Part shown: positions 1 through 56,042 of the stretch, piece after piece
Position numbering within the stretch: the stretch's first letter is position 1
How the letters are laid out: each line of letters opens with the position of its first letter
Virus record (IMG/VR): IMGVR_UViG_3300033741_000064
Coordinates: 1-56,042 of that record
Origin: a virus
Lineage: Duplodnaviria; Caudoviricetes
Direction: 5' to 3' (one strand)
DNA: 56,042 nt
Position numbers and translations under genes: made by a program
Notes under the pieces: model-generated
The model's input: only the letters and a program-made list of their open reading frames with translations
Told to the model about the DNA's origin: nothing
The model's database searches: none

Positions 1-126
1 CTTCGTTTCGTAGCCGATGATCGTGCCGCGCGATGCCGAATTGAACGGGAGCCACAAAGCGTCTGCTCGCCGTAACGACGAGCCTGGCGCTTGGATCTCC
101 GAGACGAAGTGACCAGCCAACGGCTT
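1..126. repeat. Terminal overlap, identical to 55916-56041 (circular assembly)
   Basis: 126 identical bases at both ends (base 127 differs); an ORF reads through the junction. Confidence 0.95.
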
Positions 127-189
127 AGAGGGTGGAGCTTCCAACGAACGTCGGAGAGCTGTCACCAAAGCCGAAGCTGTCCACTTCAT
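1..189 (-). CDS. 5' part of the MmcB-like nuclease gene, continuing across the junction into 55250-55915
   Basis: ATG at 189 gives MKWTASALVTALRRSLEAPPSKPLAGHFVSEIQ..., in frame with ORF 55250..56035. Confidence 0.8.
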   Translation of the reverse strand, partial: MKWTASALVTALRRSLEAPPSKPLAGHFVSEIQAPGSSLRRADALWLPFNSASRGTIIGYETK

Positions 190-190
190 C

Positions 191-472
191 TCAGTCATTG
201 ACTCGCCGTGCCGGATGCAATTCGCCGTAATGCCCCAACGTCACGACAACGGCTTCATCGAACAGCTCTTCCCACAACTCAAAGTAGATGCCCTTCTCGA
301 GAGACAGACTGAACTCGCACTCGCGGAGATCCTCGAACTCTTCCACGCACTCAACCGAGTGCAGGAGGTAAACCCGCTGCTCAGCCGTAATAGCACGCGC
401 CAGATGGAGAGTATTGTCGCGCTTCGCTCCGACAATTTCTTCAACATGATCGGAGGGGACGAAATCACTCAT
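191..472 (-). CDS. Hypothetical phage protein
   Basis: 93-aa ORF packed tightly between neighbours. Confidence 0.75.
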   Translation of the reverse strand: MSDFVPSDHVEEIVGAKRDNTLHLARAITAEQRVYLLHSVECVEEFEDLRECEFSLSLEKGIYFELWEELFDEAVVVTLGHYGELHPARRVND

Positions 473-999
473 TAGCTTGCCTCCGCCTTCAACTTCGCCA
501 ACGTCTCGTGATACACCTTGTCAGCCGCGATCTTGGCCCTCGACTCCAGACCCTTACGCCGATCCTCTTTCTCTTCAATCAGCCGCGCCTTCTCGCGATC
601 CTTCACGAACTGGCGCGACTTGCTGAGCGATTCTTGAAAGTCCACCAACGTGATCTTGTGCAAGTAATCCGGGGAAATCACAGCGATCTCTTCAAGGATC
701 TCCGTCTCAGTGCCCTCGAACCAGCGGCGATTCTGCCGGCCGTCGAAGCTCGAAAGCTCTACCAAATCGTCGGGGATCGCGATGTCGTAACCGTCCATCT
801 GGAATCGGTCGACGATCAATTCGCGCTTTACCAGATCTCGCGCCTTCTCCACAAACTTGAGGATCTCAGGGAACTCTTTGCGTGGAGATCCCGGCAGGTG
901 CGCGATCAGCGGGAGATCCCACATCAACCGCACAACCTGACAGCTCTTCTGGTGGTAGCCCATCGGTCGACCACAACGACACCAATCAGTCATCGTCAA
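472..999 (-). CDS. Hypothetical protein with N-terminal CxC..H..C Zn-binding motif and C-terminal coiled coil
   Basis: WCRCGRPMGYHQKSC; overlapping operon arrangement. Confidence 0.7.
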   Translation of the reverse strand: MTMTDWCRCGRPMGYHQKSCQVVRLMWDLPLIAHLPGSPRKEFPEILKFVEKARDLVKRELIVDRFQMDGYDIAIPDDLVELSSFDGRQNRRWFEGTETEILEEIAVISPDYLHKITLVDFQESLSKSRQFVKDREKARLIEEKEDRRKGLESRAKIAADKVYHETLAKLKAEAS

Positions 1000-1255
1000 C
1001 CTCGATCTTCAGCAAGCTCAAAGCCTCATCGCGGAACTCCTGCAGAGACTCGATCTCCGCATCATTCGAGTCACCATCTGCCGCCGCGAAAGTGGCCTCT
1101 GCGAGATCTTTCAACGTTGCCGCTATCTCAGCATTCTTGTTCTCCAGCCACTCTTGCAGGTCAGCCAGCTCTTGTGCGGCTGTCGTGTCAACGCCGCGAG
1201 CTTGCAACGCTTCGGCAAGCATCCCGGCCAGCCATTCCAGCGTGATCTCTTTCAT
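986..1255 (-). CDS. Hypothetical acidic protein
   Basis: ATG at 1255 after GAAGGAG; ATGA overlap with upstream gene. Confidence 0.7.
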   Translation of the reverse strand: MKEITLEWLAGMLAEALQARGVDTTAAQELADLQEWLENKNAEIAATLKDLAEATFAAADGDSNDAEIESLQEFRDEALSLLKIEVDDD

Positions 1256-1473
1256 CGCCGTACTCCTTCCGGCCACTCGAGGCCACGTTCCTCGCGGATC
1301 TCGTCGAGCACCTTCAACGTGCCGCGCAACTGCTTCGCGTAATCCTGCATGAACGGGAACAGAACCGCCTTCTCGTGGATGTCCGTCGTGAACCTGATCT
1401 TCTTGATCAGCTCGTCGTCCGTCAAGTTGCGCTGGTCAGTCACGAACTCGACTCGCTCTTCAGCGGCGCTCAT
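1252..1473 (-). CDS. Hypothetical protein
   Basis: 4-nt overlaps on both sides. Confidence 0.7.
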   Translation of the reverse strand: MSAAEERVEFVTDQRNLTDDELIKKIRFTTDIHEKAVLFPFMQDYAKQLRGTLKVLDEIREERGLEWPEGVRR

Positions 1474-2159
1474 GCCGTCACCTTCTCAGGGAACAATGCC
1501 CACCACGACTCCATCAAGAAATCGTAATCTTCCTGCGCATAATCTTCGAGGCCAATGAGATCTCTGGTCGCTACGGCCAGCATCGCGTCCTGCACGGCGT
1601 CACTTGCGTCCGGGGTGGAAATGTATTCCGTCGACCGGATAGCGGCCACACGGAGCGTATAGAGCGACTTGCGCCGGGGCTCCGAGTAATCGACCGAGCT
1701 AATCGCGTGGAGCTGAGCCGAAATGCGACTCTCGCGCCTCCGCCACTCTTCCGAGATGTCGATCAACTGGCAGTGCCGCGCAATCGCCAACGCTTCAATC
1801 TCTGACTCCGACAGATTCATCGCGAGCTTCATGATGTCGACCAGATCGACCGCTTGCGGCCCGATCGCGGCTTGCACTAGCTCGAAGTTGAAATCTGTAT
1901 CGAGCGCCCTCAACACTTCCGGCTTGCCGCGCTTCAACGACTGGTGCCAATCGCTATCGAAACCGAGCCACTCGAGCATCGCCATGACAACGAGCCCATC
2001 GACGCGATCCGTGGCCACGTCACGCACAGCACCGTGGAGAGAGAAACCTTCAGATCTCACCATCCCTCGCTGCGTCCAGCCGTCCCGCTTGATCACTTTC
2101 TGCGCACGCTCCGCGATGTCGCGGTATCGGTTCACAATGATGTTCATGATGCCTTCCAA
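1470..2159 (-). CDS. Hypothetical actinophage protein (start may be 2147)
   Basis: 229-aa ORF in operon. Confidence 0.7.
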   Translation of the reverse strand: MEGIMNIIVNRYRDIAERAQKVIKRDGWTQRGMVRSEGFSLHGAVRDVATDRVDGLVVMAMLEWLGFDSDWHQSLKRGKPEVLRALDTDFNFELVQAAIGPQAVDLVDIMKLAMNLSESEIEALAIARHCQLIDISEEWRRRESRISAQLHAISSVDYSEPRRKSLYTLRVAAIRSTEYISTPDASDAVQDAMLAVATRDLIGLEDYAQEDYDFLMESWWALFPEKVTA

Positions 2160-2455
2160 GGGTTGACGTGGGAGAGGTCAAAAGTCTCGAGATGCTGCCC
2201 GACTACCGAGCCGAGAATGTCGGTGTTGTACTCGCGGCCGTCCTCGCAATATGAGTGGCTCACGCCGGCCTCCGAGATCACGAACTTGAATACGCCCTCG
2301 TGACCGGGGAAGTCTTCAGCTCCGAGGGGGTGGAACTCAACGACGATCACGTCGGAGTCGGGAAAGATCTCGTACAAGCGCTCCGTCAAATACGGGATGC
2401 GCGCCAACTGGCGCTTCCGGATTACTGCCGGTTCTTCTGTGGTCAAGGTGCCCAT
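2144..2455 (-). CDS. Hypothetical protein
   Basis: Start MGTLTTEE follows a GTTAGGAAC leader motif. Confidence 0.65.
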   Translation of the reverse strand: MGTLTTEEPAVIRKRQLARIPYLTERLYEIFPDSDVIVVEFHPLGAEDFPGHEGVFKFVISEAGVSHSYCEDGREYNTDILGSVVGQHLETFDLSHVNPWKAS

Positions 2456-2483
2456 GATGTTGTTCCTAACTGTTCGGAGTGGA

Positions 2484-2747
2484 TTAGTTGGATGTCGCCC
2501 AGTGCTGGGAATTCTGACGCTCGAGATCTTCGCGCATCGCGCGCTCGCCGTACAGCTCGTCCGCTTCACGCTCGTTGCGGATGTTGTTGTTCAGGTCGAA
2601 GACTGTCTCAGCGACTCGCTGCGAGAGGCGACCGCCGAGGATATTGCAGCGGGTGTGAGCATCGCGCAAAACTCGCTGACGGCGCTCCGGGGTATCGTTG
2701 CCGGCCAATCCGCCGAGCATGGTCTGAACTCTTGCGTGCATTGCCAT
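2484..2747 (-). CDS. Hypothetical protein sharing a domain with 49170-49847
   Basis: Start after UUCG hairpin plus GGAACGGAAC leader; TPERRQRVLRDAHTRCNILG motif. Confidence 0.7.
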   Translation of the reverse strand: MAMHARVQTMLGGLAGNDTPERRQRVLRDAHTRCNILGGRLSQRVAETVFDLNNNIRNEREADELYGERAMREDLERQNSQHWATSN

Positions 2748-2788
2748 GATGTCGTTCCGTTCCGGGCCGAAGCCCAATCTGAATTGAG

Positions 2789-3025
2789 TTAGCGAGTCTG
2801 GGCTGGCAGGGTCATCGAAGCTTCGTACTCATCGTCGTCCATCTCGTAGCCGTCTTCGTAGATAGCCGGGATGATCTTGACTGAGTGGCCGAAAAACTCG
2901 CCTCTGGTCAACTCGCGATCCAACACTGCCAACCGCTCGTTAGCTTCAGCTTCGTTCAGGTCGTGAGCTACAACCATCGAAGGGAAGTCGATGCTCGTCT
3001 GGATGATGTCAAATGTTGCAGCCAT
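2789..3025 (-). CDS. Hypothetical acidic early protein
   Basis: First gene after promoter 3060-3096; GTTAGGAACGG leader. Confidence 0.7.
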   Translation of the reverse strand: MAATFDIIQTSIDFPSMVVAHDLNEAEANERLAVLDRELTRGEFFGHSVKIIPAIYEDGYEMDDDEYEASMTLPAQTR

Positions 3026-3059
3026 GATGCCGTTCCTAACTGGTAGAAGAATTGTTCTT

Positions 3060-3096
3060 GTAATACCAAGGTAATACAGCTTGCTCCGGGCCGCAA
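3060..3096 (-). promoter_or_regulatory. Early SigA-type promoter with overlapping 18-bp operator
   Basis: TTGCGG-N17-TACCTT; GTAATACCAAGGTAATAC at 3060-3077. Confidence 0.8.
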
Positions 3097-3119
3097 GTGT
3101 TTGGCCTAGAAATAACTAA

Positions 3120-3150
3120 CGGCGCCGACCGGGGGAATGGTCGACGCCGC
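3120..3150 (-). terminator. Putative intrinsic terminator
   Basis: CGGCGCCGACC/GGTCGACGCCG hairpin followed by a T-rich tract on the minus strand. Confidence 0.6.
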
Positions 3151-3180
3151 AAGCAGTTAGGTGCCGGCTAATCCGTGCAG

Positions 3181-4476
3181 CTACCGGACATTGCTGCCGT
3201 CCTCGATTACCACGCCCACCTCGCCGGACTCGTCGACGATCTCGAGCCAAATCTGGAAGCCATGCTCAGCCGCCATATCCGTGATGATCTTCATGCTCTC
3301 GCTATCGAGCAGTGACGCATCCCGAATTGTGATGACCCGAAGAGTCGGATTGCCAGCCATGACCAACGCCATAGAGATCTGCGTCTGCTCCGCCGCCGAA
3401 GCTTGCGCGAACGGCTGACCGTCGTACATCACCACGCCGTCCTCGAAACTCAAACCATCGACCGGGAACTTCGCCGCCGCGAGCGCATCTCGCTTCTCCT
3501 GCCGGCGTGCCTCAATCGTCGTCGTGCGACCCTCAGACTCCGCCGTCTTCGCCAACAGATCCTTCGTCGCGTGCTCGAACCGTTCGTTCGCTTCGATCTC
3601 ACTGTTCGTCTCGCCGGCAGTCGCAAGCGACTCCTGAAGCTCAGCGATCATCGCCGTGGAATCCGGCAAGCCCTCGTACTCCTTCTTCGCCGCCTCCAGA
3701 GAAACGCCGGCACGAGTCGCATCGCCACGAGCTGATTCCAACTGCGCCTCGAGCTGGCTCACTCGCCACTCCGCCGCAGACTTTGCATCCTGCGCACGCT
3801 CGTACTCACCCTGCTTCTCAGCGCGCGCGGTCTGCGTCGTCTGGAGATTACGGATCTCGTCGAGCAACAGCGTCGACTCCACACGCTCTGCTGGAGCGTT
3901 CGGATAACGCGGCATCGCCGCCACCTGAGCCTTCAACTCCTTCAAGCCGCGATCGAACACCGTGCGCTGAGCCTCGATGTCCTTCGTCTTCTCATCGAAC
4001 TCAATCGGATCAAACGGGAGATCCACCAACTCCAGCAACGCCGCGACCTGGCTCTTGTCGTCGAGTCGCGTGAAGCTCAACGGATCGAAACCCGCGTGAT
4101 TGATCAGCGCATCCAGAGCCGCTTGAGGCGACCGCCGTGGCACACCATCCTTATTCGCTAAGAACAGTTCAGTCGTCGTCTCGCCGTCCTCGCCCAGCTC
4201 CCACTTCCGGGTGACTGTGAGATCTCCGAGATCAATCATGACCGACGCTTGCGTCTCACCATGCCGAATCGGATTCGTCACCGCAGTATCACGCTTAGCC
4301 TTGCCACCGCCGATACCCAACCAGATCGAATCGAGGGTAGAAGTCTTGCCCTGCTTATTCTTCCCGGTGAGCTTGATCACTTCACCATCCGGCGTGATGT
4401 CGATCACCTTGATCCGCTTCACATTCTCAGCCTGAAGCCGGTGAATCCGAAGTGGAGTTTCTGTTTCCGTTCCCAA
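3181..4476 (-). CDS. SMC/RecF-like AAA ATPase with long coiled coil
   Basis: LQAENVKRI N-terminus, Walker A GKNKQGKTS, coiled coil, C-terminal ASAAEQ..ITIRDASLLD. Confidence 0.85.
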   Translation of the reverse strand: MGTETETPLRIHRLQAENVKRIKVIDITPDGEVIKLTGKNKQGKTSTLDSIWLGIGGGKAKRDTAVTNPIRHGETQASVMIDLGDLTVTRKWELGEDGETTTELFLANKDGVPRRSPQAALDALINHAGFDPLSFTRLDDKSQVAALLELVDLPFDPIEFDEKTKDIEAQRTVFDRGLKELKAQVAAMPRYPNAPAERVESTLLLDEIRNLQTTQTARAEKQGEYERAQDAKSAAEWRVSQLEAQLESARGDATRAGVSLEAAKKEYEGLPDSTAMIAELQESLATAGETNSEIEANERFEHATKDLLAKTAESEGRTTTIEARRQEKRDALAAAKFPVDGLSFEDGVVMYDGQPFAQASAAEQTQISMALVMAGNPTLRVITIRDASLLDSESMKIITDMAAEHGFQIWLEIVDESGEVGVVIEDGSNVR

Positions 4477-4500
4477 TTGGTACTCCGTTCCGACTAGCGC

Positions 4501-4839
4501 TTAGCGACTAGCCATTTTCTCTTCGATAACGCGCCTCCGACTGGAAGCCCGTCGATATGAACGCCGCTGGGTAGCAGTCTTACCGCCCCACACGCCCAAA
4601 TTTTCCTGCCGCTCGAGAGCCACTGCCAAACAAAGATCAACGAGTGGGCACTTCGTCACGCACACTCCAGCAGCTCTGTGGTTGTTCTCCGTGTCATCGA
4701 ACCAATCATCCGCACTCAGCATGTGCTCGACAGGATTCTCACAGGGGAGCTCCCGGCCGAGACGCTCATAGTTGAAGAGATCAGTAGCCTCTCTCGAACC
4801 ACGAACCGCCGTGTACGAAATCGTTGGTCGTCCGGTCAC
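4501..4839 (-). CDS. whiB: WhiB-family Fe-S transcription factor
   Basis: Four Cys (LPC...VCVTKCPLVDLC), GVWGG turn, basic C-terminal tail. Confidence 0.92.
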   Translation of the reverse strand: MTGRPTISYTAVRGSREATDLFNYERLGRELPCENPVEHMLSADDWFDDTENNHRAAGVCVTKCPLVDLCLAVALERQENLGVWGGKTATQRRSYRRASSRRRVIEEKMASR

Positions 4840-5150
4840 TTGTCAGCCGCCTCCGCGCGCTGCTCGTTCAACGGCTTCGACTTGAAACCATCACGACGCA
4901 GCTTGTAGACAGCGCCACGACTCAACTGAGTGTGAGCCGCAACCTCGTCATAGCTGAACAGGTTTAGTCCCGTCTCCGAGTCAGACAGCGCCAAATCAAC
5001 GAGTGTCTTCCGCCGAGCCCGAGCCTTCTCGAGCGAACGTTCTGCTTCAGCGACTTCGGTAACGGATCGCGCGAACGATTCAACGATCCGAGCCTTCTTC
5101 CGAACTCGCTCTTCTGTGTTAGCCACATCTGGCTTCTCTTTAGTAGTCAT
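4836..5150 (-). CDS. HTH DNA-binding protein, candidate operator-binding regulator (probably leaderless)
   Basis: SYDEVAAHTQLSRGAVYKL helix-turn-helix; operator copy 5149-5166 overlaps the ATG; TACCGT-N6-ATG. Confidence 0.75.
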   Translation of the reverse strand: MTTKEKPDVANTEERVRKKARIVESFARSVTEVAEAERSLEKARARRKTLVDLALSDSETGLNLFSYDEVAAHTQLSRGAVYKLRRDGFKSKPLNEQRAEAADK

Positions 5151-5219
5151 ATCACTACGGTATCACGGAGCGACTTGAGCCGGTAGAGGCAATTAGCCAA
5201 TAGCCAAATACTCCGGTGA

Positions 5220-5400
5220 GATCTGAAGTTATCCACAGGTTGCTCTCGTGTGGAACCAAGACTGATCTGCCCTATTAAGTTTCTAGTCTTCTTAAAGTTG
5301 GTCTTCTTATAGGTGCTGGTGATCAACATTAGGTTTTCAGCATTAGGCTCACCCGGTGAACGCGATTACCCACAGAGTTATCCACAGGTTCACTAATGCT
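5220..5400. other. Putative replication origin
   Basis: Perfect DnaA boxes TTATCCACA at 5229-5237 and 5378-5386, 1-mismatch box at 5366-5374, AT-rich centre; next to the rep-like gene. Confidence 0.65.
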
Positions 5401-5401
5401 G

Positions 5402-5719
5402 CTAGGCAACATCAGGGTCATCCGCGTACGGGTCGAGCAGATGCCACACAGTGCCAACCACAACGCCGTTGACGCGCTTCGTTTCACGTCTGAGATACCC
5501 ATGCTGCTCCAGCTCTGCTAACCAGCGGTCGATCTTGTGCCGCTTCGATGCTCGAGCCCGGTAAATTACGTCGAGCCGAACCTCGAACTCGTCGCGATGA
5601 CTGGTCAAGTAGGTGAGCAAGCCGAGCGCTCCCCAGTCAATCGAGGGATCTCGTGCCCACAGGTTCCGTAGTTTCGCCCAACCACTTAGGGGATCTGGAT
5701 AATCTTTTCGGACTGGCAT
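5402..5719 (-). CDS. Winged-HTH replication initiator-like protein (N-domain only)
   Basis: WGALGLLTYLTSH...LAELEQHGYLRR pattern typical of phage replisome-organizer N-termini. Confidence 0.65.
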   Translation of the reverse strand: MPVRKDYPDPLSGWAKLRNLWARDPSIDWGALGLLTYLTSHRDEFEVRLDVIYRARASKRHKIDRWLAELEQHGYLRRETKRVNGVVVGTVWHLLDPYADDPDVA

Positions 5720-5897
5720 ACCTTCTCCGTTCCGGGCTCTGCGACCCGTCTAGCGCCTCAAATCGTTCCGAGGTATTAGGTGATGGTCGAGCCGGGTAAA
5801 CCCGCTACAGGCAAACTGTGGTGCGATGAGCACTGGTTTCGCCTATGCTGTCTACCGGGTCGCCATTCTGTTATCGGTTGCTTTGTCACAGCAACCA

Positions 5898-5933
5898 GAG
5901 CACCCTTCGCACGCTAATGCGGAGGGTGTTTTT
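5898..5933. terminator. Hairpin/terminator downstream of the PG-binding gene
   Basis: CACCCTTCGCA...TGCGGAGGGTG hairpin; T-tract on the + side. Confidence 0.5.
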
Positions 5934-6781
5934 CAGTCTAGGGGAAAGCCGTCAACCGGGCGATGTACGAGCACGCCCCACTCTGGCCCTCTAATGAAGC
6001 CATTGACTCGCAAGCCATTCGCTTCCTGAAGCGCGCGCACATCACGAACCGTTCGCACGCCGTACTGAGATGTCACCGGGTTACTGGAGTAATCGAGAGA
6101 CACCAAGAGCGCCTGAATCATCCGTACCCACATGCCACCGTCGCCGGGTGACTGAGAGACTGTGCGTTGCGGGAACATCGACAGCCACGTCGCCTGATCC
6201 GCGAAACCAGACTCCTGCAAGTTGCGCATCTTCTGGAAGTAGAGGATCTTCTCAGTGAGCGACTTGCCCCACACGCCGTCATCCGACTCATCGTTCATGA
6301 AGAGCTGCAAGAACATCACGTCCGGGCCGCTCGAGCCTTCACCGATCGCGCGCGTGCCTGGCCGAGTGACTTCGACTAGCGAGTTCTCGATCTTGTCCAT
6401 CTCAGTCGTGCGACCTTCGACCAGCTTGCGGGTGATCGCATCCGCTTCTTCCAGTGTGCCGGTGAACGCAACCTCGCTCGTGTCCGTGTGAACCGTGAGC
6501 TGGAGCTCCTTGGCTTCCTCGATCAGTGACTCTGGCCACGGCCGCGTGAGTGGGATCCAGACAGACAGGCCGAGCGCTTCTTGATCAACAACAGACGCAC
6601 GCCAGCCAGCCATTGACGACGGGATCTCGATATACGCACTCGACATCATTCGCAGAAACTCCGTGAAGATCTCAACGACGTTCGCGTGAACTTCAATCTC
6701 AACGCCGCCGTATCTGACCTTCCGGATAAATCGTTTCGCAAAGAACTTGTGCTCTGGCTTACCCCAATTGTCTGCGCTCAT
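5933..6781 (-). CDS. Peptidoglycan-binding protein (two PG_binding_1-like domains) with a degenerate M15-peptidase-like N-domain
   Basis: GSSGPDVMFLQ...DGVWG..FQ and GDGGMWVRMIQ..YGVRT..LQ; TAGACT-N7-ATG leaderless start at 6781. Confidence 0.75.
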   Translation of the reverse strand: MSADNWGKPEHKFFAKRFIRKVRYGGVEIEVHANVVEIFTEFLRMMSSAYIEIPSSMAGWRASVVDQEALGLSVWIPLTRPWPESLIEEAKELQLTVHTDTSEVAFTGTLEEADAITRKLVEGRTTEMDKIENSLVEVTRPGTRAIGEGSSGPDVMFLQLFMNDESDDGVWGKSLTEKILYFQKMRNLQESGFADQATWLSMFPQRTVSQSPGDGGMWVRMIQALLVSLDYSSNPVTSQYGVRTVRDVRALQEANGLRVNGFIRGPEWGVLVHRPVDGFPLD

Positions 6782-6847
6782 GGGCGAGAGTCTACCCCTT
6801 ACCACAAGCTGCCGGCCAGAACCGTACGCTCTGGCGTTGCGGCCGTA

Positions 6848-7354
6848 TCACCGTCCGCTCTCGTTGATCGCTTCTAGGAACTGATCGAGTGTCGGCAAGT
6901 GATTGAGCCAGTAGCTCACGACCTTCTCGCAATCGCAAACCTGCTTCGCCGGATCGACCTGCTGACCTAATCGCGGCCGGCGATAAACCTCCAGCACTAC
7001 GCCGCTACTGTCGTCGAAGTCGATGAGGTAGCCGAACGCCGCATCACCGTAAACCGTGGCATCTGGCGCAGCGCCGAGAGACAGGGGAGATGAGAGCGAG
7101 GTGAACCGCGTCGAGAATACGTGCTCCCAAAGATCTCGCGGGTTCATGTTCGGGAAGTAATCTGCATCGCGGCCGACACGCTCGTCGGCATCGAACATCT
7201 TGAGACGCTCAACCAGCGGACGTGTCACTGCCGGGTTCATCTCACTCGCGTAGGTCAGAACTCGTCGACCGAGAGCAGTCGGCTCAGCACCGAAGAGGAC
7301 GCTGATCGCCTTGACCTCTCCGTTCAGCCGAAATCCGTAGAATCCACTACCCAT
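6848..7354 (-). CDS. Hypothetical phage protein
   Basis: 168-aa ORF in operon. Confidence 0.7.
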   Translation of the reverse strand: MGSGFYGFRLNGEVKAISVLFGAEPTALGRRVLTYASEMNPAVTRPLVERLKMFDADERVGRDADYFPNMNPRDLWEHVFSTRFTSLSSPLSLGAAPDATVYGDAAFGYLIDFDDSSGVVLEVYRRPRLGQQVDPAKQVCDCEKVVSYWLNHLPTLDQFLEAINESGR

Positions 7355-7643
7355 TGTCCGAGCCCTTCAAGTTCTCAGCCACGATGGTAGCTCGAGTAGC
7401 CAAATCAGCTCCCGCACGCAACGTTCTCAACGTGTCGAGCACCAAGCCCTTCGTGAGCCCGAGATCAATACTCTCACCATCACCGAACTTCAACGTCCAA
7501 GGTGGCGCCGGGTTCTCCGGTGTCGAGATCCGTTCAATCGTCAACGTCTTCGGATACGTGCCCGACCTGTCGTGTGCTCGAAGAGATGTGCGCAGCCGCT
7601 CCAGCTCAGTGCCTACTTGCGTCATCGTAGCCATTAGATCCAC
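7347..7643 (-). CDS. Hypothetical protein
   Basis: Overlapping operon ORF. Confidence 0.65.
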   Translation of the reverse strand: MDLMATMTQVGTELERLRTSLRAHDRSGTYPKTLTIERISTPENPAPPWTLKFGDGESIDLGLTKGLVLDTLRTLRAGADLATRATIVAENLKGSDNG

Positions 7644-8092
7644 GCACCCTTCGGGAAGTGACGCGAGCAGAAACCGGGTTGCACCATATCTTCACGGCCG
7701 CACTCCACACATTCCTGCAGAAGCTCTAGCTGGCTCTCTGTGGGCTCAATGCCGAGTAGAGGGGTTAGGAGAAGCCAACGAGCTAACGCGGCTCCTTCCA
7801 TATCGCCAACGGACTGACCGAGGACGGTGAGCGAGTCGTCTGAAAGAAACTGCAAAACATCCGAGTCCCACTCTTCCGTCGTCGCCATAGTCGCTGCAGC
7901 AAGCCGACCAAATGCCGCGTACTGCTCCTGAGTCGGCAAGCCTGGCACGCTCTGTCGAACGTCAGCGCCGCCGATAGCTTCGAGCAGCTTCCCTGCATAC
8001 TCGTCGGTATCCAACGACCGATCCGCCGTCTTGATCTCGTCGATCACAGTACACAGCGCATCATATTGGCTAGAGTCAATTCGTTTCTTCAC
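7634..8092 (-). CDS. Hypothetical protein with C-terminal CxxC..CxxH Zn finger
   Basis: ECVECG...FCSRH. Confidence 0.7.
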   Translation of the reverse strand: MKKRIDSSQYDALCTVIDEIKTADRSLDTDEYAGKLLEAIGGADVRQSVPGLPTQEQYAAFGRLAAATMATTEEWDSDVLQFLSDDSLTVLGQSVGDMEGAALARWLLLTPLLGIEPTESQLELLQECVECGREDMVQPGFCSRHFPKGAWI

Positions 8093-8367
8093 AGCTTTAC
8101 CTCCGGTTCATCTTCGATCAAAACCAAGCCACTGAATAGCAGCCGGCCGACAACAAGTTTCTTAGCTTCGAGCACTTCAGCCGGGAAGCCCTCTCGCTTA
8201 TATCCTTCGGCAAGTTCGCCGGCGAGGGACTCGTCTGTCGTCCAGATCTTGTCCCAGTCCATCTCCACATGCCAGAGCTGAGTCGTGCCGTTGAAATGCG
8301 CGACCGTGAACTTTCCGCCCGGCTCGAGTTCCGTCTCTACTGGAGTGACATTCTCTTTCTCGCTCAT
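8089..8367 (-). CDS. Hypothetical protein
   Basis: 4-nt overlaps. Confidence 0.7.
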   Translation of the reverse strand: MSEKENVTPVETELEPGGKFTVAHFNGTTQLWHVEMDWDKIWTTDESLAGELAEGYKREGFPAEVLEAKKLVVGRLLFSGLVLIEDEPEVKL

Positions 8368-8936
8368 CGCTGCGCCGCCTCTTTGCGAGCAGCCTTCTCA
8401 GCCTCTTCGCGGTCACGCTTCTCGCGGAGAGTCTTCGAGCGACGGTCAAACTCAGTCAACGTCGAGCGGTTGATCGACCACGCTTCACTCTCCGAATAAC
8501 CGGGGAGCCGACCGATCATCGCCTTCTCGATCGCGCGGCAGATCCGGTACGCTTCCGTCTCCGGAAAGTCTCGCGTCTCGCACGCTTGATATTCGTAACC
8601 GTGGATCGCCTTGAGGATCTCGACCGGGTAATCGCCCCAAGGTCGCAGCGAGCGCTTGTAAACGTATTGAGAGACTGTCTCTTCCTCGCTGTAGCGAGCG
8701 TTTACTGAGGCGAGGTTCTGGGATACAAGAATCTGGCCGACCCTTGAGGCGGACTCTTTCGTCAATGTCCGAATGAGCCCTCCGAATCGGAAGTCCACCA
8801 AACCAGAAGCGGGATCATCGAGTTCAGCTCTTGCTTCGTCGCTGTCATCAACCGCCCAACGAACTTGATCGCGATACGAAATCGCCGCCGTGAGCATTGC
8901 GTGGAAGTGCTCGAAGTCTTCCATGTTGGCGCTCAT
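8364..8936 (-). CDS. Conserved-looking phage protein with YEYQACE motif
   Basis: NLASVNARY...LKAIHGYEYQACET. Confidence 0.7.
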   Translation of the reverse strand: MSANMEDFEHFHAMLTAAISYRDQVRWAVDDSDEARAELDDPASGLVDFRFGGLIRTLTKESASRVGQILVSQNLASVNARYSEEETVSQYVYKRSLRPWGDYPVEILKAIHGYEYQACETRDFPETEAYRICRAIEKAMIGRLPGYSESEAWSINRSTLTEFDRRSKTLREKRDREEAEKAARKEAAQR

Positions 8937-9061
8937 GATGTCACCGTCCGAGCAAACTGCTTCGCGGTGCGCTGTTGCTTCCGAGCATCTGACCGAGCAC
9001 GCTCACGCATCTTGTTCTCGTGCGCAATCCGGCGCGCATCTGTCGACTTTCTGTTTCCCAT
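8933..9061 (-). CDS. Small basic protein, 42 aa (not in ORF track)
   Basis: MGNRKSTDARRIAHENKMRERARSDARKQQRTAKQFARTVTS; UUCG hairpin plus GGAACGGAA leader; ATGA overlap. Confidence 0.65.
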   Translation of the reverse strand: MGNRKSTDARRIAHENKMRERARSDARKQQRTAKQFARTVTS

Positions 9062-9102
9062 GATTCCGTTCCGTTCCGGGCCGAAGCCCAATCTGTTGAG
9101 GG

Positions 9103-9288
9103 TTACTTGGTGAGCACTTCGACGAAGCGTTCGACGAAGCCGAGACGCTCAGCCTTATCGACCAACTTCTCCATCCGGATCATCGCCCGGTCTGTGAGAA
9201 GGCCGAGCTGGTTGTTCGAGTAGATCCGTTCTGCGCTCTGGTAATCGCTAACCATCTGCTCGAACTGAGTTTCCGCTGTCTTCGTCAT
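9103..9288 (-). CDS. Hypothetical early protein
   Basis: First gene after promoter 9324-9376. Confidence 0.7.
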   Translation of the reverse strand: MTKTAETQFEQMVSDYQSAERIYSNNQLGLLTDRAMIRMEKLVDKAERLGFVERFVEVLTK

Positions 9289-9323
9289 CTCGCCGTTCCT
9301 AACTTGTTGGAGTGTTTGTTGCT

Positions 9324-9376
9324 ATATACCCATAGTAATACGGCTTGCTCCGGGCCACAAGATATAGGGCTATATT
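9324..9376 (-). promoter_or_regulatory. Early promoter with operator and upstream palindrome
   Basis: TTGTGG-N17-TACTAT; ATATAGGGCTATAT just upstream of -35. Confidence 0.8.
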
Positions 9377-9388
9377 TCTTGCAGGAAT

Positions 9389-9589
9389 TTACCGGGGATT
9401 CTCCGAGTCGATCTGATCCCAAAGCTCTTCGCGCCAATCGTGACCGCCCGGAGCCGTATCAGAATCAGCGCCGCGAGGGTGCCCATGCTTCAGCTCATAC
9501 TCGCCGGCATCCAACTCTTCGTCGCCTGGCTCTTCATCTCCCGAGCCGGGAGCGGCGCCCTCTCGAGCGCCGCCAGTCAACTCAGTCAT
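9389..9589 (-). CDS. Hypothetical acidic protein
   Basis: 66-aa ORF overlapping the upstream stop. Confidence 0.55.
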   Translation of the reverse strand: MTELTGGAREGAAPGSGDEEPGDEELDAGEYELKHGHPRGADSDTAPGGHDWREELWDQIDSENPR

Positions 9590-10061
9590 CGCTATCCAAC
9601 GGCTCGAACGAAAGCATGTCGGCCGTGGTGCTCTTGGAGATGTGAGCTACAAACATGCAACCGGCCATTTTCACTTGCTGGCCCTCGGTCACGATGTGGA
9701 TGATCTTGCTGGGCATCGGAGTAGCCGAGATCATCGTGCCGAGCCCGAAAGCCGACGCATACGGGCCACGCTCGAGCGGCCGGCCCCAATCCTTTCGTCC
9801 CCATGAAGTCGGCCCCCAACCGGAGATCCCGAACTCCTTGACGATCTCAGTGCCGCGAATCGTGCAGTCGTGAACTCCGAGCCAGATCTTCGAGAAACTC
9901 TCGAACGCAAACGTTTTCGAGTCGTCGCCCTCTTCGGCTCCGTCTGGGAGATCAAGGGTGCTGTAGTCGTTGACCACGATCTTCGCCCACTTGTCGAGGT
10001 CGAGCATCTCGCCCTCAAGATCAAGATGTACGTTGCCGTTTGGCGCTACCGAATGCTTCAT
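9582..10061 (-). CDS. Hypothetical early protein
   Basis: Likely start MKHSVAP after GGGAACGG leader; the track's longer ORF runs through a promoter and terminator. Confidence 0.7.
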   Translation of the reverse strand: MKHSVAPNGNVHLDLEGEMLDLDKWAKIVVNDYSTLDLPDGAEEGDDSKTFAFESFSKIWLGVHDCTIRGTEIVKEFGISGWGPTSWGRKDWGRPLERGPYASAFGLGTMISATPMPSKIIHIVTEGQQVKMAGCMFVAHISKSTTADMLSFEPLDSDD

Positions 10062-10101
10062 GTGTCCGTTCCCTTCCGCCTCATCCGGTGTAGTTGAGGT
10101 C

Positions 10102-10138
10102 GTAATACCAAGGTAATACACCGGGAGCGCTTGCGCAA
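10102..10138 (-). promoter_or_regulatory. Early promoter with operator
   Basis: TTGCGC-N17-TACCTT; GTAATACCAAGGTAATAC at 10102-10119. Confidence 0.75.
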
Positions 10139-10179
10139 GATGTGGCGCTAGATTAGCTGCCTGTAATTCTTGCCAGAAA

Positions 10180-10220
10180 CGAAGACTGCCCGCCTCCGGA
10201 ACGGTGGAGACGGGCAGGGT
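10180..10220 (-). terminator. Terminator after lysis cassette
   Basis: CTGCCCGCCTCC/GGAGACGGGCAG hairpin then TCTTCGTTTCT on the minus strand. Confidence 0.7.
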
Positions 10221-10233
10221 TCTATCGTAGCAG

Positions 10234-10632
10234 TTAGCCGGTCGATCCAGCGCCAGCTTCTCGCTTCGCCACGACACGAGCTTCAAGAGCGGGGATCGTC
10301 ACGACATTTGTGATCGCATCACCCAAACCAGTCGGCTTCAGGATCAACGCATAGAGCGTCTGGCTGACACCAACGACCGCAAGGATCTGAGCGCCGGCAG
10401 CAGCGATGCCGCCCTCGAATCCTCCAGTCACGAAGACAGCGAGCACTCCGAGCACTACCGAAACTCCCGTCGCCACCATGAGCCGTGTCTGGCTGGTGAA
10501 CGCCGGCTGATTGAGCAGCGCCGTGAGTAGTGGAGAGATCAGACCCGCGATGCCTGTGCCGATCGCGACAGCAGAGATCGTCTGCTCGTCAGCCGCCGCC
10601 ACCGCAGCGATGACTTCATTGATAATCATCAT
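10234..10632 (-). CDS. Holin
   Basis: Three hydrophobic segments; last gene of the lysis cassette. Confidence 0.75.
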   Translation of the reverse strand: MMIINEVIAAVAAADEQTISAVAIGTGIAGLISPLLTALLNQPAFTSQTRLMVATGVSVVLGVLAVFVTGGFEGGIAAAGAQILAVVGVSQTLYALILKPTGLGDAITNVVTIPALEARVVAKREAGAGSTG

Positions 10633-11036
10633 TTGTTGCCTTCCGTCGTGAGAGCCGCCCACGTCGCCGCGTCAGCAGCACCAGTACGAGCGATCCCGAG
10701 ATTCCCCTGATGCTGGATCAGAGCTTGCTTCATTGTGAGAGAGAACTGACCGTCCACCTTCAGACGAAAGCCCTTCGCTCGCAAGGCATTCTGCAGCCGC
10801 TCCACATCGGAACCGCTATCACCTTGCTCGAGGTACACGAACTCGCTGGTATCAGACTCACTAACAACAGCCGGAGCCTTCACCTGTGCCCCGGAGACAG
10901 CCTTAGCCGTCGTCTGGGTGTTAGGGGATGACTCGACGCCTTCAGAGGCGACTACAGGCCGTTCAGCGGGAACGACTTTAGTTGCGGCATCCGCTTTCGC
11001 TGCCGCACTCTTACGCTTCGACTTTCCAAACGCCAT
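10629..11036 (-). CDS. Peptidoglycan-binding domain protein
   Basis: LEQGDSGSDVERLQNAL...VDGQF...Q..LGIARTGAADAATWAAL. Confidence 0.85.
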   Translation of the reverse strand: MAFGKSKRKSAAAKADAATKVVPAERPVVASEGVESSPNTQTTAKAVSGAQVKAPAVVSESDTSEFVYLEQGDSGSDVERLQNALRAKGFRLKVDGQFSLTMKQALIQHQGNLGIARTGAADAATWAALTTEGNK

Positions 11037-11062
11037 GACTTGCTCCTTCTTCGGGCGAGATT

Positions 11063-11533
11063 CTACTCTCGCTTCCGGCTTTTCCGCTCACTAACCCACG
11101 ACGGGGGGAGCGTCTGGTTCAACTCTAGGATGTCGAAATCGTCATCGTGCGGCCACGGCATAGGATCCGGGCCTGGCCACCGAACAGACAACGATTCGAG
11201 GTAACGACGCACGGCACCTTGGAAGATCTCACGACTACGCCGGTCTTCTTCCATCTCAGCCTCAAGTCGCGTGTGCCTAAAGTCCAAGTCATTGTGTCGG
11301 AGGATCACTAGCTCGAGAAAGTCAGTCAAGCTCCCCTGCCAGCCAGCTAGAGGGGGCAACGAAGTCTCCGGCCGACCTGTCGATAACTGAACTGTTTTCT
11401 CTGGTTTACGAGCTTGAACAATGACGCCAATCAAAACTGTTATGGCTACTAAAACGGTGCCCACTGCACCAATCGCTGTCTGAATAATCTGGGTGTCCGT
11501 TTCGGCCGTGGCAGTGATGATCTCATCGAACAT
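11063..11533 (-). CDS. Single-TM lysis-cassette membrane protein
   Basis: N-terminal TM plus short coiled coil. Confidence 0.7.
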   Translation of the reverse strand: MFDEIITATAETDTQIIQTAIGAVGTVLVAITVLIGVIVQARKPEKTVQLSTGRPETSLPPLAGWQGSLTDFLELVILRHNDLDFRHTRLEAEMEEDRRSREIFQGAVRRYLESLSVRWPGPDPMPWPHDDDFDILELNQTLPPSWVSERKSRKRE

Positions 11534-12026
11534 GCGGCACCATCCGTAGTCCTCGGTTTTTTCGTATCAGGGTAACTAGGTCAAACATTCGCCAACCGGG
11601 AAGGAGAAGGAACGCCGGGAATCCAGCAGCCATAGCCCACCCGTTCAGATTGCCGGCCGAGATCGCGAGTCCTGCTGCGCTCAGCGGAAAACTAGCCACA
11701 CCGACGACGAGCAAAGCCGTAGCAAGCAGCTCAAACCAATGCAGCCGGAATATGAGCCCTACCAGCGCCAGCATCGATATGACTGCCAACATCGGCGTCC
11801 AGAAGTGTGCGTATCGAAGTCCGGCCTCGAACGCGAAATTGTAGTCAGTGGAGATCGTGCCCAACGTGCCCACGAACAGAAACCAAGCGTACGTCGCCGG
11901 CAGAACAATTCTGAAGATACCCCGATAGCGTGGCGGCGAATCGTTCTCCATAAACGACGCATCCCAGACGGTACGCTGCAGCAGTCGACACCAAGCAGTC
12001 GACTCAACTTCTGTACGTGAACGCAC
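11523..12026 (-). CDS. Multi-TM membrane protein (holin-like)
   Basis: About 4 hydrophobic segments; directly downstream of endolysin. Confidence 0.7.
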   Translation of the reverse strand: MRSRTEVESTAWCRLLQRTVWDASFMENDSPPRYRGIFRIVLPATYAWFLFVGTLGTISTDYNFAFEAGLRYAHFWTPMLAVISMLALVGLIFRLHWFELLATALLVVGVASFPLSAAGLAISAGNLNGWAMAAGFPAFLLLPGWRMFDLVTLIRKNRGLRMVPHVR

Positions 12027-12054
12027 ACTCTCTCCCGTCTATCGAGACTAACCA

Positions 12055-12103
12055 AGTCTCACCGGCTCGACGTGCCAGCACCCAATCTGACACGCCGAGG
12101 CCA
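12055..12103 (-). promoter_or_regulatory. Late-type promoter
   Basis: TGGCCTCGGCGTGTC-N28-GAGACT. Confidence 0.55.
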
Positions 12104-12112
12104 TGCTGTGAG

Positions 12113-13861
12113 CTAGTTGAACGTCTGATAGATCGCGGTGCCGATCGAGATCAATGCCGCCGCGATAGCGCCCCACAGAACCTTCATGCTTGCAGCACTG
12201 GGCATTCCCGTTGGATCTGTCGGCTGTTCCGGCTGTTCCGGTTCGACCGGGAAGGGCTGACCTGTCTCCGGATTCAACGACCCGTCGAAGAACCCTTCCG
12301 CAATCGCACGCACACGAGCCACATCAACGCTCGAGCACGAAGTCTGGAACTTCGCGCCGGTGGAGACGTTGATCTGATTCTTGTGAAGCTCGATCGACTG
12401 AGCACGCAGACGAGGATTGAGCAGCTCAACGAGGTACGTCAAGTAACCCAACGTCGAGTAGACGAGATCCGTGAGCAGCGGGTCATTCTCAGTCGACCAT
12501 GATCGCATCGAAGCCGAGCCCGTCGTGTACGCCACCAGATTCAACGGCTGCACTTCAGTCACCCGACCAGCCGATACGACGAAGTGAACCGAGTAGTCGG
12601 CCTTGCCCGTCAGCGTGTTCACTACACCATCATGCGAGTAGCCGGCATCCGGAGATCCCCACCAGTGCGCAACCTGCTTCACCGGGAAGTAATCGTCAGC
12701 CTGGCCCTTGCTGGCATAGTAAGCACGCGCCTCAGCATTGATCGCCGCACGGTTATCGCGCGTGTTCCGCTTGATCCCGAACTGAATCCACGCCGGGAAG
12801 TCCGCCGCCTTCGGCTGTATCAGATTCGGGTCGCGAGCTGGAGGGAGCGGTGTCGGCTCCACTACTGGGGGCACTACCACCTTGTTCAGATCCGTGAGAT
12901 CGTGCGTGCCAATATCGGTGAAACTACCCGACCAGAAATAGGCGCCCGAGAAAGCACCACGGAACCAGACATCGTTACCGGAGATCTTCTCGCCAGTAAT
13001 CCAGCCGTCGAACGTGCCGAAGTCCTTACCTTCGACAGAGCCGATAACTGCCGTCGCCGTGCTCGCACCCACGCGACCGTTCGCGGGGATGTCCGCCGCG
13101 ACACGACGCTGGTTGCCGTCCAGCTCAGATATTGGAGTCCCGCCCGACGATGCAGGAATCGACGCTCCGGTCAGACTCTTCAAGTCGTGCGTGCCAGTGT
13201 CAGTGAAGCTGCCCGACCAGAAGTACGCACCCGAGAACGCGCCCCGGAACCATACCTTGTTTCCGCCGATGGACTCGCCGTACTTCCAACCATCGAACGT
13301 GCCGTAGTCGAGCCCAGCAACCGACGCGATCACTGCCGTCGACGTACTCGCACCCACACGGCCATTAGCCGGGATGTTCTCAGCCACACGCCGCTGATTG
13401 CCGGCAAGCTTCAGCACCGGCCAGTCAGTGATTCCCGACTTCGGCTTGTTCCTGCCATTCGCACGAGACGCACCAAGGAACGGCCACGGCTGCGTATCAG
13501 CATGACGAATGACAACATGATTGCCGAGGCTCTTCACGGTGTCGCCAGACTTCGCGGTAGCCGCAACCAACACCCGGCCCGATGCCGACCGGCCAACACA
13601 AGTCGCCACGTCACCGTCAGTACCCACGTCCCAGAACAGCTCATCGCCAGCTCTGATCGCCGGATCATTGACGCTCTTCGTGAACATCGTTGACGCTCGA
13701 GCTGCCGTGATTGCCTTGCCGTACGTCACAATGTTTTCGTCGCCCTGATACGCCCACTGGAAATACCAGCTCATGCGCTGGCACTGGAGGTAGAGGGACT
13801 CGCCGGGGTGAATCTGATTCCACAGCTTCAGCGCCTTCTCGGTTAGCTCTAAGCCGTTCAT
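12113..13861 (-). CDS. Modular endolysin: CHAP-like N-domain, two SH3-like repeats, amidase_2, C-terminal TM
   Basis: YLQCQR; duplicated NQRRVA..GTFDGW..WFRGAFSGAYFWSGSFTD; HWWG..SVHFVV..END..H..TSC; VLWGAIAAALISIGTAIY. Confidence 0.88.
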   Translation of the reverse strand: MNGLELTEKALKLWNQIHPGESLYLQCQRMSWYFQWAYQGDENIVTYGKAITAARASTMFTKSVNDPAIRAGDELFWDVGTDGDVATCVGRSASGRVLVAATAKSGDTVKSLGNHVVIRHADTQPWPFLGASRANGRNKPKSGITDWPVLKLAGNQRRVAENIPANGRVGASTSTAVIASVAGLDYGTFDGWKYGESIGGNKVWFRGAFSGAYFWSGSFTDTGTHDLKSLTGASIPASSGGTPISELDGNQRRVAADIPANGRVGASTATAVIGSVEGKDFGTFDGWITGEKISGNDVWFRGAFSGAYFWSGSFTDIGTHDLTDLNKVVVPPVVEPTPLPPARDPNLIQPKAADFPAWIQFGIKRNTRDNRAAINAEARAYYASKGQADDYFPVKQVAHWWGSPDAGYSHDGVVNTLTGKADYSVHFVVSAGRVTEVQPLNLVAYTTGSASMRSWSTENDPLLTDLVYSTLGYLTYLVELLNPRLRAQSIELHKNQINVSTGAKFQTSCSSVDVARVRAIAEGFFDGSLNPETGQPFPVEPEQPEQPTDPTGMPSAASMKVLWGAIAAALISIGTAIYQTFN

Positions 13862-13926
13862 TTGCCGCCGCCATTGCCACCGGGCGTCGAACCGTAGTCT
13901 GGGATGTCCTCGTCTGGATTGCTCAT
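13858..13926 (-). CDS. 22-aa leader peptide overlapping the endolysin start
   Basis: MSNPDEDIPDYGSTPGGNGGGK; TAAGAT-N6-ATG; ATGA overlap. Confidence 0.55.
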   Translation of the reverse strand: MSNPDEDIPDYGSTPGGNGGGK

Positions 13927-13966
13927 GGAGGTATCTTACGACTCAAGCCTGATTTTCGAGGAATAG

Positions 13967-14272
13967 CTACACTGCTGGTTCCCATACTGCCTGAACTGCC
14001 GCCGCGAGTTGCGCATCCGTAACCGCGCCGGGGTCGAGTCCCGGCAAGGGTGGAAGTGCCGCAACCGCATTCTGGTACTGCCCCGCCGCGTAAGCGTGAA
14101 CGGTCGTGAGTGTCGTCGATGCGCTGATCTCCGTCGATACCAGCCGCCCAACGTTCGCCGCGACGAAACCATCCGGGTTCGGAATCTGCGCCTGTTCTGC
14201 CACCGCGATGAGTCGCGCGGTTAGCGCCTTGTCGTCGCGTGCCGCGATGTGTTGTGCCGTTGTGTCTACCAT
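13967..14272 (-). CDS. Small tail-associated protein
   Basis: Follows the tail-collar gene. Confidence 0.65.
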   Translation of the reverse strand: MVDTTAQHIAARDDKALTARLIAVAEQAQIPNPDGFVAANVGRLVSTEISASTTLTTVHAYAAGQYQNAVAALPPLPGLDPGAVTDAQLAAAVQAVWEPAV

Positions 14273-14282
14273 TTTTTTCCCC

Positions 14283-14951
14283 CTAGATTTTTATGATGCT
14301 GTTCAGCGCGATGTACGGCTGAAGCGTAGAACCGTTTTCTGTGTTCCCGTCGAGTTTCGTCTTGTACGGCATCGACATATCTCCACTGGTCGTTCCACCA
14401 GACGCGGCAAAGCGCACCGTGCCTGTGAACGATTCCGCTACGCGGTCAAAGATAATGTCCGATCCCGTCATGCCGAGTCGCGCACGAGCCGTGCTGCCAC
14501 TCAAGCCGTGCGCGTGCGTCTTGGCTCCACCTTTTTCTCCAAGCACGTCGAACTCGGTTTGAGTAACATCGCGACCGACAGACACTCGACCACGTTTATC
14601 TGGGAGGTTGAAGTGTGTGGAATCGTTCGCCCCATAGACGGTGCCCAACGTGGCGAACAGTCCCGCGTACTCGGAGCGGAGCAACGATCGCCCATCACAG
14701 AGCAACCAACCGGAAGGTTCGGCGGCTCCCGCAAAGTCCATCATTGAGCCCGATGGAATCAACGACTCTCCGCTGTGAACTCCATGAACGATGAGACGGT
14801 TGTTCGATAGCTCCACACGGACTCGATCATTTACCGCCAACGTCAACGGGTCAACCAGCGAATCAGGCGTCACCGGCACAGCAGAAGTATCTCCATCGAG
14901 TCGCACCCGCAACGGGCTCACACCTGTAACTGTGCCCCAATTGAAACTCAT
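14283..14951 (-). CDS. Minor tail protein with tail collar domain
   Basis: PSGSMMDFAG..PSGWLLCDG..Y..LF..LGT.YG...FNLPD.RGR..VG; LQPYIALNSIIK. Confidence 0.9.
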   Translation of the reverse strand: MSFNWGTVTGVSPLRVRLDGDTSAVPVTPDSLVDPLTLAVNDRVRVELSNNRLIVHGVHSGESLIPSGSMMDFAGAAEPSGWLLCDGRSLLRSEYAGLFATLGTVYGANDSTHFNLPDKRGRVSVGRDVTQTEFDVLGEKGGAKTHAHGLSGSTARARLGMTGSDIIFDRVAESFTGTVRFAASGGTTSGDMSMPYKTKLDGNTENGSTLQPYIALNSIIKI

Positions 14952-16138
14952 CAGAGATCCACCAATTCCGTCAGCTTCAACTTCATCATCCCTCTAGAGT
15001 ACGCACCGAGATCGACGTTCGTAATGGAGTGCTTCTCGTTGATGTCTGCCGGCACGTTCTGGAACTGCACGATGTCACCCGCACGGACAGGGATCGGCAA
15101 ACAATTGACCTCCACCGTCGACTGAGGCGACGACGCCGCGATCAACGACCGCTGAGCCTTCTCTTCCAGAAACGCAATCACTTCAGCATCCGTTCCGGCC
15201 GGCGTCTCTACGCCGTCCAATGTGCGCGTGATCCACCGATTACCGCGAGCCTGGTACGAGAACGGGGAGTCGGGATCTTCGTTCGTGTACTCGCCCTGCA
15301 GCGGTTCATCGTCACCCGTCGACACTTGCACCGCCACGACCTTATTCGGCACGCCATAGAGATCCTGATCTCGCGCCCAATCCTTGTCGTAGATCGACTT
15401 CTCACCATCGACCAGCTCACGCTTAACATTGAGCAGTTCATACGTCAGCGACCGAAGCGCTGGCACCACATAGGGCGAAACCACGAAACTGCCGGTGCCG
15501 TCAACGCGGAGCGAGTTGTAATTTAGCGCACCTAGAAGATCATTTACGATCGTGAGCTTGCTCGTGCCAGTCGGCCAGACCATCGGGGAAGAGAGCGTGC
15601 TCGTCACTCCCGCATCTACCACGATAGTCTCGCCGGCCGAAGCGATCACTGTGGCAACAGCCGACAGGATGCTAACCGACGTGTCGACCGAGTACGTCTG
15701 CCCCACAGCATCCTGATCAAGCACCGTCGACTTGTCCAACAGCTCAAGCTTCAACAGCCGGCCAGTATCAGACCACTCTTCAGGAGCAGCACTGATCAGA
15801 TACATTCCCCAATGGATATCAGGGAGCCCTTCAATGACCTGTACCGGGCGCAAACGCATCGACGATAGGGGAAGATCCCTGATCCGTAGAAACCCCGGTG
15901 TGGCAGCATCTAGATCCAGTACCTTCAGGTTTCCGCGACCTTTCACCGACGCATAGAGCAGCTCTGCGATCGAAGCTGAACCGTCGACGACTCCATCGAG
16001 ATAGCCGATGAGGGAATCAACGCTGGCTACGTGCTCGAAGACTTCCCACCGCCAACTGGTCGTTCGGTTCCCGTAGAGGATCTCGTCTGTGGTTAGTTCC
16101 TTGATCTGGATAACGCCGGCAGGAACGAGAACGCTCAT
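14951..16138 (-). CDS. Minor tail protein (hub/Tal-like)
   Basis: Position; LLDKSTVLDQD..KLTIVNDLL..VPNKVV motifs. Confidence 0.8.
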   Translation of the reverse strand: MSVLVPAGVIQIKELTTDEILYGNRTTSWRWEVFEHVASVDSLIGYLDGVVDGSASIAELLYASVKGRGNLKVLDLDAATPGFLRIRDLPLSSMRLRPVQVIEGLPDIHWGMYLISAAPEEWSDTGRLLKLELLDKSTVLDQDAVGQTYSVDTSVSILSAVATVIASAGETIVVDAGVTSTLSSPMVWPTGTSKLTIVNDLLGALNYNSLRVDGTGSFVVSPYVVPALRSLTYELLNVKRELVDGEKSIYDKDWARDQDLYGVPNKVVAVQVSTGDDEPLQGEYTNEDPDSPFSYQARGNRWITRTLDGVETPAGTDAEVIAFLEEKAQRSLIAASSPQSTVEVNCLPIPVRAGDIVQFQNVPADINEKHSITNVDLGAYSRGMMKLKLTELVDL

Positions 16139-18381
16139 CGGCTTGTCTCTCGCACGACGAAGCTGAAGGAGCTCCGCTTACCGTGTGGGCTGTCAATCGA
16201 ACCCGATACATGCCCGAATATCCGGCGACCTGTGGGATCCCGATAGCACACGATGTCGGCCCCGAGTAGGAACTCTTCAACTTCATCCGGATCCGAGCCG
16301 TACTCGTCGCGGCCGGGATGCAAGTCAGCCGAACCAGAAACTTCCAGATTGCCCGACTCCCCGAACAAAGCAATCGGCCGCGACCGACCGGACGCCTGAA
16401 ACAGAGATACCGAACGCGAGGGAGATGAAGCAACCTTCAGCACGGCACGGAAATTCACGATGTCAGAGAAACCCGAACCCGAGGACAAGAACGCCCATGC
16501 GTCTTCTGCAGTGACCATCTCCACCGTCGTAGTCGCCGTCGCCCCATCAGCGGAAATCGTCTTCACCTTGTACGTGTTCGTGCCGTTGATCGTCGGCGTC
16601 ATATCAAGGATCGTCAACGAAGCCGACTTCGGGTACTCCAGCAGAACCGTCTCAGCCTTGCCCTTGATCGTGCGCGTGATCGTGACCAGTGTTGCCGCAA
16701 CTTCTCCAGCGCCGGGGTCTGCGATCGTGAGATCGAGCTGACCGATACCGGAGCCTGGCAGGTACGTCGCCGTCACTGCAGCCGCAGCCGGGAGCGTGTA
16801 GACGACACTGAAGCCCGAAACAACTTCATCCGACACAAGACCATTCGAGTCACGCACCGTCACCTTGGCCGTGTACGACGAACCGTTAGCTACGGCCGTG
16901 TCCATCACCGTCGCGGCGCGAGTAGTGGAGACGAGAGTTTCCAGCAGCGCCGAAGCACCGTCGTAAAGCTTGATCGTCGCACTAACGAACGTGGCAGCTT
17001 CCGCCTGAGAGAAACCAAGATTGACCGTCAGTTCAGCCTTCGCGTACGTGCTCAGATCAGCCGGCCCAGTGATCGTAACCACCGGGCGAGTCTTGAACGT
17101 AACCGTCGCCTGATCCGACCACGGCGATGCGCCAGTACCGTCAGAGCCGCCCGTCGTCGCTTGGCCCCACGTCCGAACACGAACCGTCAGAGCCACATCC
17201 GCGGCATACGTCGACGCCACGAACGTCTTAGTCGAGGCGCTTGAAACAAGCTTCCCTGTCGACGACCATGCCGCGCCGCCGTTCGTGGAGTAACCAAACT
17301 CGTACGCTGTCTGCGCTGTCGTGTCGACCGGGTTATGCACCCACGTAGGGCTGAAGTCTTTAGCCTTGTCCACGAACGCCGCCAACGTGGGGATCGTCGG
17401 CTTATTCGGTGCAACCAGCAGTTGAACCGTGTTCGACGTCACCTTCGCAGAGGTCAAAACTCCCGCATCTAGGTTCTTGGCGAACACTCGGTAAACGTGC
17501 GTGCTCCCCGGATCCGGCGCCACATGCTTGTACGTCGACGTTCCAGAAACGATCGTCGCTAGCTCAGTTCCATCCCACGTCGTAACTTCGCCAGTGACCG
17601 TACCGTGCTCAACAACATGCTGGTGCTCCGTGAAGTTCACATTTGGAGTGAACACGAGGTTGATGTCCAGCGACGCATCTTTCGTCGCTGACAGGTCAGT
17701 AGGTGCCGTCGGAGTGGTGTAAACAGCGGCGGATGAGGATGACCAACTCGAAGTCCCCGCGCTGTTCGTTTCCCGCACCTGAAAGATGCGCTTAGAGTTC
17801 GGGCTGGCGGCTGTTACCACTGTGGTCGTAGCTGAGATAGGAGATAGTTCTATCCAGCTACCACCGTTGATCTGCTTACGAATTTGGCTCGTGTTCGGTG
17901 CGTCGTTCGTGACAGCAGGACGCGACCAGCTAACCGACACGTTCGTATCATCCACATAGCTACCAGCCACACTCGTTGGAGTATCTGGGATGTCGTAGAT
18001 GCGCGTCAGACCAAGCGACCACGATCCATTAGCGGAACCAAAGTTGCCACCCGCCGAGTCATTCGCTGCATAGTCACCTGAAGCGGTCTTAGTACCGTTC
18101 GAGGCGTGAACAACCCAGTCCGAGCCTGAACCGATCTGCTTGGAACTATAGTTCTCGAAGTTATAAGGTGCCCAGCCATTAGCACTGAAGGAAACGTCGC
18201 CCGACATCGAACCAGTGTTGCCTGAGTTGTATGTCAGGTAACCCGAGCCGGAGGTCTTCTCTACCCAGATCCAACCCGCTACGGTGTGTCTGTTTCCGGC
18301 AACATCGACAGCACCCTCGGTCACTCTTGCATGACTCCGGTACTGGGAGTTTCCAGAGAACGTCGTATAGAAATCGGCCAT
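16135..18381 (-). CDS. Minor tail protein with FN3/Ig-like repeats and Dit-like C-terminus
   Basis: S/T-rich beta repeats, FQVRETNSAGTSSWS; C-terminal YRDPTGRRIFG. Confidence 0.8.
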   Translation of the reverse strand: MADFYTTFSGNSQYRSHARVTEGAVDVAGNRHTVAGWIWVEKTSGSGYLTYNSGNTGSMSGDVSFSANGWAPYNFENYSSKQIGSGSDWVVHASNGTKTASGDYAANDSAGGNFGSANGSWSLGLTRIYDIPDTPTSVAGSYVDDTNVSVSWSRPAVTNDAPNTSQIRKQINGGSWIELSPISATTTVVTAASPNSKRIFQVRETNSAGTSSWSSSSAAVYTTPTAPTDLSATKDASLDINLVFTPNVNFTEHQHVVEHGTVTGEVTTWDGTELATIVSGTSTYKHVAPDPGSTHVYRVFAKNLDAGVLTSAKVTSNTVQLLVAPNKPTIPTLAAFVDKAKDFSPTWVHNPVDTTAQTAYEFGYSTNGGAAWSSTGKLVSSASTKTFVASTYAADVALTVRVRTWGQATTGGSDGTGASPWSDQATVTFKTRPVVTITGPADLSTYAKAELTVNLGFSQAEAATFVSATIKLYDGASALLETLVSTTRAATVMDTAVANGSSYTAKVTVRDSNGLVSDEVVSGFSVVYTLPAAAAVTATYLPGSGIGQLDLTIADPGAGEVAATLVTITRTIKGKAETVLLEYPKSASLTILDMTPTINGTNTYKVKTISADGATATTTVEMVTAEDAWAFLSSGSGFSDIVNFRAVLKVASSPSRSVSLFQASGRSRPIALFGESGNLEVSGSADLHPGRDEYGSDPDEVEEFLLGADIVCYRDPTGRRIFGHVSGSIDSPHGKRSSFSFVVRETSR

Positions 18382-18384
18382 GAG

Positions 18385-18546
18385 CTATTCCTCGATTACA
18401 TCAAACGTGGCCTCGAACTCTTCATCCGAGTAGATGCCGATCTGGAGATCTGGGCCGGGATCGAAGTCAACGATCACACGACCGAGAAAGCCTGAGCGCA
18501 CGAAACCGAATACTCGCCCGTCGCCTTTGTTCTTTGCCGTAGCCAT
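18385..18546 (-). CDS. Small protein, 53 aa (not in ORF track)
   Basis: MATAKNKGDGRVFGF...FDVIEE after strong AGAAGGAG. Confidence 0.6.
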   Translation of the reverse strand: MATAKNKGDGRVFGFVRSGFLGRVIVDFDPGPDLQIGIYSDEEFEATFDVIEE

Positions 18547-18576
18547 TTCAAACTCCTTCTCTAAGTTCCATCAGAA

Positions 18577-20706
18577 TCACTCATCGCCCTGTCGTCCGCG
18601 CTGCCGGTTGTAGCTAGAGAGCGCACGCGCCAGCTTATCTATCGACTCATCCGAGAGATCCATCGGGCCTGAATCGTCCGACCTGTTAGAGCTATCTGCA
18701 GACATCTTCATGCTCTGCTTGTTCGGGATCACCGACGCACCACGCGGCAAGTTCACCAACTCAGGGCCACGCTCACCAACCCACGCCATACCGGACGACG
18801 TAATCGTTCCACCTGTAGCGAGTTTAGGAATCGACGGGAGGTTGAGCCCGAACGTCATGCCTCCGAGCTTAGGCACCCAGTCAGGGATCGTCACCTTTAG
18901 CCGGTTGATCGAAGCTATCGCGCCGTTCACTAGACCGATAATGCCGTTCACGCCGTTCTTCACTACACCAACGGCAGTCGTGAAGGCTCCCGAAATGAAC
19001 CCACCGATCGCGCCGAAGATGGAGCTGAACACGCCTCCCACAAACTTAACCATCGTGACGATCGTGTTGAAATTCTTCTTGAAAGCGTCCACCAAGAATC
19101 CGATGAAGATTCCGATGCCGTTGAAAATAGCGCCGATTACATCACCCATGATCTCGAAGGTTCGGCCGATTCCGGTGCCGTTCTTCGCGGCTTCCTTCTC
19201 CAAGTCGATCAGCCAGCCGATAAATCCGGCGATAGCTGTCACCACGATACCGATCACGAACGCGACGAAATCGAGCGCCGGGGTCAGCATGTTCACGATC
19301 GGCACGACGACCGCCAACAGCAGCGAGATCAGTGGCGGCAAGATTGCACCGATCAGCGTGCCGATAACGGCGACCACCGGCAGCAGCGCCATGACGATTC
19401 CGAGGATCGGGTCGATCAGTGGAACGAGCGCTCCCAAGAGTTCACCGACCATCGGGATCATCGAACCGATCAACGGCAAGACGATTCCGAGCACTTCAAC
19501 GAAAGCGTCACCAAACGCGGCGCCCAGCTCGATCACCGAGGGCAAGATCTCCGTCAAAATTCCGGCGAGCTGAGTGATAATTCCGACAACAACCGGGAGG
19601 ATCGACGAGCTGTTATCGAAGATCGCCATGAGCGGGGAGAACGAGGTCGCCAGCTCGAGCACGAGGTCAATTACTGGAGACACGACCGGGATCAGACCCA
19701 TGAACGCATCAATGAACGGCTGGGCCTTCTCCACAACGCTCGCGAAGAACTCTGAAGCCTTACCACCGACACCGCTGAGCATCGGCCCAGCCTTCTCTCC
19801 GAAGCCTTCCATCGCCGGGCCGATCTTGCCCTGCAAGAACTCAGCCAAACTCTTCAGAGCCGGCATCAGCGTCGTATTGAGCACAAGCGCGCCGGCCTGT
19901 ACCAACGGCAGGAACACAGAACCGAGAGACGCCTTGAAATCGGTGAAGTTAGCAGAGAGAATGCGTTGCTGGTTGGCAAGCCCGAACTGGGTACGCGCAA
20001 AGTCGCCCGTCGCAGCACCGGCCTGGCTCATGATCGCGGAGTTCGCAGCCATGATCTTCTGCTGTGAAGTCAGAGCACCGTTGCCGTCGTAGATACCGAG
20101 CTTCATCGCCTCCGTCTGCAAGGTCGCTTCGTTCAGCAAGATACCGAACTTCCGCAGCGGGACAGCTTCACCACGGAGCCCGGAACCGATCGCCTCAATC
20201 ACGTCTGACGGATCCGCGTTGTGGAACGATGCAAGGTCTGACGCCATAGTGACTAGGCCAGTGGAGAACTTCGCGTTCTCTTCACCAGCAAGCCCAGCCG
20301 CAGAACCGTAAACACCGAACGTCTTGGCAGCGTCGAGCGCTTGTAGCGTGCTCTGCCCGAGGGAGTTAGCCGCGTCTTCCGCGAACTTGCGCACCGTCGA
20401 ATAGCCGTCCCCAAAGACTTCCTGAACCGCCGTCCCTGCCTCTTGCAGGTCACTGGCGGCATCAATTACACCACTCGCGAACTGAGCAATCGCGCGAATC
20501 GAGAAGTAAGCAATCGCGGCGCCGGCGATCTTCTTCATCGTTCCCATGATGCTTCCGCCAGAAGTCTTCATGGCGGTGTCGGCTCCACCCGCCGACTTCT
20601 TAATGCCCTTGTCGAACTTATCCCCAGCCGTCACACCTTGCTGGAGGGCTCGCATCAAATCAGAGGAATCACCGATGAGCCGTGTCTCCAGCGTTACATC
20701 AGCCAT
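18577..20706 (-). CDS. Tape measure protein
   Basis: 709 aa, Ala/Gly-rich helical with hydrophobic repeats; follows the chaperones. Confidence 0.92.
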   Translation of the reverse strand: MADVTLETRLIGDSSDLMRALQQGVTAGDKFDKGIKKSAGGADTAMKTSGGSIMGTMKKIAGAAIAYFSIRAIAQFASGVIDAASDLQEAGTAVQEVFGDGYSTVRKFAEDAANSLGQSTLQALDAAKTFGVYGSAAGLAGEENAKFSTGLVTMASDLASFHNADPSDVIEAIGSGLRGEAVPLRKFGILLNEATLQTEAMKLGIYDGNGALTSQQKIMAANSAIMSQAGAATGDFARTQFGLANQQRILSANFTDFKASLGSVFLPLVQAGALVLNTTLMPALKSLAEFLQGKIGPAMEGFGEKAGPMLSGVGGKASEFFASVVEKAQPFIDAFMGLIPVVSPVIDLVLELATSFSPLMAIFDNSSSILPVVVGIITQLAGILTEILPSVIELGAAFGDAFVEVLGIVLPLIGSMIPMVGELLGALVPLIDPILGIVMALLPVVAVIGTLIGAILPPLISLLLAVVVPIVNMLTPALDFVAFVIGIVVTAIAGFIGWLIDLEKEAAKNGTGIGRTFEIMGDVIGAIFNGIGIFIGFLVDAFKKNFNTIVTMVKFVGGVFSSIFGAIGGFISGAFTTAVGVVKNGVNGIIGLVNGAIASINRLKVTIPDWVPKLGGMTFGLNLPSIPKLATGGTITSSGMAWVGERGPELVNLPRGASVIPNKQSMKMSADSSNRSDDSGPMDLSDESIDKLARALSSYNRQRGRQGDE

Positions 20707-20718
20707 CGGTGATCCTTC

Positions 20719-20913
20719 CTAATTGTGTCGTGCTAGTTTCTGCGCCTCGTCCCGCTGTCGTTCTTCTTCTGGTTCAACGATCGTGAGCAGTGCTACCCAG
20801 TGCAGATACTCGACCCACGACAGCCTCGAGTCCAGCTCGGCTATCGAGCATCCGAGTCGGACAGCGATGAGGAACCGGAGCCGTAGATCTGGGTCGAGGA
20901 AGAGTCTTTTCCC
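20719..20913 (-). CDS. Tail assembly chaperone frameshift extension (gpGT-like)
   Basis: Slippery GGGAAAA at 20907-20913; -1 frame reads RLFLDPDLRLRFLIAVRLGCSIAEL...HN to a stop just before the TMP. Confidence 0.85.
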   Translation of the reverse strand, partial: GKRLFLDPDLRLRFLIAVRLGCSIAELDSRLSWVEYLHWVALLTIVEPEEERQRDEAQKLARHN

Positions 20914-21332
20914 GCCGCATCAACGCCCTTCTGGGCAGCGGAAGCGAACTCTGCTTCATCATCATCTTCATTTTCCTCATCCTCATCGTCGAGAACACCA
21001 GCCAGCTTCGCAGCGAGCTTCGTGATGCGGTCAAGCGCCGCACTCGACTTGCGCTCGAGTCCGGGGATGTCTTGCATCGTGAACAAACGCTCACCAGTCT
21101 CCGGGTCGAAGCAAGTCGCCACCACGAGTCGCGGGTAATACTTTCCGAGATCCGTATCGCCCTTCTTGTTCCGGCTCTGCTTCACGATGATGTTTCGCTC
21201 ATCGAGGCTGATCGAACGAACCTCGACAACAACGTCACCCCACTGGGGAACAGTCACCGTGTCGCTCGTGATGTCGTCATAGCCCATGATGTGATCGTGG
21301 AGACTCACGCCCGGCTTTCGTGTTTCAGTCAT
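20841..21332 (-). CDS. Tail assembly chaperone (gpG-like)
   Basis: VTVPQWGDVVVEVRSI...DPETGERLFT; between tail tube and TMP. Confidence 0.88.
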   Translation of the reverse strand: MTETRKPGVSLHDHIMGYDDITSDTVTVPQWGDVVVEVRSISLDERNIIVKQSRNKKGDTDLGKYYPRLVVATCFDPETGERLFTMQDIPGLERKSSAALDRITKLAAKLAGVLDDEDEENEDDDEAEFASAAQKGVDAAGKDSSSTQIYGSGSSSLSDSDAR

Positions 21333-21365
21333 AGTTCCTTACCTCTTTCTAGTTGCCCTCAGCGC

Positions 21366-21791
21366 CTATGCGTAGGTGCCGTAGGTGGGATCTCCGGTGC
21401 GCTGCAGCTCAAGCGAGAGCGTCACAACGTCGGACGTGGAGGCTGAAACGCTGATCGTCGTGATCAGGTACTCAGCCGACTCGAATTCCATGCCGATCGT
21501 GTTACCGGAGTAACCGACCTTGCATGTAACCGAGTCGATCGTGCCGGCGTTGATAGCCGCACGAGCCTCACGGAGCAAAGTCAGGAAAGCTGGGGCGAAT
21601 GTGCCACCGATTGACAGCGAACCGTCGTCCATGCCGGCAACATACGTCTTGCTCTGCTGCCCGAAGTTCGACGACTCCGCAGTGTCAGTCTTCTCGCTGT
21701 TCGCTGCGCTTCGCGTGTACGCCTGAATCGGCTGGAGAGCTCCAGCAGCATTGTCGATCTCGATATATGTGTTCTTACCGTGTACGGCCAT
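21366..21791 (-). CDS. Tail tube (major tail) protein, copy 2
   Basis: MAVHGK..AESSNFG..SKTYVAGMDDGSLSIGG. Confidence 0.8.
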   Translation of the reverse strand: MAVHGKNTYIEIDNAAGALQPIQAYTRSAANSEKTDTAESSNFGQQSKTYVAGMDDGSLSIGGTFAPAFLTLLREARAAINAGTIDSVTCKVGYSGNTIGMEFESAEYLITTISVSASTSDVVTLSLELQRTGDPTYGTYA

Positions 21792-21803
21792 AATGCCGGC
21801 TCC

Positions 21804-22526
21804 TTAGTGTGTTCCGAATGACACGAGAGGCCGAACGGCTCCCGTAGTTCCCGCATAGGTCACTCCCACGCGGACGTACCGATTGACAACACCTGTGAAC
21901 TTCACAAGTTCGGCTCCAAGCGTTCCTGCAGCGATGTCAGCAAACGTCACGAGGTCAGCCCAGACAGCTCCGTCAGTGGAATGCTCAACGCGAACCGTCG
22001 TCGCGCCGTCACTTGTGTTCTCCACGAGATGCAGTGCAAAGCCGTACGTGGTCGAAGCAAGCGCCGCGCCATTGTCGATGCCGGCAAGCGACTCAGACAC
22101 AGCGACCTGAGCAGATGTGTTCAACCGCTGGCCGTCATACGTTCCGTCAGAGAACTGAACACTGCCCGAGATCGACACGACATCACCAACAGGAGACGTG
22201 ACAGCAATCGCCGTAGCAAGACTCGAGCCGAAAGCAACAGCCTGGCCGACCTTCAGACCCATTCCGAAGCCAACCGTGAAGATCGGGAAAGCTTGAGCGA
22301 GGATCTCCGCCCGGATCATTGCCTCGAACGAATCAGAGTTCCCTTGGAACCGTCCGCCGAAGTCAGCCGTCGCGTCATCGCGGCCGGCGATGTACGTCTT
22401 CGAGTCCTGCTGGAATCCGCTCGTCTCTGCCGTCTCAGTCGTGTCCTTGTAACTGACTGAGTTCAACAGGCGAGAGAAGTCGACGCCCTGCCCAAGAATC
22501 GAGGTCGCTTTACCGTGGATGCTCAC
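21804..22526 (-). CDS. Tail tube-like protein, copy 1, with C-terminal extra domain
   Basis: MSIHGK..AETSGF..SKTYIAGRDDATADFGG; paralog of the next gene. Confidence 0.75.
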   Translation of the reverse strand: MSIHGKATSILGQGVDFSRLLNSVSYKDTTETAETSGFQQDSKTYIAGRDDATADFGGRFQGNSDSFEAMIRAEILAQAFPIFTVGFGMGLKVGQAVAFGSSLATAIAVTSPVGDVVSISGSVQFSDGTYDGQRLNTSAQVAVSESLAGIDNGAALASTTYGFALHLVENTSDGATTVRVEHSTDGAVWADLVTFADIAAGTLGAELVKFTGVVNRYVRVGVTYAGTTGAVRPLVSFGTH

Positions 22527-22723
22527 TTCACACCAACTTTATTTTGTGTCGACTTGACTTCAGGGGGCGTCGTTTTAGGGGGAACAGCTTCGATCGCACC
22601 TTGCGCGAGTAGCTCTTCCGTCTGTCGTTCCGAAAGCTTAGGCACAACTTTGCCGGGAAGAACCCGAACGGAGCTGTCATCTTTGTCAATGGTCAAGCCG
22701 ACCAGAGCACGAAAATTAGTCAT
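22523..22723 (-). CDS. Small virion-region protein
   Basis: MTNFRALVGL...ELLAQGAIE; follows a late promoter. Confidence 0.65.
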   Translation of the reverse strand: MTNFRALVGLTIDKDDSSVRVLPGKVVPKLSERQTEELLAQGAIEAVPPKTTPPEVKSTQNKVGVK

Positions 22724-22747
22724 TGTTGTTCCCTTCACCACGCCACA

Positions 22748-22796
22748 ACTCTACGAGTTACGAACTACGCGCTCACATCCTGACACGCCGAGGCCA
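22748..22796 (-). promoter_or_regulatory. Late-type promoter
   Basis: TGGCCTCGGCGTGTC-N28-TAGAGT. Confidence 0.7.
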
Positions 22797-23015
22797 TTAC
22801 TCCAGAGTGCCAGCCGGGAAATCCTGAGCACACTCAGCTTTTCGGCACATCCCCGAGCCGTCACCGTTCCACAGAATGTCGTGCTCGCAAGCGGCTTCTA
22901 TCTCTTCGCCGTCATAGGTGCCGTCGACGACATCCTTCAACGCCATGAGTTGCCCCAGAATCGAGTCGATCATGAGCTGAGCTGTCTCCTTATCAAGACC
23001 CTTGCCGTCGCTCAT
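22797..23015 (-). CDS. Hypothetical protein with CxH..CxxxxC motif
   Basis: ATGA overlap. Confidence 0.6.
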   Translation of the reverse strand: MSDGKGLDKETAQLMIDSILGQLMALKDVVDGTYDGEEIEAACEHDILWNGDGSGMCRKAECAQDFPAGTLE

Positions 23016-23476
23016 GGAATCGTCACCACCGTTGCGGGAAGCATCACTGAGAAGTCCATCGCGAACAGAAATCTGTTGAGCGAATCCTCACCTAGCGGGT
23101 TCGGAGTCGAGCGCGAACGGCACCTGTGGATGTAGGTAGTCCCGACTTGCCGTTCAGCGATGGAGTGGATCGCGCGATGCAACCACCACGCGAGCTGCTC
23201 CGCCGACTTGTACTCGCCGCGTGCTGAACGAACCGTGACCTGTAGGTTCGGGATCTCGAGATCACCGTCCGGGCCGAACGACTCATCCACCAAGCCTTCG
23301 TAGCCAGTCAAGAACACAGCCAGATCAGCCACGTCGTTATCATCCGTCCGCTTGCCGGCGAACAGGTTGGTGCCGCCGACCAGAACCAACGGGGATCTCG
23401 GCGTCGCGGCAGCAGCGCCAGACGCGGCAGATGCTCCGATAATGAAGTCAGCTAGGTCGTCCACATAATCGCTCAT
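23012..23476 (-). CDS. Tail terminator
   Basis: PNLQVTVRS...PNPLGED..NRFLFAMDF; position. Confidence 0.8.
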   Translation of the reverse strand: MSDYVDDLADFIIGASAASGAAAATPRSPLVLVGGTNLFAGKRTDDNDVADLAVFLTGYEGLVDESFGPDGDLEIPNLQVTVRSARGEYKSAEQLAWWLHRAIHSIAERQVGTTYIHRCRSRSTPNPLGEDSLNRFLFAMDFSVMLPATVVTIP

Positions 23477-23880
23477 TTGTTCTTCAACGCCTTCGCTACT
23501 CGCTTCAAGATACCAGCACGGATCTCGGGAACGCGGGTGATCACTGGGTCAGTAGCGAATCCCGCCTCACCGCCTCGAGGGTGATTCAGGGAGCGGTCAT
23601 CGTTCAGCCGCTTCACGTACTTCTTCGCAGCTCCGCCATAGGTGTAGCTGCCCTCCACGCGGCCGGGGCCGACCATCTTCGCCGCGTGCGCCTTACCAGA
23701 GTTCTTCGCCACGCCAGTCTTCACCGGGATCTTCCGCTGGCTCAACCGGAAAGCAAGCTGAGTCTCTTCAGTGAGCGCACGCAGCAGCGCATCCTCGACC
23801 CGGTTCGGCGCCCGTCCGTACAGATCTCGGAACGCCGCCATGCCTTCTTGGATCAGACTGATGTTCGGCTTACCGGCCAT
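23473..23880 (-). CDS. HK97 gp10-like neck protein
   Basis: SQRKIPVKTG..SG; position. Confidence 0.75.
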   Translation of the reverse strand: MAGKPNISLIQEGMAAFRDLYGRAPNRVEDALLRALTEETQLAFRLSQRKIPVKTGVAKNSGKAHAAKMVGPGRVEGSYTYGGAAKKYVKRLNDDRSLNHPRGGEAGFATDPVITRVPEIRAGILKRVAKALKNK

Positions 23881-24250
23881 AATGCACCCGCAGATGATGG
23901 AGTCCGTCACCGTCGTTCTCACGAGCCACCGCGACGATGCTGACTTCAAGCCCGGTATCGAGCACCATCCGATCATCCGTCGTCGGAATGAAACCGCCCG
24001 TCGTGGCCACCAATGCCCCGTTCGGGCCAGTCACCCAGAAATCAGGATGCGGCACGTACACCTTGCCCTCGACCGAGCGCGTGTTGCCGTCGTCGTCGAT
24101 GACTTCATGCGCCTCGTTCTCAACACGGCTCCGAGTCTGCTTCACGACCGCATACTCAGACTTGCCGTAGAGATCCGAGCTGCCCGTCGTCTTCTTCCGA
24201 AAGCCAACAACTGACGGCATCAGCTCTAGGAAATCGTTACTCCACGTCAT
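23870..24250 (-). CDS. Head-to-tail stopper
   Basis: DLYGKSEY..HHLRVHY; position. Confidence 0.7.
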   Translation of the reverse strand: MTWSNDFLELMPSVVGFRKKTTGSSDLYGKSEYAVVKQTRSRVENEAHEVIDDDGNTRSVEGKVYVPHPDFWVTGPNGALVATTGGFIPTTDDRMVLDTGLEVSIVAVARENDGDGLHHLRVHYGR

Positions 24251-24687
24251 CAGTACACTCGACGTTCTTTGTTCAGCGCGGTGTAGTCGTCCTGGCCGAT
24301 GTAGAACACCGACTCAGCAGGTTCCACGCCGCCAGTGCTCAACACGATCGAAGGGGTGCCGTCATTCTGCACGCCACCGGATCGAAGCTTCGCGGCGAGG
24401 TCGTAGAGGTAGGTCGCCGTGCTCGCGTAATCCATCTTGCCGATCGAAAGATCTCCGACCTTCAGGCTGGAGCGCTGGCTCGAAGACTTCAGCGAATACT
24501 TGCCGGCACGTCGCTCAACAGCAAGCGCGGCCGAGAGGTTCACCGAGAACTGAGTGAGCAGGTACAAGATCTCTTCATCAGATACCGAGTCGACCGTCTC
24601 TTCCGTGTCCTCGCTGAGAAACCGTACCTCGTCGAGAGCCGTGGCGAACACGCCCACATTGTTCGGGCCGGTGTAAGTGAATGACAT
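24250..24687 (-). CDS. Head-to-tail adaptor
   Basis: DEVRFL..DT....SDEEI.YLL; KVGDLSI. Confidence 0.8.
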   Translation of the reverse strand: MSFTYTGPNNVGVFATALDEVRFLSEDTEETVDSVSDEEILYLLTQFSVNLSAALAVERRAGKYSLKSSSQRSSLKVGDLSIGKMDYASTATYLYDLAAKLRSGGVQNDGTPSIVLSTGGVEPAESVFYIGQDDYTALNKERRVY

Positions 24688-24800
24688 TTGGCTGCTCCTT
24701 CGCGCTGTGCGTGGCGCTGAGCGTCTATCTCTAGCTCAGTGTGTTAGGTGATGCGTCTGGGCCTATTATCCGCTGTACGGGGCGCCAGTGGCTAGTGGTG

Positions 24801-24847
24801 AAACAAAACGAGCCCCAGCCGGGAGGTAAGTACCGACTGGGGCTCGC
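24801..24847 (-). terminator. Terminator after capsid gene
   Basis: CGAGCCCCAGCCGG/CCGACTGGGGCTCG hairpin plus TTTTGTTT on the minus strand. Confidence 0.85.
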
Positions 24848-24860
24848 GTCTCGATCGCTG

Positions 24861-25832
24861 CTAGGCGACTACGGCGTCCAAGTAGACACCGAGCGGAGCA
24901 GAGACGATCTTGTTGTCGAAGGACACTTCACCCTCGATACGGTCAGACGCGAGGTGCTCCATACGGAAACGCTTCGTGCCGATCGTGGTTCCGAGTCCCT
25001 GCGAGACACCCTTCCAACGGAACTGGTAACCAGCCGTTGGGGTCATCAAGCCTGGCTCCGGTGCGGAGTAGCTGAGCAGCGCGACTTTGCCGAGGTTGAA
25101 GTCGGTAGCCGCTGCCAGTCCCTCCTGAGCCGTGTTCACAACGGACTCAGAGACGAGCACCTTGTCGACCTCGAAGTAACGTGCGAGCACGTCCTTCGTG
25201 ACCGCATCCGACGACGTGTACTTCACACGGTCGAGGATGTCCGGGTGATCGGTCAGAGCGTCGTACACGTCATAGCCGAGCGTGAGCACGTTCGGCATGA
25301 GGCCCGTCTGGGAGACGATCGCACGCTTGGCACGCTTGATTGTCTTGAGGGGGCTCGACGTGTTCGGGTTGCTCCACTGGATGAAGTTCAGCCCAGTTTC
25401 GTCAGCCGCAGTTCCGGTGAGATCTGTTCCCCATTTGCCGGTTCCGAAGAAGTCGGCAAGGAACTGGCGCTCCTGCTTCATCCGCAAACGGTTCACGACG
25501 AACGAGGTCGCGGCACGGTCAAGCTGCAGCATCGAGTCGGACGAGTTCTTCGTCTGGTCGTCGATGTCCTTGTGCCACGCGAACGTGTCACAGGAATACG
25601 CACCAGTGTTGATTCCGAATCCGCCACCGGCAGACTCAGTACCACCGGCGCGACGCTGAGCTTCATCACGAAGCCAGTCCTCGAGGGGGAACTCCCAGAA
25701 CTTGTCTGAGAGGTTGTCGACTGGCAGGACGGGGAACACCTTGTCAAAGATGAACGCGCTGTCTTGCTGGTCGAAAGCGACCGACATATTTGTCAGTGGT
25801 GCATCAATGTGCATCCGTGTTGGCTGTGGCAT
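24861..25832 (-). CDS. Major capsid protein
   Basis: HIDAPLTNMSVAF..FPVLPV..PNVLTLGYDVY..L..HP; position. Confidence 0.92.
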   Translation of the reverse strand: MPQPTRMHIDAPLTNMSVAFDQQDSAFIFDKVFPVLPVDNLSDKFWEFPLEDWLRDEAQRRAGGTESAGGGFGINTGAYSCDTFAWHKDIDDQTKNSSDSMLQLDRAATSFVVNRLRMKQERQFLADFFGTGKWGTDLTGTAADETGLNFIQWSNPNTSSPLKTIKRAKRAIVSQTGLMPNVLTLGYDVYDALTDHPDILDRVKYTSSDAVTKDVLARYFEVDKVLVSESVVNTAQEGLAAATDFNLGKVALLSYSAPEPGLMTPTAGYQFRWKGVSQGLGTTIGTKRFRMEHLASDRIEGEVSFDNKIVSAPLGVYLDAVVA

Positions 25833-25850
25833 TAGCTTTTCTCCTTAGCC

Positions 25851-26249
25851 CTAAGCGATCGCGTCAACTGAAGACCATGTGGCTCCAGAGAAGTCGACTC
25901 GCGCCGCGATGATCGCGCCGTCTGAACCTGCTTCGCGAGCAACGCCGAAGACATAACCTTCAGACGTTTCCTGCGTTGCAGCAATTGCAAGTCCCGCAGC
26001 GTTCGCGATGAGCTTGTCGCCGGCAACAATGTTGCCGCCGCACTTCACCTTCGTTACGCCAGCAGTGACGAGATTCGCCGTGTCACCCAAGATCGGAGCG
26101 TTGTCGAGGATTCCCGACCCAGCACCAGCACCGGAGATCACAACAATGTCGCGAGCCGAGTCGAACGTCACGACGTTGTACTGGAGAGCTGACAGGTCAG
26201 CTCCAGCACGGTACGACTCGTGAGAGCGGGGGCCAATTTCATAAGCCAT
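25851..26249 (-). CDS. Capsid decoration/cement protein
   Basis: GILDNAP..G...GVTKVKCGG.I.AGD.L...A.G.A; between scaffold and MCP. Confidence 0.8.
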   Translation of the reverse strand: MAYEIGPRSHESYRAGADLSALQYNVVTFDSARDIVVISGAGAGSGILDNAPILGDTANLVTAGVTKVKCGGNIVAGDKLIANAAGLAIAATQETSEGYVFGVAREAGSDGAIIAARVDFSGATWSSVDAIA

Positions 26250-26251
26250 TG

Positions 26252-27142
26252 TTAAGCACCTTCTTTCACGGACTTGTTGTAAAGCTCTTCGTTGTTCGAG
26301 CACGCCTTAGCGAAAGCTTGCTCGTAGGTCTTCTCAGCGCCCGACTCGACGTAGCCCTTGGCGATGGTCGAAAGCTGGTCAGCAGCGCTGCCCGACTTGA
26401 ACATCCCAACAGCACCGATCTCGCTGGTGATGATTGCCTCGGCCGAAGCGTTGAGCTCCTTCGACTTCGTGAGCGCCTTGCGGACAACCGCAGCAGCGTC
26501 AGCATCCATCGCACGGAGAGCCTTCGCGAGAGGCTCGATGTCGGCCTTCTCGATGGTTTCACCGAACTCGGCTTCGATCGACTTCGTGAACGACGCTGCA
26601 CGCTCTTCCTCGAGAGCCTTGTCGCTGGCAGCGGCCTTCTCGACGATCGACTTCAGGAGAGCGACACCATTGGCGCCGACTGCCTTCTGAAGATCAGCCG
26701 AAGCAAGAACGCTCTCGGCGTCAGGTGCAGCAACAGCCTCAACCGAGGGAGTCTCTGCATTGCCCTTGTCCGCGAGATCACGCAGGATCTTCCACGCACC
26801 GGCAACGGCGTCGCGAGCTGGGGCGATGTCCGCCTCAGTGAGTTCCTTCAGGATGACGTTTTCGTCGGCCTTCAGGATTGCGTCGCAGATCGTTGGGCGG
26901 TCAGCACCCTCGAGCGACTTGAGCAAGCCCGTCAGAACGGGTGTTTCCTTTGCTACTGGCATGTTTCCCTCCTTGCCGAACGCTGCCACCAGCGCGTCGG
27001 CTTTGTCGTTTCCGATTGACTTCATGAGAAGCCAGCCGGGGTGCTTGTGCGCGGGGTGGTCAACACCGGACGTTTCCGCAATGGCAACGCGCCGGAGCTG
27101 AGTCGTTCCCGGCTCGCCTGGCTTCACGCTCTTATTCGGCAT
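26252..27142 (-). CDS. Scaffolding protein with N-terminal protease-like tail
   Basis: IAETSGVDHPAH..LLMKS then a helical Ala/Glu/Lys-rich body. Confidence 0.75.
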   Translation of the reverse strand: MPNKSVKPGEPGTTQLRRVAIAETSGVDHPAHKHPGWLLMKSIGNDKADALVAAFGKEGNMPVAKETPVLTGLLKSLEGADRPTICDAILKADENVILKELTEADIAPARDAVAGAWKILRDLADKGNAETPSVEAVAAPDAESVLASADLQKAVGANGVALLKSIVEKAAASDKALEEERAASFTKSIEAEFGETIEKADIEPLAKALRAMDADAAAVVRKALTKSKELNASAEAIITSEIGAVGMFKSGSAADQLSTIAKGYVESGAEKTYEQAFAKACSNNEELYNKSVKEGA

Positions 27143-27166
27143 AGTTTCCCTCTCCGTACATCGACC

Positions 27167-27215
27167 AGATTACGGCTACCTCCAGAACGCTTCATCTCTC
27201 GACACGCCGAGGCCA
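27167..27215 (-). promoter_or_regulatory. Late-type promoter
   Basis: TGGCCTCGGCGTGTC-N28-TAATCT. Confidence 0.72.
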
Positions 27216-27231
27216 CCGTGCGACGGCACAG

Positions 27232-27264
27232 CAAAGCCGGCAGCTCCGAAGATACTGCCGGCTG
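27232..27264 (-). terminator. Putative terminator ending the inserted early block
   Basis: AGCCGGCAG/CTGCCGGCT hairpin plus TTTG. Confidence 0.6.
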
Positions 27265-27287
27265 AGTTACTGCAAGGGGATCTGGTT

Positions 27288-27485
27288 CTACGGCTCCACG
27301 TCTTCCGGTTCGTCCACGTCTTCCGGGCCGGTGAAGAAGCTCACGTCGATGCCGTCGAACGCGAGGCCAGTAGCGGTGCGCGCCATTTGCTCAGCGATCC
27401 TCATCGCCGTGGCGCCGTCCTCTACCGAGACGAGCAGAGTGAGACGAATCAAACGATCGCCTCGACTGAAGGATTCGGCGGCCAC
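27288..27485 (-). CDS. Hypothetical protein
   Basis: 65-aa ORF at the end of the block. Confidence 0.55.
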   Translation of the reverse strand: MAAESFSRGDRLIRLTLLVSVEDGATAMRIAEQMARTATGLAFDGIDVSFFTGPEDVDEPEDVEP

Positions 27486-27946
27486 GAACTCACGTCAACC
27501 ACTTTCAAGCCGAACGTCGACATACTCGACCACTGCAGCCAGTCCTTGAAATTCATCAGGCCGACGCCCGGCGTATCCGGCAGGGGATCTGTGAACACCG
27601 TCTCGTTCGACCGGATCTCCGCGAGCGCTGCATCTTCCGACTGGTGCGCGTGCTTCCTGAAGTAATCCGTGAGCGCGGTGAGCTTAGTCTCATGGCTGTT
27701 CTCGAGATACTCGCGGTATGACGTTACGAGATCCGCGTTTAGCGCGTACATCGTCTGCACCGCTTTCCGCAGGTTCGTGAACGCGCCGTGTTCCGTGGCC
27801 ACGATGTCCAACTTGTCGTAACCCTCGATACCGCTGTCGCCTTCTGTCTTGTAGTCGCGGAACGTGAGCACGAAGACTCGGCTCATGCTCGGAGCGTTAC
27901 TCTTCATTTCACTAGGCCGTACGGTGCTCTCTCCTTCGTTAGTCAT
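27449..27946 (-). CDS. Hypothetical protein
   Basis: Operon ORF. Confidence 0.65.
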   Translation of the reverse strand: MTNEGESTVRPSEMKSNAPSMSRVFVLTFRDYKTEGDSGIEGYDKLDIVATEHGAFTNLRKAVQTMYALNADLVTSYREYLENSHETKLTALTDYFRKHAHQSEDAALAEIRSNETVFTDPLPDTPGVGLMNFKDWLQWSSMSTFGLKVVDVSSWPPNPSVEAIV

Positions 27947-28190
27947 CTTTCTTGACCTCCTTGGTTGGTAATGGGTTGCAGCGGATTACGATCTCTCCAG
28001 CGTCCGTGATCTCAATCTCGGATGGAGTGAAGACCCAGCCGTCGACCTCGATCTTCACGATCCGGTTCTGGCTCTTCGGGAGGTCGCGCGCTGCAGGGCT
28101 GATCTGGAGTGTTGCCTTCGTCAATGCGAAAGCCAAATCTGTCACACCCTGCCGGCGCATATCGAACGGAAACTTCTTCGACACCGGCAT
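27939..28190 (-). CDS. Hypothetical protein
   Basis: Operon ORF with 1-nt overlap. Confidence 0.65.
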   Translation of the reverse strand: MPVSKKFPFDMRRQGVTDLAFALTKATLQISPAARDLPKSQNRIVKIEVDGWVFTPSEIEITDAGEIVIRCNPLPTKEVKKDD

Positions 28191-28870
28191 CAGTCGTCCA
28201 CCGGCTTCAGGCGACCATCAGCGAGACACGCTCTGACCCACTTGTCGAACTCGGCCGCGTACTCATCGTTCGCGAGTCCGCGCAGAACGTATGACGTCGA
28301 GTAGCCACCGGCGTACTTGCCGATCGTGATCGGGTGATCGACCAGATGTTCCTCGAACGCGAACAGGATCTCTTCAGCCGTGACCACGACATCATCCATA
28401 AACGAGTAGCTGCCCTCATGCAGCCATGCCATTAGCTCTGGCACCGGGATCGGGTTTTCCTCGAACACGAAGCCGAGATTGAAATCGTTCAGATCCCAGA
28501 GATCCAACCTCTCGCCCTCTTCTGTGCAGCCCACCGAATCGACCACCTTCAGCGTTAGCTCAAAGTGATCCTCGTCGTACTGAGTGAAGACAACAGCGCC
28601 ACCACCGGAGTCGGTATCTGCAAACTCCCACAGCCGATTCCGGCGCCGATACTTCCAAGTGTTCATCACCTTCATCACGTCACTCGAGTTCACGACGTTC
28701 TGCTGATTGCCGGGAACCATCGTGTCCTGCCCAACAGCCACGAATACCGGCACTTCCACAACGTCACCGTCGATGCCGATGATCCTCGTCGCGTGATCCG
28801 GGTCGCGTGCTTCTAGCTCGCGGTAAACATCGCGCAGCCATTCCATCTCGTCCTGCATCTGCTCTGCCAT
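28190..28870 (-). CDS. Hypothetical acidic protein
   Basis: 226-aa ORF with RBS. Confidence 0.7.
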   Translation of the reverse strand: MAEQMQDEMEWLRDVYRELEARDPDHATRIIGIDGDVVEVPVFVAVGQDTMVPGNQQNVVNSSDVMKVMNTWKYRRRNRLWEFADTDSGGGAVVFTQYDEDHFELTLKVVDSVGCTEEGERLDLWDLNDFNLGFVFEENPIPVPELMAWLHEGSYSFMDDVVVTAEEILFAFEEHLVDHPITIGKYAGGYSTSYVLRGLANDEYAAEFDKWVRACLADGRLKPVDD

Positions 28871-28884
28871 GCTGTCCTCGCTTT

Positions 28885-29268
28885 CTAAACGTGGTAATCG
28901 TCGTGAATAGGGATCGCGCCGTAGAAGTTCGTCAGGCTCGAGAACCGGGAGTCGCTGCTGCCGGCGTAACTGCCGCCGAAAGCTCGCATATCTTCCAGCG
29001 TCACTTTCACTCGGCCGGGTCGATTCGTCGTCTCGATGTCGTACACGAACGCGAGATGCCCACAGCTCCGGCCTTGAATCGTGCGCGGTACATAGGTGAA
29101 CACGAGATCATCTTCGCCGGGCTCGAGGTTGCCGCCGTCGACGAGCACGAGGATTCGGTCGACCATTGCCGGGATGCCGTGGCCTGGCTGCGTGAACGTC
29201 GCTCGGTTCATAGGCCGATACACCCACACGCTGATTCCCTTCGCGGGAGCCTCCATCGTTTTCTTCAT
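28885..29268 (-). CDS. Hypothetical phage protein
   Basis: AGGAACGGA leader; FGGSYAGSSDSRF..YGAIPIHD C-terminus. Confidence 0.7.
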   Translation of the reverse strand: MKKTMEAPAKGISVWVYRPMNRATFTQPGHGIPAMVDRILVLVDGGNLEPGEDDLVFTYVPRTIQGRSCGHLAFVYDIETTNRPGRVKVTLEDMRAFGGSYAGSSDSRFSSLTNFYGAIPIHDDYHV

Positions 29269-29371
29269 TCCGTTCCTTTCTGCTGAGCGCCTCTCTAAGC
29301 GCATTGAACTGGGTTCTGGTATTAGGTGAGGCCGACGCGGGGAACTCGTCTCAGCGCCGGTACTGGCCTAG

Positions 29372-29713
29372 CTAGTGGGGAGGATCTGCAAGCGCGGCAA
29401 AGATGCCGAGCTTCTCAGTCTTGTCGGCCGGGACGAACTCGACCATCTCATTGAACTTCTCGAGCGCTTCCGCCAATGTCGGCGCGTAGAGCACGGCCGA
29501 GGGCTGCAAGCTGCCCTTGAAGAAGATGTGACAGCGGAGCAGCTTCACCGCCGTGTAGCTCGACATCCCGCGCGGTGGCTTCGTCGTGTGGAACTTCGAC
29601 AGGGCTGCCGTGGAGTCGAAAGCCATAACCGTCGCCACCACTTCCACGTTCGGCTGCTGACCGCGACCGTGGCTCAGGATCTGGATCTGATAGGGGTTCT
29701 CTTCGATCAGCAT
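29372..29713 (-). CDS. Hypothetical protein
   Basis: 1-nt overlap with upstream gene. Confidence 0.65.
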   Translation of the reverse strand: MLIEENPYQIQILSHGRGQQPNVEVVATVMAFDSTAALSKFHTTKPPRGMSSYTAVKLLRCHIFFKGSLQPSAVLYAPTLAEALEKFNEMVEFVPADKTEKLGIFAALADPPH

Positions 29714-30024
29714 CAGATATTCCGCCCAGTCGATAGCGAGAGGATCTCGATCGGGATCGCGTGAGTCGCTTCATCCGTGAGCACTAGCTCGCCGTCTGTG
29801 CGGTAGCCAGCTTTGATCAGCGCGGCCGGGAGGATCGCTGCGCGAGTTCCGGCGTGGCGGTAGTTCATCACTACTCGGTCTGCATCTTCGTGATCGTAGG
29901 TCAGAACGGCATCGTCTTCATCGTGTACGACTGACCATGTTCCGTCCCTGAAACCCTGATAGATCACAACGAAATCGGATCCGCTCATCGGGAAGAGCTT
30001 GAGGTCTGCTTCTACAACTGTCAT
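29713..30024 (-). CDS. Hypothetical protein
   Basis: GTTAGGAACGG leader. Confidence 0.7.
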   Translation of the reverse strand: MTVVEADLKLFPMSGSDFVVIYQGFRDGTWSVVHDEDDAVLTYDHEDADRVVMNYRHAGTRAAILPAALIKAGYRTDGELVLTDEATHAIPIEILSLSTGRNI

Positions 30025-30057
30025 TTTTCCGTTCCTAACTTTTCGTGTGCGGGTGTT

Positions 30058-30300
30058 CTAGAAAGTCCAGCGGATCATGTTCGTCACCGCATCCTTCAAC
30101 GTCTTGTGATGTCCGCCGCCGCCGCTCGCTGCCCAACGAGCAGATGCAATCATGTGGCGGCTGAAGTGCTGCATATCTTCGAGCTTGATTCGACGAACGA
30201 TGCCGAGCTGTCGGCCGTCCACCGTGACCGAGTACCGCTCGTGACCCATAACATCCGGGCCGATATTCTCAACGGTTGCCGTGTCGATTGTTGTTGCCAT
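30058..30300 (-). CDS. Hypothetical early protein
   Basis: First gene after promoter 30334-30386. Confidence 0.7.
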   Translation of the reverse strand: MATTIDTATVENIGPDVMGHERYSVTVDGRQLGIVRRIKLEDMQHFSRHMIASARWAASGGGGHHKTLKDAVTNMIRWTF

Positions 30301-30333
30301 GATCCGCTCCCTAACTTCTTGAATTATTAACTC

Positions 30334-30386
30334 GTATTACTACAGTAACATCGCTTCATCCGGGCCACAAGATATAGAGCTATATT
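30334..30386 (-). promoter_or_regulatory. Early promoter with operator and upstream palindrome
   Basis: TTGTGG-N17-TACTGT (TGn extended); GTATTACTACAGTAACAT; ATATAGAGCTATAT. Confidence 0.8.
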
Positions 30387-30565
30387 TGCCGCTGTTCTTC
30401 TTCTTGGCAGTCGCCGCAAAACTCGACAGGCACCGTTGCTCTTGCCAGTCTGCGCGTAGCCGAAGAGATGAAGGTTCCGTGAGCTTCGCAGACCGTGACC
30501 CACGGCTGATCCGGTTCGGTGTCGATCCCGAGATCCGCCGCGCGGCCGATTGTTCGGTTCATCAT
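30380..30565 (-). CDS. Small CxxH/CxxC Zn-binding protein
   Basis: WVTVCEAHG...EFCGDC; GGAACGGAA leader. Confidence 0.7.
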   Translation of the reverse strand: MMNRTIGRAADLGIDTEPDQPWVTVCEAHGTFISSATRRLARATVPVEFCGDCQEEEQRQI

Positions 30566-30664
30566 TATTCCGTTCCGGGCGTGAGCCCTGTTCTCTCATA
30601 GCTGGGGATCCAGCTTTGGCTCTCTGAGCACGATTGCTAGAGGCCGAGTGTTAGGGGAAGCCGA

Positions 30665-30871
30665 CTAGATAACTTCGACCCAGCGCATTGCCGTCTCGAT
30701 TACGTTGTCCCAATCTCCGGAGCGACTTTCCTCCGAGTACTGCTTGAGTTCTTCTGCCGAGACGCCGGCTGCTTTGAGAGCGCGACTCACGGTGCCGATG
30801 ATTGACCACGCATTGGAGTCAACGCCGCTCAACTGGACTTCGATCTCTGGATACTTCGGGCCGTCTGACAT
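30665..30871 (-). CDS. Small conserved-looking phage protein
   Basis: Start MSDGPKYP after GTTAGGAACGG; LSGVDSNAWSIIG..SGDWDNVI. Confidence 0.7.
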   Translation of the reverse strand: MSDGPKYPEIEVQLSGVDSNAWSIIGTVSRALKAAGVSAEELKQYSEESRSGDWDNVIETAMRWVEVI

Positions 30872-30929
30872 GATTCCGTTCCTAACTGTTTGAGCTGAGG
30901 CGCTGACCGGATAGCCAGCGCCGGGAGAA

Positions 30930-31259
30930 CTAATCTCCGATTGCAAAGCCAGTAACGCCGTCGCAACGCGAGCAGTGCGTCCGGTCGTACCAAGCTTCTT
31001 GGCTGGAGACAACAACTTCAGGATCGTCCGTGCCGCAATACCGGCAGCGAGTCCGAGCCGATACCGAGTGGTACTCGCGCTCGGCCGTTTCGTCTTCGTG
31101 AATCCACTGGCCGCTGATGCCGATCGTCTTGTCCCAGACGATCTTGTCGCCGCACTTCCAGCACCGAGCAGCAGGATCGAGGATCTCGACATCAATCGTC
31201 GGGTTCGAGCTGTAGTTCCCGGCTTGCTTGCCGGCGAAAGCTTCGAGCGTGGTAGCCAT
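30930..31259 (-). CDS. Zn-finger protein
   Basis: CWKC..H..H, CRYC, CSRC; GTTAGGAACGG leader. Confidence 0.7.
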   Translation of the reverse strand: MATTLEAFAGKQAGNYSSNPTIDVEILDPAARCWKCGDKIVWDKTIGISGQWIHEDETAEREYHSVSARTRCRYCGTDDPEVVVSSQEAWYDRTHCSRCDGVTGFAIGD

Positions 31260-31294
31260 TTTTCCGTTCCTAACTTATTGAGTTGATTTAACCT

Positions 31295-31331
31295 GTACTA
31301 CTACAGTAATACAGCTTTACTCCGGCCGCAA
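31295..31331 (-). promoter_or_regulatory. Early promoter with operator
   Basis: TTGCGG-N17-TACTGT; GTACTACTACAGTAATAC. Confidence 0.8.
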
Positions 31332-31369
31332 GTTATAGCGCTGTAATTCTTCGGGGAATTTGCCGCTGG

Positions 31370-31418
31370 AAACAACGAAAGCCCTGCAGTTCCGATTAGG
31401 GAAACCACAGGGCTCTCG
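31370..31418 (-). terminator. Terminator after protease gene
   Basis: AGCCCTG...CAGGGCT hairpin plus TTCGTTGTTT on the minus strand. Confidence 0.65.
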
Positions 31419-31426
31419 CTCTTACC

Positions 31427-32617
31427 TCACGCTGCAGATGCCGCCGCTGCATCCGGGCCGAGGTCGACCGAAACCTTCTCAGCCGTACCGCCGATGGAAT
31501 AACCGCGGATCTCGCCGGCTTCCACCAGAGGCCATGCCCAGTCCTTCCAGATCACGCCCAAGAATGGCGTGCCGGCCGGGTAGCTGTGCTTCATGAGTAC
31601 GCCGGTATCGGGATCAGGGACATCGACCTCGAGAGCCGTCCGCTGGATGTAGCCTTCCACGATTCGGCCGGCGACGATCTCCGGGTTGTGCTGGAGTCGG
31701 AGATCGCGGTCGCTGTCCGCCATGTAGTCGTGGAACGTCTTTTCCAGATCGTTCTTCTCTACCCAGTCGCCATGCGCGTCGACCATATCCGGCACGTACC
31801 AAGCGCCGAGAGTGAACTGCTCCGCCTTGTTGATCTCGAGCGACTTGAAAATTCCGGGCCGGTACGCAGACGGGCTGTTGTTCAGCCAGCCGTCGCCGGT
31901 GCTGCCGGGGCTCGTGTCGCCGTCGTAGTAGAAACCATCTTGGAAGAACGCTGCATTGTAGTGAGCGCCACCAATCGCGGCCGTCAGCTTCGAGAACCGA
32001 ACCGTCGACGACGTAACTGGGATGTCGAGGATCGACTCTCGCTGCTCGTCGGTGAGATCCTTCGGGATGCTGCCGATCGTCATGTGCGGCTGATAGAACT
32101 CGAAGTCATCACGGTAAGGGATCTCTGCGGCGTCTAGGCGACCTTTCAACACAGAGCGTAGTTCGGGGAGGCTGGTGATCTGTGCGGCGATGTAGACAGC
32201 ATCTTCGTCTTCGCCCTCGAAGATCCCGAGGCCGTTCAGCGTTCCCTCCAAGCACTTCCAGTCGCGTGCTACTTCCGTGACGATTCCGATGAGCTGCTGC
32301 TGCTGGGCAACCGTCAGCTCTTCGAGATCTCCGAGGTAGAGAACAGTGATGTGGAAATCGTTGATCGGGTTCCCGCCTGGCAGTGCATACGCCTCACCGA
32401 GATTGAACGGGACAGTCAAGGAGATCATCACTCCTTCGTGCCGGCCGATCGCGAGAGTCGAACTCCCGTCTGCGCCGTATTCGAGCTGGTAGTCGACGAC
32501 GCTGTAACCAAGCTGCTCTGCTTCCACAAGAGCCTTCGTCACGTCCTCGCCCAAGTCGTGCTGTTCGGCCAACTCGCGAGCTTTCTCAATTCGCATTGGC
32601 ATGTTGATCGTGGCCAT
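31427..32617 (-). CDS. 2H phosphoesterase (LigT/Acb1-like) fused to XkdF-like prohead protease
   Basis: Two HxT motifs (FHITVLYLG, PHMTIG); C-domain YVPDMVDAHGD..LQH..GEIRGYSIGG. Confidence 0.85.
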   Translation of the reverse strand: MATINMPMRIEKARELAEQHDLGEDVTKALVEAEQLGYSVVDYQLEYGADGSSTLAIGRHEGVMISLTVPFNLGEAYALPGGNPINDFHITVLYLGDLEELTVAQQQQLIGIVTEVARDWKCLEGTLNGLGIFEGEDEDAVYIAAQITSLPELRSVLKGRLDAAEIPYRDDFEFYQPHMTIGSIPKDLTDEQRESILDIPVTSSTVRFSKLTAAIGGAHYNAAFFQDGFYYDGDTSPGSTGDGWLNNSPSAYRPGIFKSLEINKAEQFTLGAWYVPDMVDAHGDWVEKNDLEKTFHDYMADSDRDLRLQHNPEIVAGRIVEGYIQRTALEVDVPDPDTGVLMKHSYPAGTPFLGVIWKDWAWPLVEAGEIRGYSIGGTAEKVSVDLGPDAAAASAA

Positions 32618-32883
32618 TACGTTCTCTCTTTCGGTGAAGTGGTGCAGGGTAGTTGCTCGCCGTCGAATAAGACGTTAGCAAGTCGAGCCATGTGGAACCG
32701 TCTCTGACGCGCTGAGGTCACGAGCCGGAGTATCAGTAAGGGGTTAGGCCAGAAACCGACGCTCACGATCGTCCAGCAGTCCTTACCGACGTGGTGGCCG
32801 TCAGTGAGTCGCACGACATCACGCAGATGCGGCCAATACTCGCGCTCTGCGGCAAGAGGGTTCACTGGAGTCGAGGGAGCCAT
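32617..32883 (-). CDS. Hypothetical protein
   Basis: 88-aa operon ORF. Confidence 0.55.
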   Translation of the reverse strand: MAPSTPVNPLAAEREYWPHLRDVVRLTDGHHVGKDCWTIVSVGFWPNPLLILRLVTSARQRRFHMARLANVLFDGEQLPCTTSPKERT

Positions 32884-32886
32884 GCT

Positions 32887-33090
32887 CTATACCGGGACTT
32901 CTGATTCGGGGATCAGATATAGATCATGGTCTATATCCAACTGCCACTTAGTAATCGACGGCTGAGTCATCTCGACCCACTCGGCACCATCGAGAGTCCA
33001 CTCGCGGAGGCCGTCGATGTCGTGCGTCCGCATGTAGAACCGATCGCCTAGGTCGTTCTTCCGTACGAAGAACTCTGTTGTCTCATTCAT
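32887..33090 (-). CDS. Candidate immunity protein for the MuF toxin
   Basis: 67-aa acidic/aromatic ORF directly after MuF-SAS; own TAGATT -10, AGGAGGT RBS and operator at 33126-33143. Confidence 0.6.
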   Translation of the reverse strand: MNETTEFFVRKNDLGDRFYMRTHDIDGLREWTLDGAEWVEMTQPSITKWQLDIDHDLYLIPESEVPV

Positions 33091-33149
33091 CTGATGTACC
33101 TCCTAATCTCAATCTAACACGTTTCGTATCACTACGGTAGTACGCATGG

Positions 33150-34775
33150 CTAGAAGCCGTCCGTCTGGATGCGGGGAAGCGCCGAGATGCCGTCCGGAAC
33201 CGGGATCGTGTTCGCCAGCTCCTTCATCTGCTCCGACAAGATCTCGCGCCGTAACGGATCCGGCGTCAACCGGAACTCTTCGTACAGCTTGTGCATCTCA
33301 CCGTTCTTCACGTCAAAGCTCTTCGCCGTGTGGAACTGGAGCTCTATCGGCTGACCGCTCGAGCTGACCAGCGCCGCGTTATAGCCCTGATACGGGTTCG
33401 TCTTGTCAGCCCACGCATTCTTGCCACGGATCCTGAAGCCTTCAGCTCGGAGCTGAGCAAGCGTGCTCGTGATCGTCGCCGTATATGCTGCGTCGTCGAC
33501 CATCATCGTGTACCGCAATGCGTCGCTGACTTGAGCGCCAGCCTGACCGACCGTGATGCCCTTCTCTGCAGCGTCCGTCATCAACTTCCGCTGCAACGAC
33601 TCCTGCGTCTTCAGCTTGAAATCGAGGCCGGCGAGAGATGCCTTCGCCTTGTCAGCAAGGATGCTGAGCAAGGATGTCGTGTGCGGTTCAACCGCCGCCG
33701 CTCGAGCCAACACACTCCGGGCCGTGTCGCCAGCCGCCGTATACGCCAGATCGAAGTCGTGAGCTTCCGCCTGAGTGTCGAACTGGCGCTCCATCTGCGC
33801 GATGATGTCGTCGTCCGGGGGGAGCAGTACCGCCGAGCAGCGGCAAGCCGGGTGATCCGGGGGCATATCCATGCCGTTCGGGAACGCGCCGTTCCACGGT
33901 GCAAGCATTCCGTCGAGCGCCTGGCACCGAGGGCACGCACCACTGCCGGCGATCCATTCCTTCACCGAACGGTCGTCGATAGCTCCCTGCGAGTGCATCG
34001 CTTCCCAGCCGGCATAGCGTCCCTTGTTCGCGGCCGTCACCAACTCCGTGCGTGCAATCGTCTCCGTGCGTTGCTTCAGCTTCCGCTTCGCCAGCGTCGA
34101 CGTGAGCTTGTTCGAGATCTCCGATGCCTTGTCAATCGTGCGGCCGTCAGCAATCAGGCGGGTGAACTGGTTCGCTTGATACTTCTCGAGCTGAGCTACT
34201 TGCTCCATCCGCAAGGGGATGTAGTCGCGGAGCTTGCGGCCGAGCTGGTCAACAGTGAGCGATCCCGTCAGACTCTTCGCGGTGAGCGCACGCACCGAGT
34301 TCTTCGTCGACTCAGTGATCTCTCGAATCATCTCGCCGGTACGCACTTCCGCATAAGCAATCGCGGCCGGGTCGATGACGTTCATCGCGCCAACGAGAGT
34401 CCCGGTGCCATAGTTCTCGAGATCCAGAGCAATGTCGAACGGCGTCTCCGCTTTCTGCAGCGTCTTCTTCTGGCGCACTTCTCGCTGGGCGTAGTTCTTG
34501 ATCGTGAAGCCGAGATACTTCGACGCTCGAGACATCGACTCCGCAAAGCCAACCCAGTCGAGCGAGTTCGCAACCGTGTCCGGCGAGTTGACCCGCATCC
34601 CGAACCGCACACGTTCATTATCCGACGACTCAGCGAGCAGCTCCAGCGATTCGCGCACCACACGGCCGACCGATGCCGCGTTAGCTTTCGTCAGCGGCTC
34701 TGGCTCCGCAAAGCTCCGATGCAGCAGACGCCGTGGCGTTGGATCTGAGCGCCTAACAACGTAGTCGATAGTCAT
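33150..34775 (-). CDS. MuF (SPP1 gp7-like) minor head protein fused to a RelA/SpoT-like synthetase (toxSAS-like) domain
   Basis: RTETIARTE..KEW..CPRC..PPDHPACRC, then KTQESLQRK..SDALRYT..YQGYN..ELQFHT..H.LYEEFR. Confidence 0.85.
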   Translation of the reverse strand: MTIDYVVRRSDPTPRRLLHRSFAEPEPLTKANAASVGRVVRESLELLAESSDNERVRFGMRVNSPDTVANSLDWVGFAESMSRASKYLGFTIKNYAQREVRQKKTLQKAETPFDIALDLENYGTGTLVGAMNVIDPAAIAYAEVRTGEMIREITESTKNSVRALTAKSLTGSLTVDQLGRKLRDYIPLRMEQVAQLEKYQANQFTRLIADGRTIDKASEISNKLTSTLAKRKLKQRTETIARTELVTAANKGRYAGWEAMHSQGAIDDRSVKEWIAGSGACPRCQALDGMLAPWNGAFPNGMDMPPDHPACRCSAVLLPPDDDIIAQMERQFDTQAEAHDFDLAYTAAGDTARSVLARAAAVEPHTTSLLSILADKAKASLAGLDFKLKTQESLQRKLMTDAAEKGITVGQAGAQVSDALRYTMMVDDAAYTATITSTLAQLRAEGFRIRGKNAWADKTNPYQGYNAALVSSSGQPIELQFHTAKSFDVKNGEMHKLYEEFRLTPDPLRREILSEQMKELANTIPVPDGISALPRIQTDGF

Positions 34776-34781
34776 GTTGGC

Positions 34782-34952
34782 TCAGTACGAGTTAGGGCGC
34801 TTAGAGCGCAGTGGCGGCAGGTCTGGAGGGCACTCTATATGTTCGATGAGAGCCTGACCGTCAATGATCGTCGAGATCGACGGCTGAGCGAGACGCACGA
34901 TCAGTCCGCACTTCTTGCACTTCCCGAGTGGCATCGTCATCACACCAGTCAT
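34782..34952 (-). CDS. 56-aa CxxC..HxxC Zn-binding protein (not in ORF track)
   Basis: MTGVMTMPLGKCKKCG...EHIECPP; TGATG overlap with the portal stop. Confidence 0.55.
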   Translation of the reverse strand: MTGVMTMPLGKCKKCGLIVRLAQPSISTIIDGQALIEHIECPPDLPPLRSKRPNSY

Positions 34953-36328
34953 CACAGGCCGCGCGTTTCAGAATCCGAGTTCCGCTTCGGCGCCTTGATC
35001 AGATCGCGACCCCAATCCTCGAGGTTGTCGTCCGGGGTAAGCATTCCCGCGTCGGTAAGGATCTTCAGGAACGGGCCGAGAGCGCCGAGGTCGACGCGGT
35101 TGATCTCGCCAAACACGAACTTCGGTGTGCGCCGGGGCGTCATGCCGTTGAACTCAAGGAGCTGCGGCGACGCGAACCTGTCGAACACAGTCGAGATCGA
35201 CTTCGCAATAGCCGAGACGCTCAGCGTCCACAGGTCAATCTTCGTCACACCGAGAGAGCGTGAGCCGTTCTCTTCGTGACCGAGCATCAGGAAGTCAGCC
35301 AGCACCGACATTGCGATCTCAGCATTCTTCCGCGTGACCGCTTCACCGAGATTGATCTGACGTGCGCCGCCCGACGTAATCAAGTCGATCGAGAACGTCT
35401 TGTTCTTATCTTGGTCGTACAGAGCAGGGATCACAGCACCTTCCGACTCACCACGGCGGAGAGACTTCGCCAGCGTGATCGCCGTCTGCAGAGACTTCTT
35501 CTGATCTGCCGTCGCGTCGGCCGTGTGCCATACAGCGGGAGTAGTGACCACCGGGTAGCCGGCAAGCTCACGCTCAATGCCAATCGCTTCGTACTCTTCG
35601 ATGCGCGTCTTGAAGAACCACGGCCGGTACGCCGTCCGCAACAGCGAGCGACCTTCAGGGTTGTTCTTGTTCTGAGTGATCCGGAACAGGAGAGCCTTCT
35701 TCAGCGGGATCTCGAACGTGCCGAGGTTCGTCTGCTGCACCATGCCAGTCACGTTCTCGTGCTGGTCGAGCTGCCACCGAAGAAGCGACTGCTGGCCACG
35801 GTGCGCAAACTTGCGCCACCCGATACGTCCGTCGTCAAACTTCGACTTGTACGAGCCGTCCTTCTGCTTCGTGCCGCGCCGGATCTTGTAGACGACCTCG
35901 AAGTACGACCAGCCATAAACCGCGAACGTCAAGATCTCTTCAAGCACCTGATCCCACGGCTGGCTCATATCTTCGAGACACTCGTTCAGGAAGTCCGTCG
36001 CTGCCAGCTCTTCATCGTCGGCATCTTGCGGTGCCTCGAACTTCCACTCGAGCTTGCCGATCATCTGGTTCAACGCGAACAGGAACGCGCCAACCATTCC
36101 GTCGTTCTCCGACATCTGCTTGAAAATTCGTTGGCCACGGTAGCCAGTCAGCTCAGGGAGCAGCTCTTCCATAACCGTGCCGCCAGAGATCTGAAGACCA
36201 CTAGCACCGAACTCCTGCAGACCAGCCGGCTTCTCAGCATCGACCGCTTCTTGCGCGGCGGCTTCAGTCGGGGTAACGCTCGTCGCGTCCAGCTCGGATG
36301 ACTTTGCGATGTCGCTCTTCTTCGCCAT
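34952..36328 (-). CDS. Portal protein (DUF935/Mu gp29-like)
   Basis: NNPEGRSLLRTAYRPW..EAIGIERELAGYP; position after TerL. Confidence 0.9.
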   Translation of the reverse strand: MAKKSDIAKSSELDATSVTPTEAAAQEAVDAEKPAGLQEFGASGLQISGGTVMEELLPELTGYRGQRIFKQMSENDGMVGAFLFALNQMIGKLEWKFEAPQDADDEELAATDFLNECLEDMSQPWDQVLEEILTFAVYGWSYFEVVYKIRRGTKQKDGSYKSKFDDGRIGWRKFAHRGQQSLLRWQLDQHENVTGMVQQTNLGTFEIPLKKALLFRITQNKNNPEGRSLLRTAYRPWFFKTRIEEYEAIGIERELAGYPVVTTPAVWHTADATADQKKSLQTAITLAKSLRRGESEGAVIPALYDQDKNKTFSIDLITSGGARQINLGEAVTRKNAEIAMSVLADFLMLGHEENGSRSLGVTKIDLWTLSVSAIAKSISTVFDRFASPQLLEFNGMTPRRTPKFVFGEINRVDLGALGPFLKILTDAGMLTPDDNLEDWGRDLIKAPKRNSDSETRGL

Positions 36329-36367
36329 GTGTATTACTCCAGTGTCGCCGGTCGTCTTACTCAGGTA

Positions 36368-36410
36368 AGTCTATGCCCGACACACAGGTAACACGAAGGG
36401 CTGACACGCC
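36368..36410 (-). promoter_or_regulatory. Late-type promoter
   Basis: GGCGTGTC-N29-TAGACT. Confidence 0.6.
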
Positions 36411-36422
36411 CACGACACGATG

Positions 36423-36550
36423 GAGCCCGGAGCAGGTCTACCTCAGCCGAGTAATTTGATCTTCGCAGTTCAATCGGCTTCATGGGCGCCTTCGTCAAGA
36501 CAGTTACAGACGTTCACTCCGGGCTCTTCATCACCTTGGCACTCGTGATG
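36423..36550. ncRNA. Candidate structured RNA between terL and portal
   Basis: 10-bp closing helix GAGCCCGGAG/CTCCGGGCTC enclosing further helices; adjacent CATCAC/GTGATG hairpin. Confidence 0.35.
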
Positions 36551-36556
36551 TTTCGA

Positions 36557-38326
36557 CTATAGCGCGACGAAGCCAGCAGAGTCACTGCCCGATGTCGAAT
36601 CGCTGGGAGCTCCACTCGAGCGCAGTACCGAACTCGACGACGTGCCACTGGAGATGATGATCGGGGCCACGTCGTAGAACTCGTGGATCTCGTCTGGCTC
36701 ATACCACGCCATGATGATGCCGTCAGCGCGGTCACCTGAACGGATGCCGCGCTTCAGCATGGATGCCTTCGGTTCGATCTTGATCTTGCCGCGTGCGTCT
36801 TCGCCGTACTTCGGCGCGTTCATCTGGGCAACCGTCTTGTCGTCCACGTCGAGGATGATCGAACGTTGGCCGTGAGAGTCAGCCATGACAGCTTTCCGCA
36901 TTGCCCACCACATCTCGTCGCGGACGTTCGTGAAGTGAACCACGTCACGCGGGAGACTGCCGGCCTTGACCTCAAGGAACACGACGCCGGCGATGCCACC
37001 CTGCGAGACGGGCAGCTCAGACAGGCGCTTCAGATCACCGTAGATATGCCAGCCGAGGCCGAGGCTGTCTACTTTCGCACGCACAGGGGCACTGATGCCT
37101 CGCTTCTTGTGCTCCGCTGCAGCCCATCTAGCCCACTTCGCACACACAGACACGACGTACTGAGAGTCTCGATGTCGCTCGTCAACACGGCCATACTTCG
37201 TCGTCGCTACACCAGTGTCTATCGCGGCGATCACGAACTCGTCACTCATGCCGCCAGCGATGTCCATGCCGAGCTGGATCTCTCCACCAGTCGGGACAAC
37301 GAAGTCATCTTCGACCTCGCCGTTCTTCTTACGCGGCAGCCTGGCCGCTTCGAGCCACATGATCGGCAGGGTCTTCGACTCGTTGCTCTTCGGGAACTGT
37401 GCGTCACGCCGGGCAATGACAACCGCGGATTCTTCACCGTACTCGTCGACGAGATCTTGCACGTAGTCAGCGTCAATCAGGTGCGACGCGACCGTGTGCG
37501 GCTCCATGCCCTTGTGCGATCGGCAGAGCCCGAGATCTTCGCCGGTGAAGTTCGGTGTCTTGCTGTAGGGAATCGGGATGACGTTGAACAGATCCGTGCG
37601 CTCACACTGCTTCTCGAACCACGAGCCTTCGTCGTCGATCGGCGGGTTCCCGATGAGCAGTAGCCGAGTGTGCGAACCAGTCAGCAGACCGAGCAGACCA
37701 CGGCCGAACAGGTGCGAGATGCCGCCAGCTTCGTCGACAACAATCAGGACGTGCGGTGCGTGCATTCCGGAGAGCGCTGCTTCATCCTCGTCCGGAGGCT
37801 TGATACCTTCCGCGACTAGCTCACGGTTGCCGCCAGTGTCGATGTACCACTCGACCATGTTCATCGTGCCCGGTAGTCCGTGCGCGGCGTGGACGTTGCG
37901 GATGTACGGCCACAGCACGTTTCTCACTTGCCGGAAAGTCGTGGCCGTCGTCAGGATACGGGCGGTGCCGGCCGGATGCACTGAGCCCCACCAAGCGATG
38001 ATTCTGGCCGCGATGTGCGACTTGCCGGGAGCGTGGCACGCCGGTACTGCCGTGCGCTTGTTGTCGCGCACTGAAGTCATGATCTCGCGCTGCAGCGACC
38101 ACGCGATCTCGTCTAAGCCTTGCGGGGATGTGACGAAGCCAACCGGATCATTCACGAACGACAGGTACGGGTTCGACTTCCGTTCTTCCATCATGGCCAC
38201 GAGCTTGTTCCGCTCGTTCTGGCTCAGTGCCTTGTAGAACTCTGATCGCTGGTCTGGAGTCATCGCCTTCAGCCGAGTGAAGATGTCCGGCTTCCTAGCC
38301 GGTGCCTTCTCTTCGGTCAAACTCAC
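36557..38326 (-). CDS. terL: Terminase large subunit
   Basis: ACHAPGKS Walker A, LIVVDEA Walker B, IGNP, GMDIAGG, SGDRADG. Confidence 0.95.
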   Translation of the reverse strand: MSLTEEKAPARKPDIFTRLKAMTPDQRSEFYKALSQNERNKLVAMMEERKSNPYLSFVNDPVGFVTSPQGLDEIAWSLQREIMTSVRDNKRTAVPACHAPGKSHIAARIIAWWGSVHPAGTARILTTATTFRQVRNVLWPYIRNVHAAHGLPGTMNMVEWYIDTGGNRELVAEGIKPPDEDEAALSGMHAPHVLIVVDEAGGISHLFGRGLLGLLTGSHTRLLLIGNPPIDDEGSWFEKQCERTDLFNVIPIPYSKTPNFTGEDLGLCRSHKGMEPHTVASHLIDADYVQDLVDEYGEESAVVIARRDAQFPKSNESKTLPIMWLEAARLPRKKNGEVEDDFVVPTGGEIQLGMDIAGGMSDEFVIAAIDTGVATTKYGRVDERHRDSQYVVSVCAKWARWAAAEHKKRGISAPVRAKVDSLGLGWHIYGDLKRLSELPVSQGGIAGVVFLEVKAGSLPRDVVHFTNVRDEMWWAMRKAVMADSHGQRSIILDVDDKTVAQMNAPKYGEDARGKIKIEPKASMLKRGIRSGDRADGIIMAWYEPDEIHEFYDVAPIIISSGTSSSSVLRSSGAPSDSTSGSDSAGFVAL

Positions 38327-38419
38327 TGGTGGCTCCTAGACGGCTGTTTACGGTGTGGCGGGTGAACTTGTATGCGCTCGAGCTTACAGACAGCGGAGAC
38401 GGGCGCCGGGCAGCGGAGA

Positions 38420-38866
38420 CTAGCTCTCTGGTCGTGCGGGGATCGTCAGTACCGTGCAGTTCGTCCACCGGCACACGTCAACCGCGTGCGGCCCGTACTG
38501 GATGTACCAGACATTCTGCTCGATGTAGCGATCCTCAGCGGTGAGCGTCTCTTCATACGCGAGTTCAGCAAGCCACTCTTCATCCGTGGTGCCGAACTCT
38601 GCGCGGTGCTCGATCAGATAGCCGGTGCTCTCATGCGACAGCTCCTTCGCGTACATCGTGTCCATCACGAAGACTTGCTCGCCAACCTGCGGCGCGTGCA
38701 TCCGGTCGAAGACTTCAGGGCCACGCGAATCAAAAGCAGCTTTATGCAGCAGTGCGCCATAGAGCGCGGGGTAGATCGCCGTGAGTGCTGCCTTGCCGGA
38801 GACAGTCAGCAGATAATCGGCCGGATCTCTCTCGACGCCGGTAATGCCTTCACGCGGTTGCTTCAT
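38420..38866 (-). CDS. Hypothetical protein
   Basis: AGGAACGGAAC leader. Confidence 0.7.
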   Translation of the reverse strand: MKQPREGITGVERDPADYLLTVSGKAALTAIYPALYGALLHKAAFDSRGPEVFDRMHAPQVGEQVFVMDTMYAKELSHESTGYLIEHRAEFGTTDEEWLAELAYEETLTAEDRYIEQNVWYIQYGPHAVDVCRWTNCTVLTIPARPES

Positions 38867-38881
38867 GATCTCGTTCCGTTC

Positions 38882-39259
38882 CTAGTAGATGATATTGCGA
38901 TCAGGCGCCGGCCGGGGAGCTGGAGCCTGGCTCTTCTGCGGCGCAGCTTTCGTGCGCTCCTGCCGGCGAACCGACTCAACTTCATTGCGTGCTGCATCCT
39001 GCTCACGCCGCAAATCTTCTTCCGGATCCACCGGGGGCGCTTCATGCTTGCGTGGAGCTGCAACCAACGAGTGCTCACGGCCGCTCTCATCCGTAAACCA
39101 GCTCTCGCCACCAGTCTCCCAATAGATCCCAAACTTGCCGGCAAGACCGATATGCGCTCCGAGATGATCCTCAAACAGATCACAGCCAACCGCGTCCATC
39201 CCCAGACCGAGACTCTCAACGCTCTTCCTCGCACGGCAATCACGACGCGGCTTAGCCAT
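38882..39259 (-). CDS. Hypothetical protein
   Basis: Start MAKPRRDC just after the terS stop; C..C...H..H motif. Confidence 0.6.
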   Translation of the reverse strand: MAKPRRDCRARKSVESLGLGMDAVGCDLFEDHLGAHIGLAGKFGIYWETGGESWFTDESGREHSLVAAPRKHEAPPVDPEEDLRREQDAARNEVESVRRQERTKAAPQKSQAPAPRPAPDRNIIY

Positions 39260-39263
39260 ATAC

Positions 39264-39914
39264 CTACTCGGGTGAATCATCATCCACCAACTCCGCCTCA
39301 ACAACATCCGACTCATCATCATCGAGCCCCGGAATCAACGCCTCAATCTCATTGAACTTCCGCTCAATCTCATCAGCACTCACCACCGACACATCAACAG
39401 CCACCGGCGAACCAGCCTCAGAACCTTCATGCGCAATACGCAACCGAGCTTCCGGCCGACCGTACTGCTCCGGCATCTTCCGCTCCAACAACCACGCAGC
39501 AGCTTGCCAGTTCTTCGTCATCGCCTGACTGATCACCGTCAACGCACGCGACTCAAACACTGACTTCGCTTTTTCAAGTGCTAACGCGAACACTACGAAG
39601 GGCCATTCAACGGGGTCGAAGTCTTCTGGTACGTCTGTCCAGTGGTTTTTCGTGGGCCAGTGTTCTTCGAGTGTTGGGATTTGTTCGAGTGAGTCTTCTC
39701 CGGTTAGGTCGTCTACGCGGACTATCTCTAGTTTGCCTCGGCGTTGCCAGACGAATGCGGTGTTGCCGGAGATGCCGACTGCGCTAGCGGCGGAGCTGAT
39801 TGCTAGACCGTTGGAGACGTACCCTACGAGTTTCTGGAGTCGGTCGAGGGTGATCTTTGCTGGTGGGCCTTTAGGCTTCTTCGCGAGCACTCCGCCCTGC
39901 TTTGGGGAGGGCAT
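39264..39914 (-). CDS. terS: Terminase small subunit
   Basis: N-terminal HTH (ISSAASAVGISGNT..W..RG), NWQAAAWLLERKMPEQYG. Confidence 0.88.
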   Translation of the reverse strand: MPSPKQGGVLAKKPKGPPAKITLDRLQKLVGYVSNGLAISSAASAVGISGNTAFVWQRRGKLEIVRVDDLTGEDSLEQIPTLEEHWPTKNHWTDVPEDFDPVEWPFVVFALALEKAKSVFESRALTVISQAMTKNWQAAAWLLERKMPEQYGRPEARLRIAHEGSEAGSPVAVDVSVVSADEIERKFNEIEALIPGLDDDESDVVEAELVDDDSPE

Positions 39915-39919
39915 CGGTA

Positions 39920-40375
39920 CTAGCTCCTATCGCCGGAGCGGTAGCGCGCGTGTAGCTTGCGGCGGCTCTCTTCGCTGTTGCGGCGGATCGCTTCGTTGAT
40001 CGTCGCTTGTGATGCCGGCGAGAGCGTTGGGGGAAGGTCGCCAATGATGTTTCGGTGAATCATCGGTTTCAGGCCGGTGCGGAGCAGGGGGAGATCTTCG
40101 ATGATGTCTGCGGGTACGTCAATGAGTCCACAGGCGTCTCCATCTGTGAACTCTGGTTGCTTGCAAGCTTTCTCAACGGTGCGCGTCATCTCGCGATATG
40201 CGTTCAGTTGCGCCGTCATCTGCTCTGCGATGTCCGCGAATATCTGGAGGACTCTATCTAGTGCGTCAGCCAAATTCTTCGCGTTGATGGTTTCGCGTGG
40301 TTGTTTGCCAGCCGTGGCCGCAATCTCCAGCTCTTCCTTCAGGTTCTTCGCCCGTTCATCTTCTTGCTTGTTCAC
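39920..40375 (-). CDS. Hypothetical protein
   Basis: GTG start after GAAGGAG overlapping the upstream stop. Confidence 0.6.
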   Translation of the reverse strand: MNKQEDERAKNLKEELEIAATAGKQPRETINAKNLADALDRVLQIFADIAEQMTAQLNAYREMTRTVEKACKQPEFTDGDACGLIDVPADIIEDLPLLRTGLKPMIHRNIIGDLPPTLSPASQATINEAIRRNSEESRRKLHARYRSGDRS

Positions 40376-40806
40376 GATAGCTCCTTCACGCTCTGCTTGG
40401 CAAGCTCTAACTGATCGTACGCTGCCTTCCAACGAGCGCGGCCGGTTGCCGTGGAGTGATGTGTGGCTAGGTCGCTGAAACAGGCGGAGAGCGCTGCTGA
40501 GGCGTAGGGATCGCGTGCCTGGCCGACTCGCCATGCGTAGGGAGCGTCAGGTTCTCTCGGTAGACGTGCGGCAAGGGCGACAGCTCGAGTGACGCGCACA
40601 CCGAACTTTGCTTCGATCGTGCCGGCGTGAACGTGCGTCTCGTCAATGTGATGCAGCCAGCCGGTGATCGTCGTCAGCTCGTCGGCCGCTGGGAGCAGTA
40701 GGCCAGTGACGCGCTCGAGATGCGCGAACAGCGGTTCGTCTTCCAAGAAATCATGTTCCCGGTGGAGATGGTTCACCCAAGCTCGTGCCCGATCAGTTGC
40801 GCCCAT
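40372..40806 (-). CDS. Degenerate HD-domain protein (pseudo small alarmone hydrolase-like)
   Basis: ARAW...H..EPLFAHLERV..GWLHHIDET..I..KFG..V..AV; HDxxED replaced. Confidence 0.65.
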   Translation of the reverse strand: MGATDRARAWVNHLHREHDFLEDEPLFAHLERVTGLLLPAADELTTITGWLHHIDETHVHAGTIEAKFGVRVTRAVALAARLPREPDAPYAWRVGQARDPYASAALSACFSDLATHHSTATGRARWKAAYDQLELAKQSVKELS

Positions 40807-41014
40807 CAGTCACCGGCTCTCCGTCGTAGGGATTCACCGGGACAGTCGCGACCATCATCGCGGCACGATACCCAGCGACCAACGCCTCGCGCTCAGGGGT
40901 TCCATCTTTAGTCCCTGTCGGGAAACGCAGATGACCAGCTTTGCGAGCATCGAACGCTTGCTGCCAGAGCGAGGCCAACGTCTCAGCCGATACGGGAAGA
41001 GATGTCTCACTCAT
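40793..41014 (-). CDS. Hypothetical protein
   Basis: Operon ORF, start MSETSLP. Confidence 0.55.
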   Translation of the reverse strand: MSETSLPVSAETLASLWQQAFDARKAGHLRFPTGTKDGTPEREALVAGYRAAMMVATVPVNPYDGEPVTDGRN

Positions 41015-41571
41015 CGGTTCGCCCATCCCATAAGCCGGGTAATGCACTCCGAACAGAACTCACCATCACTGCCGCTATACCAACCAAGAGTCGCCCCTGT
41101 GATCGCTTGCATCGGTGTGTAGTCGTCCACGTCCGCTGCCGTGCGGTCACGGCCACAATCGTCACACTTCTGAAGTTCAGGCATCGGAGTCTCCGTCGTC
41201 AACAATCTGCGGTTCATCGCTTCAGCAAGTTTTCGGTCGATAGATTCGATCCAAGCCACAGCGACAGCGGCCGTCTGGATCAACTCAGCTCGAAGCTTGA
41301 TCGGATCATCTTCAGCCATAGCCTCGAAGACTTCCTCAAGCAAGATGTCTCCCCAAGTTCCCACGCGATCAGCCATACCGTCGAATCGCCAAACGGTGCG
41401 ACCCTGCAGCACGTCTCGGATGTAGTGCGCCTCATCGTCGTCAGCAATGCCGGTTGCTGTATCCGCGAGCAATGGCTGAGTATGCCGTCCGGTGCCGTCT
41501 AGATGATCCTGCTGACCCCACTTCGTGTCCTGCCGAACACGCTCATCCGAAATATCTTCTAGTGCTGTCAT
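41011..41571 (-). CDS. MazG-like nucleotide pyrophosphohydrolase with C-terminal Zn ribbon
   Basis: ERVRQDTKWG..ILLEEVFEA..ELIQTAAVAVAWIE; CDDC..CSEC. Confidence 0.75.
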   Translation of the reverse strand: MTALEDISDERVRQDTKWGQQDHLDGTGRHTQPLLADTATGIADDDEAHYIRDVLQGRTVWRFDGMADRVGTWGDILLEEVFEAMAEDDPIKLRAELIQTAAVAVAWIESIDRKLAEAMNRRLLTTETPMPELQKCDDCGRDRTAADVDDYTPMQAITGATLGWYSGSDGEFCSECITRLMGWANR

Positions 41572-41981
41572 GACTTTTCTCCGTTCACTGAATCGTTCGC
41601 TCCCCGCTTCACACAAACCTCGAGGGGACACTCGCCGGCAGCAGCACCATCGGTTCCTCGAGCGCAATACCAGCGGTTGATATTGGCGTCTTTACAATCT
41701 TCGTCCGGCGAATCCAGAATGATCTTCGAGCGCTGTTCCTTCTCCGCATTCGGAGAGACGATCTCCCAACGCAGAGATGCGACGTGCGCCGAGGGGTACG
41801 GGATCTCTGGGATGTTTTCAGGTCGCCAGTCGTCGTCACCAACTCGAGTCCAGATCGTACCGTTCGGCCAACGGATCCGAGAGCCACGTCGACGAGGGAG
41901 CGCCTCAATCTGCGACAGCGCCTCAAGCGCTTCGCTGGCCTTGCGACGAGCGTGCGCGAGTTCCTTCCGGTTGCCAATCAT
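41568..41981 (-). CDS. Hypothetical protein
   Basis: ATGA overlap with the MazG-like gene. Confidence 0.6.
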   Translation of the reverse strand: MIGNRKELAHARRKASEALEALSQIEALPRRRGSRIRWPNGTIWTRVGDDDWRPENIPEIPYPSAHVASLRWEIVSPNAEKEQRSKIILDSPDEDCKDANINRWYCARGTDGAAAGECPLEVCVKRGANDSVNGEKS

Positions 41982-42002
41982 GAGAAGGCCCGACCGAACC
42001 AG

Positions 42003-42239
42003 TCACTCATCGTCCTGGCTCCGTTCCGAGATCTCCTGAATCTTGTTCGCCACGAGTAGCAGCCCCAGCGAGAACATCGTGCCCATGAACAGCAGCCCGA
42101 GCGTCGTGCCCGGCGTCATCATGCCGCGTGCATAGTCAACTCCGAGAGAGAACATCGCGACCGAGAGCGGCGCCGTAATGATCAGCAGCACAATGACCAC
42201 GATCGTTACCAGCAGCAGTCCCTTCACAAACTTCTTCAT
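42003..42239 (-). CDS. Small 2-TM membrane protein
   Basis: MKKFVKGLLLVTIVV...; hydrophobic. Confidence 0.65.
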   Translation of the reverse strand: MKKFVKGLLLVTIVVIVLLIITAPLSVAMFSLGVDYARGMMTPGTTLGLLFMGTMFSLGLLLVANKIQEISERSQDDE

Positions 42240-42454
42240 TGCTTCGCTCCCAACAGGGCAATGAGCGGGATCCCGACAAAGACAATCAGGCACACTAAGC
42301 CGACCAGCGGGATCACCACGATCCAGAAACCCTTACTCATCATGAAGATCAGCGACTTGTTCCACAGCCGGCGAGGTGTGGAGACTGGAGTTCGAGCACG
42401 ATTACGAGCAAGCTCGCGCAGCCGTTCGGCCTGTTCCATATCTTCAATGTTCAT
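42236..42454 (-). CDS. Small membrane protein
   Basis: C-terminal TM. Confidence 0.65.
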   Translation of the reverse strand: MNIEDMEQAERLRELARNRARTPVSTPRRLWNKSLIFMMSKGFWIVVIPLVGLVCLIVFVGIPLIALLGAKQ

Positions 42455-42456
42455 CT

Positions 42457-43191
42457 CTACTCAGCCTCCTTCTCAGCCTTGATTCCGGCGTCGACGTAAT
42501 CCATGATCTTCACCATGATCCCGGCAATGTTGCGGATGTCCTTGAGCTGGCCGACAGTCTTCACCGTCTTCGAGAAGCGATCGAAGTCCTCATGGTTCGC
42601 GAGATACATCCGCGCATCCGGCTCGAGACGTTCGATCAGATGCTCCCAGCGGTCAAGGTTGCTCGACATAAACAGCACGTAGATCGGCTCGAAGTCGAAC
42701 TCGACGTCCAGAGATTCTGACGGCCACGAACCAACGTCGAGCCTCATATCCATGTCGGACAGGCCGGACTCGAGCTTGGCTTCCGTGCTCTCCATCGAGT
42801 CGAAGAGCTGACGCAGAATATCTAAGTCGTCCTCGCCCGAGAGCGCGTTATGCGCGAGCTGCTTCGCGGTGATCTCGTCCTCTGTGAGATCTCGCTCAAT
42901 GACGATGCAGTGGATGATCATCAAGCCGGCCGTGCGAGCTGCTCGAGTTCGGTGATGACCGGACAGGATCGCAAAGAAATCTGGCTGGTCTGGAATCAAA
43001 GCCACGAGCGGCAGAGACTCCAGCCGGCTCTCAGCGCCGATGTTCGTGGCAAGCCTCGCGAACTTGTCCGGGCTCATCACACGCGCGTTCACATCACGCT
43101 CACGCAGTCGATCCAGATGCACTTTCCAGATCGCTAGACCCGGCGATAGCTCTAGGAGTCGTTCAGGCTTTGGTACGTCGTTCCTCGACAA
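42457..43191 (-). CDS. ParB/Srx-like N-domain protein (DNA-modification-associated type)
   Basis: NARVM....F..L..NI...ILSGHHRTRAA..QLAHNALSGEDD; TTG start after GAGGAAG, overlapping the upstream gene. Confidence 0.85.
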   Translation of the reverse strand: MSRNDVPKPERLLELSPGLAIWKVHLDRLRERDVNARVMSPDKFARLATNIGAESRLESLPLVALIPDQPDFFAILSGHHRTRAARTAGLMIIHCIVIERDLTEDEITAKQLAHNALSGEDDLDILRQLFDSMESTEAKLESGLSDMDMRLDVGSWPSESLDVEFDFEPIYVLFMSSNLDRWEHLIERLEPDARMYLANHEDFDRFSKTVKTVGQLKDIRNIAGIMVKIMDYVDAGIKAEKEAE

Positions 43192-44587
43192 AGGCTTCTT
43201 CCTCTCGAATAAACCGCTCGACAACATCCTTGAAAGTGTCGTCGCGGAAATCTGCCACCATCCGGAGCTTGTAGTTCCCGTCTGGCTGTACTTCTCGGTG
43301 ATCCACCGTGTAGATCCCGTTCGTTGCTTTGCTCTTCCGGTAGCGGCTGAAGATCGTCGTCTTGATCCCACGGATCTTCCAGTACCGATTCTGCCGAGCC
43401 AACGCCCGAAGGTGCGGCGCGAACGCTTGCGACGTGATCAGCAGGTTCAACAGCCGAGACGTACGCGGGTAGACATCACTCGGAACCGTGAAGCCGGAGT
43501 TCAGGAACGCATACTCATCGACCAACCGCATCACCGGCGACATCATGAACATCAACATGCCGAACACCTTGCCGTCGATCAGAATCAAGCCGTACCACTC
43601 GTTGCCCGAAGGGACTCCGAGACGGTGCGCAAACAGGTCGCGGTAGTAGTACGCCACTTCCGGCGTCGTCGTGATCACACGCACGTCTGAGTCGGCCGTC
43701 ATCACGTCAGTCGCACCCCAGATTCGGGCGTCGAGTGGCCTCACGTTCTTCCGTGCAAACGACTTCACACCGTACTTGTGGATAAACCCGTCGAGCACTG
43801 CCGGCCGCGTGCAAAGCCAGTGCGTCACCGTGTGCGGCTTTTCCTCGATCGAGTAGATGATGTCTTCATCCTTGAAATTCTCGACCGACTTCTCGCGATA
43901 CCAGAAGAACGCCGCCTCCGAGATCTGCGACAGCTCGTAGAGCCGGGTGAAGTTCTTGTTCATATCGAGCGGCTCAACGCCAGCGTCGTACTCGATGACA
44001 TCCTCGAAGTCGAAGATCTTGTCGTCGCTATACAGCGGCGGATTGATCACCACCACCGTCTGATCGTCGTACTCCTTCGCAACAGCGTCACGGAGATCCT
44101 CGTGCTCATAGCGGATGCCGGCGTACCGCTTCACCATCGCCTCGACCTGAGTGAGCAGTCGCTCCACATGCACCTGAAAGTGTGCGTCGAGATCCTCGAC
44201 CTCCGCGTTCCGGTAGTGGAGTTTCGCGAGCTGCGTGCGCTTCATGAGCCACAACACGAACGCGACTCTCACGTCACCACGTTCCCTGTCGAGCGTGAGC
44301 GTCTCGTACAGCACCTCAAACTCTGGGGTGATGACGTAGGAAGGTTTCGGGTTATCTTCGCGTAGAAGACTGCCTACGAGGGCGGAGAACAGGGAAACAT
44401 CCGAGACGGTGATGTTCTCACGCTCGTATCCGGCAACAATCGCGCTTAGCACGAGGTTGAACTGACCAACAGCCGGCACCACTAGCTTCGGCCTGGCTTT
44501 CAGAGTGTGTCCCAGAGCGAGGGCGAGAAACTGCCGACTCGGGCCTTTCGTCACCCCTAGAAATATGGGATCTTTCGTGCGAGCCAC
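43163..44587 (-). CDS. Adenine-MTase-like / GNAT-like fusion (putative DNA base-modification, antirestriction enzyme)
   Basis: Degenerate motif I LVVPAVGQF, motif IV VVINPPLY; C-domain YYRDLFAH..LIDGKVFGML..RTSRLL..IKTT..SRY; GTG at 44587 after GGAGGT. Confidence 0.7.
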   Translation of the reverse strand: MARTKDPIFLGVTKGPSRQFLALALGHTLKARPKLVVPAVGQFNLVLSAIVAGYERENITVSDVSLFSALVGSLLREDNPKPSYVITPEFEVLYETLTLDRERGDVRVAFVLWLMKRTQLAKLHYRNAEVEDLDAHFQVHVERLLTQVEAMVKRYAGIRYEHEDLRDAVAKEYDDQTVVVINPPLYSDDKIFDFEDVIEYDAGVEPLDMNKNFTRLYELSQISEAAFFWYREKSVENFKDEDIIYSIEEKPHTVTHWLCTRPAVLDGFIHKYGVKSFARKNVRPLDARIWGATDVMTADSDVRVITTTPEVAYYYRDLFAHRLGVPSGNEWYGLILIDGKVFGMLMFMMSPVMRLVDEYAFLNSGFTVPSDVYPRTSRLLNLLITSQAFAPHLRALARQNRYWKIRGIKTTIFSRYRKSKATNGIYTVDHREVQPDGNYKLRMVADFRDDTFKDVVERFIREEEAFVEERRTKA

Positions 44588-44615
44588 TCTTACCTCCGTC
44601 CCGTTGTACGGACGG

Positions 44616-44687
44616 TGGATGCGGGAGCCAGACTTGCACTGACATCTGAACGCAGGAAGCGCCCCATATTGGTTATACGACCCCGCA
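44616..44687 (-). tRNA. Non-canonical tRNA-Gly(UCC)-like RNA
   Basis: TGCGGGG TC GTAT AACCA ATAT G GGGCG CTTCCTG CGTTC AGAT GTCAG TGCAAGT CTGGC TCCCGCA T CCA: four paired stems, TCC anticodon, U73, encoded CCA. Confidence 0.8.
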
Positions 44688-44705
44688 ATGTGCGCCGCAG
44701 TCCCC

Positions 44706-44735
44706 AGTATAGGGGGAGCGCTGAAGTCATAGCAA
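44706..44735 (-). promoter_or_regulatory. SigA-type promoter for the tRNA/modification operon
   Basis: TTGCTA-N18-TATACT, 18 nt upstream of the tRNA 5' end. Confidence 0.65.
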
Positions 44736-45020
44736 CACCGCAACAATGCCGTCTTTCTGGTTCTCGAAGATCGCACCGCAGCAAGCAGACTTCCACCTTT
44801 TTACCCGAGGGCTCAAGCCCGACTGAGAATCCCACTGGGCAAGATGCAGCTTGCAGATATGACCGGCAAGAGCCGAGCAGCTCGAGCAGATCATCGCCGC
44901 TGCCGCTGGCTCGCCGCAATATGTCGGCACCATCTTCAGCGTTCGCGGGTCGAGTATCCGGATCTCACAGTTAGGTGTCTCCCCGGTGAGTTCCTCGAGA
45001 GACTCAGGCTCAGTCATCAT
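44727..45020 (-). CDS. Cys/His-rich Zn-binding protein
   Basis: NCEI..YCGEPA..ICSSC..HICKLH..ACC. Confidence 0.65.
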   Translation of the reverse strand: MMTEPESLEELTGETPNCEIRILDPRTLKMVPTYCGEPAAAAMICSSCSALAGHICKLHLAQWDSQSGLSPRVKRWKSACCGAIFENQKDGIVAVLL

Positions 45021-45526
45021 GGCGCTATCCACTGGTTCTTCCGAATCTTCGGGAACGACACAACATCCATATCGAACATCCCCTGCTCAGCAATCGGCTT
45101 CGGCGGGGTAGCTCGTGGAGATGAGTTCGCAAGCAGCTCGCCCGTCCACATGATATGCACAACGTCGAGGCCGCGCTCTTCCAGCGGAGGGGTCAACATC
45201 GTGAACCGATGACATCCCTTGAAGTGGCCCTCAGAGCAGCAGATCGCAATCCGCTCACCGCTCTCCGCTCGCACCTTCAGATCGTCGAGCGCCTTCTCGT
45301 AGTCGACGTTCTCACCCTTGCCGCCGAGGTTCTTGCCACGCGACACATAATGGATCCCGACCTTGCGGAGCTCTATCTTCAGCGCGTTCTCGTTGAACTG
45401 TGGGTTATACCGCGACCACGGCACCGAACGCACATCAACCAGCACGCTGATGTCGGCCGCTGTCAGCAGCTCAATGAAGCTCTCCACTGGCTTGTTCGAG
45501 TGTCCAACCGTAAATATTTCAGTCAT
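45017..45526 (-). CDS. DUF488-family protein
   Basis: IFTVGHSN..LVDVRS.P.SR..PQFN..LGG..CCSEG....CHR. Confidence 0.88.
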   Translation of the reverse strand: MTEIFTVGHSNKPVESFIELLTAADISVLVDVRSVPWSRYNPQFNENALKIELRKVGIHYVSRGKNLGGKGENVDYEKALDDLKVRAESGERIAICCSEGHFKGCHRFTMLTPPLEERGLDVVHIMWTGELLANSSPRATPPKPIAEQGMFDMDVVSFPKIRKNQWIAP

Positions 45527-45585
45527 CTCTACCGTTCCTTTCTAGAGGTTTTACTTACTTATATCTTACCACAGTGATACGTCTT

Positions 45586-46026
45586 CTAGTCTTCTGGCCC
45601 GTTGTTCTTCTGCAGCCGACGCACGGTGCTCAGGTGACGCTTCCGCGCACGCTCCGCTGTCATGAAGCGGTTACGCCACCACGAAGCGAGCGACACCAAC
45701 TCTTCCTTCGTCGGATTCGCCGGCAGCTCGAGTGGCTCCAGATCAATCGGGGATGTCTCCGCCGCGAGATCCAACGTCACAGGCGCAGGGGCCAGATATG
45801 GCACTTGGATCTTGTCTGTGAGCGTCACTGTCGGCAGCGAGGCAACCACAGGTGTTGAGGGAATCCGTAGCTCTGACAGCGCCTTAGAGAGACGGACTTC
45901 ATAGCGCCAGTTCACGAACCGGACGCCGGCAAAGAAACCAGTGAACAGGAACACCAACACGAACACGATCACGCTCACGATCACGCCACTGGGGGTTACG
46001 GCTGCTGCCGCCAGATTGTCGATCAC
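45586..46026 (-). CDS. Single-TM membrane protein
   Basis: N-terminal hydrophobic helix. Confidence 0.65.
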   Translation of the reverse strand: MIDNLAAAAVTPSGVIVSVIVFVLVFLFTGFFAGVRFVNWRYEVRLSKALSELRIPSTPVVASLPTVTLTDKIQVPYLAPAPVTLDLAAETSPIDLEPLELPANPTKEELVSLASWWRNRFMTAERARKRHLSTVRRLQKNNGPED

Positions 46027-46292
46027 AACTGGCCTCCCTTAGCTCTCTCCATGAGGTTGAGCACATGCCGCACGCCCTCATCTGCGTTGATACTCTCCAG
46101 CTCTTCTATCGTGCCGGGCCGCAACGCAAAGTCGCCGTCGATGAGAGTGAAGAGCGCGATGCCGCCACAGTTGAAACAGATCGAGACAGCGCCCTCATCT
46201 GGCAACTCGTTATCGTCCGTCACGCTCGTTGAGCCCACAAGCTGCTCGTTACAGCTCAAGCAAAACACGTTGTTCAAGTCGGTGCTGTTCAT
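46023..46292 (-). CDS. Zn-ribbon protein
   Basis: CLSC..CFNC. Confidence 0.65.
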   Translation of the reverse strand: MNSTDLNNVFCLSCNEQLVGSTSVTDDNELPDEGAVSICFNCGGIALFTLIDGDFALRPGTIEELESINADEGVRHVLNLMERAKGGQL

Positions 46293-46756
46293 GGCCAAAC
46301 TCCATTCTCGAGGTACTGGATCGCTCTCAGGTACTTTTCCTTAAGTCGCTCCTGCACGCTGGGCAAAAGCAGCTTCAAGCGTTCCGGGTCGAGGTTGTCA
46401 GCGATGTCCGCGATCTTCACCTGCATCGCATCCGGGTTCTTGCGAATCGCACCGTAATACCCGTCGAGCGACTGGCCTGGCTTCTTCGTTACCAGCTTTA
46501 CCGCGTCCACGGTGCGCTGCGAGAAACCAAGATCGAGCAGGTCTTCTGCTGTAGCTGGAGTGTCCTCAACCACGTCGTGCAAGTAGCCGGCCGCGACAAC
46601 CGCATCGTCCATGCCCAGCTTCCGCAACGAACGCGCCACACGAGCCGGGTGATAGAAATACGGCTGACCTGCCTTATCAATCTGACCGCGATGCACGAAG
46701 TTCGCAAAGCCAGCGGCCACAGCCACTACCGAGATCTCGTTTATCTCTTCATCCAT
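46289..46756 (-). CDS. HD-domain small alarmone hydrolase (SAH/Mesh1-like)
   Basis: A...HRGQ.DKAG.PY..HP..V; AAGYLHDVVEDT; VKIADIADN; start MDEEIN. Confidence 0.9.
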   Translation of the reverse strand: MDEEINEISVVAVAAGFANFVHRGQIDKAGQPYFYHPARVARSLRKLGMDDAVVAAGYLHDVVEDTPATAEDLLDLGFSQRTVDAVKLVTKKPGQSLDGYYGAIRKNPDAMQVKIADIADNLDPERLKLLLPSVQERLKEKYLRAIQYLENGVWP

Positions 46757-46773
46757 GATGTACCTGCCTTCTC

Positions 46774-46989
46774 TCAGCACTTGCCGAGTTCGATTAGTTC
46801 CTGATAGCAGCGTGGGCAGAGATCCCGCCGAACGCCATTGAAATACTTGATACGCCACCCCAGCTTCCGCGCTTCCTTGCGGGAGAGCTGGGATCTGTTG
46901 CTCGTTCCCTCGAAACCCAAGCAGCCTGGCACCTGAACGCCGAAGTCGCTCGAGTCGCACAACACTGACCAAGTGGCGCGCATCGTCAT
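46774..46989 (-). CDS. Zn-ribbon protein
   Basis: CD..PGC..AR..GW..DLCPRC. Confidence 0.7.
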   Translation of the reverse strand: MTMRATWSVLCDSSDFGVQVPGCLGFEGTSNRSQLSRKEARKLGWRIKYFNGVRRDLCPRCYQELIELGKC

Positions 46990-47249
46990 GGTAGATGGAT
47001 TCCGATAATCGAAAGCGGTGTGTAACCGATCGTCACGCTAATCGAGATGTCTTGGTAGCCGCCGTCTGCCAGCAAGCCGGTAATGTACTCCGTCGCTTGC
47101 GGCAAGGTGCGGAAAGTGTCTTCGTTCCACGCGCCAACGCTGGGCTCCTTGTAGATCTCGGGGAGCGAGTGAACCGTATAACGAATGGAACGAATGGTTG
47201 TCGTGGTTGGCGTGACAACTGGAGTTGCTAGAACTGTCTTGTCGGGCAT
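46986..47249 (-). CDS. Hypothetical protein
   Basis: GAAAGG RBS; ATGA overlap. Confidence 0.65.
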   Translation of the reverse strand: MPDKTVLATPVVTPTTTTIRSIRYTVHSLPEIYKEPSVGAWNEDTFRTLPQATEYITGLLADGGYQDISISVTIGYTPLSIIGIHLP

Positions 47250-47279
47250 CTGAGAGCCTTTCTCTGTGAAGCGGTAAAG

Positions 47280-47317
47280 AGTGAAGGGGAGCCGGGCGAA
47301 CGGTGCCCGACTCCCCA
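47280..47317 (-). terminator. Terminator after surface-protein gene
   Basis: GGGGAGCCGGGC/GCCCGACTCCCC hairpin plus TTCACTCTTT. Confidence 0.75.
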
Positions 47318-47324
47318 GCTTTGG

Positions 47325-48905
47325 TTACTGCTTAGCGATTACCTTGCGAGCAACCAGCAGTGCCGAACCGATTGCCAGCATAATCGCTGCCGCAATTCCG
47401 AACGGTGTGAGATCCATGCCGGTGTAAGGGAGCACGTCTGCCTTAGCAATCGGCGCTCGATCCACTACTGGAGTGACCGGCTCTTCAGGCTCTTCAGGAA
47501 CAACGACCGGGCAAGCCTCGTCGGTGAACTCGATAGTCTGCACCAGCTCGAAGTCGCCTGAGAAGACGAAGCCGTCTACGGCAACTGCCGTGAGAACGAC
47601 GGTGCCTTCGCCAGCATAGGTGCCGGCATCAACAGTCTCGCCGTCAATCTGCCAGACGTACCCATCAGTTTCAGGAACGGTGTAGGTGTCATCTTCGACC
47701 CCGCACTTGTCCACCGATTCGATGACTGCGATCTCGTTGATCTCAGTGGGGCAGACATTCTCAGCCTGTTCCTCTTCGGTCAGATCTCGTTCGCGAGTCT
47801 TCTCCTTGACGACGGCGTTCTCAGTGTCGAGCACCCACTCGCCCTCAACCAAGATGTACGGCGTCTTGGTTACGGTACGAGTTTGAGCAACCGTAGTTGC
47901 ATCGCAGTCGTAAGTTCCGTCGACCCAAGGGGTTCGCACAACGTTGATCGGCGGCTGTGAACCGTAGCCCCACGTATCCGAGAAGCAATCACTGGACACG
48001 CTCTTCAGGAGAACTGAAACGTCGGCGTTAGAGCCTGAGTCGGTTCCGAGGAAGAAGAATCGCAGTGTGTTGTTCGGGTAATACGCCGCCCACTCGTCGA
48101 GAGTCTGAGCGACCCGCGATCCGTTCGTCAGCTTGCCGCTCGCGATAGCCGAGCCGTCTACTGGCCCTTCACTCACGACCGTCATGCTGTTATAGCTCGA
48201 GCCACCGTCAGCGCTGGAGTCGATCACGATTCGAGGGTAGAACTTGCTGAGGCTATACGCATCAGCTTCCACGTCGTAACTGATCGTCGGGAGCCCTTGC
48301 AGGTTCCCTCCAATTCCGATACCGACTCCCATCGCGTCGTTGACTCCACCAACAAACAGAAGCCCGTTCTCGTTCTCTGTGGGAGCAGTGTCGTCGCCCT
48401 CAGTGAACCAGTCACCCCAAGTAACGATGCACTCTTTAGGGCCAACCGGAACGGGGTCGCACTCCACGGCTTCGTGCTCGATGTAGCTGTCGGGCACCTC
48501 GATAACCGCTTCAGTCACGAGGACTTCTTCAGTGATCTCAGGAGTTGCTTCGAGGTAGAACCATGAGCCACGACCTTCGTTGCCCTCGCCCTGCCGATAA
48601 GCGCCTTCGACTCCGATCTTGTGCGGGTCGCCAGCTACGTTGGCTTGCCACTCAGCGCCGGGGAATGCAGGAGCTTCTACGCTCTGCCCACCCGTCCACG
48701 AGTAGCGCTGCCAACCGGCCTCTGTCACAACGACGGTTTCATAAACAGCGTCCGCGCCGGGAGTGCCGGTAACGGTTTCTGTCCATGCGTCCGAAGGGAC
48801 ACAGGGCTCCGGGGTGCTGGTGGTCGCTGTAGCGGCACCCGCTCCGGATAGTGCCAGCCCTACGGCCAGCAGAGCGGTCGTACAGACCGCAATGAATTTC
48901 TTCAC
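47325..48905 (-). CDS. Secreted, sortase-anchored (LPYTG) cell-surface protein
   Basis: Signal peptide MKKFIAVCTTALLAVGLALSGAGAATA; C-terminal LPYTG + TM + RK tail; GTG after GGAGG. Confidence 0.88.
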   Translation of the reverse strand: MKKFIAVCTTALLAVGLALSGAGAATATTSTPEPCVPSDAWTETVTGTPGADAVYETVVVTEAGWQRYSWTGGQSVEAPAFPGAEWQANVAGDPHKIGVEGAYRQGEGNEGRGSWFYLEATPEITEEVLVTEAVIEVPDSYIEHEAVECDPVPVGPKECIVTWGDWFTEGDDTAPTENENGLLFVGGVNDAMGVGIGIGGNLQGLPTISYDVEADAYSLSKFYPRIVIDSSADGGSSYNSMTVVSEGPVDGSAIASGKLTNGSRVAQTLDEWAAYYPNNTLRFFFLGTDSGSNADVSVLLKSVSSDCFSDTWGYGSQPPINVVRTPWVDGTYDCDATTVAQTRTVTKTPYILVEGEWVLDTENAVVKEKTRERDLTEEEQAENVCPTEINEIAVIESVDKCGVEDDTYTVPETDGYVWQIDGETVDAGTYAGEGTVVLTAVAVDGFVFSGDFELVQTIEFTDEACPVVVPEEPEEPVTPVVDRAPIAKADVLPYTGMDLTPFGIAAAIMLAIGSALLVARKVIAKQ

Positions 48906-48960
48906 ACTTTCCTCCTTCTTACCTCTCCGGGCGCCGGGTGACGCTCGCGGAATACCATCG

Positions 48961-49170
48961 CTACTTGCGACGGAAAATATAGACAACTGCGCCGCTGCCG
49001 GCGAGTCCATAGCCGACGAAAGCCAGCCCGTTTACTTCGACCGTGCCGCTGACTGAGTAAGCGAACAGGATGCCGATACCGACCAGCATCGCGACGAAAC
49101 CAGCAACCGCGTCGAGCCGGATGTGAATTGTCTCCGGCTCGGCGGTGAGTGGCTCGAGCTTGCGGCCCAT
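48961..49170 (-). CDS. Small 2-TM membrane protein
   Basis: Two hydrophobic helices and an RRK tail. Confidence 0.65.
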   Translation of the reverse strand: MGRKLEPLTAEPETIHIRLDAVAGFVAMLVGIGILFAYSVSGTVEVNGLAFVGYGLAGSGAVVYIFRRK

Positions 49171-49847
49171 TAGGAGATGTCCGTCTTCGTCACTTGCGCG
49201 ATAACGGAGATGCTCTCGTCGGCCGCGACCGCTGCGATCGTGTAGTCGCCGGCTTCCGCTTCGTCAGCGAGAGCTAGGAGTTCGACCCGCCGATACTCTT
49301 CGCCCCAAAGCTCTTGGCTCTCGTCGTTCATTCTGACTAGGAGCAACATCTCTGAAACTGCGTGAGAAACTGCAACCGACAACGGATCTCCGAGGATCCT
49401 GGCTCGCCGGTGAGCGTCCTCTAAGGCGCGCTCTCGACGGGCAGGGGTATCAAGTTGCAGAAGCTGATTCGCGACCAGTGAGTGAGTGGTGATGCCCGTT
49501 CCGCCCGTCTCTACGTCTGCTTCGAGTCGGTGCGTCTCGAGCTTCTGTTCGGGCGAGTTGAACTCGGCCGCGAACTGCTGGAGTATCGGATCGTCGTGCA
49601 TCTCGCGAGCTAAACGATGACCGTTCATTACGAGCTTCAAGTTCTGCGAGCGCTCTTCGTAAACAACGCTGTAACCCTCGTGCTTGATCGCGTGATCCAT
49701 CGAGTAACCGACGTAACGGTGGAACAGCGCAAGAACCGCGCCCTCAACCGAGATCGGCTGGCCTTCGCGGTCGAGCGGGTTCTCCCCGACTCGACCGATC
49801 TCTTCACCGTCGCGGTAGATGATCGCTGACTTCACTTCGTTGCTCAT
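49170..49847 (-). CDS. Hypothetical two-domain protein
   Basis: C-domain paralogous to 2484-2747. Confidence 0.7.
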   Translation of the reverse strand: MSNEVKSAIIYRDGEEIGRVGENPLDREGQPISVEGAVLALFHRYVGYSMDHAIKHEGYSVVYEERSQNLKLVMNGHRLAREMHDDPILQQFAAEFNSPEQKLETHRLEADVETGGTGITTHSLVANQLLQLDTPARRERALEDAHRRARILGDPLSVAVSHAVSEMLLLVRMNDESQELWGEEYRRVELLALADEAEAGDYTIAAVAADESISVIAQVTKTDIS

Positions 49848-50080
49848 GAGCGGCGCCCCAATACGATCGAGTCGCGAACGTAGCTCTTGGTCTGGCCGAC
49901 ATTCGCCGCCAACTGGTACAGCTCATTGAGCTGACCGTCTGAATCCATCTCAGCGACTTGCTGAGCGAAATCTACCGGGGCAAGCCCTTCGATGATTGCT
50001 TGAACCGTCGAAGCAACTTTCGCTTCCACGTCTAGCACCGTCTGAGACTTCGTGCTTGCCTCTGCGATTAGTGCCCTCAT
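49844..50080 (-). CDS. Hypothetical early protein
   Basis: First gene after promoter 50122-50175. Confidence 0.7.
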   Translation of the reverse strand: MRALIAEASTKSQTVLDVEAKVASTVQAIIEGLAPVDFAQQVAEMDSDGQLNELYQLAANVGQTKSYVRDSIVLGRRS

Positions 50081-50121
50081 GAGCCGTTCCTCTCATCCGA
50101 CTAAACCGTGTTGTTTAGGTC

Positions 50122-50175
50122 GTATTACTACAGTAACACGAGAGAGTTTCTGGCCGCAAGATATAGGGCTATATT
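50122..50175 (-). promoter_or_regulatory. Early promoter with operator and upstream palindrome
   Basis: TTGCGG-N18-TACTGT; GTATTACTACAGTAACAC; ATATAGGGCTATAT. Confidence 0.78.
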
Positions 50176-50178
50176 TTC

Positions 50179-50712
50179 TTACTGAGTTCGCCGCACGATC
50201 GTCATCGAGTTCACCGGGGAGAAGTGGTCGATGTCAATCATCCCGTCGAATGGATCCCGGTACACGCGCGCCGCAATCGCCGCGAGGATCACCGCGTCAG
50301 CCTCATCGTGCGTGTTCATCACCGTCTCAGGCCAACGCCGGAGAGCCGCCGCCCACACGAGATCTTTCTTCGCTTCCGGGCCACCGCCCTTGCCAGTCAC
50401 GTACTTCATCCGGATCGCCGGCGCAATCACGACGTAGGGGATGTAGTTCTCCCAGAGCCGCTGCCGCACCTGAAAGTGAAACCCAGCAATGTCGAGGATC
50501 GAGCGACCCTTCGCCGCATACGCCAATCCTTCGATGCCAACGAGATCGTGACCCTGTGCCGCAAGCTGAATCGAGTCGAGCAGATACGCCGTCCGCTCAT
50601 GCCCTTTCTTGGTCGTCTTTAGGGCTCGAGTGCGAATCACGCCGGAACAAGCCGACGCAATCCCTGTGCATCCGAGCCCTAAATCCAAGCCCATAATGTT
50701 GCTATCAAGCAT
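50179..50712 (-). CDS. ruvC: RuvC-like Holliday junction resolvase
   Basis: MGLDLGLGCTG..VGIEG..KYVTGKG...K..DEADAV. Confidence 0.88.
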   Translation of the reverse strand: MLDSNIMGLDLGLGCTGIASACSGVIRTRALKTTKKGHERTAYLLDSIQLAAQGHDLVGIEGLAYAAKGRSILDIAGFHFQVRQRLWENYIPYVVIAPAIRMKYVTGKGGGPEAKKDLVWAAALRRWPETVMNTHDEADAVILAAIAARVYRDPFDGMIDIDHFSPVNSMTIVRRTQ

Positions 50713-51214
50713 CTTCCGAAGCGGGTTCTTCCTTCTCGGGTGTCGAGCCTGGCTCCAGCTCGTCCTTCCACTCAACGCTGTTCGACGCTTCGATCTCGCC
50801 GGGAGCTTCATCGACAACTTCCGCGTCCACGATGTCTTCCTTCTTCGCCTTCGCTTCGATGCCCGGCTGCTGGTAGATGTCAGGCTCCTTGCGCGTGCGC
50901 TTCGTCTTGCTCTTACGTGCGAACTGGGCGCGCATATCGAGGTCGTCGTCGATACCGAGATCCAACCGTGTCTGCCCGGTGCGCTGCTCGAAAGTCGTCT
51001 CCAGTAGCTCCGCGATCATCACCTGTTGGTTCTCCGGCACTGCCTCAAGCCGCAAGATCTCGAACGTGACCTCTTCGTTCGGGTAACGCTTGACCTCGGC
51101 CGCGTCGACGACGGCAATCACGAGATGCTTGCCGCTTGGATTGCGCCGAGCTTCCTTCTCGATCGCAGTCAGCCCGTTCGCTTCTTCCTTCGGGAGTGAT
51201 GCCTTCATCTTCAT
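50705..51214 (-). CDS. Hypothetical actinophage protein
   Basis: LPKEEANGL..LVIAVVD; GAGGT RBS. Confidence 0.7.
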   Translation of the reverse strand: MKMKASLPKEEANGLTAIEKEARRNPSGKHLVIAVVDAAEVKRYPNEEVTFEILRLEAVPENQQVMIAELLETTFEQRTGQTRLDLGIDDDLDMRAQFARKSKTKRTRKEPDIYQQPGIEAKAKKEDIVDAEVVDEAPGEIEASNSVEWKDELEPGSTPEKEEPASEDA

Positions 51215-51257
51215 TCTCTTACCTCTTTCGTTCAATCGCTCGCGCGGTGCGAGAGTC

Positions 51258-51677
51258 TCAGGCCGCGACTAACTCGCGGGATCCATCTTCGGTGAGCAAC
51301 CACTGTCGCCCGTCAAAACCCGTCACTGGGGTAGATAACAGCATAGCCAGCGGTGCGTTCAAACTCAGCGAGTAACCGTTATCTCTAGCTTCTTCACGGT
51401 GCGACTCAATATGACCGTGGCAGCCAGTAGTGCCGGAACCGCACAGCAGAACGCCGTTCACTGGATTCCCCAGCATGAGCGCTCTGGCGCCTTTAGTGCC
51501 GCCCATGCCGCGCGGGATGCGGTGCTGGAGGGAGTAGTCAGAAACTACGTTCTCCAGCAGCACTCGATCTCTGGCGGTGTCGAACTGGAACAAGATGAGG
51601 CCGCAACGCTGGCAGTACCCTCTATCGCGCACAATGATCTGCGACCGCACCATCAGCGAGAAACTACCGTCAGCCAT
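51258..51677 (-). CDS. HNH endonuclease
   Basis: RD..CQRCG..QHR.PRGMGG..N..LLCGSGTTGCHG.IE. Confidence 0.85.
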   Translation of the reverse strand: MADGSFSLMVRSQIIVRDRGYCQRCGLILFQFDTARDRVLLENVVSDYSLQHRIPRGMGGTKGARALMLGNPVNGVLLCGSGTTGCHGHIESHREEARDNGYSLSLNAPLAMLLSTPVTGFDGRQWLLTEDGSRELVAA

Positions 51678-51999
51678 TAGCGAGGCGCTCCCGGTTCTCG
51701 CGGGAATCGTTGGCAGCTCGAGCGAGATCTGTCGGCATGAAGTCGCCAGCCCCGCCGTCGAGATCTCCCAGCAGCAGCCCTGCATTGGTGTCGCGACACA
51801 GCAGCATATACGTCACGTTATCGGGGAGCTGGAGGATCGTCGCGATCCGCCACCGATTGCCCGTCGCTGTGGGATGAGTGCCGTCTCCCGGCGTGTTCTC
51901 GTCGATGTCCTGAATCACGGCCGCGATGACTTGCTCCGATGTCGCCAACACCTTCTGCGGAGCGTACTTCTCGAGCCCGGTTCTCTTCGGCTTCACCAT
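51670..51999 (-). CDS. Hypothetical protein
   Basis: Operon ORF. Confidence 0.65.
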   Translation of the reverse strand: MVKPKRTGLEKYAPQKVLATSEQVIAAVIQDIDENTPGDGTHPTATGNRWRIATILQLPDNVTYMLLCRDTNAGLLLGDLDGGAGDFMPTDLARAANDSRENRERLANG

Positions 52000-52757
52000 T
52001 AGTACACTCTTCCTTCGATTACGGGAGCCGACTCTTCTGGCTCATCTTCTGACTCCGGCTCTGGATCGAAATAAGCCTCGACCATCTTGCGGAGTTCGCC
52101 GGCATTCGGATAATTGCCACTCAAGCCGAGCGCGTGCATCTTCGCGATCTCTTCATCACTCGCGCCTAGATCTCGTGCAAGGTTAGCCGCGCCATGAGCG
52201 TTTTCTTCTCGCGTCACATACGGGAGCCCTGAGAGCCCTCCAGACGGGTCAGGATCGTGAGCAGGTGTTACGGGAGGCGGAGCCGGTGACGCTGGCTCAG
52301 CGCCCAACTGTGCGTCTGGGGGAGTGGAGTCTTCCGGCTGTCGGTCGCGGTAGTCAGACGCGCGGCCACCGGGAGGCGACCAGCGCGGCTGAGATCCACT
52401 GGCCTCACTCGCCATGCGGTTCTCTTCACGTTCGTTCACGACGTTCGTGCGCAGATTGTCCGCATAGGCGCGATCCCACTCGAGCTTCTTCTTCAGCCCT
52501 TCCACCACAGCGTTCTTCACCATCCTGTCGGTCGCGAGCAGTTCAACATCTGGATTCGAGTCTGCAATGGCTTTCGCGAAATCGGCGCCGAGCTTGCTGT
52601 CGGCTTGCTTCGCCCGAATCAGCTCCTTCGACCACGACGCTTTGTGCTTCGCGTCCGCGACTGCAGCAGACGAGAGCGCCGTCCGGTATGCGGACGTGTC
52701 CTCACGCCACTCGAGAACGTGCGCGTTATAGTCGCCCATCGACTGCGGATCAATCAT
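51999..52757 (-). CDS. Helical/coiled-coil protein with Pro-rich linker
   Basis: Operon ORF downstream of recT. Confidence 0.65.
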   Translation of the reverse strand: MIDPQSMGDYNAHVLEWREDTSAYRTALSSAAVADAKHKASWSKELIRAKQADSKLGADFAKAIADSNPDVELLATDRMVKNAVVEGLKKKLEWDRAYADNLRTNVVNEREENRMASEASGSQPRWSPPGGRASDYRDRQPEDSTPPDAQLGAEPASPAPPPVTPAHDPDPSGGLSGLPYVTREENAHGAANLARDLGASDEEIAKMHALGLSGNYPNAGELRKMVEAYFDPEPESEDEPEESAPVIEGRVY

Positions 52758-53271
52758 TATACGGAACCTCCAGCGCCTCGCGGATACCGACAACCGACTT
52801 GCGGAGCACCTGCTGGTAAGCGCCGCCGATCTCGGCGTTAGGAGTACTCAACTCCGACTCCAACTGCTTCGTGAGCAGCAGTGCCCTGTTAATCACCGCG
52901 CTCGACTCCATCGCTTCCTCAACGTCGAAATCGAACGGCCAGTGCGAGGTCGAATAGGCCGGCTCACCGAGATCCATCGACTGATTGCCTGTCTCGAAAT
53001 TGTGGTGATCAGTCGTCGACGGCCACTCCGCCATAATCAGATCGCCCTCCATGACCAGCGCCGTCGTGAAGCCGCTCTCGTCATGATCCCGATAGCCGCG
53101 CAGAACGTCCGAATCGTGATCCATCGCCACCCACGCGCTGAGCACGGCCCCTGCTTGAGCTGGGTTCAACAGATACCCGTCGTCATACGGGTTATCTTCC
53201 GGCACGACACAGATGAACTCTGTCGGCTTACCGTTCGTGGTGCCCTGTAGATCAATAACGATGTGAGTCAC
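52750..53271 (-). CDS. Hypothetical protein
   Basis: GTGA overlap with recT. Confidence 0.65.
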   Translation of the reverse strand: MTHIVIDLQGTTNGKPTEFICVVPEDNPYDDGYLLNPAQAGAVLSAWVAMDHDSDVLRGYRDHDESGFTTALVMEGDLIMAEWPSTTDHHNFETGNQSMDLGEPAYSTSHWPFDFDVEEAMESSAVINRALLLTKQLESELSTPNAEIGGAYQQVLRKSVVGIREALEVPYND

Positions 53272-54152
53272 TTCTCTTCACTCTCCTTCTCATCGTCCGG
53301 CTGCGCGACTTTCTCGTCACCGGGGAACTCTTTATCGAACGGCAAAACTGCCTCGATCTCGTTGTCTTCGCTCGTCTTCAACACGCGGCCGTCGAGCGCC
53401 AAAACTCGCTGCATCTCGATCGACTTCGGCATCAACTTCTGGTGCTCCCGAATAATCGTCTTGTCACACATGCTCTCAAAGCTCGACTGGCTCAAACTCC
53501 ACGGAGTCTTAGGCGTGTACGCTGCCTTCCCGCCTCGGCCTGGCTGCTCCTTTGTGTAGTCCGGGCGCCGGGCCTGAATCTCGCTAATGTGCATGTACGT
53601 CTCCGTCACACCGCCACCAGCAAGCTTCGACCGGATAATGCCGCCGACGTAACGCTTCTCGATGTCGATAGGGAGCTGTGGCTTCCATGTGAGCGACTTG
53701 CCGCGTTCCGTGGTGTAGGAGTAGTCGAACTCATCACCCTCGCGGATACGGACACTCTGGAAGTCCAACACTTTCGAGTGCCGGTAAGACAGGTCGATGT
53801 AACCCTGATAACCGATCATCGGCACGCACACCTGAACCTTCTCGTAGCCGCCGTTACCGTTCGGCATACTCACCTTCCGGGGAGTGAGATGGAACTGGTT
53901 CATGCCGTTACCGATCTCGAGCCGGAGCTGAGCTGCCCAAAGCACGCCGGCCATGAGCGATTCTTCCGTCACGTTCTGGAGCTCCGGGTTCGCCGTGATC
54001 GTCGTGAACACTCCGCGAATGAAGTGCTCAACATCCATCGAATCACCGAGCGCACGCTTGAACTCTTCGCTGTGCATGTTGATCGCATCGCGTACCGTGC
54101 GACGTTCCGTTGAAACCGATCCTGCCGCTCTCGCGACTAACTGTGAAGTCAT
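53268..54152 (-). CDS. recT: RecT-like single-strand annealing protein
   Basis: NPELQ....SL...AAQL.L..IGYQGYIDL..R; PW...FESMC.KT. Confidence 0.92.
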   Translation of the reverse strand: MTSQLVARAAGSVSTERRTVRDAINMHSEEFKRALGDSMDVEHFIRGVFTTITANPELQNVTEESLMAGVLWAAQLRLEIGNGMNQFHLTPRKVSMPNGNGGYEKVQVCVPMIGYQGYIDLSYRHSKVLDFQSVRIREGDEFDYSYTTERGKSLTWKPQLPIDIEKRYVGGIIRSKLAGGGVTETYMHISEIQARRPDYTKEQPGRGGKAAYTPKTPWSLSQSSFESMCDKTIIREHQKLMPKSIEMQRVLALDGRVLKTSEDNEIEAVLPFDKEFPGDEKVAQPDDEKESEEK

Positions 54153-54163
54153 CTCGTTCCCTC

Positions 54164-55204
54164 CTACTTCTTGAATGTCATCGTGCGGGATTGTGGCTTG
54201 ACTACCGACTTCGCGAACTTCTCGAAGATCAACGGCTGAGAAGCTTTGAGCGCCTCGACGTCCAGCTCCATCACCGTCTTCGGGAGCGTCTTCGGGAGAT
54301 CCCAAGTGAGCAGTACGTCTGTCGGCTTGCCCTCATCGTCGAGCTTCGTCGTGAGCACCGTCGTCTCGAGCATCGCCAGCTTGATCTCAGCCTTGATCTC
54401 ATCGTCGCGCTTCTTGTCGGCCGACATCTTCGGCTGGAGATCGTTACGCTCAGCAACCAACTCCAACAGGCGCGGGGTCGCCACGAACGGCTTGCCACGC
54501 ATCGCCGGATAGATCCGGTTCACGTCGTCTTTCAGCGTGAGCGGGGGTGGAGTGTCTTCAACGATGTGCCGCTGATACCACTCACCGACCTTCTCGATGA
54601 GGTACTCTTCCGCGAACTGGCGGTCGAACTCCAGCTCGAAGGGATCCGGCATATCGTTGCCGCCGAGCAGGGGAGCAATGTAGCCGATCTCTGCGCCGTC
54701 CAAGCCGTGCATCACGAGTTGCTGCTGCTGATTCTGTGGCTGGTAGTACAGGGGGACACCCTCATCCCAATCTGACTTCACCCACGCGCCGGCAGTCTTG
54801 ATCTCCAACGGTGCAAGGTGATCGCGGTCGAACAGCTCGAGCACACGGTCTGGAGTCGCCAACAGGAACGGATACTTGATCGACTGCAGCACACCCGGCG
54901 AGGGACGCAACTTGCCAATCGGCCGGTGCTCCGGATTCTTCGACGGGTTATGACCGTGGCGGACACTGAAGCGATCCGCGATCACGCGCTCGAGAGCCGT
55001 ACCGAACTCCATCGCCTGAGTCTGTTCCAACGCCGGCGCACGCCCGGTCTTCTTCTCCCAGATGTCGTACGGCGACTGGAACTTACTGAAGTTCAGCACT
55101 GCCGAGATCTCACTCGCGCCGATACCAGCGCTACGAGAGGCCAACATCTTCTTGCGATCCTTGCCGTCATTCAGCACCCGATAGGGCGCACTTGTCTCTG
55201 TCAT
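54164..55204 (-). CDS. YqaJ/RecE-like exonuclease
   Basis: R..GIGASE..S.Y.IW..K.G..G..LE..ATPDR..LEIKT..YY.PQ.Q.Q. Confidence 0.92.
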   Translation of the reverse strand: MTETSAPYRVLNDGKDRKKMLASRSAGIGASEISAVLNFSKFQSPYDIWEKKTGRAPALEQTQAMEFGTALERVIADRFSVRHGHNPSKNPEHRPIGKLRPSPGVLQSIKYPFLLATPDRVLELFDRDHLAPLEIKTAGAWVKSDWDEGVPLYYQPQNQQQQLVMHGLDGAEIGYIAPLLGGNDMPDPFELEFDRQFAEEYLIEKVGEWYQRHIVEDTPPPLTLKDDVNRIYPAMRGKPFVATPRLLELVAERNDLQPKMSADKKRDDEIKAEIKLAMLETTVLTTKLDDEGKPTDVLLTWDLPKTLPKTVMELDVEALKASQPLIFEKFAKSVVKPQSRTMTFKK

Positions 55205-55246
55205 TGTTGCTCCGTTCCTAGATTGATTATGGAGTAATACCTGATT

Positions 55247-55264
55247 GTATCACTCCGGTAGTAC
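55247..55264. promoter_or_regulatory. Operator copy upstream of the recE-recT operon
   Basis: GTATCACTCCGGTAGTAC. Confidence 0.6.
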
Positions 55265-56042
55265 AGGGGGAAGATGTACGCGCTGGATTCTTTCAACCGA
55301 GCGCTCGAGGTTCTCGTGCAGCAGCCTCGCGCGGCTGGACAGCGAGCTAATTTCGCGGAGAATATGCTGCGCGCCGTCGTTGCGCGCTTGGAGACTGAGA
55401 ACCAAAAGAGCGACATCTTCAGCTTTCACGCTCCAGCCAGCGCCGGCCAGATCTTTCTCGCCGGCATGATAGTCGGAAAGACGCTCGATCTCCGCCACAA
55501 CGTCCTTCACTAGCTCTTCCGTGCGCGTCTCTGGCTTCGCTTGCCCGGTCGTCAACTGGATCTCTCTTAGTTCCCGCTGAAGCTCTCTGCGCTCCGTGAA
55601 GTTCCGATCGACCTGATCCTGTAGTCGAGTGAGCTGGAAGAGCTTACTCTCCGTCTCATAGGCATACTTCGCGAACACAGCACCAATGCCGGCAGTCGAG
55701 TTGATCGGAGAGAGCTTAGGAGCCGGACGCACAACGCGAAACGTGCGCCGATTCTTCGCCACCGGGGGAACACACACTCCCCAACGATCCGGCACATCGA
55801 GTCCGTCAATCAGCTTCTCATCTGGGATGACCAACCAGAACCGGGAACAATACTGCTCCCACGCATCCGCCTTCGTCGTGTCGCGCAGCTCAGCGAGGAC
55901 ATCCTGCCGAGTCACCTTCGTTTCGTAGCCGATGATCGTGCCGCGCGATGCCGAATTGAACGGGAGCCACAAAGCGTCTGCTCGCCGTAACGACGAGCCT
56001 GGCGCTTGGATCTCCGAGACGAAGTGACCAGCCAACGGCTTT
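55250..56042 (-). CDS. MmcB-like PD-(D/E)XK nuclease with coiled coil (true start at 189, across the junction)
   Basis: RRADAL..GYETKVTRQD...EL....KA..W..YC.RFWLV. Confidence 0.8.
   Translation of the reverse strand, partial: KPLAGHFVSEIQAPGSSLRRADALWLPFNSASRGTIIGYETKVTRQDVLAELRDTTKADAWEQYCSRFWLVIPDEKLIDGLDVPDRWGVCVPPVAKNRRTFRVVRPAPKLSPINSTAGIGAVFAKYAYETESKLFQLTRLQDQVDRNFTERRELQRELREIQLTTGQAKPETRTEELVKDVVAEIERLSDYHAGEKDLAGAGWSVKAEDVALLVLSLQARNDGAQHILREISSLSSRARLLHENLERSVERIQRVHLPPVLPE

Follow-up and report, generated by a model that had tools for sequence, protein, structure and literature searches.

The locus described here raises the question of whether a phage head protein carries a synthetase toxin at its C-terminus, what that toxin would make, and whether the small gene following it encodes the antidote. 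The window, meaning the whole stretch of 56,042 nucleotides analysed, comes from a virus of the Caudoviricetes (IMG/VR record IMGVR_UViG_3300033741_000064). A sequence-only reading had proposed here a MuF head protein fused to a RelA/SpoT-like domain, with an adjacent candidate immunity gene, and we observed that both ORFs are present as claimed. The features considered in this study are listed below, each with its basis.

32617..32883, minus strand: putative 88-aa ORF lying between the 67-aa and protease genes (overlapping the gene after it at TAATG)
32887..33090, minus strand: 67-aa acidic ORF, candidate IapK/Tis1-like immunity protein (position, size, AF2 topology, Atlas)
33091..33149, minus strand: 59-nt gap, with AGGAGG ahead of the 67-aa gene (sequence, promoter scan)
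33150..34775, minus strand: MuF-SYNTH fusion gene, Apk2-like polymorphic toxin, 541 aa (ORF and translation)
33177..33728, minus strand: SYNTH (alarmone synthetase) toxin domain, residues ~350-533 (SaEAS match, family profile)
33831..34112, minus strand: MuF / SPP1 gp7 domain, residues 222-315, with the CPRC...HPACRC cysteines (PF04233)
46292..46756, minus strand: Aph1-type small alarmone hydrolase, predicted (p)ppApp hydrolase and unlinked second antidote (HD_4, Aph1 identity)

A MuF part joined to a synthetase-type domain

The gene order on the minus strand runs from terL through the portal gene, a 57-aa ORF and the MuF gene to the protease gene, and the portal gene upstream of the MuF gene matched Portal_Mu of Pfam at E 2.8e-37. 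The identification of the 541-aa product as a MuF head protein was borne out, as its gene comes just after the portal and Phage_Mu_F (PF04233) covered residues 222-315 at E 1.2e-10, with 42.6 bits vs a cut-off of 29.6. This part also matched phrog_16493 and other PHROGs, and the NCBIfam model TIGR01641 phageSPP1_gp7 reached 32.3 bits on it, under its cut-off of 39.65. All the peptides that had been named, namely PPDHPACRC, KTQESLQRK, SDALRYT, YQGYN and ELQFHT, were found in the translation of this ORF.

The C-domain, comprising the last ~190 residues of the protein, has a RelA/SpoT-type synthetase fold. Searched against the PDB as a single sequence (phmmer), it found 8vx3, the structure of SaEAS, at E 1.2e-21 and 80.7 bits, while the family profile found SaEAS at 8e-39 and Tas1/Apk1 at 0.039. 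PDB chains besides these two were detected neither with the profile up to E 1 nor with the C-domain alone up to E 10. Matches were also obtained to the XopAD C-terminus in NCBIfam (E 3e-31) and to phrog_7625 in PHROGs (E 3.9e-33). The Pfam RelA_SpoT model (PF04607) gave no match at E<=10, either to the C-domain alone or in a six-frame search of the record, so the synthetase assignment is built on this other evidence. Beside this miss it should be mentioned that syn motifs are altered in the Apk/EAS clade, and the C-domain displays the Apk-type signatures RYT, GxN and [Y/F]H in place of the RSH forms.

With residues numbered as in the full-length 541-aa protein, D418, R421, N466, E478 and Q480 are identical counterparts of SaEAS D121, R124, N169, E182 and Q184. 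SaEAS K154 aligns with an arginine, and this column is the sole SaEAS catalytic or ATP-binding position that is not invariant in an alignment of 14 relatives. The invariant columns of that alignment include K389, S393, K397, D418, R421, Y422 and T423, followed by Y462, G464, N466, E478, Q480, H482 and T483, and the four synthetase motifs pointed out in the earlier reading fall on such columns.

Comparatively, the C-domain is 30-38% identical to prophage Apk2 toxins from Streptococcus, Mannheimia and Aggregatibacter; by tblastn, its identity is 34.7% to a Mannheimia phage and 38.1% to MuF proteins of S. pneumoniae prophages. The closest toxin, at 48%, was that of a Microbacterium MAG (L009). 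The domain was found by tblastn in 128 deposited phage records, distributed over Ralstonia (84), Streptococcus (35), Pasteurella (3), Mannheimia (2), Haemophilus (2) and Aggregatibacter (2), with no actinobacteriophages among them. The MuF N-terminus and the Apk-type C-terminus lie in one polypeptide. These sequence data support the product of 33150-34775 as a minor head protein of the MuF type that carries a synthetase toxin domain of the RelA/SpoT fold, and place the C-domain, which keeps its catalytic residues intact, in the Apk/EAS nucleotide-pyrophosphokinase clade and the published Apk2 family.

The likely product and a distant hydrolase

According to PMC12226406, the Apk2 toxins of S. 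pneumoniae and Mannheimia were shown to make (p)ppApp, and (p)ppApp is the sole product described for the MuF-fused members tested so far, from S. pneumoniae, M. haemolytica and B. caccae. Within the wider family, as described in PMC12691689, SaEAS makes both alarmones, and VpEAS and AaEAS make (p)ppGpp exclusively. Since the relatives differ in their product, and since a swap of the syn motifs is reported to leave Apk2 specificity unchanged, the product is not readable from the sequence.

A small alarmone hydrolase (SAH), alluded to in the earlier reading, was found at 46292-46756, and its sequence features indicate the (p)ppApp-specific Aph1 type. Its product matched HD_4 above the Pfam cut-off, was 41% identical to Aph1 of an S. 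pneumoniae phage (E 1e-30), and had as its best PDB match the (p)ppApp hydrolase 7smg (7e-24), the best (p)ppGpp enzyme being at 1e-13. The Aph signature given in PMC10083569 consists of D24, R96, D116, R119, K133 and Y134, with D24 and R119 setting the adenosine specificity; five of these six are kept here (the equivalents of D24, D116, R119, K133 and Y134), and R96 is changed to A. The gene lies 11.5 kb from the toxin gene in another gene block. Among 84 related toxin loci, an SAH-like ORF was seen in 21 and was adjacent in every one of these, and the presence of aph1 next to the toxin-immunity pair is optional in the Apk2 family, where PMC10083569 describes it as 'sometimes absent'. A second HD_4-like ORF, at 40372-40806, was rejected, having a score below the Pfam cut-off, no PDB match and no similarity to Aph1.

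Two products had been offered for the C-domain by the sequence-only reading, pyrophosphorylated tRNA and alarmones. As a tRNA 3'-CCA pyrophosphokinase of the kind of PhRel, CapRel and FaRel2, the domain would block translation directly; it shares the RelA/SpoT fold superfamily with these enzymes, and the syn motifs do not reveal the product. Structures of tRNA-modifying toxSAS are present in the PDB, and both the single sequence and the family profile reached SaEAS and Tas1/Apk1 alone, which makes this the less likely of the two options. Moreover, the characterised relatives with detectable similarity all act on free nucleotides, and a co-encoded nucleotide hydrolase of the Aph1 type would be useless against modified tRNA. 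Though PhRel is encoded by an actinobacterial phage (PMC12691689), we regard a tRNA-directed activity as highly improbable.

Among the alarmones, the C-domain might make (p)ppGpp only, as VpEAS and AaEAS do, or both kinds, as SaEAS does, giving a stringent-response-like shutdown that is not mainly due to (p)ppApp. SaEAS, the only solved relative, is described as promiscuous, (p)ppGpp is the sole product of two others in the wider family (PMC12691689), and the RYT, GxN and FH motifs are common to SaEAS and the C-domain. Against this, the MuF-fused members tested so far make (p)ppApp only, and the C-domain scores 123 bits vs MuF-fused members by tblastn and 80.7 vs SaEAS by phmmer, the two values coming from different programs. 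In addition, guanosine is excluded by D24 and R119 of the Aph signature, both of which are retained in the hydrolase. A domain that makes (p)ppGpp alone or both alarmones, and acts in the main otherwise than through (p)ppApp, appears unlikely to us, and (p)ppApp is the product we favour.

The small acidic gene behind the toxin

The 67-aa gene had been credited with a strong RBS, a -10 and an operator of its own. The RBS was evident as AGGAGG 8 nt before the ATG, and the 59-nt gap between toxin gene and small gene is identical in a relative, L089. The -10 could not be upheld, as a sigma-70 scan of 31000-39000 gave one site vs 2.0 expected, located outside the gap, and showed no promoter-like site within it; neither a promoter nor a terminator was called in the gap. 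The operator fared no better, since its lone candidate, ACTACCGTAGT, is a 5+1+5 palindrome with one exact occurrence and three matches at <=1 mismatch, a count reached by 2 of 100 shuffles. On the far side of the small gene, the putative 88-aa ORF has no family in Pfam, PHROGs or NCBIfam and no relative besides itself, and differs from L089 at one position in 267 nt.

The 67-aa protein is acidic as had been claimed, with 15 D+E vs 6 K+R and a pI of 4.31. Comparison of its ORF with L089 gave a dN/dS of 0.31, which supports its being coding, and the 3' half is strongly divergent from L089, the toxins being 99% identical. At the homologous toxin loci, an ORF of 40-110 aa starting <=60 nt from the toxin stop was present in 64 of 84. 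The set of 65 small ORFs, which takes in the 67-aa ORF, contained 51 that group into a single family built with the S. pneumoniae IapK as seed.

In the AF2 models, the 67-aa protein (pLDDT 84.5) is predicted to have strands at 4-10, 17-24, 27-34 and 37-40, a helix at 48-53 and a strand at 57-60. The IapK family (pLDDT 92.2) is predicted to have strands at 4-11, 17-26, 29-36 and 39-42, a helix at 45-50, a strand at 57-59 and a helix at 61-73. The order of predicted elements is common to both, and the model of the 67-aa protein ends without the helix that closes the IapK-family model. Foldseek with either model returned nothing at E<=0.001 from PDB or BFVD, and the two top-50 lists from BFVD had seven targets in common. 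In the ESM Atlas, the two nearest clusters were Tis1_ImmP, with scores of 0.84 (188 shared features) and 0.82 (185); a score below 0.9 counts as no more than a lead, as shuffled proteins get 0.8 one time in three.

Sequence comparisons gave a different picture. Run on a database of 65, the IapK-family HMM gave the 67-aa protein an E of 0.92, and hhalign against this family gave a probability of 7.5% (P 0.0047) with one alignment pair and 0.8% (E 0.07) with the other. BLASTP against the small ORF after the MuF gene of Streptococcus phage phiARI0460-1, at the iapK position, gave E 1.2, and against ORF43 of Aaphi23 no alignment; sequence queries of the PDB, made both for the 67-aa protein and for the S. 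pneumoniae IapK, returned nothing meaningful. The ORF after the L009 toxin has REWRLDDGHWVEV where the 67-aa protein has REWTLDGAEWVEM, at E 5e-5 in a single comparison. No family was found for the protein in Pfam (E<=10), PHROGs or NCBIfam. Its word-indexed homologue search returned itself and one relative at 85%, and a full HMMER scan of 1.84 billion representatives gave six proteins at E<=0.001, of which one, of 67 aa, is credible. The other five, with 705-4082 aa and many short repeated matches, were regarded as spurious. PF24154 (Tis1_ImmP) had no match in the window and matched 0 of 5 records, including a Streptococcus phage with the validated S. pneumoniae IapK. This model is consequently too narrow as a test, and failing HMMs weigh little. 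A complex prediction of the toxin domain (14 rows) with the 67-aa protein (2 rows), run without controls, gave ipSAE values of 0.01 and 0.00, the mark being 0.32, and counts on neither side of the binding question.

The ORF could instead be an unrelated small late protein, such as a head-assembly accessory or an anti-defence factor, with Aph1 or an autoinhibitory MuF part giving the protection, unless none is needed in a lytic cycle. This would agree with the lack of a significant sequence link to IapK, the single relative among 1.84 billion representatives, the last helix missing from the predicted fold, and the divergence of the 3' half beside a nearly unchanged toxin, which goes against the co-variation of a cognate pair; the isolated domain is also reported to be more toxic than full-length Apk2 (PMC10083569). 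On the other hand, a small ORF at this same place is the rule among the toxin loci and belongs to the IapK family in 51 of them, the predicted topology is the same, with the seven shared BFVD neighbours, the Atlas leads go to Tis1_ImmP clusters, and the profile misses lose weight by the failure of Tis1_ImmP on a validated IapK. We consider a role other than immunity doubtful, though a serious contender. The adjacent immunity gene proposed earlier stands as to position, size, charge, predicted topology and Atlas lead, and falls short in the HMM and hhalign comparisons. From sequence and models, the 67-aa ORF is a probable antidote candidate for the toxin, at the usual place of an IapK/Tis1-like immunity gene.

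Proposed action, carrier phage and known systems

Taken as a whole, an Apk2-type MuF toxin making (p)ppApp, a 67-aa inhibitor and a separate Aph1-type hydrolase form the explanation that we hold to be reasonably likely. Its direct basis is the domain architecture, the homology to characterised enzymes, the intact catalytic residues and the Aph1 signature; we infer the product, the toxicity, the binding by the 67-aa protein, the packaging and the injection. The MuF part would serve as a minor head protein that binds the portal, with few copies entering the capsid, by analogy with SPP1 gp7, whose reported portal binding and DNA binding (PMC10083569) are the ground for proposing packaging. The sequence-only reading had likewise put forward a virion-delivered effector, which would inhibit host translation or exclude competitors. 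The C-domain would then move pyrophosphate from ATP onto the 3'-OH of ATP or ADP, yielding (p)ppApp and possibly also (p)ppGpp, and this synthesis would drain ATP until growth stops. Late in infection, the 67-aa protein would most likely bind the toxin domain and block its acceptor site, as IapK and Tis1 do, and the separately encoded hydrolase would destroy (p)ppApp.

The phage is related to Arthrobacter and Microbacterium phages, and its host is probably an actinobacterium (Gram-positive). Long ORFs outside the minus-strand genes are all on one strand, and no match to the integrase models PF00589, PF00239 or PF07508 was found in the record, which is 93% complete with one end cut inside a gene. 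MuF polymorphic toxins were reportedly defined by Jamet et al. in 2017 as encoded by temperate phages or prophages, and an integrase-less phage would be an unusual carrier for one. It is conceivable, though rather improbable in our judgement, that a virulent actinobacteriophage uses capsid Apk2 as a weapon of host takeover or competitor exclusion, with its antidotes split in time: Aph1, in the upstream non-structural block, could clear the (p)ppApp made by the injected enzyme, and a fast-evolving, truncated IapK-like inhibitor may be co-expressed late with the toxin. If true, such an arrangement would contradict the report that MuF toxins occur only in temperate phages, and would be the first clue to their action in the lytic cycle. 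The discussions in PMC10083569 and PMC12226406 treat the packaging, the injection and the reason for carriage of MuF toxins as open questions. Should the phage be truly virulent, it would offer a tractable system for a virion-borne (p)ppApp synthetase in lytic infection; otherwise, the locus is a further Apk2 module whose putative immunity protein is divergent.

With reference to known systems, SPP1 gp7 likewise has a MuF domain beside the portal gene but lacks a toxin domain. The PhRel, CapRel and FaRel2 toxSAS are RelA/SpoT-fold toxins with adjacent antitoxins, some of them described as phage-encoded, as here; they differ by pyrophosphorylating tRNA, by not being fused to MuF, and by showing no sequence match to the C-domain in the PDB search. 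Apk1/Tas1-Tis1, a type VI secretion effector of P. aeruginosa (6OX6), has the same fold and chemistry, with Tis1 giving immunity by occluding the acceptor site, whereas its delivery domain is PAAR/T6SS and its sequence similarity is barely detectable (profile match at E 0.039). SaEAS, the exported alarmone synthetase of Streptomyces albidoflavus (8VX3, PMC12691689), is the best solved relative, with conserved active-site residues, and the EAS survey in that paper counts 39 EAS-like sequences with an SPP1/MuF domain; the published Apk2 list has 89 sequences.

The Apk2/IapK/Aph1 system is already in print (PMC10083569, PMC12226406). The present locus differs from it in that the toxin domain is just 30-38% identical, the small ORF is unrecognised by the IapK HMM and is predicted to lack the last helix, aph1 stands 11.5 kb off in another gene block, the host is probably an actinobacterium, and an integrase was not found. 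In common are the MuF-Apk synthetase fusion directly after the portal with RYT, GxN and [Y/F]H, the ~70-aa acidic ORF immediately after the toxin, and the presence in the genome of an Aph1-type hydrolase. The locus hence adds a member to a known system, an Apk2 toxin from an apparently integrase-less phage with the hydrolase antidote and the toxin in different gene blocks.

Genome setting and the MuF-synthetase protein

The window spans the whole of an IMG/VR virus record of 56,042 bases, which is estimated to be 93% complete and lacks end repeats. Its genes seem to be encoded by the minus strand, since the plus-strand long ORFs overlap minus-strand ORFs and the GC skew is negative across the whole window.

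Gene order around the MuF-synthetase gene
36557-38326, minus strand: large terminase
34952-36328, minus strand: portal (Portal_Mu, E 2.8e-37)
34782-34955, minus strand: 57-aa ORF, squeezed in between portal and MuF, with an overlap at the portal stop
33150-34775, minus strand: MuF-synthetase gene (541-aa ORF)
32887-33090, minus strand: 67-aa ORF
32617-32883, minus strand: 88-aa ORF
31427-32617, minus strand: 2H phosphoesterase and XkdF-type head protease in one 396-aa protein

In the 541-aa protein, a MuF head domain is joined to a C-terminal domain homologous to SaEAS, the exported alarmone synthetase of Streptomyces albidoflavus, with its catalytic residues intact. The sequence-only reading had described a MuF head protein with a RelA/SpoT-like C-domain and a small gene behind it; both ORFs and its five motifs (PPDHPACRC, KTQESLQRK, SDALRYT, YQGYN, ELQFHT) are present, Phage_Mu_F covers residues 222-315 above the curated cut-off, and the RelA/SpoT-like assignment is borne out by the SaEAS homology and the matched active-site residues. 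Pfam RelA_SpoT gave no match to the C-terminal domain even at E<=10, and residues 350-533 matched chain 8vx3_A ('SaSAS') with E 1.2e-21. D121, R124, K154, N169, E182 and Q184 of SaEAS pair with D418, R421, an arginine, N466, E478 and Q480, respectively; the 8vx3 crystal is a D121A mutant, whose alanine is aligned with the aspartate of the window. The active-site columns and those of a KxxxSxxxK motif are invariant in an alignment of 14 relatives. Among NCBIfam models, the XopAD effector was matched at its C-terminal ~190 positions only (E 3e-31), which fits the Rel-like domains at the end of some XopAD proteins mentioned in PMC12691689. Residues 355-532 matched phrog_7625, a 'head morphogenesis' family (E 3.9e-33); thus, MuF-synthetase fusions already stand within phage protein families.

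When the C-domain was searched by tblastn against 50,697 phage records, it was found in 128, namely Ralstonia (84), Streptococcus (35), Pasteurella (3), Mannheimia, Haemophilus and Aggregatibacter (2 each), with no actinobacteriophages among these 128. The identity was 38.1% to MuF proteins of S. pneumoniae prophages and 34.7% to that of a Mannheimia phage, which belong to the Apk2 family of MuF-fused adenosine 3'-pyrophosphokinases. Apk2 from B. caccae, S. pneumoniae and M. haemolytica is toxic and makes (p)ppApp only, according to PMC10083569 and PMC12226406. The signatures which, in the latter paper, separate Apk from guanosine RSH enzymes (RYT in syn2, GxN in syn3, YH in syn4) are all found in the domain of the window, as LRYT, GYN and FH. 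The same paper reports that syn motif swaps left Apk2 specificity unchanged, and SaEAS, which has these motifs too, is promiscuous (PMC12691689), so that the nucleotide product is not readable from motifs. The earlier option of a PhRel-type tRNA-modifying toxin is disfavoured: a PDB search with the family profile reached only the nucleotide-pyrophosphokinases SaEAS (8e-39) and Tas1/Apk1 (0.039), and the domain therefore falls in the nucleotide-pyrophosphokinase clade.

The terminase matches included Microbacterium (33 of 148 records), Arthrobacter (29/148) and Streptomyces (22/148), with at most 46% identity to Arthrobacter phage terminases, and the phage also encodes a protein with an LPXTG-like anchor; the host is probably an actinobacterium, most likely one of the Micrococcales. 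The 57-aa ORF displays CKKC...HIEC, possibly a zinc ribbon, and no family was found for it. The 396-aa protein is covered entirely by phrog_14859 (E 6e-76), with an N-terminal 2H phosphoesterase domain (2_5_RNA_ligase2, E 4.5e-11; HxT motifs FHITV and PHMTI) and a Peptidase_S78_2/XkdF part at residues 265-382. 2H enzymes include phage anti-CBASS nucleases, and a capsid-associated 2H phosphodiesterase adjoining the gene of a putatively packaged nucleotide toxin may merit attention.

The 67-aa gene

The small protein is acidic as proposed (15 acidic residues against 6 basic ones, pI 4.31), and its strong RBS was recovered as AGGAGG 8 nt 5' of the ATG. Its proposed own -10 and operator are unsupported: the promoter scan of the 59-nt gap was empty, and the sole palindrome there, ACTACCGTAGT, is short and unique. 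No terminator-like sites were detected on the minus strand within 31000-39000; it is simpler to assume that the gene is co-transcribed with the head genes.

A small gene at this place is common among related toxins. In Streptococcus phage phiARI0460-1, a 69-aa ORF begins 2 nt after the MuF gene and is followed by a hydrolase, and in Aaphi23 a 72-aa ORF follows the MuF gene. We examined 84 toxin loci, comprising the best 80 of 393 confirmed relatives from a pattern scan of genome contigs, two IMG/VR loci and two phage records. An ORF of 40-110 aa beginning <=60 nt from the toxin stop was observed in 64 of the 84, a few of these being plainly spurious frames, and an iterative HMM grown from the S. 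pneumoniae ORF collected 51 of 65 small ORFs from these loci; thus, a conserved gene of the IapK type, the immunity protein of Apk2, is the rule here.

The closest toxin relative among the best 80 of 393 (48% identity) is from an uncultured Microbacterium MAG, L009, with the same terL-portal-MuF order; the ORF after it shares REW-LD--WVE with the 67-aa protein (E 5e-5, one comparison). The IapK-family HMM, built with both ORFs excluded, gave E 0.92 for the 67-aa protein and 2.4 for the L009 ORF, and two hhalign set-ups gave probabilities of 7.5% (P 0.0047) and 0.8% (E 0.07). AlphaFold2 modelled the 67-aa protein from two sequences only (pLDDT 84.5) as four strands, a helix and a strand; an IapK-family member modelled from 30 sequences (pLDDT 92.2) showed these elements in matching order and at almost identical positions, with an extra final helix (61-73) that the 67-aa protein lacks. 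Foldseek returned no significant match for either model, and their BFVD top-50 lists had 7 targets in common, ranks 1 and 2 of the IapK model being ranks 6 and 4 of the other. In an ESM Atlas feature search, the two nearest clusters were 69-aa phage or bacterial proteins of Pfam Tis1_ImmP, with scores of 0.84 and 0.82 (188/256 and 185/256 features in common), where scores <0.9 serve as leads only. We regard the 67-aa protein as a reasonably likely candidate immunity protein.

Comparison with L089, a metagenome contig and the sole close relative found, showed 98% identity across 1001 aligned bases, with the differences concentrated.

Nucleotide differences from L089
Toxin gene: 20/1284
59-nt gap: 0
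67-aa gene: 21/204, of which 19 in codons 35-61
88-aa ORF: 1/267

The hypervariable patch at codons 35-61 (window 32910-32990, minus strand; L089 1445-1525) has flanks that are 98-100% identical; with one pair compared, it could reflect recombination or rapid evolution in an arms race. The dN/dS of 0.31 (9 synonymous and 12 non-synonymous changes) supports a translated gene, and its dN is ~11 times that of the toxin. With toxin domains that are 99% identical, the pair does not show classical toxin-immunity co-variation, and the divergence counts partly for the rival view that the 67-aa protein is not an immunity protein and has another partner; the position and modelled fold argue for the immunity role. 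The small ORFs of four other loci (L022, L029, L038 and L058, from Myxococcales, Polyangiales and Apibacter) were weakly recognised by the IapK HMM (E 0.0045 to 0.63) and may, like that of the window, form a second divergent immunity group.

The Aph1-type hydrolase gene

A six-frame search of the record with HD_4 disclosed two places.

Hydrolase gene and members of its block
46292-46756, minus strand: Aph1-type hydrolase
45017-45526, minus strand: DUF488 protein
43163-44776, minus strand: phage DAM-like and phage GNAT-like domain fusion, probably with a role in DNA modification

The first place, 46292-46756, has 41% identity (E 1e-30) to the 'metal-dependent phosphohydrolase' of phiARI0460-1, which occupies the aph1 place 3' of the small ORF. 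Its best PDB match is the (p)ppApp hydrolase Aph1 (7smg, 7e-24), 10 orders of magnitude over any (p)ppGpp hydrolase. Five of the six Aph signature residues are kept (D24, D116, R119, K133, Y134), and the sixth, R96, has become A; according to PMC10083569, it is D24 and R119 that exclude (p)ppGpp. Such a gene lends indirect but specific support to the prediction that (p)ppApp would be produced during infection.

Hydrolase (SAH-like) ORFs were noticed in 21 of the 84 related toxin loci (best 80 of 393 plus 4), within flanks of up to 4-6 kb, and in all 21 they come immediately after the toxin or the small ORF; the other 63 could have unlinked copies outside the flank. The place of the hydrolase gene in the window, 11.5 kb upstream in the transcription direction and among non-structural genes, is unusual.

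The second place is a 144-aa ORF (40372-40806, minus strand) with 22.7-23.7 bits, below the cut-off, and HHIDET at the expected HD motif; it had no PDB match and no similarity to Aph1, and could be a SAH paralogue that has diverged or lost its activity. The gene immediately upstream of the Aph1-type one encodes a 561-aa protein (47325-49010, minus strand) with a hydrophobic segment at the N-terminus and, at the C-terminus, LPYTG and a membrane anchor (Gram_pos_anchor, E 0.0018, under the cut-off); it would be a phage-encoded sortase-anchored surface protein.

Proposed course of infection and known systems

By analogy with Tis1 and IapK, the MuF-toxin would be made late in infection together with the small inhibitor, which would keep its acceptor site blocked, and the MuF part, as in SPP1 gp7, would bring a few copies into the procapsid via the portal. 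When the virion then infects a new cell, the protein may be carried in along with the DNA, convert ATP to (p)ppApp and depress host metabolism, a hypothesis voiced before in PMC5576092 and PMC10083569. The Aph1-type hydrolase would limit the damage, and its site among non-structural genes would permit expression at another time than that of the toxin.

Tyrosine integrase, serine recombinase and large-serine-recombinase domains were not found in the 93%-complete record, which carries YqaJ and RecT genes. The record ends inside a gene at one end and a 58,065-base contig encodes an identical small protein; therefore, ~2 kb may be missing, possibly with an integrase.

The prediction of RelA-like MuF toxins dates from 2017, and their characterisation as Apk2 with IapK/Tis1 and Aph1 began in 2023. 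PMC12691689, a 2025 survey, counts 39 SPP1/MuF-bearing sequences among EAS-like synthetases, and PMC12226406 reports 89 Apk2 sequences, Actinomycetota included. The available portions of the literature on SaSAS/8VX3, MuF toxins and Apk2/IapK/Aph1 describe no Apk2 in a virulent phage and no unlinked aph1. The type of system is already known, and the window adds three modest peculiarities to it: no integrase seen, an unlinked hydrolase, and a divergent, truncated immunity candidate.

Follow-up and report, generated by a model that had tools for sequence, protein, structure and literature searches.

Why would a phage place a tRNA-shaped RNA directly in front of a gene whose product resembles an adenine methyltransferase joined to a GNAT-like domain? 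The question is raised by a locus in the window, the whole stretch of 56,042 nucleotides analysed here, where the original prediction proposed a phage-supplied glycyl carrier for DNA hypermodification. All cassette genes in the window lie on the minus strand. A DUF488-family gene of 169 aa (45017..45526; Pfam PF04343 with 57.5 bits at E 2.7e-15, above the cut-off of 22.2) is separated from the tRNA-like element by a small listed ORF of 101 aa (44727..45032, minus strand), which has no Pfam or PHROG family, is absent from the conserved ORF clusters and possibly lies outside the cassette. The sigma-70-like promoter sequence TTGCTA-N18-TATACT (44706..44735) is present ahead of the RNA as described, with TTGCTA at 44735-44730, an 18-nt gap and TATACT at 44711-44706. 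It is a consensus match only, agreeing at 9 of 12 positions, and one such site was found in 42300-45100 compared with 1.0 ± 1.2 in shuffles; the promoter-like site on its own is not above chance. The tRNA-like RNA gene (72 nt, 44616..44687) is followed by a 28-nt spacer (44588..44615) and by the 474-aa DAM-like/GNAT-like fusion gene (43163..44587, stop included), which has a GTG start at 44587 preceded by GGAGG, so both the spacing and the length given earlier hold in the sequence. In the fold of the leader, the spacer forms a 6-bp hairpin whose 3' arm reaches into the GGAGG ribosome-binding site. The ParB-like gene (42457..43227, about 256 aa; phrog_7405, E 1.7e-48, with several ParB-like PHROGs) starts at ATG 43227 or TTG 43191 and ends at 42457, and the candidate starts give the reported overlap with the fusion gene, at 29-65 nt. 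Further along the same strand, terS (39264-39914) lies 2.5 kb downstream of the ParB-like gene, as had been stated, together with terL (36557-38326).

We confirmed that the window element is a real tRNA-shaped RNA gene although ARAGORN and Rfam miss it. Covariance model R1, which was built from 43 tRNAs upstream of homologous genes with the window left out, matched exactly 44616-44687 on the minus strand with 55.0 bits (E 1.7e-13) over model positions 1-74 of 74. The runner-up in the 56-kb window reached 13.8 bits (E 0.12, filters off), which bears out the earlier remark that this is the sole tRNA-like element in the genome. ARAGORN called 0 tRNAs in the window, Rfam gave no tRNA at E ≤ 10 in 44400-44900, and RF00005 had no match across the whole record. 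The element has a 7-bp acceptor stem with U1:A72, the discriminator U73, an encoded CCA at its end and a 4-nt variable region. Its D loop (AACCA, without GG) and T loop (UGCAAGU) lack the G18G19 and U54-U55-C56 of a canonical tRNA, and its anticodon loop CUUCCUG keeps U33 but has U rather than a purine at position 37. When the 72 nt were folded alone, the cloverleaf was both the minimum-energy and the centroid structure; the stability of this fold is z -1.56 only, with 15 of 200 shuffles folding equally well, and the fold of the 125-nt leader is no more stable than those of its shuffles (z -0.21).

A search upstream of homologs, which the original prediction had proposed as a check, showed that 84 of the 100 homolog loci, all non-identical, have the element on the gene's strand, as do 47 of the 51 protein clusters formed at 50% identity. 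Scanning both strands of the 100 loci (531 kb) with R1 gave 92 matches, none of them on the strand opposite the gene; the element lies ≤600 nt upstream in 82 loci, ≤35 nt in 56 of those, and two more loci found with filters off complete the 84. The distance to the start codon of the fusion gene has a median of 23.5 nt and ranges from 0 to 389 nt, and the position upstream of this gene is kept down to about 21-23% protein identity. The upstream element is missing from 16 of the 100 loci, nine of which form one clade. Tandem copies occur at six loci, and relocated copies in L034, L046, L134 and L139 lie 1.7-3 kb away or downstream. The covariation that had likewise been proposed as a check is strong: 96.5% of cells are paired compared with 35-50% when partners are slid, and both-side changes number 588 cells versus 152 ± 14 in shuffles, with 0 of 500 shuffles attaining the observed value. 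ARAGORN calls a tRNA at 49 of 101 loci, and only 5 of 20 elements that it missed pass the Rfam tRNA threshold. These comparisons show a tRNA-shaped RNA that is under structural constraint and whose occurrence is linked to the fusion gene over a deep family. The presence of the RNA in front of the fusion gene in most relatives suggests that the phages supply an amino-acid carrier RNA of their own for DNA decoration.

The anticodon loop is the most variable part of the RNA, and the acceptor end and CCA are kept. Among 88 upstream elements, 24 have anticodon loops of 6, 8 or 10 nt instead of 7 nt, and U33 is present in 35 of the 64 seven-nt loops. Such non-canonical loops argue against decoding and agree with the predicted exclusion of the carrier from translation; at the level of sequence, the family is shown to lack features that decoding requires and that it once had. 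An encoded CCA is present in 47 of the 88 elements and absent from 41, and G1:C72 was found in none of them. Changes in the D loop and the T loop co-occur among elements, and this linkage points to selection for a complete, L-shaped, free RNA. A 4-bp D stem of the GUCU/GGAC or GUCU/GGAU type is found in 49/88 elements and a 4-nt variable region in 83/88; among tRNAs from two host genomes, such an arm occurs only in tRNA-Glu and tRNA-Gln. The 4-bp D stem carries GluRS identity elements in E. coli, as described in PMC2777447. By these predicted arms, most RNA bodies in the family are of the Glu/Gln type rather than the Gly type. G73 and U1:A72 are mostly retained in the YUG and YUA loop classes, and 4 of the 5 elements in the UCC class carry U73. 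Judged by these classes, the Gly-like state of the window, with its UCC anticodon and U73, is a derived, minority state; the label tRNA-Gly(UCC)-like thus stands for the window element but does not extend to the family. Moreover, the loop class differs between near-identical enzymes (CUA versus CUG; a 6-nt versus a 7-nt loop). Such switches likewise count against decoding, and they mean that the anticodon cannot serve as a constant identity element or define the amino acid. Where the loop is CUA or UUA, the adjacent genes read without in-frame stops.

Two Pfam families match the fusion protein: PF22555 (DAM-like-phage1) over residues 9-188 with E 3.9e-19, and PF22559 (GNAT-phage-like) over residues 300-463 (43199..43690 on the minus strand) with E 2.1e-19 and 70.4 bits, above the cut-off of 27. 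NPPLY occupies residues 182-186, and the PHROG match of the protein, phrog_7858, is of unknown function. There are 490 representatives (50% clustering) of its relatives at E ≤ 1e-3, and both domains are present in 74/74 aligned relatives. Pfam PF02086 gave no match to the protein at E ≤ 1. In profile comparison, hhalign of A3 against 17 PF02086 domains gave a probability of 90.4% and E 1.4e-6, and the A3 N-half gave 93.7% and 1.9e-7, in alignments spanning 183-187 columns with cross-controls at E 0.05-0.19; the protein-atlas score to PF02086 clusters is 0.92. The methyltransferase-fold domain defined in this way covers residues 9 to about 238 (43874..44563, minus strand). In the hhalign alignment, EPFxGxG pairs with the family motif P-[AC]-x-G-x-F, the invariant Dam Asp with D63, and DPP with NPP. 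The complete D12 motif set, with EPFxGxG, the N-terminal GGK and DPPY intact, is not found in the family: the Glu and the second Gly of EPFxGxG are lost from motif I, and N-P-P-x-Y/F stands in place of DPPY, its Asn being present in 47/74. The cofactor-site residues Gly41 (74/74) and Asp63 (73/74) are kept in this half. By profile comparison, the N-half is a true D12/Dam homolog, and the earlier reading of it as adenine-methyltransferase-like gains the Dam relationship that was expected.

The C-half carries a near-invariant YYRDLFAH motif and is matched by the GNAT-clan family model PF22559 in 74/74 relatives; its assignment to the GNAT fold follows the name given to this family by the Pfam curators. 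The expected Mom/Fem-like GNAT fold of the C-half is thus putative. Comparisons with Mom and Fem profiles are not significant: hhalign of the C-half against 26 Mom homologs gave probabilities of 0.9-1.8% and E 0.027-0.063, no better than the 0.05-0.19 of the negative controls, and hhalign against Fem-like Acetyltransf_6 gave E 0.11. Pfam Mom gave no match to the fusion protein at E ≤ 1, and sequence searches of the PDB with this protein found no relative. The only pointers toward Mom are a Y-x-x-x-N-R-[LM] stretch common to both and a score of 0.87 in the protein atlas.

The ParB-like partner is located downstream of the fusion gene in 77 of 92 loci. Pfam ParB_N scores 16 bits on the window protein, below its cut-off of 26.3, and matches 35 of 44 ParB-like family members at E ≤ 0.01 (best 1.2e-6); an S-G-H-H-R box and an N-A motif are invariant in the family. 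A DUF488-like gene lies upstream on the strand of the fusion gene in 44/65 representative loci, and its homologs at other loci match PF04343 or PF22751. From the DUF488 stop to the start of the tRNA-like element the median is 9 nt (n=43), and in the window it is 329 nt. DUF488 is a fourth conserved part of the cassette, which the original prediction had not mentioned. All four parts (DUF488, tRNA-like RNA, DAM-like/GNAT-like fusion and ParB-like gene) occur in 38/63 representative loci, and in the window such a conserved phage cassette of four parts lies shortly before the terminase genes.

The family is found in phage or prophage-like loci from MAGs of Bacteroidota, Planctomycetota, Thermodesulfobacteriota and Acidobacteria, and also in cultured phages of Faecalibacterium and Actinomycetota hosts, namely Faecalibacterium phage FP_Brigit, Mycobacterium phage Jeon and Microbacterium phage ValentiniPuff. 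The cassette is located directly before terS/terL in the window, FP_Brigit and ValentiniPuff. Rfam found no tRNA besides the cassette element in the whole records of FP_Brigit and ValentiniPuff; the FP_Brigit element scores 62 bits in Rfam and has a Lys-type body, and a SAM synthetase gene lies 2 kb upstream in this phage. Jeon has no Rfam match and one tRNA, called by ARAGORN (in the 6.3-kb locus only) and also present in the record annotation. This copy, annotated as tRNA-Gly, is a full Gly-type tRNA in the same place as the window element.

The best reading, to which we give roughly an even chance, is that the RNA serves as a dedicated aminoacyl donor for a Mom-like adenine modification. 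The RNA would be excised from the operon transcript, CCA would be added where it is not encoded, and a host aminoacyl-tRNA synthetase would charge the RNA, probably with Glu (or Gln after amidation) in most lineages and possibly with Gly in the window and the Jeon group. The charged RNA would then be a private aminoacyl donor in trans, kept out of translation. The Dam-like half may flip an adenine out of double-stranded DNA, and the GNAT-like half may move the aminoacyl group to the N6 of the flipped adenine, in the manner of Mu Mom, which uses host Gly-tRNA(Gly); the ParB-like NTPase would load or activate the enzyme on DNA before packaging, and the outcome would be restriction-resistant virion DNA. 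The encoded CCA (47/88), the tandem and relocated copies and the variable spacer argue for an RNA that acts in trans with its acceptor end, and the Dam homology, the ParB-like partner and the terminase proximity point to DNA as the target. Counting against this reading are the 16 loci that lack an upstream element, the 41 elements in which CCA is not encoded, the loop-class changes between near-identical enzymes and the non-significant comparisons with Mom and Fem profiles. In addition, Gly41 and Asp63 of the cofactor site are kept and FP_Brigit has its SAM synthetase gene, so the protein could be a conventional methylase that depends on SAM and has gained an acyl-CoA GNAT. More tentatively, and short of an even chance, many uncultivated and some cultured phages may encode such a private, non-decoding carrier, which would act with the DUF488 protein and the ParB-like NTPase to feed a Dam-derived/GNAT enzyme that aminoacylates adenine N6 in phage DNA. 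On this view the RNA may be a swappable specificity module through which the cassette would write lineage-specific, amino-acid-derived adenine hypermodifications, since the RNA body differs by lineage (Glu/Gln in most, Gly in the Jeon group and perhaps the window, Lys in FP_Brigit), which suggests different modifications.

Identical co-occurrence data would be expected if the RNA were the substrate, scaffold or guide of the enzyme instead of its acyl donor, an arrangement that we regard as rather unlikely. The Dam-like half would then methylate and the GNAT-like half acylate the RNA, or the RNA would be a subunit of a ribonucleoprotein acting on DNA. D12-type folds can act on RNA, and the cofactor-site residues kept in the Dam-like half suit an active methylase. 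tRNA-modifying GNATs such as TmcA, TacT and AtaT are described in PMC13219725. However, the ParB-like partner and the terminase-adjacent position indicate DNA, and a variable anticodon loop combined with a kept acceptor end and CCA suits a donor better than a substrate for loop modification. The location of the element inside the operon, a median of 9 nt past the DUF488 stop and 23.5 nt before the enzyme start, along with the window hairpin that extends from the region between element and start codon into the ribosome-binding site, would also fit an action in cis on the operon transcript, either as an RNase P/Z signal separating the DUF488 and enzyme messages or as a tRNA mimic for translational self-repression by the enzyme. 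Such an action is improbable, given a spacer of 0 to 389 nt, tandem copies at six loci, copies moved 1.7-3 kb or downstream, a CCA encoded in 47/88 and linked D-loop/T-loop changes that indicate a complete, L-shaped free RNA.

The obligate Dam fusion (74/74), the ParB-like partner and the late-gene position would be left unaccounted for if the GNAT-like half were a toxin-like or host-takeover enzyme acylating host aminoacyl-tRNAs, with the RNA as its decoy or antidote or, in a further variant, as a decoy for anticodon nucleases of the host. Neither PADLOC nor the toxin families gave a match, and we consider this role very improbable, even though the GNAT toxins TacT and AtaT acetylate charged tRNAs (PMC13219725) and a non-decoding tRNA look-alike could titrate an acylating activity. 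An ordinary phage tRNA, codon supplement or suppressor, inherited beside the gene by chance, would agree with the acceptance of 49/101 loci by ARAGORN, the 62 bits of FP_Brigit in Rfam and the tRNA-Gly annotation in Jeon. This origin is hardly credible, however, for an element whose position is kept in 47/51 clusters to about 21-23% protein identity, which frequently has non-7-nt loops and has lost U33, which Rfam misses in the window and in Jeon, and which has no in-frame stops in adjacent genes where its loop is CUA or UUA.

The transfer of glycine from host tRNA to DNA by Mom was demonstrated only recently (PMC13219725), and the family of tRNA-shaped RNA and fusion gene is much larger and wider than Mom and carries its own RNA beside the enzyme. 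Should the RNA prove to be the donor, it would be the first tRNA of viral origin that is devoted to a reaction outside translation, and it would account for some of the orphan odd phage tRNAs that pipelines miss or label as ordinary. It would also point to new amino-acid-derived DNA bases, with relevance to restriction evasion, sequencing artefacts and enzymatic tools. The hypothesis is directly testable, as the cassette is present in cultured phages on Mycobacterium smegmatis, Microbacterium and Faecalibacterium.

We found no published description of a tRNA-like RNA/DAM-GNAT cassette in the literature, but several known systems share parts of it. Staphylococcal FemX/FemAB are GNAT-fold aminoacyl transferases served by non-proteinogenic tRNA(Gly) isoacceptors, and the common concept is a GNAT-fold aminoacyl transferase with dedicated tRNAs that are poor in translation. 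The Fem enzymes are cellular and build peptidoglycan cross-bridges, and the tRNAs that serve them retain a canonical anticodon loop and are encoded away from the enzyme, whereas the window system is viral and has its RNA gene beside the enzyme. tmRNA and the 3' tRNA-like structures of plant viruses are aminoacylatable tRNA mimics without anticodon function, with roles in the rescue of ribosomes or in the replication and translation of viral RNA; to our knowledge, no free small RNA paired with a DNA-modification-type enzyme is found among them. The N-half is homologous to the D12 (Dam) methyltransferases, and the ParB partner and terminase proximity are shared with phage ParB-methyltransferase fusions, such an association and position being described as typical of phage DNA methylases (bioRxiv 10.1101/2025.10.10.680097); in the window family, the domain is always fused to a GNAT-like domain, and motif I and DPPY are altered. 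ParB proteins activate phage DNA-base-modifying dioxygenases: in the ParB-dependent phage thymidine dioxygenases (5mYOX), a ParB-like NTPase-fold protein encoded next to the post-replicative base-modifying enzyme is its activator (PMC13229309). This system belongs to another enzyme class, acts on another target base and has no RNA component. For Mom (PF25680), the premise of the original prediction is in print: this GNAT-fold enzyme moves glycine from Gly-tRNA(Gly) to the N6 of a flipped adenine in dsDNA (PMC13219725). Both phage enzymes are assigned to the GNAT fold and are encoded late, and the aminoacyl-tRNA donor is established for Mom. Compared with Mom, a single protein of roughly 240 aa that has an HTH-like insert, uses host tRNA(Gly) and lacks a Dam-like domain, a ParB partner and its own RNA gene, the window system brings together a tRNA-shaped RNA and a protein that has both a GNAT-like and an adenine-methylase-like domain.

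On the minus strand of the window, a 56-kb virus contig with an estimated completeness of 93%, a tRNA-like RNA gene lies directly upstream of a fusion gene. An HD-domain phosphohydrolase gene (46289-46972; phrog_990, E 3.3e-46; Pfam HD_4 and HD) is located 0.8 kb upstream of a DUF488 gene (45017-45526; Pfam E 2.7e-15), which is followed by a small, unassigned ORF (44727-45032), the 72-nt tRNA-like element (44616-44687), a spacer of 28 nt containing a hairpin and a GGAGG motif, and the fusion gene (GTG at 44587 to 43163), encoding 474 amino acids with the Pfam families PF22555 and PF22559. A ParB-like gene (start at ATG 43227 or TTG 43191, end at 42457) overlaps the fusion gene, and terS (39264-39914) lies 2.5 kb beyond it, so the spacer, gene length, overlap, and terS distance are all as originally predicted. 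The terL gene (36557-38326) is closest to those of phages of Arthrobacter, Microbacterium, and Streptomyces, with ~46% identity. The promoter proposed for this region, TTGCTA-N18-TATACT, is present at 44735-44706(-) and agrees with the sigma-70 consensus at 9 of 12 positions, but one such site was found against 1.0 ± 1.2 expected, which is the chance level. Further upstream, 47325-49010(-) holds a 561-aa ORF without a PHROG family, whose C-terminal match to an LPXTG anchor is weak (18.6 bits, below the cut-off).

Taken alone, the window provides weak single-sequence evidence for the RNA. ARAGORN reported 0 tRNAs in the window, the element included, and the Rfam tRNA model gave no match to the element even at E ≤ 10. 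The cloverleaf is both the minimum-energy and the centroid structure of the isolated 72 nt, with a z-score of -1.56 that 15 of 200 shuffles equalled, while the leader of the element folds no better than shuffles (z -0.21); folding energy by itself is not convincing here. We therefore rely on homolog loci, which were drawn from viral contigs, species-representative genomes, metagenome contigs, and phage FP_Brigit. The fusion gene was placed in each by profile, and 101 non-identical loci, the window among them, were retained with the N-terminus present and at least 150 nt upstream. In 49 of the 101 loci, the 600 nt upstream of the fusion gene contain a tRNA that ARAGORN detects on the same strand; elsewhere in these 5-6-kb loci it found only two. 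A covariance model, R1, was built from 43 of these upstream tRNAs, excluding the window. Run over the whole window with filters off, R1 gave a single strong match at 44616-44687(-) (55.0 bits, E 1.7e-13) that covers positions 1-74 of the 74 in the model, exactly the coordinates claimed in the original prediction. The runner-up, at 12209-12283(+) (13.8 bits, E 0.12), lacks a D arm, lies within a coding region, and is probably a chance match, in keeping with the claim of only one tRNA-like element in the genome. A single-protein scan of viral contigs found nothing, as did scans with two closer relatives (P0004 and P0007), so the window's own RNA was compared with less closely related elements. 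Of the sequencing data searched, only DNA contigs of brine metagenomes were listed as carriers, and no RNA data set.

The linkage between the RNA and the enzyme gene extends across the family. In the other 100 loci, which total 531,184 bases and were searched on both strands, R1 gave 92 matches at E ≤ 0.01, 43 of which are its own training sequences, and all lie on the same strand as the gene. In 82 of the 100 loci a match fell within 600 nt upstream; its distance to the fusion gene is at most 35 nt in 56 of them and at most 100 nt in 73 (median 23.5 nt). One locus, L067, represents the phage of the window in a second assembly and is hence not independent. Two copies occurred in six loci, and only four matches were placed elsewhere. 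Turning the filters off added a match in two of the 18 negative loci, 8 and 29 nt upstream, so the cloverleaves sought upstream of homologs were found in 84 of 100 loci. Counted by protein cluster, the element was present in 74/87 clusters at 90% identity, 66/72 at 70%, and 47/51 at 50%. Some of the negative loci carry a copy at another place: ~3 kb downstream in the record of L034 (74 bits), 1.7-2.2 kb upstream in L046 and L139, and downstream in L134. R1 found no element in a clade of nine loci and a few others, many of these contigs being fragments. The co-occurrence of RNA and enzyme is too tight and too old for chance. The six loci with two copies, L018, L027, L098, L099, L113, and L117, have them in tandem upstream of the gene, sometimes with different loops, such as UUG and CUC in L117, or a UCC-type copy and a Met-like tRNA in L113.

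RNAalifold recovered the cloverleaf from the 43 seed sequences, with compensatory changes in 20 of 21 pairs. The model-fitted alignment of 88 distinct upstream elements favours its own structure and its sequences are related, and the margin is still large: 96.5% of cells are paired, versus 35-50% with partners slid and 61% in shuffles, and the covariation that was originally to be checked appears as 588 cells changed on both sides, versus 152 ± 14 in shuffles, with the observed value reached by 0 of 500. The anticodon loop has 7 nt in 64 of the 88 elements and 6, 8, or 10 nt in the other 24; among the 7-nt loops, U33 is kept in only 35 and a purine occupies position 37 in 51, and the triplets are CUC (27), CUG (11), UUC (7), UCC (5), UUG (4), UUA (3), CUA (2), and others (5). 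Of the 88 elements, 83 have a 4-nt variable region, 49 have a D stem reading GUCU/GGAC or GUCU/GGAU, and only 40 have the D-loop GG. T loops starting with UGC instead of UUC occur mostly with GG-less D loops (10 without GG vs 3 with), a pattern that looks like linked change at the elbow contact. At the 1:72 pair, 38 elements have U:A, 34 have C:G, 11 have an A.G mismatch, and none has G:C; 47 encode CCA. Of 20 elements missed by ARAGORN, only 5 reach the Rfam tRNA threshold. What selection keeps is a folded, L-shaped RNA with an acceptor end, while the parts required by the ribosome decay.

The body of the element family is of the Glu/Gln type. [quoted passage not shown] Discriminator and loop class are associated to some degree, in small numbers of related sequences: YUG loops carry G73 in 9/15 and U1:A72 in 10/15, YUA loops carry both in 5/5, and 7-nt UCC loops carry U73 in 4/5. 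On a quick IQ-TREE phylogeny of 99 enzymes (midpoint root for drawing only), loop class requires 49 changes, where 9 is the minimum and shuffles average 63.7, and it varies among near-identical enzymes (e.g., CUA vs CUG; 6-nt vs 7-nt). The anticodon loop is thus the least constrained part of the RNA, which speaks against decoding and likewise against an identity fixed by the anticodon. The window enzyme falls in a 13-row group (SH-aLRT 99%) whose RNAs are of the UGC...GCA/G73 type; hence, the UCC loop, U73, A-U-rich D stem, and UGCAAGU T loop of the window are derived. The predicted tRNA-Gly(UCC) character is seen in the window's loop and U73, not in the family's body. An origin of the element as an attachment site was rejected: the element is full length, no integrase adjoins it in the window, and no long identical stretch was seen, by eye, with the host tRNA-Glu and tRNA-Gln that were read. 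The idea that the CUA and UUA variants recode stop codons was likewise rejected, as the adjoining genes are open under table 11.

When the full set of 1.84 billion representative proteins was scanned, the fusion protein had 490 relatives at E ≤ 1e-3, 105 of them at E ≤ 1e-30; the nearest to the window have 61% and 43% identity. PF22555 and PF22559, and no other recurrent family, occur in it and in all 74 aligned relatives. By hhalign, the N-half matched D12/Dam domains with probabilities of 90.4-93.7% (E 1.4e-6 to 1.9e-7; controls 0.05-0.19), pairing P-[AC]-x-G-x-F with EPFxGxG, Asp63 with the invariant Dam Asp, and N-P-P with D-P-P. Gly41 is kept in 74/74 relatives, Asp63 in 73/74, and Asn182 in only 47/74, and an aromatic residue is shifted by one position. 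The N-half is a homolog of D12/Dam domains, as had been predicted. The C-half, in which the YYRDLFAH motif is nearly invariant and Arg and Lys residues are conserved, is GNAT by its Pfam label, and the predicted likeness to Mom or Fem-like GNATs gave no significant profile match, either with Mom (E 0.027-0.063) or with Fem-like Acetyltransf_6 domains. Mom itself goes undetected against the Fem-like set (E 0.24), so this hhalign test is blind to GNAT-level kinship and says little. PDB sequence searches with the protein and its profile returned only a coiled-coil chance match, NCBIfam and PADLOC held no family for it, no homolog was found on plasmids, and PHROGs lists the family as of unknown function. 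Look-alikes in the protein atlas are leads only, and Leu/Phe-tRNA transferases, as a comparison set, were found in none of the 41 genomes searched. Forms of ~740 aa (P0062 and P0118) carry a LAGLIDADG-type, intein-like insert of ~270 residues directly past the NPP motif (query position ~190); such elements typically insert at functionally critical motifs.

The partner genes recur with the RNA and the enzyme. The ParB-like gene, with an invariant S-G-H-H-R box, comes next after the fusion gene in 77 of 92 loci with a visible downstream side, and the DUF488 gene, for which a PDB sequence search found no relative, stands ahead of the RNA, at a median gap of 9 nt, in 44 of the 65 loci taken as representatives. 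Both flanks can be seen in 63 representative loci, of which 38 have all four parts; nine lack only DUF488, four lack only ParB, six have RNA and enzyme only, four have enzyme and ParB only, one has DUF488, enzyme, and ParB, and one has the enzyme alone.

Cultured phages carry the same arrangement. Mycobacterium phage Jeon (host M. smegmatis mc2 155) and about nine sister records have an annotated tRNA-Gly(tcc), gene 67 in Jeon, directly before gp68 (PF22555 E 9e-86; PF22559 E 2e-57), and the following gene overlaps gp68 by 4 nt. The Jeon tRNA, undetected by Rfam, has G1:C72, C2:G71, G3:C70, U73, and a CUUCCAG loop, the features of the bacterial identity set for tRNA-Gly. This tRNA runs 18 nt into gp68 as annotated (L217, the Jeon locus, 2450-2467), and in the window the fusion-gene frame is open across the element (43163-44776(-), a 537-aa ORF); gene callers may thus hide the RNA. 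In Microbacterium phage ValentiniPuff, the cassette spans the genome ends, with DUF488 (gp112), a tRNA-like element (MH825712, 62354-62428; R1 38 bits), the genome end, gp1 as the fusion protein, ParB-like gp2, and then gp3 and gp4 (terminase). FP_Brigit has DUF488, a Lys-type tRNA (MG711465, 13917-13990; C1:G72, D loop without GG), the fusion gene, ParB, terS, and terL. Both elements are absent from the record annotations, and each is the sole Rfam tRNA match in its genome. FP_Brigit also encodes an S-adenosylmethionine synthetase 2 kb upstream of its cassette (L001, the FP_Brigit locus, 993-2171), which could mean that the Dam-like half, whose cofactor site could serve SAM, still uses it.

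Mom is described as moving glycine from Gly-tRNA(Gly) to adenine N6 (PMC13219725), phage DNA-base-modifying dioxygenases are reported to be activated by ParB proteins (PMC13229309), and fusions of the ParB-CTPase fold with methylases, acetyltransferases, and DUF488 are reported as known (bioRxiv 10.1101/2025.10.10.680097). Given these precedents, the most economical reading is that the tRNA-like RNA would supply aminoacyl groups, as the phage's own private donor, to a putatively Dam-guided, GNAT-catalysed reaction that would modify adenine in the phage DNA ahead of packaging; we infer every biochemical step of it and consider the chances evenly balanced. Glycine is our tentative first candidate for the amino acid on the window RNA, on the basis of UCC, U73, and the Jeon parallel; glutamate or glutamine, suggested by the ancestry of the body, is almost equally probable, and another amino acid or none takes the remaining share. 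The literature searched (supplementary files and subscription papers fell outside it) contained no description of the cassette or of a tRNA gene beside PF22555/PF22559 proteins. [quoted passage not shown] Compared with Mom and Fem, what is new here is an RNA gene of its own, a putative Dam-derived targeting domain, and the ParB and DUF488 partners.
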